From: Planctomycetota bacterium
GTDB taxonomy: Bacteria; Planctomycetota; MHYJ01; WSZJ01; JACPWG01
Length of the DNA: 30,949 bases
Direction of reading: 5' to 3'
NCBI GenBank assembly: GCA_016220045.1
Contig: JACRIP010000076.1
Span: forward strand, 1-30,949
Of the stretch, positions 1 to 30,949 are shown piece after piece. Numbering within the stretch: the stretch's first letter is position 1; the number at the start of each line of letters is the position of its first letter. Position numbers and translations under genes: made by a program. The notes under the pieces were generated by a model. The model made no database searches and was not told the DNA's origin. It saw nothing but the letters and a program-made list of their open reading frames with translations.

Positions 1-1479
1 CAGGGCGGGCAGCGCCGTCGCGGCCGCCGCGCCGCCCGGTTCGACGCCCGCGACCCCGGACGCCGGCGCCGCACCCGGCACCGCCGCCGCCGAAGTCGCC
101 GCCGCCGCACCCGGACGGCCCCCCCACGCGGGCAGCGTCTCGATCGTCATGCGTCCGCCCTGCGGCATCGCGTCCAGCGCGTTGGTGATCAGGTTGAGAA
201 AGACCTGCTCGATCTGCGACGGGTCGGCGGGACACGAGGGCAGTTCCGGCGCGAAGTGGGTGGCCAACTCGACCTTGCGCACCGACAAGCCGGGCGAGGT
301 GAAAGCGATCAGGCGCTCCAGCAGCGCGTTGATCGACACCGGCTCGAGGATCGGCACGTGGAAGCGCATGTTGTTCAGCGCTTCGCGGATGATGCGCGCC
401 AGCCGATCGATCTGGGTTTCGACGATCTTGAGGCGGCCGCGCACCGAGCCGTCCAGGCTCTCCTCGGCGGCGAGGATCTGGATGTGCCCGGAGATGCTGT
501 TGAGCGGGGTGCCGAGCTCGTGCGCCATCTGGCTCGCGAACTGTCCGAGCGAGGCGAGGCGTTCGACGTCGCCGAGGCGGCGCTGCGCGCGGAAGAGGTC
601 CTCGTTGGCGCGCGTCAGTTCGACGTTTTTCTGTTCCAGCTCGGCGGTGGCGACCTCGATCTTCTCGCGCAGCTCCTCATTGAAACGCCCGATGCGCTCC
701 ATGAGCTGTTCGTTCTCGCGATTGGCCTCACGGATGCGGCGGAGCATCTGGTTGAAATTGTCGCCCAGCCAGCCGAACTCGTCGCGCGACTTGATCTCGA
801 CCAGGGATTCCAGGTTGCCGGCCCGGGCCTGGAGCATGGCCTCGACCAGGCGCTCGACCGGGGAGTTGATCTCCTTGCGGATGTAGACGAAGAGCACGGT
901 GATGGTGATGAGGATGAGCAGGATGGCGGAGATGACGGACTGGGTGTAGGCGGAGGAGGCAGTCTTTTCGGCGTCGAGCAGGGGGATTTCGACGCGGATG
1001 GCGCCGACGACCTTGCCTTCGCGGTGGAGCGGGGCGGCGATGTCGAGGAAGCGGTCGTCGCCGCGGTAGTAGGTGCGGTAGGCGGAGCGGTCCTCCTTGA
1101 CCGCCTGGTAGTCGGCGCGATCGGGGGCGGCTTTGACCGAGCGGTCGCGGGCGGCGACGCAATCGAGGCCGCCGTCGCGCAGGCGGATGAAGACGCGGAT
1201 GTTGGAGACGCCGTGCTTGCCGACGATGAGGCGCTGGATCTCGTTCTGGAGGCTCTCGGGGTCCTCGAGGGTCGCGCCGCGCGCGATGAAGCCGTCGAGG
1301 CTGGAGACGACGAGGTCGCCGCGCCCGCGGGAGAGGTCCTCGAGCGCGTCCCGCATGTTGTTGATGTGCAGGAACGCCATCAGGAACATGCCCGGGAGCA
1401 CGATGGCGAAGACCGCCAGGACGATGCGGAGCTTGAGGTCGAAACCCTGGGTCTCGACGCGCGCGCGATAGGTTTTCAT
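1..1479 (-). CDS. Membrane HAMP-domain sensor histidine kinase (3' end runs off the left edge)
   Basis: Manual translation from ATG at 1479 (MKTYRARVETQGFDLKLRIVLAVFAIVLPGMFLMAFL...). Two hydrophobic segments, a HAMP-like region, H-box ERLASLGQFASQMAHELGTPLNSISG and N-box QIEQVFLNLITNALDAMP. No stop before position 1, so it is absent from the ORF track. Confidence 0.93.
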   Translation of the reverse strand, partial: MKTYRARVETQGFDLKLRIVLAVFAIVLPGMFLMAFLHINNMRDALEDLSRGRGDLVVSSLDGFIARGATLEDPESLQNEIQRLIVGKHGVSNIRVFIRLRDGGLDCVAARDRSVKAAPDRADYQAVKEDRSAYRTYYRGDDRFLDIAAPLHREGKVVGAIRVEIPLLDAEKTASSAYTQSVISAILLILITITVLFVYIRKEINSPVERLVEAMLQARAGNLESLVEIKSRDEFGWLGDNFNQMLRRIREANRENEQLMERIGRFNEELREKIEVATAELEQKNVELTRANEDLFRAQRRLGDVERLASLGQFASQMAHELGTPLNSISGHIQILAAEESLDGSVRGRLKIVETQIDRLARIIREALNNMRFHVPILEPVSINALLERLIAFTSPGLSVRKVELATHFAPELPSCPADPSQIEQVFLNLITNALDAMPQGGRMTIETLPAWGGRPGAAAATSAAAVPGAAPASGVAGVEPGGAAAATALPAL

Positions 1480-1631
1480 GGCCTGGTTCAATACGGGGTT
1501 ACAGTCCCCTCCCGCTCAGGGGGAGCAAAACGGGGACATGACCTGAATTCCTGGAAGGGCCGGCGATCATCGGGGAACGTCGCTGGGATTCAGGATCGTG
1601 TCCCCGTTTTGCGGCCGACTTGAACCAGGCC
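1480..1631. mobile_element. 152-bp MITE-like non-autonomous element
   Basis: Perfect 12-bp terminal inverted repeats GGCCTGGTTCAA (1480-1491) / TTGAACCAGGCC (1620-1631), flanked directly by the 8-bp direct repeat GTTTTCAT (1472-1479 and 1632-1639). Internal inverted repeat GCAAAACGGGGACA / TGTCCCCGTTTTGC. No transposase inside. Confidence 0.85.
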
Positions 1632-1639
1632 GTTTTCAT

Positions 1640-1834
1640 CTACCCCAGAGAGATCCACTTCAGGGAAATCGCGTAGTACACGAGCACCAGCCCGACGATC
1701 ACGCAGCCGGCGACGAAGACCGTGATGTGCAGGGGGCCCTCGCCGTCGAGGAAGGGCAGGAGGCGGCGCGGGATGGGCCGCGGGACGGGGCCGGGGAAGG
1801 GGCGATCGGACGGGACGTCATCGCGATCCGGCAT
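1640..1834 (-). CDS. Small (64 aa) single-pass membrane protein
   Basis: GAGGG SD-like motif before the ATG. C-terminal hydrophobic stretch LHITVFVAGCVIVGLVLVYYAISL. Starts 6 nt after the cutA stop. Confidence 0.7.
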   Translation of the reverse strand: MPDRDDVPSDRPFPGPVPRPIPRRLLPFLDGEGPLHITVFVAGCVIVGLVLVYYAISLKWISLG

Positions 1835-1840
1835 GGCTCA

Positions 1841-2218
1841 CTATCCCTCGGGCTCGGGCTCGCTCGGATGCAGGGCGGGGGGCAGGGGCACGACCGCTTC
1901 CGCCAGCCAGCCCAGGTACGGGGCGAGTCCTCCGGCGACCGGCAACGCCACGATCTCCGGGACCTGGTAGGTGTGCAGGTCCACCACGCGCGCGGCGAGC
2001 GCGTCCAGGCGGTCGGCGGTCGTCTTGATCAGGAGCAGGACCTCCTCGTCCTCGGCGATCTTCCCTTCCCAGCGGTAGATCGAGGTCACGCCCGGCAGGA
2101 TGTTCACGCACGCGGCCAGGCGCTCCTCCACGAGAGCCCGGGCGATCACCCGAGCCGCGTCGATGCCCCCGGCGGTCACCAGGACGACGCGGGCGCGCGG
2201 GGCCTCTGCTTCCGGCAT
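1841..2218 (-). CDS. cutA: Divalent-cation tolerance protein CutA
   Basis: Motifs LVEERLAACVNI, SIYRWEGKI, E-x-LLLIKT and LHTYQVPEI. Start moved to ATG 2218, which has an AAGGA SD; the track's longer start is unsupported. Confidence 0.95.
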   Translation of the reverse strand: MPEAEAPRARVVLVTAGGIDAARVIARALVEERLAACVNILPGVTSIYRWEGKIAEDEEVLLLIKTTADRLDALAARVVDLHTYQVPEIVALPVAGGLAPYLGWLAEAVVPLPPALHPSEPEPEG

Positions 2219-2270
2219 GGTCGGTTCCTTCGTACGGGAGCGATGGGCGCGCGGCCCACGGGACCTGCGC

Positions 2271-3629
2271 TCAGGCGCCGGGGCGCTGGACCAGGTCGCG
2301 CAGGGTGACCCCGGCGGTGACCTGCTTCCAGCTCTCGTCGGCGCGTTCGAGCGCGCCGTCGACGGCACGCATCAGCTCGTCCTCGGCGACCCGGAAACTG
2401 GTGCCGTGCGTGCGCACCGCTTCCAGCACGTCGCGCAGCCGGATCGTCGCCGGATCGCGCGCGGGTACCACCCCGTGCGTGGCCGACGGCCCGAGCCGCA
2501 GGATCAGCCCGGCGCCGAGCAGCCGGTCGAGCAGCTCCTGCACCAGGCGCGTCGGCAGGTCCAGCCGCACCGCCAGCCCGTCCAGCGTCGCCGGCGGCGC
2601 GCCGCGCAGGAAGTCCTGCGTCAGCGCGCAGGCGATCTTGACCGCGGCGACCTCCACGCACCAGGCGCTCGCGCGCGGCACGCGCTCGTTGCGCTTGAAG
2701 CCGCGGCGATTCTGCACCGCGAACGAGATCTGCGCGCCGGTCAGGAAAACCACCCAGCTCACGTAGATCCAGAGCAGCAGGATCGGAATGGCGCCCAGCG
2801 TGCCGTAGACCTTGTACTGCGTCACCACCTGCGTGTTGTACCACAAATACGCCCGCTTCGTAACCTCCCACACGCTGCCGGCGATCACCGCGGCCAGCAC
2901 CGCCGACCCGAAGTACACCTTGGTGTTCGGCACGAAGCTGTAGAGGCAGGCGAAAATGATCCAGACGATGAGGAGGGGCAGGAAGATCGAGATCGCGGCG
3001 GAGATCCACTCGTTGGCGAGCAGCTCCTGGACCACCGAGCGATCCATGAAGAGCGCGGTGAGGGTGATCGAGAAGCCGATGAAGATCGGCGCGAGGGTGA
3101 GCACGGTCCAGTAGATGGCCAGGCGGGCGACGAAGGGCCGGTCCTCTTCGAGGAACCAGATGCGGTCGAGGGATTCCTCGATGTCGCGCATCAGGGAGAT
3201 GACGGTCCAGGCGAGGACGAGGAAGCCGATGCCGCCGACGGCGCCGTTGTGGATATTGTCGATCGCGTCCATGATCGCGTCGACGACCTTCTGGCCGGTG
3301 CCCTGGGCGAGGTTGCCGATGAGGAAGCTCTTGAGCCGGGCCTCGGTGGCGGAGAGGGAGCCGAAGGCGCGCAGCACCGCGAAAACGACGGCGACCGACG
3401 GGACGAGGGCGAAGACGGTCTTGTAGGTGAGGGCGGCGGCCCGGGTATTCACCTCAGCCCGGATGAAACCGTGGAAGAGCAGGACGACGGAGCGCACGAC
3501 GTCGAGCAGGAAATTGACCAGCCGCGCCTCGGGGGGCGCTTCGGCCTCCCAGAGGTCGGTGTTGACCAGTTTCCAGCCGGTGCGGACCGCGTGGGCGGCG
3601 CGATCCCAGCGCTCGAGCAGCCAGGTCAT
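2271..3629 (-). CDS. YihY/BrkB-family membrane protein with C-terminal winged-helix (Rrf2-like) extension
   Basis: YihY motifs AAALTYKTVFALVP, YSFVPNT and VYGTLGAIPILLLWIYVSW; several TM segments. C-terminal LAVRLDLPTRLVQELLDRLLGAGLI...ARDPATIRLRDVL resembles an Rrf2-type wHTH. Start taken as ATG 3629 (TTG 3647 is an alternative). Confidence 0.88.
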   Translation of the reverse strand: MTWLLERWDRAAHAVRTGWKLVNTDLWEAEAPPEARLVNFLLDVVRSVVLLFHGFIRAEVNTRAAALTYKTVFALVPSVAVVFAVLRAFGSLSATEARLKSFLIGNLAQGTGQKVVDAIMDAIDNIHNGAVGGIGFLVLAWTVISLMRDIEESLDRIWFLEEDRPFVARLAIYWTVLTLAPIFIGFSITLTALFMDRSVVQELLANEWISAAISIFLPLLIVWIIFACLYSFVPNTKVYFGSAVLAAVIAGSVWEVTKRAYLWYNTQVVTQYKVYGTLGAIPILLLWIYVSWVVFLTGAQISFAVQNRRGFKRNERVPRASAWCVEVAAVKIACALTQDFLRGAPPATLDGLAVRLDLPTRLVQELLDRLLGAGLILRLGPSATHGVVPARDPATIRLRDVLEAVRTHGTSFRVAEDELMRAVDGALERADESWKQVTAGVTLRDLVQRPGA

Positions 3630-3671
3630 CGGGCATTCCGGTCGCAACAGGGTCTGGGGGGAGCGGCGACG

Positions 3672-5057
3672 TCAGAGGGCGAAGGACTGTCCGCGCAGCG
3701 GCGCCTCGACCTGGGGCAGGCCGCCGGCGCGCAGCGATTCGGCGAGCGACAGGCACTGCTCCTCCTCGCCGTGGACGACGAAGACCCGGGGCTTGCCCGG
3801 CAGGGCGCGGGCGGCGGCCACCAGGTCGTCCTTGTCCGCGTGGGCCGAAAGCCCGTCGATGCGCGCCACTTCGGCGCGGACCGGGTACTCGACCCCGTAG
3901 ATCTTGGCGATCTTCGCGCCTTCGGCGAGGCGGCGGCCGAGCGTGTGCTCCGCCTGGAAGCCGACGAAGAGCAGGAGGTTCTTCGGGTCCTCGACGCTGT
4001 GGCGGAGGTGGTGGAGGATGCGGCCGGCCTCGCACATGCCGGAGGCGGACATGACCATGAACGGGCCGGGCCGATCGTTGAGCCGGCGCGAATCCTCGGC
4101 GGCGGTGATGTAGGTGAGCCGGGCGAAGCCGAACGGATCGCCGCCCTTGCGCACTTTCGCCAGGGTCTCGGCGTCGAGGCACTCGGGGTGCAGCGCGAAC
4201 ACGTTGGTGGCGTTGACCGCGAGGGGGCTGTCCACGAAGAGGGGCATCGGCGGCAGCTTGCCCTCGTTGAAGAGGTCGTGGAGGATGGAAACGAGGCCCT
4301 GGGTGCGGCCTACGGCGAACGCCGGACAGACGATCTTGCCGCCGCGGTCGTAGGCGCGCTTGACCACCTGCAGGATGGCGTCCTTGACGCTGCCCACCTC
4401 GGAGTGGCGCCGGTTGCCGTAGGTGCTCTCGATGATGAGCGCGTCGGCGGGCGGGAGGCTCGCAGGGTCGCGGGTGACCGGGAAGTTCTTGCGGCCGAGG
4501 TCGCCGGTGAAGTCGAGGCGGCGGGTGGTGCCGTTCTCGGTCAGGGTGAGCGCCACCTGGGCGGAGCCGAGAATGTGGCCGGCCTCGAGGAAGCGGAACT
4601 GGACGCCGGGGGCGGCGGTAAAGGTCCGGTCGTAGGGCACGCTCGCGAAGTGCCCGAGCGCCGCGATCGCGTCCGCCTGGGTGTAGAGGGGTTCGACGCA
4701 GGGTTCGCCGTTCTTGCGTCGCTTGTTGACGATCTGGCAGTCCATTTCCTGGATGTGGCCGCTGTCCTGGAGCATGTAGCGGCAGAGATCGGCGGTCGCG
4801 GCGGTGGAGTAGACTTCGCCCTGGAAACCGCGCTTGACCAGGGTCGGGATGGTCCCCGCGTGATCGAGGTGGGCGTGGGAGAGGATGACGGCGTCGAGGC
4901 CGGCGGGGTCGAAGGGCAGGTTGCGATTGCGTTCCGCGGCCTCTGCGCGGCGGCCCTGGTAGAGGCCGCAGTCGAGCAGCACGCGCCGGCCGCCGACGTC
5001 GAGGAGGTGCATCGAGCCGGTCACGGTGCGCGCAGCGCCCCAGATCGTCAGCTTCAC
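3672..5057 (-). CDS. MBL-fold metallo-hydrolase, beta-CASP / RNA-specificity type (putative ribonuclease)
   Basis: N-terminal GAARTVTGSMHL; motifs LLDCG, SHAHLDH, AGHILGS, FTGDLG, ESTYG, AFAVGRTQ and SAHAD. GTG start at 5057 with a GAGAGGA SD. Confidence 0.93.
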   Translation of the reverse strand: MKLTIWGAARTVTGSMHLLDVGGRRVLLDCGLYQGRRAEAAERNRNLPFDPAGLDAVILSHAHLDHAGTIPTLVKRGFQGEVYSTAATADLCRYMLQDSGHIQEMDCQIVNKRRKNGEPCVEPLYTQADAIAALGHFASVPYDRTFTAAPGVQFRFLEAGHILGSAQVALTLTENGTTRRLDFTGDLGRKNFPVTRDPASLPPADALIIESTYGNRRHSEVGSVKDAILQVVKRAYDRGGKIVCPAFAVGRTQGLVSILHDLFNEGKLPPMPLFVDSPLAVNATNVFALHPECLDAETLAKVRKGGDPFGFARLTYITAAEDSRRLNDRPGPFMVMSASGMCEAGRILHHLRHSVEDPKNLLLFVGFQAEHTLGRRLAEGAKIAKIYGVEYPVRAEVARIDGLSAHADKDDLVAAARALPGKPRVFVVHGEEEQCLSLAESLRAGGLPQVEAPLRGQSFAL

Positions 5058-5075
5058 GTCAATCCTCTCACGGGG

Positions 5076-5115
5076 GGTTTGGAGGTTTCGGGGTTTGGAC
5101 GTTTTGAAGTTGCTG
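5076..5115 (-). repeat. Degenerate octamer tandem array (TCCAAACC-like on the minus strand)
   Basis: 8-nt periodic units GGTTTGGA, GGTTTCGG, GGTTTGGA, CGTTTTGA, AGTTGCTG. Confidence 0.7.
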
Positions 5116-5137
5116 GAAGCCCGAACCCAACCGGGAA

Positions 5138-5166
5138 ATTCTACCCGGATTGAAGCGGAACGTCCA
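5138..5166 (-). promoter_or_regulatory. Possible sigma70-type promoter for the MBL-hydrolase run
   Basis: Minus strand TGGACG-17 bp-TAGAAT. Confidence 0.4.
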
Positions 5167-5179
5167 GCGTCGGCAACGG

Positions 5180-5208
5180 TTGCATTCAGGCCGGGTGACC
5201 GATATAAT
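5180..5208 (+). promoter_or_regulatory. Sigma70-type promoter for the M32 carboxypeptidase
   Basis: TTGCAT (5180-5185), 17-bp spacer, TATAAT (5203-5208). Confidence 0.7.
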
Positions 5209-5214
5209 CCGCGC

Positions 5215-5246
5215 CCCAAACGTCCAAACCTCCGAACTTCCAAACC
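5215..5246 (+). repeat. Octamer tandem array (TCCAAACC-like)
   Basis: Units CCCAAACG, TCCAAACC, TCCGAACT, TCCAAACC. Confidence 0.75.
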
Positions 5247-5293
5247 CGGTCCCGGCCGCCGCCGCCGGGCGGGATTCGCGTGGAGAGCTCCGC

Positions 5294-6817
5294 ATGACCA
5301 CCGCCCTTCCGCCCGCCTACGATGAACTCCTCCGCCGCTGCCGCGAGACGCGGCTCCTGGCTTCGTGCATGAGCCTCCTGGAGTGGGACGAGCGCACGTA
5401 CATGCCGCCGGCGGGCGCGGGGCATCGCGCCGAGCAGCTTGGCCAGCTCGCGGGGATGGTGCACAAGATGGGGACCGATCCGCGCATCGGGGAGTTGCTG
5501 GAGGCAAACCGGACGGCGATGCGCGGCCTGGAAGCGGACGCCCCCGCCGCGGTCAACGTGCGGGAAATCGGCCGCGGCTACGACCGCGCCCGCAAGCTCC
5601 CGCAGGAGCTGGTCGAGGAGATCGCCCGCACGCGCGCGCTCGCGGAGTCCGCCTGGGCCGCTGCGCGCAAGGCCTCCGACTTCGCCGCCTTCCGCCCCTG
5701 GCTGGAGAAGATCGTCGGACTCAAGCGCCGCGAAGCCGAGATCGTGAGCGACGGCAAGGGCGACCGTTACGATGCCCTGCTCGACGAGTACGAGCCGGGC
5801 GAAACCTCCGCGGAACTCACCCGACTCTTCGCGGGCCTGCGCGACGAACTGGTGCCGCTGGTCGCCGCCATCCAGGGCGCCGCGCGCCGACCCGACGTCG
5901 CCCTCCTCGAACGCGACTACCCGGTGGAAACCCAGGAGTCCTTCGGCCGCGCCGCCGCCGCCGCCATCGGCTTCGATTTCAACGCCGGCCGCCTCGACGT
6001 CACCACCCATCCCTTCTGCGATCGGATCGGACCGGGGGATACCCGGATCACCACCCGCTTCGACCCCCGCCACTTCAACGCGGCGCTCTTCGGCATCCTC
6101 CACGAGGCCGGCCACGGCCTCTACGAACAGGGCCTGCCGGGCGCGCACTTCGGCGCCCCGCTCGGGACGTTCGTGTCGATGGGTATCCACGAGTCGCAGT
6201 CGCGGCTCTGGGAGAACCTGGTCGGCCGCAGCCGCGGCTTCTGGCGCGCCTTTTACCCGAAGGCCCAGGCCGCCTTCCCCGCGGCCCTCGGGAATACCCC
6301 TGAAGAGGCCTTCTACTTCGCGATCAACGACGTGCGGCCGTCCTTCATCCGCGTCGAGGCGGACGAGGCGACCTACAACCTGCACATCATCGTGCGTTTC
6401 GAGCTGGAACGCGCGCTGATCGGGGGCGAACTGGCGCCGGCGGACGTGCCCGGGGCGTGGAACGAGAAGTTCAGGAAGTACCTGGGGCTGACGCCGCCGA
6501 ACGACGCGAGCGGGTGCCTGCAGGACGTGCACTGGAGCGGCGGGCTGATCGGGTACTTCCCGACCTACACGCTCGGGAACCTGTATGCCTCGCAGCTTTT
6601 CGCGGCGGCGCGGCGCGACCTGGGCGATCTGGATGCGGCCTTCGCGCGCGGGGAGTTCGGAGCGCTCAAAGAGTGGCTGGCGGAGAAGATCCACCGCCAC
6701 GGGATGCGCTGGCGCGCGCAGGAGCTGGTGCAGCGGGTGACCGGGGAGCCGCGCAGCCACCGGGCGCTGATTGATCATCTGCGCGCGCGCTTCGGGCCGC
6801 TGTACGGGGTGGCGTAG
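5294..6817 (+). CDS. Carboxypeptidase M32 (Taq carboxypeptidase family)
   Basis: LLEWDERTYMP, TTHPFC, DTRITTR, zinc motif HEAGH, HESQS, IRVEADE, GCLQDVHWSGG and GYFPTYTLGNLY. ATG 5294 with GGAGAG upstream. Confidence 0.96.
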   Translation: MTTALPPAYDELLRRCRETRLLASCMSLLEWDERTYMPPAGAGHRAEQLGQLAGMVHKMGTDPRIGELLEANRTAMRGLEADAPAAVNVREIGRGYDRARKLPQELVEEIARTRALAESAWAAARKASDFAAFRPWLEKIVGLKRREAEIVSDGKGDRYDALLDEYEPGETSAELTRLFAGLRDELVPLVAAIQGAARRPDVALLERDYPVETQESFGRAAAAAIGFDFNAGRLDVTTHPFCDRIGPGDTRITTRFDPRHFNAALFGILHEAGHGLYEQGLPGAHFGAPLGTFVSMGIHESQSRLWENLVGRSRGFWRAFYPKAQAAFPAALGNTPEEAFYFAINDVRPSFIRVEADEATYNLHIIVRFELERALIGGELAPADVPGAWNEKFRKYLGLTPPNDASGCLQDVHWSGGLIGYFPTYTLGNLYASQLFAAARRDLGDLDAAFARGEFGALKEWLAEKIHRHGMRWRAQELVQRVTGEPRSHRALIDHLRARFGPLYGVA

Positions 6818-6887
6818 CGCCCATCGCTCCCCATGACCGGGGTTGCGGACCCGGTCGGGGTCGCGCCGTTTTCGCGATCGTCGGGAT

Positions 6888-7036
<149 letters not shown>

Positions 7037-7141
7037 ATACGCGACCGCGGGCGCGGGCGAGCACGCGGGCGGCGGCGTGGGACCGGGAGGGAAGGGGGAC
7101 GAGAACAACCGATGGCCGCTCCCTCCCCTCCTCCCCGCCCC

Positions 7142-8365
7142 CTACACCACCTCGCCCTTCGACAGCACCACCACGCCCCCCTCGCTGACGCGGAAACGCC
7201 GCCGGTCATCCGCGAGATTGTACCCGATCTCGGTCCCCTCGGGGATCTTCACGTCCTTGTCGATGATCGCCCGCCGGACCTTCGCGTAGCGACCGATTTC
7301 GACCCCTTCAAAGAGGATCGATTCCCGCACCTGGGAGTAGCTGTTGACGCGCACCCGCGGCGAGAGGATCGAGTTCTGCACCCGCCCGCCGCTGACGATG
7401 CAACCTTGCGCCACCAGCGAGTCGAGCGCCACGCCGAGCCGGCCTCCGGGATACTCCTGAGCAAACACGAACTTGGGCGGCGGGTCCACGCTCGGCGCCG
7501 TGCGGATCGGCCAGTCGGTGTCGTAGAGATTGAAGTGCGGGCTCACCGAGATCAGGTCCATGTTGGCTTCGAAGTAGGCATCGATCGTGCCCACGTCGCG
7601 CCAGTACTTCGCTTCCTTCTTGTTCTTGTCCTGGAAGCGGAAGGCGCAGACCTTGTGGGTGGTGAGAATACGGGGGATGATGTCCTTGCCGAAGTCGTGG
7701 CTGGACTCGGGGTCGGCGGCGTCGCGGTTGAGCATCGCGGTGAGCGGGGCGGCGGTAAAGACGTAGATGCCCATGGAGGCGAGGCAGAGGTCGGGGTTGC
7801 CGGGCGTGGGCTTGGGGTCCTTCGGCTTCTCCTGGAAGCCCCGGACCATGTCGGCGCCGTCCACCTCCAGAATTCCGAAGCCCAGGGCCTGGGGCTTGGG
7901 CACCTCGACGACCGAAACCGTCATGTCCGCGCCGTTCTCGATGTGGTGGCGGATCATCTCGGCGTAGTCCATCTTGTAGATGTGGTCGCCGGCGACGACG
8001 AGGATGTAGCGCGGATCCTCGCGTTCGATGGAGTACAGGTTCTGGTAGATCGCGTCGGCGGTGCCCTGGTACCAGGTGTCGCCCACGCGCATCTGAGGCG
8101 GCACGGTCTCAATGTATTCCCCGAGGGAGCTGGAAAGGAAGGACCAGCCGTCGCGCAGGTGACGCGCGAGCGAGACGTTCTTGTACTGGACCAGCACCTG
8201 GATGCGGCGCAGACCCGAGTTGAGGCAGTTGGACAGCGTGAAATCGACGAGGCGGTAGATCCCGCCGAAGGGGACGGCGGGCTTGGCGCGGTGGCGCGTG
8301 AGCGGCTCCAGCCGGTCGCCGCGGCCGCCGGCCAGGAGCATCACCAGGACGTCGCGGGAGTCCAT
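7142..8365 (-). CDS. glgC: Glucose-1-phosphate adenylyltransferase (ADP-glucose pyrophosphorylase)
   Basis: LAGGRGDRLEPLTRHRAKPAVPFGGIYR, WYQGTADAIYQN, GDHIYKMDY, FQEKP, SMGIYVF, DFGKDIIP, YWRDVGT and a C-terminal beta-helix. ATG 8365 with an AAGGAAGG SD. Confidence 0.97.
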   Translation of the reverse strand: MDSRDVLVMLLAGGRGDRLEPLTRHRAKPAVPFGGIYRLVDFTLSNCLNSGLRRIQVLVQYKNVSLARHLRDGWSFLSSSLGEYIETVPPQMRVGDTWYQGTADAIYQNLYSIEREDPRYILVVAGDHIYKMDYAEMIRHHIENGADMTVSVVEVPKPQALGFGILEVDGADMVRGFQEKPKDPKPTPGNPDLCLASMGIYVFTAAPLTAMLNRDAADPESSHDFGKDIIPRILTTHKVCAFRFQDKNKKEAKYWRDVGTIDAYFEANMDLISVSPHFNLYDTDWPIRTAPSVDPPPKFVFAQEYPGGRLGVALDSLVAQGCIVSGGRVQNSILSPRVRVNSYSQVRESILFEGVEIGRYAKVRRAIIDKDVKIPEGTEIGYNLADDRRRFRVSEGGVVVLSKGEVV

Positions 8366-8390
8366 GCGGCCTTCCTTGCGTGGGAGGTGC

Positions 8391-9284
8391 TCAATGCGGC
8401 TTGCCGGGCGCGTCGGGGCCACCCGGCGGGTCGGGGCTCTCCAGCTTGCCGGGTTTGTCGGCCTTCGGCGCGATCTCGACCGACCAGCCTTCCGCGCGCG
8501 TGTCCTTCGGCCAGCCGACCACCGGCAGATCGATCTTGCCGGGCCCGGGACCGGGACCCGTCGCCGCCGCGCCCCCGCCGCCCCGCCCCAGATCCTTCGA
8601 CCACACCGTGCCCCGCTCGTTGATGATGAAGGACCGTCTCCCGGTCTCTTCGTACTTCGCCGGCACGGCGCAGAAGCCGAACTTGGCGGTGTTCGTGAGG
8701 GACTTCCCGTCGCCGTCCTGGTCGCGCGCGTAGGCCTCGCCCGTGTCGTCGGTCTTGAGGACGTAGAACAGGTAACCACCGTAGGGAACCGAAGCGCCCG
8801 CCGCCACGCGGTTGCCGGGCAACGGCAGGACGTCCGCGCTCGCCAGCGCCACGTCCACGCGATCGGGGCAGTACTTGAGCAGGCCCGCCACGTCGGCCGT
8901 CCAGTAGTCGTGCGCCTGGTTCGCGTCCTTGTCGCTCATGTCGATGATTTCCTCGGCCGCGCGCATCCGGTGCAAGGCCTCCATCGCCGAAGTCTCGTTC
9001 AGGAGCAGCCGATTCTCGTGGTACTTGGGCCAGTACCAGGACCAGACGAACCACCCGACGACCCAGAGGATCGACCAGATGATGCCGCCCGCGATGCCGG
9101 CCAGGGCCAGCCCGCGGCCACGCAGCACGCCCCCGCTGCCCTTGATGTGCGCGAGCCCGAGCGCGCCGAGGGCGATGCCCAGGAGGGCGGTGACCCCGAG
9201 GAACCCGAAAATGCCGCAAACGCAGGCGGCGACCGCGGCGCGCGCGTTGCGGACTTCGCGGGGCAGTACCGAGTAGGCATCCAT
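8391..9284 (-). CDS. DUF4190-like membrane anchor plus DUF2950-like domain protein
   Basis: N-terminal two-TM motif LGIALGALGLAHIKGSGGVLRGRGLALAGI (DUF4190-like). C-terminal YGGYLF...FGFCAVPAKYEETGRRSFIINERGTVWSKDLG resembles the DUF2950 C-terminus. Confidence 0.65.
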   Translation of the reverse strand: MDAYSVLPREVRNARAAVAACVCGIFGFLGVTALLGIALGALGLAHIKGSGGVLRGRGLALAGIAGGIIWSILWVVGWFVWSWYWPKYHENRLLLNETSAMEALHRMRAAEEIIDMSDKDANQAHDYWTADVAGLLKYCPDRVDVALASADVLPLPGNRVAAGASVPYGGYLFYVLKTDDTGEAYARDQDGDGKSLTNTAKFGFCAVPAKYEETGRRSFIINERGTVWSKDLGRGGGGAAATGPGPGPGKIDLPVVGWPKDTRAEGWSVEIAPKADKPGKLESPDPPGGPDAPGKPH

Positions 9285-9300
9285 GCTGCGTGCGTGAACC

Positions 9301-10368
9301 TCAGCTACGGGGGACAGGGTTGCCGGCGTCGCGCCGGTCGGCGTCGCGCCGGTCGGCGTCGCGCCGGTCGGCGCGCGCCCGCGCGACCGCCAGGGCCGCC
9401 TCGACCGCGGCGAGTCTCCGCCCCAGGCGGACGATGTGGCATACGGCGGTTCCCGGATGGACCATCGGGATGTTCGTGGTCGAGACCACGAGGCCGTCGC
9501 ACGGCGCGGGGATGGCCGAGACGTCGCGCCCGAAGGGACGGGTGCTGGTCGCGAGGTTGTCGCCGCGCCGGACGACGGCGCCCGGCCGGCAGTGCATCAT
9601 CAGGATGCCGCCGCGCGGCGCGCGCACCCAGACCGAATGGCGCACGCGCACGCGAAAGGCCGGCCGTCGCCGCGGCGCGTCGTACATGTCGAACGCCCGC
9701 AGCACGTTCTGCACGCCGCGCACGCCGCGTTGGACGTACTTGCGTTGGAATTTCAGGCTCTCGCCGGCCTCGAACACGATGGTCGGGATCCCATGCCGGA
9801 CCGCGGCGGCGCGCAACGACTTCTCGTGGCCCGGGAAATCGAACACCACCTCGGCGCCGAACGCGCGCGCCAGCCGTGCCGTGCCCGGGTCCGACAGGTC
9901 CGCGCGCACGTGCGGCAGGTTGGTGCGCCCGCGCGTCGCCGTGTGCAGGTCAATCCCGTAGTCGCAAAGCGTCAGCACCTTCGTGAACAGCGCGTGCGCC
10001 ATCTGCGCCGCCACGTTGCCGTCCGGAGATCCGGGGAAGTAGCGGTTCAGGTCCGTCCCGTCCGGCAGGTAGCGGCTGAGCGCGAACATGCCGAACGGGT
10101 TGAGCACGGGCACCAGGATCACCGTGCCCGCGAGACGCTCCGGCACGATGGCGAGGCTGAGGCGGCGGACCACCTCGACGCCGTTCAGTTCGTCGCCGTG
10201 CACCGCGGCCGTGACGAAGAGGCGCGGTCCGGGGCGGGCGCCGTGGAGGACGGTCAGCGGGGCGTGGACCGGCGCCGCGGTGTAGCTCTCGCTGACCGGA
10301 AGTTTCATCTCCTTGCGATGGCCCGGCTCGACGGTCGTGCCGTCTAGCGTGAAGGCCCGCTGACGCAC
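9301..10368 (-). CDS. Succinylglutamate desuccinylase / aspartoacylase family (M14-like) protein
   Basis: Zinc motifs AAVHGDELNGVE, DLNRYFPG, IDLHT and FEAGE, plus a C-terminal biotinyl-like domain. GTG start at 10368 overlaps the rimK 3' end. Confidence 0.92.
   Translation of the reverse strand: MRQRAFTLDGTTVEPGHRKEMKLPVSESYTAAPVHAPLTVLHGARPGPRLFVTAAVHGDELNGVEVVRRLSLAIVPERLAGTVILVPVLNPFGMFALSRYLPDGTDLNRYFPGSPDGNVAAQMAHALFTKVLTLCDYGIDLHTATRGRTNLPHVRADLSDPGTARLARAFGAEVVFDFPGHEKSLRAAAVRHGIPTIVFEAGESLKFQRKYVQRGVRGVQNVLRAFDMYDAPRRRPAFRVRVRHSVWVRAPRGGILMMHCRPGAVVRRGDNLATSTRPFGRDVSAIPAPCDGLVVSTTNIPMVHPGTAVCHIVRLGRRLAAVEAALAVARARADRRDADRRDADRRDAGNPVPRS
9324..9373. repeat. 15-bp tandem repeat x3.3 encoding the (RRDAD)n tail of the deacylase
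   Basis: CGGCGTCGCGCCGGT exact at 9324, 9339 and 9354, plus a partial copy. Confidence 0.9.
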
Positions 10369-11255
10369 AGCTTCTTCCTCTCGCCCACGGCCTTGACGGC
10401 ATGCTCGACGATGGCGCCCGCGATGTCGATGCCGGTGGCCTCTTCGAGCCCCTGGAAGCCGGGGGAGGAATTCACCTCGAGCACCAGCGGGCCGTCGTTC
10501 GACTCCAGGAGATCGACGCCCGCGACCTCGAGGCCGACCACGCGCGCGGCCTGAACCGCGAGGCGTTCGAGCGCGCGCGACAGCGTCACCGCCTCGCCCA
10601 CGCCCCCGCGATGGATGTTGGAGCGGAACTCGCCTTCGCAGGCGTGGCGGCGCATGGCGGCGACGGCGGTGCCGCCGATCACGAGCACGCGCAGGTCGCG
10701 GCCGCGCGATTCCGTGATGAAGCGCTGGAGGAGGACGTCCTCGCCGAGGGACCAGAGCGCGTCGGTGGTGGAGCGGACGGCCTGGGGCGAGTCGGCGACC
10801 ATGACGCCGGTGCCCTGGGTGCCGCGCACGAGCTTGAGGATGGCGGGGGCGCCGCCGATCGCGTCGAGCGCGCGCGGGATGTCCTTCGGGGACCGGGTAA
10901 TTACTGTAGTCGGGACGGGAAGGCCGGCGCGGGCGAGGGCCTGGAGGCAGGCGAGCTTGTCCTTGGCGCACTCGATGGCGTGCCAGGGGTTGAGGGTGGG
11001 AATGCCGAGGTCGTTGAAGGCGCGGATGAGGGCGATGCCGTGGCGGGCGGCGTAGACGCCGACGCGCGGGATGACGGCATCGACGCTTTTGAGGTCGGTG
11101 CCGCCCTTGAAGATGCGCGCGCCGCCGGCTTCGACGAGGATGGAGCAGGCGAGGGGATCAACCACGCGGCAGTCGAGGCCCGAGAGCTTGGCCGACTCGC
11201 GCAGGCGGCGGGTGGAGTAGAGCGAGCCTTTGCGCGACAGGATCATCAGCTTCAT
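10344..11255 (-). CDS. rimK: RimK-family ATP-grasp alpha-L-glutamate ligase
   Basis: MKLMILSRKGSLYSTRRL, DAVIPRVG, AKDKLACLQ, GTQGTGV, GRDLRVLVIG, FRSNIHRGG, AGVDLL and EVNSSPGFQGLE. Confidence 0.93.
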   Translation of the reverse strand: MKLMILSRKGSLYSTRRLRESAKLSGLDCRVVDPLACSILVEAGGARIFKGGTDLKSVDAVIPRVGVYAARHGIALIRAFNDLGIPTLNPWHAIECAKDKLACLQALARAGLPVPTTVITRSPKDIPRALDAIGGAPAILKLVRGTQGTGVMVADSPQAVRSTTDALWSLGEDVLLQRFITESRGRDLRVLVIGGTAVAAMRRHACEGEFRSNIHRGGVGEAVTLSRALERLAVQAARVVGLEVAGVDLLESNDGPLVLEVNSSPGFQGLEEATGIDIAGAIVEHAVKAVGERKKLCVSGPSR

Positions 11256-11328
11256 GCCGGGCCTCACCAAGGGAGGGCACCCGCCGGGGGGACGCGGAGG
11301 CGCCCGGCCGACGGAGGAATCGACGGCC

Positions 11329-11358
11329 AGTCTACCCGCCGCGCCCGCCGCCGGGCAA
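11329..11358 (-). promoter_or_regulatory. Possible promoter for the rimK run
   Basis: Minus strand TTGCCC-18 bp-TAGACT. Confidence 0.35.
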
Positions 11359-11410
11359 CGGAAATCGGGGCGGGAACGGGCTGGGTGCACGACCGTACCT
11401 GCGCATTGCT

Positions 11411-11518
11411 GTAGGGGCGCCCCTTGTGGGCGCCCAGCAGCACCGACGTTGCCGGCAGGCGGGGCGGACATCCCCCTTCGCCTCCGGCTATGGGGGACAG
11501 GCCAAGGCCCGCCCCTGC
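11411..11518 (+). repeat. 108-bp REP-doublet-like element, copy A
   Basis: Starts GTAG followed by the palindrome GGGCGCCC-CTTGT-GGGCGCCC and ends CGCCCCTGC. 98/108 ungapped identity to 21630-21737 by manual alignment. Confidence 0.9.
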
Positions 11519-11640
11519 AGATCGACGGGGTATCCGTCGGCATGACGGGTCGTGCGCCCCAACACTCCCGCGCGGCAGGCGCCGGTCGGGGGTCTTCCGG
11601 CTCGCGCGACCGACGCCGCGGAGCGCGCCGACCCATCCTC

Positions 11641-11673
11641 GGGGGGCGTCGGGACGCCCCCCTGATGTCCTAC
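11641..11673 (-). repeat. GTAG-headed REP-like palindrome
   Basis: Minus strand GTAGGACATCA followed by the GGGGGGCGTC/GACGCCCCCC hairpin. Its GTAG supplies the TAG stop of ORF 11670-12146. Confidence 0.55.
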
Positions 11674-12146
11674 GGCCGCTGTGGCCGATCGGCAGGCGAA
11701 CGGGTCCAGCTCGTCCGCAGTCCGATGAAATGGAGGCGGTCGACGCACACCGCGACTCGGCCGATCCAGCGACCGCCGATGTCCGGACCCCACCGCTCGC
11801 CGAGCGTGACCAGATCGCCCTCCCCAAAGAACTTGAGCACGGGCGCGACGTAGAAGAGCCCGCGTGTCGCGAAGTCCCGCGGACCATCGGCCGCAGGGCG
11901 CAAGCCGGCGTCATCCACCACCCACAGGCGACGGAGCACACTGCCGATCTCGCCCCTTGCGGCATCTCCGTACTCGGCTTGGGCAATGTAGATGCCATCG
12001 AACCGGGGGAGTGCGTCCACGGAAAGGCGATAGGTGCGGGCCATGCGTTCCGCGAAATGCTGCGACCTGTGCACGCGCCACATCAGCGCGAGCTTGCGGG
12101 CGAGGTGCAGCGCGACGGCGGTTTCAGTCCAGACGATTCGATTCAC
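11670..12146 (-). pseudogene. Chimeric ORF: first ~11 codons of a RelE/ParE-type toxin fused to unrelated coding sequence
   Basis: GTG start overlaps the antitoxin stop (GTGA). MNRIVWTETAV matches the usual RelE/ParE N-terminal strand and helix start, but the remaining ~147 aa show no recognisable RelE/ParE pattern. Confidence 0.6.
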
Positions 12147-12331
12147 TTGCCCCTGCCGAATCGGCGCTTCACTTCATCGTGCGTGAGGACGCGGCCCTCG
12201 TCCGCGGCTTTCAATCCCGCTTCGATCTTCTTCCGCACGTAGATCTGATCCAAGACCTCCTCCCACGTGCTGGTTTCGGGCAAGTCGCGAATCAGGGCGA
12301 TCGCGGCGCGCTTCGCAGGGGGACGTGGCAT
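12143..12331 (-). CDS. Small antitoxin of the type usually paired with RelE/ParE toxins
   Basis: 62 aa, AKRAAIALIRDLPETSTWEEVLDQIYVRKKIEAGLKAADEGRVLTHDEVKRRF. GGAGGT SD. Confidence 0.8.
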   Translation of the reverse strand: MPRPPAKRAAIALIRDLPETSTWEEVLDQIYVRKKIEAGLKAADEGRVLTHDEVKRRFGRGK

Positions 12332-12392
12332 GGCAAACCTCCCTGAATGCGGTGGTCACCGTGGGATTCCAGACAATCCTGCCGTATGCCCG

Positions 12393-14600
12393 CTATCCCT
12401 GCGGCAGGTGCACCTGGATCCGGAGCGTCGCCGTCCACCGCTCCCCCGGGCCGAGCGCCAGCCGCCAGCGCGGCAGCACCACCGAATTCTGGTAGACCGC
12501 CTCGAACCCGCCCTCGCTGTTCGACACCGTCTGCACCGGGAAGATCCACACCCCCGCCGGCGCGCTCCAGCCCAGCCGCACCGCGATCCCCTGCCATTCG
12601 TCCACCAGCCCGAACCCCTCCTGCTCCCGGAAATCCCCTACCGTCACCAGCGGCCCCACGTTGCGCCCGCCCCCATCCACGTAGAACCGATCGTGCGCAT
12701 TCCCCGCCAGCAACGAGAAATTCGTCTCCACCGCGAACACCGTGTCCAGCCGCGCCGCCGCGAGATTCGTCACCTCGTAGCGCACCTCCAGCAGCGCGCG
12801 CTCCGGCTCCGGCAGCCGCAGCACCTTCGCAACCCGCACCCGGCGGGCCTCGCCGGGACCCGCGCCCGCGCCCGCGCCCGCGCCTCCGCCGTCGCCGACC
12901 GTCACCGCGCCCTCGCGCACCAGCGTCAGCGCGGCCTCCCCGGCCCCGCCCGCCGCCGTCACCCGGTACTCGCCCGGCACGAAGTCGCCGCGCTCCCCGG
13001 CCCGGCCCGCCGCCACTTCGTCCACGTGCGGCTCGTCCGCGAAAAAATGCTCCACCAGCGTCTCGCGCGCGTACGCGTCGTAGATCAGCAGCCGATCCAG
13101 GCCCGGCCGCTTCGCCAGGATCTGGTTGTCGATCCCCACCGCCGTCTCCAGGTTCTCCACGTAGACCGCCCGCCCCACGTTGCGGTGATACGCCTCCGGC
13201 CGCCGCGACAGGCCGTTCATCAGGTTGAAGTCCTTCGCCAGCAGGTCCAGTTCGTAGACGTGCCCGCCGCGTGCCGGCGCCACGTAGACATTCAGCGCTG
13301 CGTTCGACAGCCGGACCTCCTCCCGCCCGTCGCGATCGAAGTCCTCCCGCACGGTCTCGGCGAACGGCCCGGCCGGGCGGCAGGCCTTCTCGGCGCGCAG
13401 GAGGTGGCGGTAGATCGCGTCCCGCAGGTGGGGCAGGTAGAGCCCGCCGAACACCCCGTGCCAGTAGGCGCAGTTGCACTGGCCGCGATAGAGGTCGCGC
13501 CGCGCCTCGGCCCGCACCCCAGCCCGTTCACCGGGCGTTTCCCCGAGCGCCGCCACGCGCCCGCTGACCTCCAGCATCTTGGCGTACATTTGCGCCGCTT
13601 CGGGGTAGCGCGCGCGGAAGTTGCGCCAGGAGCCGCCGCGCAGGTAGTGGCGCGCGCGCTCGAACAGCCCGGCGCGCTTGAGCTCCTCCACCATCCCCTC
13701 GTACGCCGTCAGGCTCGCGGGCGGCAGCACCCACTCCCCCATCTCGCGGTAGGAGCAGTCGGGCAGCCAGATCCGGCCGCGCGGCGGAAGCCGGTCGAGC
13801 GCCTCCGCGAAGTGCGTCATGCGCAGCCAGGAGGCGTTGCGTTCGAGTTCGGTGAAGAGGCGGTCGAGCCAGCGTTCGCGGTAGATGAGCTTGTGGGTGC
13901 GCGGCCAGCCGCCGAACTTCTCGCCGTCGTCCGCGTAGACGGCGACGCGCGCGCCGTCCGCGGTCGCGTAGCCGCGCAGGCACTCGATCGTCGCCTCCGG
14001 GTCTTTCCAGGGAATCGCGTAGCGCAGATCCTCGTCGATCGGAAAGACCTTGAGGAGGCGACCTTCGTCCTCGGTCGTGAAGTAGCCGGAAAGGTCGGCG
14101 GGCGGAATGCCGGCGGCCTTGAAGTGGGAGTCGTCGAGCACGGTGAACTCGACGCCGGCCTCGGCCATGGCGGAGGCAAGCCCCTGTTCCCAGACGCGTT
14201 CGGCGAGCCAGGCGCCGCGCGGGCGGGCGCCGAAGAGCATCTCCAGGTGATCGCCGTAGTCACGGAGCTGGCCGACGCGGTCGCGGCGCGGCAGCATGGG
14301 GAGGATGGGCTCGTAGTAGGCTCCGCCCAGGATTTCGCAGCGGCCGGCCGCGACGAGGCGCCGCACGCGGTCGAGGTAGGCGGGCCGGCGCGCCTCCAGC
14401 CAGTCGAGGAGCGGGCCGCTGGTGTGGAGGGAGAAGCGCACGCCCGGATGGGCCTCGACCACGTCGAGAAAGGGCGCGTAGGCCTGGTCGAAGGCCTGAT
14501 CGAGGACCGAGTCGAAGTTCCCGACCGGCTGGTGGTCGTGCAGCGCGAAGATAAAATTGACCGTGGGGGCGGGTCCGGGGGTGGGCGAGGTCGTATCCAT
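12393..14600 (-). CDS. GH57 4-alpha-glucanotransferase / alpha-amylase (with DUF1926-like C-terminal domain)
   Basis: Conserved region HDHQPVGNF, nucleophile region GAWLAERVWE, acid/base region DDGEKFGGWP, then GQCNCAYWHGVFGGLYLPHLR. Start ATG 14600 (14648 possible); the track's start at 14822 reads through REP DNA. Confidence 0.93.
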   Translation of the reverse strand: MDTTSPTPGPAPTVNFIFALHDHQPVGNFDSVLDQAFDQAYAPFLDVVEAHPGVRFSLHTSGPLLDWLEARRPAYLDRVRRLVAAGRCEILGGAYYEPILPMLPRRDRVGQLRDYGDHLEMLFGARPRGAWLAERVWEQGLASAMAEAGVEFTVLDDSHFKAAGIPPADLSGYFTTEDEGRLLKVFPIDEDLRYAIPWKDPEATIECLRGYATADGARVAVYADDGEKFGGWPRTHKLIYRERWLDRLFTELERNASWLRMTHFAEALDRLPPRGRIWLPDCSYREMGEWVLPPASLTAYEGMVEELKRAGLFERARHYLRGGSWRNFRARYPEAAQMYAKMLEVSGRVAALGETPGERAGVRAEARRDLYRGQCNCAYWHGVFGGLYLPHLRDAIYRHLLRAEKACRPAGPFAETVREDFDRDGREEVRLSNAALNVYVAPARGGHVYELDLLAKDFNLMNGLSRRPEAYHRNVGRAVYVENLETAVGIDNQILAKRPGLDRLLIYDAYARETLVEHFFADEPHVDEVAAGRAGERGDFVPGEYRVTAAGGAGEAALTLVREGAVTVGDGGGAGAGAGAGPGEARRVRVAKVLRLPEPERALLEVRYEVTNLAAARLDTVFAVETNFSLLAGNAHDRFYVDGGGRNVGPLVTVGDFREQEGFGLVDEWQGIAVRLGWSAPAGVWIFPVQTVSNSEGGFEAVYQNSVVLPRWRLALGPGERWTATLRIQVHLPQG

Positions 14601-14783
14601 GTGCCGCCGTGCGCAGTCGGTTTCAGAGACAACCGTAATGTCGCCCATCCAGGGCTCCGGCCGCCATGGATCCCTGCCCGGGTGTTCGCCCGTGGCGGCT
14701 GCAAGGCTGCCGCGGCGGGCGGGAACGCCTCGTTCTGGGGATCGAGCCCGCCCCGCGAGACTCCGACGCCGGACACCTCGCGG

Positions 14784-14984
14784 CGCAGGCCGGAAGGCCT
14801 GCGCCACAAAGGTTCCGCGCACATCATAGTTGACTTCGGGAGGGCGCCGGTAACTGTGGTGCAGGCCTTCCGGCCTGCACCGAACGGCCCAAAATCGTCG
14901 CCGCTTGCGCCAGCCGCTTCAGGTGAAGGCTACGCCGAAGACGAAGCGCCATGGGCCCATCGCTCCGCCTGAAGGCGGAACTAC
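14784..14984. repeat. Cluster of four REP-like palindromes
   Basis: Inverted pair GTGG(C/T)GCAGGCCTTCCGGCCTGC at 14784-14807 (minus) and 14856-14879 (plus). Minus-strand GTAGCCTTCACCTGAAGCGG (14914-14933) and GTAGTTCCGCCTTCAGGCGG (14965-14984). Confidence 0.75.
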
Positions 14985-15083
14985 AAACGAGCCGGTTGGC
15001 CGAGCTACGGTCCTGGGCACCGCGGACGGTCCGCCTGCCTGGGGCGGCGACTGGCGCTGTCGGGTCAAGTCCGACTGCGCTTG

Positions 15084-15175
15084 CGATAACTGCCAAACTT
15101 CCAAACTGCGCAACCGCCAAACCTGCACGCGAGCACGCGGGCGTCCGCCGAACCGCACGACCGCACGACCGCGCC
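15084..15175 (+). repeat. Octamer arrays downstream of glgA
   Basis: GCCAAACT, TCCAAACT, GCGCAACC, GCCAAACC (15092-15123) and ACCGCACG x2 plus ACCGCGCC (15152-15175). Confidence 0.65.
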
Positions 15176-15177
15176 GA

Positions 15178-16647
15178 CTACGCCCGCCCGGCGCAGAGCT
15201 TCTCGAAGAGCGCGGCGTACTCCTGCGCGCTGCGGCGCCAGGACCAGTCCTGCGCCATACCGGTGCGCACCATCCGCAGCCACGCCTCGTTCGTGCCGCC
15301 GTCGTAGAGCTTGATCGCCCGCGCGATCGCCGCGAGCAGCTCCTCGGCGTTGTACTTCTTGAAGACGAACCCGGTCGCGCTCCCCGCCGCCAGGCTCTCC
15401 GGCGTCGCATCCACCACCGTGTCCGCCAGCCCGCCGGTCTCGCGCACCAGCGGCACCGACCCGTAGCGCAGGCCATAGAGCTGGTTCAGGCCGCACGGCT
15501 CGTAGCGCGACGGCATCAGGAAGAGATCCGCGCCCGCATGGATCTCGTGCGCGAGCTGGTTGTTGAACCCGATCACCGCCGCCAGCTTCTTCGGGTGCTT
15601 GCCCGCCAGCGAGGTGATCGCCTTATGGTACTTCTCCTCACCCGTCCCCAGCACGGCGAGCTGGACGTCGAGCCGGAGCAGGCCCTCGAGCACCTGCAGC
15701 AGCAGGTCCACGCCCTTGTGGTCCACCAGCCGCCCGATCCAGCCGAGCACCGGCGCCGCGCTCGCCGGGAAGCCGAGCTTCTTCTGCAGCCACGCCTTGC
15801 ACGCCGCCTTGCCCCGCAGGTCCGCCGCCGAGTACGCCGCCGGGATCAGCTTGTCCGTCGCCGGGTCCCAGGCCGCCATGTCGATCCCGTTCGGCACCCC
15901 GGAAAGGTCGCGCTGCCGGTCCGCGAGCACCCCCTCCATCCCGCACCCGAACTCCCGCGTCTGGATCTCCTGCGCATACCGCCGGCTCACCGTCGTGATC
16001 GCGTCCGCAAAGACCAATCCCCCCTTCAGGAGGTTGAGCTTGCCCCAGAACTCGAGCTGCCGCCAGTTGAAGAGCGACCAGTCGAGCCCGGTCAGGTTCA
16101 TGTCCCAATGCCAGAACAGGCCCTGGTACGCGAGATTATGCACGGTAATCACCGTACGCGACTTCGCAAACACCGGGTCGGCGGCGTAGAGCGTCTTGCG
16201 GTAGACGGGCACGAGCGCGGTCTGCCAGTCGTGGCAATGGACGACGTCGTACGCCACGCCGAGCCGGCGGATGCCCTCGAGCGCCGCGCGGCAGTAGAAG
16301 ACGAAGCGCTCCGCATTGTCCGGGTAATCGCCCGAGGCGTCCCCGTAGAGCCCAGGACGGCCGAACAGCTCGTCTTCCTGGACCAGGTAGACCGGGATCA
16401 GGGTCTTCGGCAGCGTCGACTTCCAGAGGCGCGCCGTGCGCACCCGCGGACCGACCGGCACCGGATAGGGCTCGCCGACGGCGACCAGGTCGCGCGCCGC
16501 CTCGCGCGCGCCGGCATAGAGCGGCAGCACCAGGGCGACCTGGTGCCCCAGGGACTCCAGCGCGGCCGGCAGGCTGCCCGCCACGTCGCCCAGCCCGCCG
16601 GTCTTCGCGAAAGGCACCGCCTCCGGGGAGATCTCAAGGATGCGCAT
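15178..16647 (-). CDS. glgA: Glycogen synthase
   Basis: EAVPFAKTGGLGDV, VHCHDWQT, TVHNLAYQG, NGIDMAAWDP, PSRYEPCGLNQLY and TGGLADTV. Confidence 0.97.
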   Translation of the reverse strand: MRILEISPEAVPFAKTGGLGDVAGSLPAALESLGHQVALVLPLYAGAREAARDLVAVGEPYPVPVGPRVRTARLWKSTLPKTLIPVYLVQEDELFGRPGLYGDASGDYPDNAERFVFYCRAALEGIRRLGVAYDVVHCHDWQTALVPVYRKTLYAADPVFAKSRTVITVHNLAYQGLFWHWDMNLTGLDWSLFNWRQLEFWGKLNLLKGGLVFADAITTVSRRYAQEIQTREFGCGMEGVLADRQRDLSGVPNGIDMAAWDPATDKLIPAAYSAADLRGKAACKAWLQKKLGFPASAAPVLGWIGRLVDHKGVDLLLQVLEGLLRLDVQLAVLGTGEEKYHKAITSLAGKHPKKLAAVIGFNNQLAHEIHAGADLFLMPSRYEPCGLNQLYGLRYGSVPLVRETGGLADTVVDATPESLAAGSATGFVFKKYNAEELLAAIARAIKLYDGGTNEAWLRMVRTGMAQDWSWRRSAQEYAALFEKLCAGRA

Positions 16648-16746
16648 GGTCGATTCCGTCGATCGAAAGAGCGTTGCAGGTCGTACGTTTGCCGAGCGCG
16701 CGAGGGCGGATTGCGGATTTCCCCGCCATCAGCCCCGCATCCCCCC

Positions 16747-17751
16747 TCACGAGATCCGCACCTCCCGCAAAAACGCCGCGGCGTTCTCCGGCGGCACCGG
16801 GTTGATGTAGAACCCGGTCCCCCACTCGAATCCCGCGACCCGCGTGATGCGCGGGATGATTTCGATATGCCAGTGGTAGTAGTCCACTTCCCCGACGTCG
16901 AACGGGGTCGTGTGAATCAGGTAGTTGTACGCCGGGTTCGCCAGCGCGCCCTCGATCTTCGCCAGCGTCGCCTTCAGGATGTGCGCCAGGTCCGCGATCA
17001 GGTGCTGCGGGAGGTTCTCGAAGTGCGTCATGTGGCGCTTGGGCATGATCCAGGTCTCGAAGGGGAAGCGCGAGGCGAAGGGCGCGAAGGAAACGAAGTT
17101 CGGCTCGGAGACGACGATGCGGTCGCCGGTCTCGATCTCCTGCTTGATGATGTCGCAGAAGAGGCAGCGCCCGCGGTAGTCGAGGAAGTGCTTGCCGCCC
17201 TGCATCTCCTGCTGGACCTGCTGCGGGACCACGGGGGTCACGATGAGCTGGCTGTGGCTGTGCTCCAGGGACGCGCCCGCGGTCTCGCCGACGTTCTTGA
17301 AGACCAGGCCGTAGAGCAGCCGCACGTCCTTCTTGAGGTCCTGCAGGCGATCGCGGTAGACCCAGATGACCTCGCGGATCTCCTCTTCGGTCAGCCCGGT
17401 AAGCGAGGTCTTGTGGGTCGGGTGCTCAATGATGACCTCGTGGGCGCCGATGCCGTTCATGATGTCGTAGAGTCCCTCGCCGCGCTTGTCGAGATCGCCC
17501 TCGACGCGCAGGGCCGGGAACTTGTTGGAGACCACGCGCACGCGCCAGCCGCGGTCGTTCGCGCGCGTGTTGGGGTAGCGCATGGCGGAGATCTCGGGCG
17601 GCGTGGAGGCCTCGTTCCCTTCGCAGAAGGGGCAGGTGGCGGCCCCGCGGAGCGTCGCCGGGGCGGCCTTGAAGTCGATCGGCCGCTTCGCCCGCTCCGA
17701 AGCGATGATGATCCAGCGGCCGGTGATCGGATCCTTGCGCAGTTCCGGCAT
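16747..17751 (-). CDS. galT: GalT-family nucleotidyltransferase (annotatable as galactose-1-phosphate uridylyltransferase; substrate uncertain)
   Basis: MPELRKDP...[33 protein letters not shown]...[10 protein letters not shown] (HxHxQ nucleophile motif), YHWHIEI and GFEWGTG. Confidence 0.88.
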
Positions 17752-17767
17752 CGGGGTCCCTTCTCTC

Positions 17768-19948
17768 CTAGGCCTGCCAGTGGACGGTTTCGAAGTTCGG
17801 GCTGGGCACCTCGAACAGGAGGGGCCCCCCGGCCGGGAAGCGGCCTGCGGGCTCGCCCCGGAGCGCGAGTTCCACGTAGAACTCGGCGGTCTGATGCGGC
17901 GAAAACCCGAGTTCGCTGAACGGACACGCGATCTCGACGGCCTCGTCGCAGGCGGCGGCGCCGCACGCGCGCGCCACGCCGCCCGGCCCGACCGCGCGTA
18001 CGGTGGGCGCCGGTCGGTCGGGGCGGGCCGTCACCTCGATCGCCACCTCGCGCGGCGCGCCGAAGGTCACCAGCGCGCGCCAGTCGTCGCCCAGCACCTG
18101 TCGCGCCCGCCCGGCGGTCTCGAGCAGGAAGAACGCGTTCTCCGCGTCGAAGCCGAAACGGATGTGCGTGAGCAGGGGGCGGACGGCGCGGTCCATCGAG
18201 GAGACGTCCTTGGCGGTATCGTACTCTCCGGCGCCGATCCACTCAAAGTAATCGGAGCGACGGCCATCGACCCGCACCTTGAGGAGGGACTGTGGCGCCG
18301 TGAACAGGGCCGCCTTGTGCCGGCGCTTGATCGGCTCGAACAGGAAGGGCGGCACCTCGCGCGCGAGCGCGCGGTAAACGTTCATCAGGTGCGTCCGGAA
18401 GAGGGCGTCGAATTCCAGGTCGAGCGCGGAGGAGTGGTCGTCGCCGAACCACCAGAACCAGTCGCTGCCTTCGGCGGCGTAGAAGCACTCCCAGGCGAGG
18501 TCGAGCTTCTCCGGCGGGAGCGTCCCGGCGCGCGCGGCGGCCACCAGGTCCGAGCGCACGCGGCCGACGTACTCCCAGGCGCGCCGGTCCTCCTCGTGCC
18601 CGATCCAGATGTAGAAGTTGTGCGCGATCCAGGAGCCCGTGTAGAGGGTGGCGATGGACTCGGTCGGCGGGTTCTGCTCCAGGAAATCCCCGATACGCAC
18701 GGTCTCGAGGTCGGGATCGGCGGTCACGCCCTGGTAGAGGGCGCGCAGGAACTCGATGCCGTTCTTCGGATAGTGCTCCCAGGCGTTTTCGCCGTCGAGG
18801 ATGACGCTGACGAGGACGGGACTATGGCGCGCGCGCGCCTTGACCTCGCCGAGGCGGCGCAGGAAGTCCTCCGCGGCGCGGCGCGGCTCCTCGTGCTGGT
18901 ACTGGAACCCGAGGAGATCGGAGAGGCGGAGATCGCGGAAGACGATGCCCAGGTCGCGCTCGCGCCCGGGGAGACGGTACGGCCGGTAGAGCAGGTCGGG
19001 ATTTTCGAGGTTGCCGCGCGCGTCGCGCGCCGGCCAGCGGCCCACCGAATGGGCGAGGATCTCCTCGTCGGTCGCGATCCAGCGAATGCCGTATTTCTCG
19101 AGCAGGGGCAGGATCGCCGGGCTGACCGAGCCCTCGGCGGGCCACATGCCGCGCGGGTCGCGTCCGAACTGCCGCCGGTACAGCTCCACCGCGCGCCGGA
19201 CCTGGACCTCGGCGTCCTCGGCGGTGGCCAGCTCGACCTGGGGCAGGCGGCAGTCGGGCATGGCGACGCGCGCGGCGGCCACGTCGAGCAGGAGCGGCAG
19301 GATCGGATGGTAGAAGGGCGTGGTCGTGACCTCGATCCGGCCCTCGTCCTGCAGGCGGCGATGCAGGGGAATTACCTGACGCAGCACCTGCTTCTGCCGG
19401 TCGAAGACCAGCGCCTTGTCGTGCTCGGTGAAGTCGCGTCCGCGGTCGCGCAGGGCGGCGAGTTCGGCGTCGCGCTCGAAGACGAGCGGGTGGAACCACG
19501 CGAGGTTGGCGAGCACCTGGAGGTCGAGGAATTCGTGGACCGAGAATTCGCGGGTCGCGCGTCCGGGTCCGCGGCCGCGCAGGCCGGCCTTCTCCCAGAT
19601 CTGGGCGTAGCGCGGATAGGACTGGATGACGCGCGGATGGACCATGAAGAGGTGGGTGAGCATCCAGGCGCGGTCTTCTTCGGTGAGGTCGGTCGCGGGG
19701 AGGAGCGAGCGGCGCTGATGGGTGTCGATCGCCGCGCCCGACAGGTAGTCCTCGAGCTGGCGGAGGAGGCAGGGAACGAGGTTGAAGTTGAGGCGGAGCG
19801 CCGGGAATTCCTCGGCGAGGGCGGCCATGCCGAAGTAGTCCTTGGTGCCGTGGAGGCGGACCCAGGGCATGGCGACGTCCCCGGTGAGGAGGTCGCGGTA
19901 GCAGGGCTGGTGCTGGTGCCAAAGAAAGGCCAGGTGGACCTTGCCCAT
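17768..19948 (-). CDS. GH57 glycoside hydrolase, amylopullulanase-like
   Basis: [40 protein letters not shown] (nucleophile), [11 protein letters not shown] (acid/base) and AEGSDWFWW. Confidence 0.93.
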
Positions 19949-20001
19949 GACGACACCACGGGCGCTCCATGGGGGAGGGGGGCGGGGTTGGGGCGCGGCG
20001 A

Positions 20002-20029
20002 ATTATAGCAGGGGGGGGTGGATTTGCAA
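20002..20029 (-). promoter_or_regulatory. Extended -10 sigma70-type promoter for the GH57-galT-glgA operon
   Basis: Minus strand TTGCAA-16 bp-TATAAT with TGC immediately before the -10. Confidence 0.75.
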
Positions 20030-20094
20030 GGGATGGGGGGGGTGGGTGGGGCACGATCATGCTGGTATCCCGGCCGTACCGGCCAGAGGCCTCG

Positions 20095-20229
20095 CCCCCG
20101 TCGCACTCGTCGTTCCCGTCGCCCCCGTCGCACTCGTCGTTCCCGTCGCCCCCGTCGCCCCCGTCGCACTCGTCGTTCCCGTCGCCCCCGGCGCCCCCGT
20201 CGCACTCGTCGTCCCAGTCATTCCCGTCG
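20095..20229. repeat. Modular 9-bp tandem array (15 units)
   Basis: Units P=CCCCCGTCG, A=CACTCGTCG and T=TTCCCGTCG in the order P A T P A T P P A T P' P A X T. Confidence 0.9.
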
Positions 20230-20331
20230 TACCTCGTACCTCGTACCTCGTACCTCGTACTCGTACTCGTACTCGAATGCCCTGGACGTACGAGTACGAG
20301 TACGAGTACGAGTACGAGTACGAGATACGAG
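20230..20331. repeat. Hexamer-armed palindrome, copy 2 (between divergent genes)
   Basis: (TACCTCG)x4, (TACTCG)x3, 15-nt core AATGCCCTGGACGTA, (CGAGTA)x5. 21-bp perfect stem. Confidence 0.9.
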
Positions 20332-20406
20332 CACGACGGAGGCAGTGGCTTCGCTGAGGATGGCCGGTTCGGTCGAGATGCAAGAATGGCCATGCCCCCC
20401 GGCTCT

Positions 20407-20435
20407 TTGACAACTCGCCTCGGGAACGCTATAAG
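20407..20435 (+). promoter_or_regulatory. Sigma70-type promoter for the DUF900 hydrolase
   Basis: TTGACA (20407-20412), 17 bp, TATAAG (20430-20435). Confidence 0.65.
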
Positions 20436-20442
20436 GGCCGGA

Positions 20443-21585
20443 ATGTGCATCCCCCGACCCGCCCGGCGCCGCCTCCCCGTCCCGCTCGCGCTCGCCCTCG
20501 CGCTCCTCCTGCTCGCCGGCTGCCGCGCGCCGGCGCCCTCCGCCCCGGTCGACGTCCACTACGCCACCGACCGCGCGCCCGACGACCGGGAAGGCTTCCG
20601 CGGCGGCTACGGTGGAGCCCGCAGCCCGACCTTGCGCGTCGGCACGCGCAGCATCCGCGTCGCGTTGGACGCCGAGACCGGCGAGCAGGCGATCACCTAC
20701 GTCGCGCCGTGGAACCCGCCTCCGGCCGACGCCGCGGTCGCCGCCGGCGACGCGTCTGCTCCCACCGACCCCGCCGTCGACCCCATCGAGGCTCTCCGCG
20801 CCCGCCTCGCACGCGCGCCCGGCCGCGATGTCTTTCTCCACATCCACGGGTACGGAACCGACTTCGAGGAGGCGCTCTACCGCACCGGCCAGCTCGCCTG
20901 GGCCTTCGGGCGAACGCGCACGCCGCTGCTCTTCAGTTGGCCGTCGCGCGGCCGGGTGGGGATGTACACCCCGGACGAGGCGGCGGCGGAGTGGGCGAGC
21001 TACGACCTACGGCGACTCCTGGAGGCCATCGCGCCGGAGTGCGCCGCGCCGCGCATCCACGTGATCGCCCACAGCCTGGGCAGCCGCGCCCTTTGCTGGG
21101 CGCTCGCCGCGCTCGGACGCGAGCGCGCACCCGGCGCCGGCCCGCGTTTCGGCGAAATCGTCCTGGCCGCCCCCGACCTCGACGCCGACGTGCTCGCGCG
21201 CACCCTGCCCGACCTCGCCGGCCTCGCCCGCCGCATCACCCTCTACCAGGCGAACAACGACGTGGCCCTCCGCCTCTCCTCCGCGCTCCACGCCGCGCCG
21301 CGCGCCGGCGACAGCCATGTCGTGCCCTTCCTCGCTCCCGGCGTCGTCACGATCGACGTCACCGAAATCCAGGAGGGGGTGCTCGGCCACGCCTACTTCA
21401 TTCTCAACCGGCGCGTGCGCGCGGACCTCGCCGCCCTGCTCGACGGGCGCACGGAAGAAGAGCGCGGGCTGACGCCGATCGCGAACGGCGCGGGCGCGCG
21501 CGCCTGGAAGATCCCCGCCCCGGGCGGCACGACCGACGGCCTGCGCCCTGCGCTCTACCGCCTCCGCGGCGGCCGCGGGGACTGA
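20443..21585 (+). CDS. Putative lipoprotein alpha/beta hydrolase (DUF900 family)
   Basis: Signal peptide with lipobox LALALALLLLAG-C. Motifs HYATDR, LHIHGY, LFSWPSRG, IAHSLGSR (nucleophile elbow), VLAAPDLD and GHAYF. Start reset to ATG 20443. Confidence 0.88.
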   Translation: MCIPRPARRRLPVPLALALALLLLAGCRAPAPSAPVDVHYATDRAPDDREGFRGGYGGARSPTLRVGTRSIRVALDAETGEQAITYVAPWNPPPADAAVAAGDASAPTDPAVDPIEALRARLARAPGRDVFLHIHGYGTDFEEALYRTGQLAWAFGRTRTPLLFSWPSRGRVGMYTPDEAAAEWASYDLRRLLEAIAPECAAPRIHVIAHSLGSRALCWALAALGRERAPGAGPRFGEIVLAAPDLDADVLARTLPDLAGLARRITLYQANNDVALRLSSALHAAPRAGDSHVVPFLAPGVVTIDVTEIQEGVLGHAYFILNRRVRADLAALLDGRTEEERGLTPIANGAGARAWKIPAPGGTTDGLRPALYRLRGGRGD

Positions 21586-21629
21586 CCGGCCGGCGCCTAG
21601 AGTGTGCACGGCCGCGCCTGCGCGTTGCC

Positions 21630-21737
21630 GTAGGGGCGCCCCGGGTGGGCGCCCCCCAGCGCCGACGTTGTCGGCAGGCGGGGCGGGCATCCCCCTTCGC
21701 CTCCGGCTACGGGGGACCGGCCAAGGCCCGCCCCTAC
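21630..21737 (+). repeat. 108-bp REP-doublet-like element, copy B
   Basis: 9-bp terminal inverted repeat GTAGGGGCG...CGCCCCTAC with internal hairpins. 98/108 identical to 11411-11518. Lies between convergent genes. Confidence 0.9.
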
Positions 21738-21840
21738 GACGAAAACCTTGGGTGTGCGGTCTCCAGCAGCCAGACTTGCGGGTAAAGATCAGCCCGCAGC
21801 CATCCCCCCTCCGGAGCCCCCCGCTTCCCCCGCGTTTCCC

Positions 21841-23193
21841 CTACTCGACCACGAACTCCTGTTTCGTGATCACGTCGCGTTCCAGGGTCACGCTGAGCCG
21901 ATCCACCGCCGTGCCGTCGATGTAGAGCACGACGGTGTAGGCACCCGCCGCAAGATGCCCGCTCTGGAATCGCCCGTCCATTTCCACGCGCCGCAGCACC
22001 AGGTCGTTCCCCTGCCCGTCCTGGATCGCGAGGTAGGCGTTGGTCATCGGCTGCCCGCCCGCACGGTGCACCAGCCCCTCGAACTGCCCGCCGCCCTGCG
22101 CCAGCGCGAGCGTCACCGGCGCCGGCTCCCCCTCCGGCATCACCGTCGCCGCCGCCGCCGCCGTGGCGTACCCTTCGAGCATCCCCACCAGCGTGTAGGA
22201 GCCCGGATCGAGCGAGGTGAAGCGGAAGTTCCCCTCCTCGTCGCTGAAGACGCTCGTCATTTCGGCCGCGACGATCCCTTCGAGCAGGTTGTTCGGGGCG
22301 GCGGAATCGCGCTTGCGGGCGCATACGGCGACTCCCTGAAGCGGTTGGCCGGTGCCCGAGTCGATCGCGCGGCCGGAGATGCCGAGCCGGGTGAAAAGAA
22401 CGTCGAGGCGCCGTTCGGCGACCGCGGGAACGTCGAGGGTCACGCGCGCGATCCGCGTCGGGTCGTCCGGATGGGTCACGATCAGCGTGTAGGTCCCGGG
22501 CAGCACGCCCTGCAGGGAGAAGAGGCCGGCGGCGTCCGAGGTCGCGTTCTTGGTGGAGAGCCCGCCCCCGTCGCCGGTCACGCTCTGGCCCGCGCTCAGG
22601 CCCGCCAGCGAGATCAGGGTGACGAGCGCGCCGGCCACGCGCTGTCCCTCGGCCAGAACCGCGCCATGAATGCGCGTCCCGGCCTCGACGCCGAAATTCA
22701 CCGTCGCCAGCTCGCCCTTCTTGAGCGTGACGATCCGGTCTTCGAAGGCGCTGTAGCACGGCCGCTCCTGGTTCTGGATGCTGTTGAGTGAGATCAGGTA
22801 GGAACCTGGGGGCAGGCCCTCGATGCGGTAGTAGCCGCGCGCATCGGTGAGGTTGGCGCCGCCCTCGCCCTCGAAGCCGGTGGCGGAGACCAGGAAGCCG
22901 GCGAGCGCGGCGTGATCGGGTCCGAGGACCAGCCCTTCGACGCCGGCCTGCTCGGTGCCCGTGGAGGCGGGCGCGCCGGTCGCCGCGGGGGTGCCACCTG
23001 CGGGCGGGCGGCCGTCGGGCCGGCGCGGACCGGCGCCGCCGGGGGAGGTGGACGGCCGCCTCCCCGGCGGGAATTCCCGGGTGGCGAGGTGGCGGATGGT
23101 GCTGCGAAGGCGGAAGGCCTGCGCAGCGCCGCATGGTGGAGTCGGGCTGAGGCGCTTCACCGATTCGCCCCACCCGCGAATTCGTCGATTCAA
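21841..23193 (-). CDS. Carboxypeptidase-regulatory-like (CarboxypepD_reg) repeat protein, four domains; start uncertain
   Basis: Four repeats of G-x-V/A...(T/S)D-x-x-G-x-(F/Y)...L-x-(P/A)-G-x-Y-x-(L/V): TDARGYYRIEGLPPGSY, SDAAGLFSLQGVLPGTY, SDEEGNFRFTSLDPGSY and MDGRFQSGHLAAGAY. No signal peptide visible. Confidence 0.75.
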   Translation of the reverse strand: MNRRIRGWGESVKRLSPTPPCGAAQAFRLRSTIRHLATREFPPGRRPSTSPGGAGPRRPDGRPPAGGTPAATGAPASTGTEQAGVEGLVLGPDHAALAGFLVSATGFEGEGGANLTDARGYYRIEGLPPGSYLISLNSIQNQERPCYSAFEDRIVTLKKGELATVNFGVEAGTRIHGAVLAEGQRVAGALVTLISLAGLSAGQSVTGDGGGLSTKNATSDAAGLFSLQGVLPGTYTLIVTHPDDPTRIARVTLDVPAVAERRLDVLFTRLGISGRAIDSGTGQPLQGVAVCARKRDSAAPNNLLEGIVAAEMTSVFSDEEGNFRFTSLDPGSYTLVGMLEGYATAAAAATVMPEGEPAPVTLALAQGGGQFEGLVHRAGGQPMTNAYLAIQDGQGNDLVLRRVEMDGRFQSGHLAAGAYTVVLYIDGTAVDRLSVTLERDVITKQEFVVE

Positions 23194-23339
23194 GCTGGAG
23201 CGGGCCGGCTCCCTTTTCCGCGCGAGCGGTCCCGCAAGTCGCGGCCGAGTTGTACCTCATTACTCCGCGAGCGGGGGCCCTGGCGAAACCACGATCGAAT
23301 CCTTGAGCCCGAGCGTGGGCGACGGTGGGGCGAGATCCG

Positions 23340-26300
23340 TCAAGGTGTGGGGCGTGGTCGGCCCTCGCGCGGCGGCCGCGCCGCGGCGGGGGCGGAGGTC
23401 GGTTGTGCGGTGGACGATCTTCCACGCGCCAGGGCGGCGCGGACGCGATCAGGGGACAGCCGCTTCGGGAGGTCGTCCAGGTCGTAGACGGCCCAGCCGT
23501 CGGAAAACTGGACGGAGGCATCGAGATCGAACGTATCTACATAGCCATCGGGCGTCCAGGCGACTTCTCGTGGAATGAGCTGGTTCCCTCGCGCCAAGCG
23601 GACCAACCATCGCGGCGTGGCCAGGGACACGTCCCAGATCGTGGTCGTGCCATCCTCCGCTTCGCAGGCAAGCAGGTCCCCTGCGGGATGCCAAGCGATC
23701 GATTCGACCGGCCCCCCGTGGTCCAGAGGAGTGCATGCAACACGGCCGGAGGCGGCGTCCCAGAGGCGGACGGTGTGGTCGTCTGCGCCCGAGCCGAGGC
23801 GTGTTCCTTTCGGGTCCCATGCGACCGAGTTGACCACACTGCCATCCCCTTCGAGGGCGCGGAGGAGGAGGCCGGAGGCGGTATCCCAGAGGCGGACCGA
23901 GCAGTCGTCGCTACCCGATGCGAGGTGTTCCCCTTTCGGGTCCCATGCGAGGGACGAGACCGGGCCCCCGTGTCCCTTGAGGACCCGGAGGAGGCGGCCA
24001 GAGGTGGGGTTCCAAAGGCGTACGGTGTGGTCGTTGCCGGCTGACGCGAGGCGGTCCCGCTTCGGATCCCAGGCGACGGACCGGACCGGGCCCTCGTGCC
24101 CTTCGAGTGTCCGGAGGAGGCGGCAGGAGGAGACATCCCAGAGCCGAACTGTGCTGTCCTCGGCGCTCGATGCGAGGCGCTTCCCCGTCGGGTCCCAGGC
24201 TACAGACAAGACTACTGGACCTCGGTGTTCTTTGAGAGAGAGGAGATGCTTGCCGGAGTCGAGGTCCCAGATCTGCATCTTGCCGCCGCCCGCCCCGAAG
24301 GCGAGGCGATTCCCTTTCGGGTCCCACACAACGGATCGGACCCCGCCCAGGGGGACATCGCGGTCTACGTGGCTTCTGAGCACGTGACCGGAGGCCGTGT
24401 CCGTGACATCGATTGTGCTGATGATCGCGCCCAACATTCTGCGGTTCGCGATCGAGGCGAGACGTTCTCCCGTCGCATCCCAAGCGACGGCGCGACCGAA
24501 AGCCTCGTACCCTTCAAGGGCGCGAACGAGGCTGCCGGAGGCGGGGTCCCAGAGGCGGACGGTACCGTCATGGCCGCCCACCGCTATGCGTTCCCTTTTC
24601 GGGTCCCAAGAAACGGAATGAACGCTGCCCTCGGGTCCTTCCAGGGTCTTGAGGAGGAGGCCATCGTTGGCGTCCCAGACGTGGATGGTGCGGAAGTGCG
24701 CGTCCGAGGCGAGCCGCTCCCCCTTTGGGTTCCAGGCGACAGACAAAACCGGATTCCCGCGTCCAGCGAATGCGCGGAGGAGGCGGCCGGAAGTCGCGTC
24801 CCAGAGGTGGATTGTGGCGCAGTTCGCGACCGAGGCGAGCCGCTCCCCCTTCGGGTCCCAGGCGACATCCGAGACGTTACCCTGGTGTCCATCGAGGACG
24901 CGCAGGAGGCTGCCCGAGGCCGCATCCCAGAGGCGAACCGTGCGGTCGTCTGCGGCCGAGGCGAGGCGCTCCCCCTTCGGCTCCCATGCGACGCGATGGA
25001 TCGGAGCCGTATGTCCTTCGAGGACGCGGAGAAGGCTGCCTGAGCCGGTATCCCAGAGGCGAACCATGCAGTCGCTTGAGGCCGATGCCAAGCGATCCCC
25101 TTTCGGGTCCCATGCGATGGCCCAGACCTGATCCTGATGCCCCGCGAGGGTCCTTAGGACACGCCCAGCGGCTGCGTCCCAGAGGCAGACGGTGAAGTCG
25201 TCCGAAGCCGATGCGAGCTGCTCCCCCTTTGGATCCCAGGCGACGCACCAGACTGGCCCCCTGTGTCCTTCCAGGACGCGGAGGAGGCGGCCGGTGTCGG
25301 CGTCCCAAAGGCGGATCGAATGATCGGCGCCCGCGGAGGCCATCACTCGGCCGTCCGGGGTCCACGCGATCGCATGCACAGGGCCGGTGTGCCCGACCGC
25401 CAAAGAGAACTGCAGCTCTCGTGCAACAGACCCGCCCGTCGTGCGGTCTACAGGAGGAGGACCGTCTCCCATCCGCGCGCCCAGAAAACCCGCTCCGGTG
25501 CAACTCGCCAACTTCAGAGTCGCGCCCGTCAGATCCGCGTGCGCAAACCTCGCGAATGCCGCGGACACTCCCGACAGGTCAGCTTGGCAAAGGTCCGCGC
25601 GACGGAGGTCCGTATGATCGAGGCTCGCACCCAGGAGCCGCGCCGCAATCATGCGGGCGCTGCGAAGGTCGGCGAAGTCCAATTTCGCCGCGCTCAAATC
25701 CGCGCCGCCAAGCTGGGCGCCGCGGAGGTCAGCGTGAGACAGGTTTACGCGGGCAAGCGATGCGCCCGAGAGATCGATCCCGCGCAGGTCCTCGCCCGAT
25801 AGGTCCGCATCGACGGCGCGAATCGCCGCAGGACGTACACCGCCGAAGGCCTCGCTCATCGCGGCGATTCGATCCGGGTGCTCCCCGGGGTCTGGACCCG
25901 GAACCAAGGGGCCGAGGCGGGCTCGAGCGTGATGGTGGAGGAGGAGCAGGGCATTTGCGGCCACGCGCGGTGGCGACTCCGCCCCGAGGATGCTCGCGGT
26001 GAAGGCGGGGATCTTGGCGGCCTCCGGCCACGATTCCAGAAAGAAGGCGACCTCCCTCGTTACGCGCCTCAGGTCGAGGCAGCTCGCATCTGCCCGCGCG
26101 ATCCCGGCCCTGAGCGTCCGCGCGATGAAGAACTCCAGGAAGGACCTGTGAATGAAGGAGTAGTATCCTTCAGGATTACGGTTGAGGAAGAGCGCGGTGC
26201 GGACCTCGGAATCGACCTTGTCCTTGTCGTAGGCCGTCAGCGGCTTGTCCTTGAAGAACTCGTTCGCTTTTTCGTACAGCGTCTCGTAGTGGACCCGAGT

Positions 26301-28619
26301 CTCGGGCGAATCCCAGACCAAGCGCGCGAGGTACTCGACGAGGGCAACCTTCCGTTCGCGGGTCAAGGTCAGCCGGTAGTCCGTGTGGTTGAACCACTCC
26401 TCGCAGTAGGTCTCGTACAGGTCGGCGACGGTCACCGTCTTGCCGCCGTGCGTCGCCGAGAGCCTCGGCAAGGTCCGAACGATGAGTTCCAGGAGGAAGG
26501 GCCGGGTGGCCAAGTCTTCAAGGTTGTACGTCCGGCGGATCTGCTCCCGAAATTCCTTCCAGTTCGCCGGGGGAGGCAGAGCCTTGGCAAGGTACTCGTC
26601 CACTTGCTCGGACGCAAACTCAAGGATGTACCCGATCTCGGACCCGGGCCGCTCGCGAATTTCCTGGTAGAGCGCGGTGGCGCCCTCGGTGGAAACGACG
26701 TCCGGCACCTTCCCGAGGCGTCGAAGCTCGTCCGGCCGATCCTTGAAGTAGTGTGTTCGGCACGTCAGGAGCACCTTCGCGCGCCCCTCGGCGGCGAGTA
26801 CGATCTGACGCAAAATCTCCAGATAGCGGCCGGCGTCGGCATAGCCGATGATCTCGTCGAAGCCGTCGAAGAGGAGGACCAACCGACCCTCGCGATTCAG
26901 GTGGAGGAGCGCCTGCGGGTTGAAGGGACGTGTGGTGAGGGTCTGGAAGTGATTGGCGAGGATGTTCTCCAAGGTCACGGCGCTGGAGCGCGCCTCGCGC
27001 AAGTCGATCAGGATGGGAACGCGGGCTGCACGACGCGAGGCGCGCGCGGCGAGGGCCAGCTCGCAGGAGAGGCGGCGACAGAAGGAGGTTTTCCCTGCAC
27101 CGAAGTCGCCGAGCAAGGTGAGGAGGGATTCCCCAGGCCGGTCCAGCCAGGCACGCACGACCTCGCCCAAGGGGCGCGCCGCGATTTCCGCTCCAGGTCG
27201 GATTTCGCTTTGCAGCAGGGCGCTCTGCCCGACGTACAAGCGCTCTAGCGCGCTCCCCTGATAGTCGCGGACGGCCTTGTCGAGGACTGGGGTCAGGTCC
27301 ACAAGGGAGAAGAGGAGGTCTTCCCAGGTGAGCAGGCGGACGAAGTGCTGTTGGGCAACCGCGAGGGCGTTGTTGGCGAAGTGGGAGCGGGCGACCAGGA
27401 TGGCCCGGTAGTCCAGGTTGTCGGCCTTGCGGGCGTGCTCGACCTTTTGGGCGAACTCCAGGACCATCTTGTGCGAGACGGGGTCGTCCGTGTCCTTGCA
27501 TTCCACCAGGGCGTATGTGGGGAGGGCATTCCCCTCCTGCGCAAGACGGACGTCGAACTGGAGATCGTCCCGCTTGTAGTCCACGCCGGCCTGAAAGCCC
27601 TGGAGGCGGAAGAGTTCGGCGACCCGCTCCTCGAATGACTTGGCCCGCTCGAGGATCTCTCGCCGATGCTGGGAGTCGAGGGGGTCCTTCTCCCCGCGCC
27701 CACCTGGCCGCACCCGCGCGGCACGCTCGCTGCCCGCGCGCTCGCCTGCATCCGTCCATTCCGCGTATCGCCCCTCAATCTCCTCGACCAGCGGGGCGTA
27801 GTCCGTCGCGAACGGAACAAGGTTGCCCAGGTGAGGCAAGGTGGGGATCTCGTCCGTGAGGAGGAGTTCGGGGCGGAGCGGCAAGATCAGGTGCGGCGTG
27901 AGGCCGTCGTTCTCGAGCTGACGAAGCTTGGCGAATCGCAGGTCCCCGGGTTCCTGGGGTACCATGTTGGCGACCAGGAATGCGGGGATGTTGCGAGTGC
28001 GTCGACCGCGCGCGGCGGTCACTGCGGCGTGTACCCTAGCGAGCCCGTGGAGGTTCTGTTCGTTCAGGTTGAAGACGAGGATGGTCAGATCCGGGAGTTG
28101 GATGGCCGAGACCGCTCCCAGATCGGTGAAACCAGTGCGGGCATCGATCAGAAGGTACTCGAACCCGAGGTCCTGGGTGAGGAGAGTGGCGAGCTTGTGG
28201 AAGAGAGCAGGCCCGGGACCACTCTTTGGGGCGAAGAGCGCGGACCAGTCTACCTCCGAGAAGCGGCGACCGTAAGTGCTCTGGTTCTCCTCGTGGGAGC
28301 TGGAGAAGAGGAAACCCAGGCGCCCCTTGGCGGCGGTGAGGTGCCCAGGAAGGTCCAGGGGGACGATCGCCTGTTCAATTCTCTCCTTGGTCGGAAATGA
28401 GAAGCGGCTCTTCTGGAACTCCAAAAGGAGGTCGAGCGTTCCGACGGTGGATTGCTTCTCGATCGCGGCGAGGGCTGGGAGTTTCTGTAGCCCCGGCGCC
28501 TCGAGATCGAGATCCCAGACCAAAACGGAGCGGCCGCGCGCGGCGAGTTGCGCCGCGCTCTCGACCAGCAGGAAGGTGCGGCCCACGCCGCCCTTGAAGG
28601 AGTAGAACGTGACGATCAT
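23340..28619 (-). CDS. NLR-like protein: KGGVGR ParA/MinD-like ATPase + Mrr-like nuclease + NACHT + pentapeptide repeats + 14 WD40
   Basis: TFYSFKGGVGRT and WDLDLEAPGL (aa 1-45). FEERVAELF..FDVR..VECK (aa ~326-435). Walker A GDFGAGKT (27087-27110), Walker B LLFDGFDE and LTCRTHYF. A(D/N)Lxx pentads at aa 938-1050. 14 GH..WD repeats at aa 1076-1663. Confidence 0.93.
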   Translation of the reverse strand: MIVTFYSFKGGVGRTFLLVESAAQLAARGRSVLVWDLDLEAPGLQKLPALAAIEKQSTVGTLDLLLEFQKSRFSFPTKERIEQAIVPLDLPGHLTAAKGRLGFLFSSSHEENQSTYGRRFSEVDWSALFAPKSGPGPALFHKLATLLTQDLGFEYLLIDARTGFTDLGAVSAIQLPDLTILVFNLNEQNLHGLARVHAAVTAARGRRTRNIPAFLVANMVPQEPGDLRFAKLRQLENDGLTPHLILPLRPELLLTDEIPTLPHLGNLVPFATDYAPLVEEIEGRYAEWTDAGERAGSERAARVRPGGRGEKDPLDSQHRREILERAKSFEERVAELFRLQGFQAGVDYKRDDLQFDVRLAQEGNALPTYALVECKDTDDPVSHKMVLEFAQKVEHARKADNLDYRAILVARSHFANNALAVAQQHFVRLLTWEDLLFSLVDLTPVLDKAVRDYQGSALERLYVGQSALLQSEIRPGAEIAARPLGEVVRAWLDRPGESLLTLLGDFGAGKTSFCRRLSCELALAARASRRAARVPILIDLREARSSAVTLENILANHFQTLTTRPFNPQALLHLNREGRLVLLFDGFDEIIGYADAGRYLEILRQIVLAAEGRAKVLLTCRTHYFKDRPDELRRLGKVPDVVSTEGATALYQEIRERPGSEIGYILEFASEQVDEYLAKALPPPANWKEFREQIRRTYNLEDLATRPFLLELIVRTLPRLSATHGGKTVTVADLYETYCEEWFNHTDYRLTLTRERKVALVEYLARLVWDSPETRVHYETLYEKANEFFKDKPLTAYDKDKVDSEVRTALFLNRNPEGYYSFIHRSFLEFFIARTLRAGIARADASCLDLRRVTREVAFFLESWPEAAKIPAFTASILGAESPPRVAANALLLLHHHARARLGPLVPGPDPGEHPDRIAAMSEAFGGVRPAAIRAVDADLSGEDLRGIDLSGASLARVNLSHADLRGAQLGGADLSAAKLDFADLRSARMIAARLLGASLDHTDLRRADLCQADLSGVSAAFARFAHADLTGATLKLASCTGAGFLGARMGDGPPPVDRTTGGSVARELQFSLAVGHTGPVHAIAWTPDGRVMASAGADHSIRLWDADTGRLLRVLEGHRGPVWCVAWDPKGEQLASASDDFTVCLWDAAAGRVLRTLAGHQDQVWAIAWDPKGDRLASASSDCMVRLWDTGSGSLLRVLEGHTAPIHRVAWEPKGERLASAADDRTVRLWDAASGSLLRVLDGHQGNVSDVAWDPKGERLASVANCATIHLWDATSGRLLRAFAGRGNPVLSVAWNPKGERLASDAHFRTIHVWDANDGLLLKTLEGPEGSVHSVSWDPKRERIAVGGHDGTVRLWDPASGSLVRALEGYEAFGRAVAWDATGERLASIANRRMLGAIISTIDVTDTASGHVLRSHVDRDVPLGGVRSVVWDPKGNRLAFGAGGGKMQIWDLDSGKHLLSLKEHRGPVVLSVAWDPTGKRLASSAEDSTVRLWDVSSCRLLRTLEGHEGPVRSVAWDPKRDRLASAGNDHTVRLWNPTSGRLLRVLKGHGGPVSSLAWDPKGEHLASGSDDCSVRLWDTASGLLLRALEGDGSVVNSVAWDPKGTRLGSGADDHTVRLWDAASGRVACTPLDHGGPVESIAWHPAGDLLACEAEDGTTTIWDVSLATPRWLVRLARGNQLIPREVAWTPDGYVDTFDLDASVQFSDGWAVYDLDDLPKRLSPDRVRAALARGRSSTAQPTSAPAAARPPREGRPRPTP

Positions 28620-29509
28620 GGCGATCCCCGCGAACCTAGCGTGGGACTCGGACTAAAGGCCCAGACCGGGTGCCGATCCTGGTTGTCGATCGAGATCAAG
28701 TTGAAGTGGGGATCCTCTTCCCGGACCTGTGCGTTGAGGCTGGCGCCGGCGAAGGGGGCGGCGGGGGGCCGGAGGGCGGCGGCGGCCCGGGCAAGCGCGG
28801 CCGCCGCGGGGGAAGGGGCGCCGGCCGCGATCAGCTCGGTCTCCAGAACCGCGGCATTGGCGGCCTCGAATGGAGAGTCGGCAATCCGCTCGAGCACCGC
28901 GACCAGGAATTTGACCCACGGCGGAAGAAGCCGGTCCCGGACGAACTCTCTGCCGATCGCGCCGACCCCGACGAGCACGGTCTTGCTTCCTTCGGGTCGA
29001 TGCCGGACGAGCAAGTCGGCCTCCTCGAGGTCGCGCAGCAAGTGCGAAAGTTGCGACTCCGAGATGCTCAGTTTTTGTTTGATCTGTGCGCGGGGCACAG
29101 CTCCGCTGCCTGCCGCTAGGATCTCGAGTAGCCGGCGTCCGTGTTTGGGATAGCTTGCGAGGATCGAGTCCACGGCGGCCGGGTCGCTGCGACGAGCGGC
29201 CTCGGAGAGGAGGTCTGCCAGGGCGTTCCATGACCCCACGATCTGGGGGTGCGCGGCGCGCAATGGGTCGGCCGAAGGGGCGGCGAGACTGCGGTGAAGT
29301 GTGAGTGCCTCGTCCGCGACCTCGGAGCGCGCGCCCCGCCGGAGAAGGTGGAGTGTGCGATGGATCAGGAGCCCAGTGAGCCGCCCGAGTCGGCGCTCCG
29401 GCGTGGACGCGGAGGCCCGGTCCAGGAGGGGTGCGATCCGCTCCATCGGGGCGTCAAGCAGGGATGTGAGGTCGTCCGGAATCGGATCGTCGGGCATCGA
29501 ATCAATCAT
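28616..29509 (-). CDS. Winged-helix (MarR/ArsR-like) domain protein coupled to the NLR-like gene
   Basis: Central GRRLLEILAAG..VPRAQIKQKLSISESQLSHLLRDLEEADLLVRHRPEGSKTVLVGV wHTH pattern. Its TGA overlaps the next ATG (ATGA, 28616-28619). Start is 29509 or 29497. Confidence 0.75.
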   Translation of the reverse strand: MIDSMPDDPIPDDLTSLLDAPMERIAPLLDRASASTPERRLGRLTGLLIHRTLHLLRRGARSEVADEALTLHRSLAAPSADPLRAAHPQIVGSWNALADLLSEAARRSDPAAVDSILASYPKHGRRLLEILAAGSGAVPRAQIKQKLSISESQLSHLLRDLEEADLLVRHRPEGSKTVLVGVGAIGREFVRDRLLPPWVKFLVAVLERIADSPFEAANAAVLETELIAAGAPSPAAAALARAAAALRPPAAPFAGASLNAQVREEDPHFNLISIDNQDRHPVWAFSPSPTLGSRGSP

Positions 29510-29537
29510 CCATCAAGCATGTGCATGACACCTGACA

Positions 29538-29567
29538 ATTATACTTGGCGGATGCTTGATTTGTCAA
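29538..29567 (-). promoter_or_regulatory. Consensus sigma70 promoter with overlapping inverted repeats
   Basis: Minus strand TTGACA-18 bp-TATAAT. Inverted repeats ATCAAGCAT (29512-29520) / ATGCTTGAT (29552-29560) and TGACAA (29533-29538) / TTGTCA (29561-29566). Confidence 0.85.
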
Positions 29568-29640
29568 TGTCGATTTCTCAACTGTAACGTTCACATGGAG
29601 TTGCGGCAGCGCAGTTTGGACCGAAACGAATCGAGAAGGC

Positions 29641-30949
29641 TCATGGGCTCACCAGAAGGAGTTCTAGATCGAATTCCAAGAACGAGGGATGCCCCCTCGC
29701 GGGATCGTGCACGCGGGGTTGCTTCGGAGCGGCTGCAACCAGGTAGAAACTGGCGCGTTCGTTGAACGGTTGGGAAGGGTCGGCGGCCAGGAGGGTCCGA
29801 TTGGACACGAAGCTGCTCGCGAGGAGCCTCTGCCGTACGTTTCGGGCGGCAGTGTCGTGAGCCGAGATCTTCGGGCTCAGCGAGGGTACCGCGAAGAGGT
29901 TTCCATGCGCTTCGCAGAGCAGGTCCTGGAGAGGTCCATTGATGAAATCGGCGCAGATGAGCGGTACGAGGTTGCCGACAGACGACTCGAGGATCGCAAT
30001 CTCGGACCCGGTCTCGAGGTTCTCGCCTACCGGGTGGTCGGGATCCTTGCGGTTGTCGTAGGGAACGAGCTTCCGGTGCCGGTGCAGTTCTACGCCCGTA
30101 GGCCCGAGCAGGACGCACTCATTCCACACCTGCCCCTGCGTCCCGCTCGCCAAGTGGGTACACCCAAACAACGTCAGCATCGGATGGCCGCCGGGATCGT
30201 GCGACTGGAGTCGTTGCTTCAGTGTCGTCTCGATCGTCGGCGGAATGGTCAACTCCGGGAAGATCAGTAGCGTCGTCTTCCGTCGGACGCCCTCCTCGAC
30301 CGCCATCAAGACTTCCTTCAGGAGGTCGGCCTCATTCGCTATTGAATCCAGCGTCAGAAAACTCGGCCGTGGTGTGGCTTTGAGGAGCTTCAAACTGGTG
30401 TACTCGAGGTGGGTCTTGAACGGCCAGAGCATGACCCGCAGCCCTTTGCGCTCGTTGTGCAGGCGCTGGTGGAGGAAGGAGCCCCCCCAGTCGGACCGGG
30501 CACGCCGGGAAAGATGCGCACCGGCATGCTCGATCAGCGGGACCGCGACATGGTGCCGCGCGTAAGCGCGGAGTGACCTCCCTTCGTGGCGCTCCCAACT
30601 CGGCTCCCGAAAAGCAGCGTCCTCCAAAACCTCAGCGAGGTAGGCATTGGATGGGCCGAGCCGATAGGTCCTGCCATCCAGCCCTTGGTAGTGGGTCTCA
30701 CCAGCCAGATCCGGAGGTGCGTTCTTCAGCCGCCGATCCACTTCGATGAGCGATCCGAGCACAAGCCGCGCGAACCCCACGATATTCTTCGCGGCGACCA
30801 GATTGGCCCTCCACTCGGCTACGAGTCTTTCCCATGCGACATCATGTCTGGAGGGCGTCTGTCCGCGCAAAGAGTACTGGTGAATTCCGTCCCGCCGCAG
30901 GGCATCCTCCGCGGAGCCCAGGTCCACACCGGGACTCTTGAAGTAGCTC
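29641..30949 (-). CDS. Carbon-nitrogen hydrolase (nitrilase-fold) protein with unknown N-terminal region; probably 5'-truncated by the window edge
   Basis: Triad motifs LLIFPEL (Glu), HRKLVPY (Lys) and LICADF (Cys), plus WNECVLLGPTG. The frame stays open upstream of the GTG at 30927 to the window end. Confidence 0.82.
   Translation of the reverse strand, partial: SYFKSPGVDLGSAEDALRRDGIHQYSLRGQTPSRHDVAWERLVAEWRANLVAAKNIVGFARLVLGSLIEVDRRLKNAPPDLAGETHYQGLDGRTYRLGPSNAYLAEVLEDAAFREPSWERHEGRSLRAYARHHVAVPLIEHAGAHLSRRARSDWGGSFLHQRLHNERKGLRVMLWPFKTHLEYTSLKLLKATPRPSFLTLDSIANEADLLKEVLMAVEEGVRRKTTLLIFPELTIPPTIETTLKQRLQSHDPGGHPMLTLFGCTHLASGTQGQVWNECVLLGPTGVELHRHRKLVPYDNRKDPDHPVGENLETGSEIAILESSVGNLVPLICADFINGPLQDLLCEAHGNLFAVPSLSPKISAHDTAARNVRQRLLASSFVSNRTLLAADPSQPFNERASFYLVAAAPKQPRVHDPARGHPSFLEFDLELLLVSP

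Follow-up and report, generated by a model that had tools for sequence, protein, structure and literature searches.

A miniature transposon at the start of a Planctomycetota histidine kinase gene and the insertion sequences that share its ends

In the window, the whole 30,949-nt stretch of Planctomycetota DNA analyzed here, a histidine kinase gene starts directly beside 152 bp of hairpin-forming DNA, and a second copy of the first 8 nt of the gene lies on the far side of it. What is this segment, how did it come to lie there, and what would it do to the kinase? Our joint best explanation, to which we assign a probability of about 0.88, is that a miniature transposon inserted at the kinase start, that an ISL3-like parent mobilized it in trans, and that the kinase is probably attenuated as a result.

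Sequence anatomy of the element

By sequence reading, window positions 1480 to 1631 make up a 152-bp element between perfect 12-bp inverted ends (GGCCTGGTTCAA), bordered at 1472-1479 and 1632-1639 by the 8-bp duplication GTTTTCAT. The element is antisense relative to the operon transcript. It contains no transposase gene, its sole ORF being a 46-codon read-through frame, and its inner inverted repeat pairs 1525-1541 with 1596-1612 and 1542-1551 with 1585-1594. The kinase ORF begins with the ATG at 1479-1477 on the minus strand and is open across all 493 available codons. The features of the locus are as follows.

1-1479, minus strand: histidine kinase gene (HAMP, HisKA, HATPase_c), frame intact, running off the contig start; 73% identical to the ortholog in the related genome G001
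1472-1479: target-site duplication, copy 1, GTTTTCAT; its minus strand, ATGAAAAC, supplies the functional start codon of the kinase and the 5 nt after it
1480-1631, plus strand: 152-bp miniature transposon, left end resembling the 5' end of the parent insertion sequence and right end its 3' end
1480-1491, plus strand: left terminal inverted repeat, GGCCTGGTTCAA, with the subterminal motif GGGGTTACAG next, at 1495-1504
1499-1639, minus strand: 46-codon ORF from the duplicated ATG through the element, ending at TAA 1501-1499, out of frame with the kinase
1525-1551: inner hairpin arm 1, almost invariant across copies
1585-1612: inner hairpin arm 2, almost invariant, including the right-end subterminal motif
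1605-1598: right subterminal motif GGGGACAC, 13 nt inside the right end, the same spacing that the parent insertion sequence has at its 3' end
1620-1631, minus strand: right terminal inverted repeat, reverse complement of GGCCTGGTTCAA
1632-1639: target-site duplication, copy 2, with the minus-strand ATG 1639-1637 directly after the upstream TAG
1640-1834, minus strand: small gene encoding 64 aa, with a single hydrophobic helix as judged by eye; also conserved ahead of the G001 kinase
1841-2368, minus strand: cutA (CutA1 family), the next upstream gene, in the same orientation; start codon uncertain

We conclude that 1480-1631 is a non-autonomous miniature transposon (MITE). Its family is recognized by ends of the form GGC(A/C)TGGTTCAAA, by a motif of the GGGTAACA type in subterminal position, and by target duplications of 8 bp. 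A first-pass annotation of this DNA had already described a MITE with an 8-bp duplication on the kinase start. The duplicated 8-mer and the arrangement of its flanks, the internal inverted repeat of about 27 bp (1525-1551 with 1585-1612), and the TAG of the small membrane gene (1642-1640) abutting the duplicated ATG (1639-1637) are all present in the sequence, and the reading as a MITE on the kinase start is now backed by genomic copies and by the element-free orthologous junction in G001.

Dispersed copies and the element-free junction

The source genome is a metagenome-assembled genome (MAG) of 710 contigs, 81% complete, in which we found about 40 copies of the element that were 78 to 91% identical to the window copy. 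Thirty full-length copies (147 to 163 bp) could be inspected with both flanks, and the 8-bp duplication was perfect in 14/30, carried one mismatch in 5/30, and carried two mismatches in a further 5/30. The perfect duplications differed from copy to copy and were exactly 8 bp long, while the next 8 nt outward, taken as a control, always showed at least three mismatches (median, 6). Copies with different 8-bp flanks are what the first-pass annotation had anticipated. With ORFs called by a crude GC3-based criterion, the insertion lay outside long ORFs for 30 of 31 full-length copies. The target duplications were AT enriched (54% GC versus 70.6% for the genome), and their first position was G or C in all 19 cases of the perfect or one-mismatch set. 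We rejected the idea that this MITE family targets start codons: by eye count, ATG or CAT occurred in only 2 of the 19 near-perfect duplications, and the start-codon position of the window insertion is therefore incidental.

A consensus derived from 31 copies measured 152 nt. Conservation was 90% or more at 1-13 and 140-152 (the two ends) and at 44-72 and 106-135 (the inner arms); the loop and positions 14-43 were variable. The window copy shared 89% identity with its nearest neighbor copy and differed from the consensus at 14 positions; it is not a young copy. Every copy retained the conserved ends, and position 4 co-varied between the two, being C/G in 28 copies and A/T in 6. In the inner hairpin it was the sequence itself that was conserved, and compensatory changes were absent among the copies. 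Selection on the inner hairpin as an RNA structure was therefore rejected for lack of covariation. Conservation of the inner arms most likely reflects selection for mobility, with the arms presumably serving as transposase-binding sequence. Five contigs of the source genome end inside a copy of the element, as is typical of repeat-induced assembly breaks.

Only one other genome of the same taxonomic family, from a sister genus (G001), was present among those searched. Its gene order matches that of the window (brkB/Rrf2, cutA, small membrane gene, kinase), and its kinase ortholog shares the 73% identity along the whole length of the protein. At the G001 junction, the TAG of the small gene is followed by 6 nt and then by GTG AAG ACC TAC, and the element is absent; the empty site that the first-pass annotation had hoped to see in relatives thus exists at a syntenic position. 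Furthermore, the kinase N terminus, MKTYRA, is conserved from residue 1 in the G001 ortholog. The MITE therefore inserted into the opening 8 nt of the kinase gene (ATGAAAAC), which in the ancestor stood directly behind the TAG of the small membrane-protein gene. Because the cut was staggered, these 8 nt were duplicated; the start was thereby restored, and neither the upstream stop nor the complete kinase frame was lost. The predicted element-free junction reads TAGATGAAAACCTATCG. A search of metagenomes for the filled or the empty junction gave 0 matches, in a set that may miss records near the source genome, and exact look-up of the 64-aa protein returned no match.

We also considered whether the 152 bp could belong natively to the operon, as a conserved regulatory leader or a structured RNA (an attenuator or riboswitch, for example), with no insertion involved. 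Its very stable predicted fold and the high conservation of its inner arms would be in agreement with such a role. However, a native leader would hardly be missing from the syntenic junction of G001, nor would it recur as some 40 dispersed copies with copy-specific 8-bp duplications, and the inner hairpin, devoid of covariation, is conserved in sequence and not just in pairing. An Rfam scan of 1300-1900 yielded one sub-threshold chance match only. We consider a native leader extremely improbable: these data show that the element was inserted at the kinase start.

Elements with the same ends and their parent insertion sequence

To place the MITE in a wider family, we used its ends. The 13-nt end was over-represented in only 4 of the 401 genomes sampled in the phylum, namely, the source genome (40 sites), G001 (165 sites), G022 (18 sites), and G198 (35 sites), with 0 to 3 sites in all other sampled genomes; the same pattern read backwards, used as a control, gave at most 2 matches in any genome. 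In G001, the ends bound non-coding size classes of about 127, 153, 188, 276, 303, and 314 bp, whose interiors differ but whose ends are identical, and the end pairs examined there had perfect or near-perfect 8-bp duplications. MITE-sized end pairs with duplications were also found in G022 and G198. A literature search with the end sequence returned only unrelated eukaryote and virus matches.

The longer end common to these elements consists of GGCMTGGTTCAAA, a few bases, and then GGGTAACA. A scan covering one genome per prokaryotic species found this extended end in at least 119 stretches, which among the matches listed were mostly from Planctomycetota; it also occurred in Latescibacterota, Desantisbacteria, Verrucomicrobiota, Cyanobacteria, Chlamydiae, Gammaproteobacteria, and others. 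The loci that were fetched contained 32 end pairs with a duplication of at most one mismatch, 30 of which were 115 to 261 bp long. Of the other two pairs, one bounds L132, which measures 2,975 bp and carries cargo without a transposase, and one bounds L127, described below.

Several candidates for a larger or autonomous element were discarded. In G001, an apparent kilobase element (contig C43) turned out to be two separate 188-bp MITEs, and another end pair at kilobase spacing (C74) bounded a 4.66-kb cargo segment with no transposase. The contig-end copies of G022 were broken off beside ordinary genes, the long ORFs beside solo ends in G198 were ankyrin, transglutaminase, and similar genes, and the weak ISL3 matches in G198 lacked the MITE ends. 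Similarly, the solo end sites of the source genome (C166, C207, C265, C466, C692, C130, and C7) had no transposase-like context.

Full-length elements with the same ends were recovered from other phyla. They are 1.7 to 1.9 kb long and each carries one gene of about 515 codons. The first, L127, spans 1,777 bp between perfect copies of its duplication (AAACTCTG) and has only one ORF, which encodes the 515-aa protein P0003; the others are L204 (1,778 bp), L205 (1,725 bp), and L206 (1,892 bp). The duplication of L206 was perfect as well (AAATATCT), and the flanks of L204 and L205, two of the four elements, did not match. The ends of this insertion sequence (IS) are asymmetric: the GGGTAACA motif lies 3 nt inside the 13-nt end at the 5' side and 13 nt inside it at the 3' side. 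The MITE reproduces this arrangement, its consensus left end matching the 5' end of the IS at 22 of 24 positions and GGGGACA lying 13 nt inside its right end, as part of the conserved inner arm. In addition, G001 retains a relic of the transposase gene, 5' truncated and reduced to its last 135 codons (48% identity, E value of 8.5e-35), about 110 nt from an inward-facing GGCCTGGTTCAAA end.

By association, then, the MITE family was mobilized in trans by the transposase of a 1.7- to 1.9-kb IS with the same asymmetric ends. This transposase, of about 515 aa, would comprise an N-terminal helix-turn-helix and a DDE-type core. The first-pass annotation had expected a transposase gene between matching ends, and L127, L204, L205, and L206 provide it; no autonomous copy was found in the source MAG itself (81% complete, 710 contigs) when searched with both the protein and a family profile. 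Mobilization in the source organism is therefore either historical or due to an unassembled copy.

Could another transposase have moved the MITE? Candidates would be the canonical ISL3 on contig C91 of the source genome or an IS6-, IS256-, IS1595-, or IS5-type enzyme making 8-bp duplications. The source genome does encode a canonical ISL3 transposase (PF01610, E value of 1.5e-73) and yielded no homolog of the 515-aa protein, and the ends of the C91 element share the pattern GGC.....TCAAA with the MITE. However, only 8 positions of these ends match the MITE 13-nt end (eye count), and the subterminal motif is absent from them. The MITE end is likewise missing from ISL3 copies in other genomes of the class, and G001, with about 190 end sites, has no PF01610 match. 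As for the other families, no IS6 transposase was found in the source genome and no IS256 or IS1595 transposase in either the source genome or G001, and the DDE_Tnp_1 loci were without MITE ends. The gene for the 515-aa protein is enclosed by exactly the MITE ends in four independent full-length elements. We thus regard mobilization by another transposase as quite improbable and retain the 1.7- to 1.9-kb IS as the parent.

How this parent relates to ISL3 was addressed by comparing protein families. P0003 had no match among the Pfam DDE and NCBIfam IS families, including the Pfam ISL3 model PF01610, and showed only a weak N-terminal match to HTH_Tnp_1. Its relatives number at least 6,786 in 90% clusters, mostly on 1.7- to 2.0-kb contigs, and at least 3,281 clusters at 50% identity (E value of 1e-3 or lower), and their public names are only "hypothetical" or "transposase-like." In an alignment of 39 diverse members (A2), E167, D220, D241, H244, E445, and N474 were invariant and D166 was nearly so. 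Five true ISL3 transposases from the same class as the source genome were combined into a second profile, to which hhalign aligned the A2 profile with a probability of 94.8% and an E value of 5.3e-8; the alignment covers 275 columns and brings the DE, D, and D-x-F-H positions of the two profiles together. Weak PF01610 matches were seen in 10 of the 39 A2 members (best E value, 3.9e-6), and PF01610 was present in 17 to 26% of the members of Atlas neighbor clusters.

The partner element and its MITEs resemble ISL3 in their 8-bp duplication, which is the classical ISL3 target-duplication length (PMC7643977), in their imperfect inverted ends starting with GG, in their AT-enriched targets, and in a 1.7- to 1.9-kb element with a single transposase ORF whose DE, D, and D-x-F-H columns align. 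In contrast, the partner transposase exceeds the compared ISL3 proteins (392 to 424 aa) by about 90 aa, its ends are GGCMTGGTTCAAA plus GGGTAACA, unlike the canonical ISL3 ends of the source genome (GGCTCTTC.CAAA), and P0003 itself has no PF01610 or NCBIfam ISL3 match. We therefore place the parent in a divergent ISL3-like group, short of proven membership in ISL3; the suggested link comes from one profile-profile alignment, made with a five-sequence ISL3 profile, together with the weak matches. The earlier proposal of ISL3-type transposition holds insofar as profile comparison and the 8-bp duplications point to a distant ISL3-like group, and it does not extend to the Pfam ISL3 model, which P0003 fails to match.

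Predicted consequences for the kinase and wider significance

We next considered what the insertion would do to kinase translation. In place of the TAGATG stop/start coupling, the mRNA would now have 160 nt that fold strongly, with a predicted minimum free energy of -82.5 kcal/mol (z-score, -5.8) for the sense transcript spanning the element. In the predicted fold, the kinase AUG is located immediately at the base of the 12-bp terminal stem, and the predicted energy for opening positions -15 to +12 around it is 16.1 kcal/mol with the element versus 7.7 kcal/mol without. The sequence now preceding the kinase AUG (…ACCAGGCC) has no Shine-Dalgarno-like motif at a usable spacing. The duplicated AUG, for its part, retains the ancestral coupling context (…GGGGTAGATG). 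Independent initiation at the kinase should thus be weaker, because the coupling is lost, the AUG lies at the foot of the stem, and no Shine-Dalgarno-like sequence stands at normal spacing. Scans of 1300-2500 predicted neither a sigma-70 promoter nor an intrinsic terminator.

Ribosomes re-initiating at the duplicated AUG would pass through the hairpin as they read the 46-codon ORF, and they would terminate 19 nt ahead of the kinase ATG. Because the short ORF ends so close to the kinase start, translation could be relayed to the kinase by termination and re-initiation. The first-pass annotation had correctly traced this ORF to the TAA at 1501-1499, out of frame with the kinase, but its description as a dead end is too strong given the 19-nt distance. 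It had also taken the kinase ORF to be intact but probably uncoupled or attenuated; the frame is indeed intact as far as the contig reaches, and the uncoupling or attenuation is one that we still infer, with folding predicting a less accessible start.

The TAA that closes the 46-codon ORF is made by a base private to the window copy. It is the sole stop in that frame, which would otherwise extend about 300 codons over the kinase. We examined whether the TAA could be a compensatory mutation and rejected this as not significant: some stop in the same phase occurs in 16/36 copies and a stop at the same codon in 4/36 (window copy included), and about 3.5% of substitutions would make a stop. Because 16 of the 36 copies carry a stop in that phase, we do not claim selection on the TAA.

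The same observations could be read more severely, with the insertion having effectively silenced the kinase. The gene would then be a future pseudogene that still looks intact, and the 46-codon ORF would be a dead end. Loss of coupling, a start region predicted to be harder to open, new upstream sequence devoid of a properly spaced Shine-Dalgarno-like motif, and a short-ORF stop without sign of selection would all be consistent with silencing. On the other hand, the kinase is open over its 493 available codons and remains similar to its ortholog over the full length, and with an element copy that is not recent, damage would probably be visible in a silenced gene, although the timing cannot be fixed. 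Moreover, bacterial ribosomes can re-initiate over a distance as short as the 19 nt between this stop and the kinase start. We therefore consider silencing unlikely, if a serious contender, and propose that the net effect on the kinase is probably attenuation rather than loss.

MITEs that alter expression within bacterial operons include the Correia elements of Neisseria, ERIC, and RUP. Like the element described here, these are short, non-coding, hairpin-forming, multi-copy, and intergenic, are co-transcribed with their neighbors, and can potentially affect mRNA folding and translation. They differ in having other ends, other duplications (TA for Correia), and other parent transposases. Unlike for these elements, no promoter or terminator was predicted in or near the window element, nor was any processing function.

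The finding in the window is ordinary biology: a MITE in an operon, with a target duplication that happened to preserve a start codon. It nevertheless illustrates cleanly, in a natural setting, that an insertion within a coding sequence can be rendered harmless by an 8-bp duplication, and it provides a testable case in which translational coupling is replaced by a short relay ORF. For genome reconstruction, the element matters in that its ends break MAG assemblies, as in the five source-genome contigs noted above.

On the broader scale, we give about even odds to the proposal that the parent belongs to a deep-branching, ISL3-like IS clade that is widespread and effectively unannotated (the clusters at 50% identity spanning many phyla, especially Planctomycetota), that is missed by the Pfam and NCBIfam transposase models, and that is marked by a 24-nt asymmetric end signature and a non-autonomous superfamily. 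Its derivatives may include MITE classes of about 115 to 315 bp as well as kilobase, transposase-less cargo carriers (L132, 2,975 bp, and the 4.66-kb segment on C74 of G001), all with the same ends and 8-bp duplications. Because standard annotation misses the parent transposase, thousands of such insertion sequences are labeled "hypothetical." The A2 profile, used together with the end signature, would let annotators recognize both the insertion sequences and their MITEs.

Family copies and a canonical ISL3 element in the window's own genome

The window's own genome (G000) contains an interrupted copy of the MITE family and a canonical ISL3 element:

C302:5116-5390, MITE-family copy with GGCATGG-type ends, internal insertion of about 125 to 135 bp
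C91:513-2167 (locus L036), canonical ISL3 element, 424-aa transposase (PF01610, E value 1.5e-73)

The split copy is flanked by GTGCGCGC and GGGCGCGC, and its internal insertion is possibly a nested one. The ISL3 element on C91 ends in GGCTCTTCTCAAATTCGAGTGG and GCCTCTTCGCAAATCCGAATGG, and the 8-mers that flank it match at just 5 of 8 positions. Furthermore, the ends of five contigs (C612, C455, C150, C667, and C393) were found to fall within copies of the 152-bp element; the MITE family is one cause of the fragmentation of this assembly.

C-terminal part of the kinase

Within the C-terminal part (window 1-60, minus strand) of the histidine kinase whose start codon is the site of the MITE, a long insertion rich in Ala, Pro, and Gly follows the beginning of the HATPase_c domain. 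The window boundary falls inside this insertion, up to which the catalytic domain is seen. The kinase of G001, the other searched genome of the same taxonomic family, also harbors such an insertion, longer than that of the window kinase.

Size classes of the MITE family in G001

We found about 190 end sites of the MITE family in G001. Its non-coding elements form at least six size classes of about 127 to 314 bp, the interiors of which are unrelated and the ends of which (GGCATGGTTCAAA) are common to all, as in these examples:

L047:458-645
L049:219-532
L050:212-399
L051:203-329

The 8-bp duplications were perfect or near-perfect in the examined pairs, except for the 127-bp L051 pair, whose flanks did not match. 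The size classes represent a burst of MITE diversification within one 9.1-Mb genome, in which a relic is the only trace of the transposase.

Kilobase-sized segments with MITE-family ends

Inverted ends of the MITE family and an 8-bp duplication also delimit two kilobase-sized segments:

L132:1436-4410, Gemmataceae MAG, duplication GAATTCGG, perfect
L048:562-5225 (G001 contig C74:53961-58624), duplication CCAAGTGG/CCACGTGG, 7/8

Neither segment contains a transposase. The cargo of the first is a weakly DHOR-like protein; the second harbors a Ser/Thr kinase that, as judged by eye, continues in frame into the beginning of a reverse-transcriptase-like sequence, as well as a weak RluA-like pseudouridine-synthase fragment. 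Both segments may represent non-autonomous cargo carriers of the MITE's own family.

Follow-up and report, generated by a model that had tools for sequence, protein, structure and literature searches.

The proposal that ParA-type ATPases act as immune switches dates only from October 2026. The class that concerns us here, the TA-ParA systems, is described in section 24 of a purely computational preprint by Li, Burroughs and Aravind (bioRxiv 10.64898/2026.10.19.760177, 22 October 2026). In the accessible part of that text, TA-ParA loci keep a conserved ternary order of toxin, antitoxin and ParA-sensor, and subtype (i) combines a C-N hydrolase toxin with an HTH antitoxin. The ParA ATPases belong to the ConB2 clade, in which the second Lys of Walker A has given way to Arg (KGGxGR[ST]) and PG is found past the sensor-1 DxD, and the sensors fused to their C-termini include TPR, SAVED, and NACHT with a beta-propeller. 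Toxicity of the toxin, its neutralization by the antitoxin and its release by the ParA-sensor upon infection are offered there only as postulates (10.64898/2026.10.19.760177). Bacterial NACHT proteins are recognized by the Walker B signature D[GAS]hDE (10.1101/2022.07.19.500537), and in DRT1 a nitrilase domain acts as an abortive-infection effector that depends on oligomerization (PMC13275509).

Here, we describe an operon in which a nitrilase is combined with an NLR and a ParA switch. The window (the whole stretch of DNA that was analyzed, 30,949 nt) carries three co-oriented minus-strand ORFs that encode a nitrilase-fold protein (P0003), a winged helix-turn-helix (wHTH) protein (P0002) and P0001, a protein of 1759 aa encoded at positions 23340-28619. 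The features of their sequences assign the cassette to the C-N hydrolase subtype of TA-ParA: all defining features given in the accessible text of the preprint that can be read from sequence are present, namely the ConB2 Arg in Walker A, the PG motif, the ternary order, the C-N hydrolase with an HTH partner and the NACHT/propeller sensor. The preliminary description of this DNA, which put the system forward as a candidate undescribed one, is superseded on this point, the combination falling in the TA-ParA class. That part of the preprint is silent on several features seen here: the pentapeptide block, the Mrr domain that separates ParA from NACHT, a conserved promoter inside the operon with its CAAG repeats, the fusion of wHTH to ParA and the solo paralogs that lack ParA. 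Relative to the same text, the dependence of the linkage on ParA, the fusion, the stand-alone nitrilase/wHTH pair and the CAAG promoter in 10 loci are new.

The cassette shares with the bNACHT proteins (Kibby et al., 10.1101/2022.07.19.500537) the D[GAS]hDE motif, an N-terminal enzymatic effector, a C-terminal repeat sensor and a patchy spread; however, those assayed are single-gene systems without ParA, nitrilase or wHTH, all three of which are present here. In DRT1/UG5 (PMC13275509; PMC13436386), a nitrilase-fold abortive-infection effector is inactive until triggered and needs oligomerization, and the same roles are proposed here, but our locus has no RT domain and its nitrilase is a separate protein with an N-terminal extension of its own. 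Type II toxin-antitoxin systems of the higBA and mqsRA type resemble the cassette in the toxin-first order, in the promoter just before the gene of the DNA-binding partner and in that the candidate toxin was not found without this partner. The predicted "toxin" here is, in contrast, an enzyme of 450-490 aa, and the partner, for which an antitoxin role is likewise a prediction, is a three-domain protein of 300 aa. To our knowledge, the nitrilase fold has not been recognized as a toxin of such systems.

Results

Architecture of the cassette

P0001 comprises, in this order, a ParA-like ATPase domain (KGGVGR), an Mrr nuclease domain, a NACHT module, pentapeptide repeats and 14 WD40 repeats (Table 1). 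The stop codon of the wHTH gene and the start codon of P0001 overlap by 4 bp (ATGA), an overlap that is also kept in several other loci, and the wHTH gene is translationally coupled to the NLR gene.

Table 1. Features of the cassette and their coordinates in the window.
Feature	Position	Strand	Basis or remark
Nitrilase-superfamily (C-N hydrolase) gene P0003	29641..30949	-	predicted toxin/effector; ~200-residue N-terminal extension
Inverted repeat, 9 bp, perfect, ATCAAGCAT...ATGCTTGAT	29511..29559	-	arms in the promoter spacer and just 5' of the wHTH start codon
Sigma-70-type promoter, TTGACA-18-TATAAT	29538..29567	-	12/12 match; 5' of the wHTH gene
wHTH protein P0002, 297 aa	28616..29509	-	predicted antitoxin/adaptor and autorepressor
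P0001, ParA/MinD-like domain, ConB2 type, residues 2-199	28023..28616	-	KGGVGR[ST] Walker A, DLDLEAPG, Walker B D159
P0001, Mrr-type PD-(D/E)xK nuclease domain, residues 327-435	27315..27641	-	Mrr_cat, E 3.4e-10
P0001, NACHT STAND NTPase module, residues 500 to ~920	25860..27122	-	Walker A GDFGAGKT, Walker B LLFDGFDE
P0001, pentapeptide-repeat region, residues ~925-1050	25470..25847	-	Pentapeptide, E 9e-19
P0001, 14 WD40 repeats, predicted sensor	23631..25424	-	WD40, E 3.5e-120
P0001, C-terminal tail of ~95 residues with stop codon, 3' of the propellers	23340..23630	-	translation

The NCBIfam model NF047398, for KGGVGR-variant AAA ATPases, recognizes the ParA domain over residues 2-199 at 128.5 bits, above its cut-off of 90. 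In its FKGGVGRT motif (residues 8-15), Arg replaces the P-loop Lys, that is, the second Lys of Walker A, which puts ATP hydrolysis by this domain in question. KGGVGR, including R14, is found in 52 of 54 homologs, and the DLDLEAPG motif (residues 36-43) is conserved at D36 (49/54), D38 and P42 (52/54 each) and G43 (51/54). The Mrr region also matches NA-iREase1, more weakly than Mrr_cat (E 0.0076). D356, E373 and K375 are present in 50, 46 and 43 of the 54 homologs, respectively, and the nuclease of P0001 is predicted to be active; in a minority of the homologs the catalytic residues are gone.

The Pfam NACHT profile matches residues 500-633 (E 2.2e-8; 34.6 bits with a cut-off of 26.7). GDFGAGKT spans residues 504-511 and DGFDE residues 585-589; GxGK[TS] occurs in 52/54 homologs, and D585, D588 and E589 in 52-53/54. 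The WD40 repeats, which have a period of 42 residues (126 bp in the DNA), are predicted to form two 7-bladed propellers. The NLR/STAND-type conflict cassette put forward in the preliminary description is supported; the three co-oriented genes, domain order, catalytic motifs and promoter that it reported likewise agree with the ORFs, the profile matches and the 12/12 promoter. PADLOC, which it had named as a check, gave partial domain matches and no complete named system. The models that match P0001 are HEAT-ARM_XIII (in the WD40 region), PDC-M28B (ParA), ZorD (Mrr) and mad8, and no bNACHT or Avs model matched this protein. The ParA domain alone matches PDC-M28B with E 5e-22 over profile positions 131-353 of 438; neither P0002 nor P0003 matched PDC-M28A, and a search for literature on PDC-M28 found none. 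At one locus (L016), the only remnant past the wHTH gene is a fragment of a P0001-type C-terminal tail.

About 35-50 codons are missing from the 5' end of the P0003 gene, which is cut by the end of the contig; the window comprises this contig in full. The protein matches CN_hydrolase (E 7.5e-7), its profile (A3) retrieves Nit/Nit2 from the PDB (E 2e-6), and its AF2 model (pLDDT 81.6, pTM 0.88) has yeast Nit2 (4hg3) as the top Foldseek match, E 2.7e-11. E232, K293, E309 and C332 are invariant across 11 diverged homologs, and the Glu-Lys-Glu-Cys site of P0003 is intact. The family counts 307 representatives at E<=1e-30; its N-terminal extension is private to it, and its identity to metabolic nitrilases is 10-17%. 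The match of P0003 to the PADLOC model RT_UG5-nitrilase is marginal (E 0.0089 over 76 residues). The nitrilase gene has a separate promoter, which is not visible here.

P0002 consists of an N-terminal helical domain (residues 14-119), a winged helix (123-182), C-terminal helices up to residue 245 and a disordered tail (251-297) with a semi-conserved Arg/Pro-rich motif. A weak wHTH match of the MarR/ArsR type covers residues 125-181 (HTH_27, E 1.6e-4); the profile of the protein (A4) retrieves OhrR/MepR from the PDB (E 2e-6), and the Foldseek matches of its AF2 model (pLDDT 78.7) are MarR/ArsR proteins. Homologs occupy the equivalent position in 15 loci.

Two CAAG direct repeats, a candidate operator, lie in the spacer of the promoter upstream of the wHTH gene. 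This architecture, T[GT]GACA-N18-TATNAT with CAAG...CAAG, is shared by 10 loci, and in the 357 kb scanned the pattern GAC[AG]N14CAAGTA is confined to their promoters. The inverted repeat ATCAAGCAT/ATGCTTGAT, picked up in a scan for inverted repeats, was seen in the window and in none of the other loci.

Genomic neighborhoods of the homologs

A nitrilase-like gene followed by a wHTH gene is found in 15/15 resolved independent loci, a small sample that does not count L045. The ParA-Mrr-NACHT gene comes third in nine of them (the window and eight others), in the same order and on the same strand, down to 32% identity. The preliminary description had left the link with the nitrilase open and had suggested a neighborhood analysis for co-occurrence of the three genes; these 15 loci, with the trio in nine independent ones, settle the matter. 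The trio has unrelated flanks in the window, L003, L004, L008, L011 and L012, and distant trios at 32-36% identity are found in L020/L024, L021 and L022, where the upstream genes match the nitrilase profile with hhalign probabilities of 98.8-99.2%. In L022, the wHTH is fused in a single ORF to the ParA-Mrr-NACHT protein. The paralogs that lack ParA (L017/L018 and the NRPS-fused L019) have neither a nitrilase nor a wHTH partner, and the recruitment of the nitrilase/wHTH pair depends, by these gene arrangements, on the presence of the ParA domain.

The pair also occurs alone, without an NLR (L023), and with other third genes, which encode a C25-like peptidase (L009), a canonical ParA (L013) and an uncharacterized protein (L044). 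The wHTH gene was found once without the nitrilase (L002), and no nitrilase-like gene without the wHTH was found among the 15 resolved loci, an asymmetry such as one would expect between toxin and antitoxin; the retention of the wHTH in L002 indicates that its role goes beyond that of an antitoxin.

The readable flank of the window is of housekeeping nature, with GH57 enzymes, a DUF900 hydrolase and a CarboxypepD_reg protein, and holds no defense island. Defense-type neighbors are found in L022 (SMODS, MZB, PLD) and L004 (PIN/PhdYeFM, SIR2), and VapB is a neighbor in L020. The cassette is rare and mobile and is predicted to be of the immune type; its distribution is patchy, at 2/401 and 1/401 genomes for two phyla. 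The viral contigs searched yielded no copies, so a direct link to phages is lacking.

Discussion

Probable function of the nitrilase/wHTH pair and of the NLR

We consider it probable that the locus is a three-component conflict cassette of the TA-ParA class, probably directed against phages and acting by abortive infection. By its distribution, the pair of nitrilase and wHTH genes resembles a toxin-antitoxin module that is autonomous. Given that it occurs alone or with other third genes and that the nitrilase was never seen without the wHTH, the nitrilase is more likely a main effector than the accessory effector or regulator that the preliminary description considered; the Mrr nuclease, there regarded as the effector, keeps such a role in that it may be a second one. 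Of the purely regulatory function proposed for the wHTH protein, the predicted repressor activity stands, and the protein is more likely a neutralizer or adaptor as well.

It is possible, if unlikely, that the system is instead, as in the model of the preliminary description, an NLR of the classical kind that works as a single protein. The fused Mrr would then be the sole killing effector, the wHTH a pure regulator and the nitrilase an accessory or regulatory protein. The effector-NTPase-repeat layout with intact D/E/K residues in Mrr is that of a standard bNACHT; however, the catalytic tetrad of the nitrilase would, on that account, have stayed invariant over 11 diverged homologs in an accessory protein. 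The existence of solo ParA-less Mrr-NACHT-WD40 paralogs indicates that the NLR part is able to stand alone, but next to an NLR gene the pair occurs solely where the ParA domain is present. L002 does without the nitrilase, and the wHTH and NLR genes are under a separate promoter, whereas the pair is kept alone and with non-NLR third genes, and the fusion of the wHTH to the NLR in L022 suggests protein contact that goes beyond regulation.

The extremely patchy spread, the flanks unrelated between loci and the exchange of third genes from locus to locus make a non-immune function quite improbable, namely that a STAND signal-transduction regulator (such as MalT or AfsR) and a MarR-type repressor respond to a cue, either a small molecule or a protein, by controlling a metabolic amidase/nitrilase. 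Nit-branch nitrilases are indeed metabolic enzymes, MarR-type regulators often adjoin the enzymes that they regulate, and metabolic genes flank the cassette in the window. Yet the sensor is joined to a nuclease whose catalytic residues are intact, the ParA is of the conflict-associated KGGVGR/ConB2 type that matches the PADLOC candidate PDC-M28B, and the nitrilase combines its private extension with a low identity to the metabolic enzymes. A chance juxtaposition, with an independent toxin-antitoxin-like pair stabilizing the locus of an unrelated NLR as an addiction module, is hardly credible: the pair does occur alone (L023) and toxin-antitoxin pairs are common near defense genes (PIN/PhdYeFM in L004, VapB in L020), but nine independent loci share order and orientation down to 32% identity, several have the 4-bp wHTH/NLR overlap, L022 has the fusion, and the ParA-less paralogs have no adjacent pair.

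Proposed mechanism

In a TA-ParA cassette of this composition, the wHTH protein would at rest use the CAAG repeats to repress its own promoter, dock on the ParA domain and hold the nitrilase inactive, perhaps by blocking oligomerization, which nitrilases need. Binding of an invader-derived molecule by the WD40 propellers would cause NACHT to bind NTP and to oligomerize, so that the ParA domains could meet as ATP-dependent dimers and act as a second switch. These dimers would either rearrange the wHTH protein or strip it off, and the freed nitrilase would destroy an essential metabolite bearing an amide or amine, while the clustered Mrr domains, as a second effector, would cut DNA; the infected cell would arrest or die. 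The class definition and model on which this scheme draws are set out in sections 12, 24 and 26 of the preprint (10.64898/2026.10.19.760177).

More tentatively, and with some doubt, the wHTH protein could be a three-way adaptor that binds the CAAG operator, inhibits the nitrilase and acts toward the KGGVGR ParA as its ParB-like partner, the Arg/Pro-rich motif of its tail contacting ParA or the toxin. If so, an NLR would license a trans-acting metabolic toxin via a ParA switch, in addition to its fused nuclease, and the cassette would represent a dual-effector immune receptor with two NTPases.

Nature provides controls in the form of the solo ParA-less paralogs, the stand-alone nitrilase/wHTH pair and the wHTH-ParA fusion. 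With these and the combination present in the operon, three questions are open to direct testing in a laboratory host: whether an NLR releases a toxin acting in trans, what role a ParA with the Lys-to-Arg change plays, and what the substrate of a defense nitrilase is. Should the model fail, the definition of the TA-ParA class, as it is worded in the accessible text of the preprint, would need revision.

Related ParA systems

The TIR-ParA and FxsC-FxsT systems, as presented in section 25 of the same preprint (10.64898/2026.10.19.760177), resemble the cassette in having a ConB2 ParA on a STAND protein and a proposed two-step NTPase cascade. Unlike it, they employ a TIR effector encoded upstream and, in the accessible text, have no nitrilase/wHTH pair. 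A TIR-ParA-TIR cassette is located on another contig (C467) of the MAG from which the window derives.

Assignment of the locus to the TA-ParA class

In its accessible part, a preprint by Li, Burroughs and Aravind (bioRxiv, 22 Oct 2026; 10.64898/2026.10.19.760177) groups ParA domains associated with immunity into a 'ConB2' clade, whose hallmarks are an Arg replacing the Walker A Lys and a PG motif following sensor-1. Within this clade, the ternary 'TA-ParA' systems comprise a toxin, an antitoxin and a sensor-fused ParA protein; in the model proposed there, which is computational only, the antitoxin restrains the toxin, and sensing triggers a ParA switch followed by toxin release. Where a STAND module is present, a two-step NTPase cascade is expected by the same authors, who wrote this of the related TIR-ParA systems. 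All sequence-level features by which the accessible text defines TA-ParA were found in the cassette formed by the nitrilase-fold protein P0003, the winged helix-turn-helix (wHTH) protein P0002 and the large ParA-Mrr-NACHT-pentapeptide-WD40 protein P0001, so that the locus, judged by its sequence, is a new member of this recently predicted class, which had been described one month before; the proposal in the preliminary description that the system is undescribed does not hold. The genes, domains and promoter reported in that description were correct in every checked point; of its interpretation, the linkage of the three genes stood and the novelty of the system did not. Comparison with the PADLOC profiles matched no named system and yielded domain-level matches only (PDC-M28B on the ParA domain, E 5e-22; ZorD on the Mrr domain; a WD40-driven HEAT-ARM match), and a literature search for PDC-M28 found nothing.

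After this preprint, the TA-ParA class as such would no longer surprise a specialist. Relative to that readable content, the ParA-dependent linkage of the genes, the wHTH-ParA fusion, the toxin/antitoxin-type asymmetry and the conserved promoter with its putative operator are new, and the cassette lends itself to clean experiments on the substrate of the nitrilase, the part played by the Arg-type ParA and the control of a trans-acting toxin by an NLR protein.

Table. Features of the cassette, its readable flank and the encoded proteins
Feature	Location	Strand	Evidence or comment
GH57 alpha-glucan enzyme	12393-14822	minus	
GH57 alpha-glucan enzyme	17768-19948	minus	
DUF900 alpha/beta hydrolase	19969-21585	plus	
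CarboxypepD_reg repeat protein	21841-23193	minus	
P0001, large protein	23340-28619	minus	1759 aa
P0002, wHTH protein	28616-29509	minus	297 aa
Promoter TTGACA-18-TATAAT ahead of wHTH gene	29567-29538	minus	12/12 match
P0003, nitrilase-fold protein	29641-30949	minus	ORF open to contig end
P0001 KGGVGR-motif variant AAA ATPase	residues 2-199		NCBIfam, 128.5 bits vs cut-off 90
P0001 Mrr_cat	residues 327-435		E 3.4e-10
P0001 NACHT	residues 500-633		E 2.2e-8
P0001 pentapeptide repeats	residues ~925-1050		E 9e-19
P0001 WD40 repeats	residues 1066-1663		14 repeats, period 42 residues
P0002 helical N-domain	residues 14-119		AF2, pLDDT 78.7
P0002 wHTH	residues 123-182		AF2
P0002 further helices	up to residue 245		AF2
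P0002 disordered tail	residues 251-297		AF2

Architecture of the encoded proteins

The cassette lies on a complete contig (C444, 30,949 bp, GC ~70%) of a MAG that is 81% complete and consists of 710 contigs; the nearest relatives among named proteins are encoded in Thermoanaerobaculia/Acidobacteriota MAGs. Full-length relatives of P0001 with 48-62% identity are encoded in many MAGs, with a second tier at 31-39%. In the alignment of 54 full-length homologues from which all motif counts for the large protein are taken, the catalytic motifs are intact: the KGGVGR sequence, the Arg-type Walker A of the ParA domain, and its Walker B Asp159 are each present in 52, and DLDLEAPG in ~50-52 of the 54. 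The NACHT Walker A, GxGK[TS], occurs in 52/54 homologues, and D585, D588 and E589 of the DGFDE sequence, which fits the D[GAS]hDE signature of NACHT domains (10.1101/2022.07.19.500537), each in 52-53/54. The Mrr catalytic residues D356 (50/54), E373 (46/54) and K375 (43/54) are retained, and the domain is predicted to be an active nuclease; its assignment as an inactive 'NA-iREase' was ruled out, as Mrr_cat scores far better and the D/E/K residues are present. In two syntenic loci, L020 (7001-12214) and L024 (10029-13981), a 1737-aa large protein is intact in one, and the other copy is split into a 1087-aa product, from ParA to the pentapeptide repeats, and a 242-aa WD40 remnant.

P0003 is a divergent representative of the nitrilase fold (Pfam CN_hydrolase, E 7.5e-7) with an N-terminal extension of ~200 residues ahead of it. 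Its AF2 model (pLDDT 81.6, pTM 0.88) has yeast Nit2 as the best Foldseek matches (E 2.7e-11, 10-17% identity), and E232, K293, E309 and C332 are invariant among 11 nitrilase homologues. The 5' end of the gene is missing, since homologues align ~35-50 residues further upstream, and an internal GTG at 30927 was rejected as the start for the same reason. An exhaustive representative search of 1.84 billion proteins recovered 307 representatives at E<=1e-30, a count that describes family size; a word-filtered protein search with the nitrilase alignment (A3) recovered at least 7 proteins. The family is rare and patchy, being present in 2/401 genomes of the phylum of the window and 1/401 of another phylum, and no relative of the nitrilase or the wHTH protein was found in viral contigs.

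The winged helix of P0002 is of the MarR/ArsR type by a weak match, and the fold search with the model likewise gave weak MarR/ArsR matches (E about 0.01) and none for the N-terminal helical domain. The tail of the protein (residues ~250-297; window 28616-28760; columns ~320-359 of the wHTH alignment A4) carries a semi-conserved motif, roughly [DE]xH[FY]...R-P-P...[FW], that is missing in the shorter distant homologues from L020 and L021; the protein may use this peptide to contact the nitrilase or the ParA domain.

Conservation of the operon

Gene neighborhoods were collected from contigs encoding homologues, two collection scans and genome searches, and were scored by tblastn, hhalign and Pfam. 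The scan of genome contigs with the nitrilase alignment returned 2 loci only, one of them a duplicate of L004, and a scan of metagenomes that used the wHTH alignment returned 8. The window and five other loci (L003, L004, L008, L011 and L012) carry the full trio of nitrilase-like, wHTH and ParA-Mrr-NACHT genes on one strand, with flanks that are unrelated between loci. The same gene order is conserved in distant relatives (L020/L024, L021 and L022), whose first gene, to which Pfam is blind, matches the nitrilase profile with an hhalign probability of 98.8-99.2% and retains the Glu, Lys and Cys motifs. In L022, the wHTH is fused to the ParA-NACHT protein, a 'Rosetta-stone' arrangement that suggests physical interaction. 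At 1174-3718, this fusion locus has SMODS (CBASS-type cyclase), MZB and PLDc_2 genes as neighbors, a defence-island-like setting.

The partnership depends on the ParA domain, the ParA-less paralogues of the large protein (the mutually syntenic L017/L018, and L019) having neither a nitrilase nor a wHTH gene. In L019, NRPS condensation and adenylation domains replace the WD40 part. The protein encoded there (P0049; 7001-12175), like P0043, P0052 and P0054, is a close relative of the Mrr-NACHT-pentapeptide part with NRPS condensation, adenylation (and carrier) domains in place of the WD40 sensor, without a ParA domain or nitrilase/wHTH partners; an NRPS module as the C-terminal part of an NLR protein is unusual.

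The nitrilase/wHTH pair is autonomous. It stands alone in L023, where it is followed by a convergent gene for a PEP-utilising enzyme; in L009 it accompanies a 419-aa protein that weakly matches Peptidase_C25, and in L013 a ParA protein with a canonical KGGVGK. Another genome carries a paralogous, divergent cassette (L044; G402 contig C366, 5098-9013, minus strand) that encodes, with successive 4-bp overlaps, a nitrilase-like protein of 515 aa, a wHTH-family protein of 366 aa (96.5% against the wHTH profile) and a 424-aa protein of no assigned function; no ParA was detected in this cassette, and the third genes of L009 and L044 are unrelated to one another. In a second paralogue, L045 of genome G401, the middle gene reaches only 25% probability against the wHTH profile and the third gene encodes a histidine kinase. 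Altogether, in 15 independent loci the gene after the nitrilase-like one belongs to the wHTH family; among the resolved loci, L045 not counted, no nitrilase-like gene was found without a wHTH gene, and the wHTH gene occurs without the nitrilase once, in L002. There, a divergent Gp49 (HigB-like)/HTH_37 pair (6196-6911, minus strand) occupies the place of the nitrilase, and since the accessible part of the TA-ParA preprint lists Gp49-HTH as another toxin subtype of the class, L002 may represent a toxin swap. Two short metagenome contigs carry apparent deletion variants: in L014 (172-1958), a shortened wHTH gene is directly followed by Mrr-NACHT with no ParA, and in L016 (2-1309), only a fragment matching the large protein at its extreme C-terminal tail follows the wHTH gene.

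A conserved internal promoter

The promoter ahead of the wHTH gene is accompanied by a 9-bp inverted repeat in the window only. Its architecture, T[GT]GACA, an 18-bp spacer and TATNAT, is conserved in 10 loci, where the spacer holds two CAAG direct repeats separated by roughly one turn of the helix; the -35 box of some loci is embedded in the last part of the nitrilase coding region. The pattern GAC[AG]N14CAAGTA, derived post hoc from these same sequences, occurs 10 times in the 357 kb of all fetched DNA, 10/10 just upstream of a wHTH start on the coding strand. Without selection, so exclusive a placement would hardly be expected in loci whose proteins are 37-50% identical, and the element is read as a separate promoter for the wHTH and NLR genes, with the CAAG repeats as a candidate operator that the wHTH protein would bind.

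Proposed mechanism and alternatives

In the proposed mechanism, the wHTH protein would repress its own promoter, neutralise the nitrilase and dock on the ParA domain. Binding of an invader molecule by the WD40 propellers would lead to NACHT oligomerisation and, through it, to ParA dimerisation and release of the nitrilase; the Mrr domains would be switched on through clustering, and the outcome would be abortive infection. Toxicity of a defence nitrilase has a precedent in DRT1, whose nitrilase domain depends on oligomerisation, is kept in a closed-lid state and brings about abortive infection (PMC13275509); by this analogy, the wHTH protein may keep the nitrilase from assembling.

Two observations speak against reading the pair as a plain toxin-antitoxin system: L002 keeps the wHTH gene without the nitrilase, and this gene is translationally coupled, through an ATGA overlap of its stop codon with the P0001 start, to the NLR gene and not to the nitrilase gene. 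The model of the preliminary description, with the Mrr nuclease as the only effector, the nitrilase as an accessory and the wHTH protein as a regulator only, is considered less likely. A metabolic or regulatory role of the cassette is unlikely. The ordinary genes on the readable side (12393-23193), where no mobile-element or defence genes were found, have a housekeeping character that counts against an immunity role, as does the lack of relatives among the viral contigs searched, which leaves the cassette with no direct tie to phages; the nuclease, the conflict-type ParA, the patchy distribution and the swapped third genes make the metabolic or regulatory reading improbable. Chance adjacency can in practice be dismissed, given the nine independent loci, the fusion and the ParA-dependence, which also establish that the three genes belong together, the nitrilase link having been left unproven at first.

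Further KGGVGR-ParA genes in the same MAG

A second KGGVGR-ParA cassette in the MAG of the window (L039; G000 contig C467:10000-21000, 2511-6597, minus strand) encodes a 206-aa TIR protein, overlapping by 4 bp with a 605-aa ParA protein, and then a 527-aa TIR protein; it looks like the 'TIR-ParA' class, as far as the accessible text of the preprint describes it. A third KGGVGR-ParA protein (L038; G000 contig C574, 4029-5960, plus strand) is TPR-fused and cut by the contig end. Upstream of it are two ORFs of 351 and 290 aa, neither of which matches a Pfam family, and the locus may be another TA-ParA cassette.
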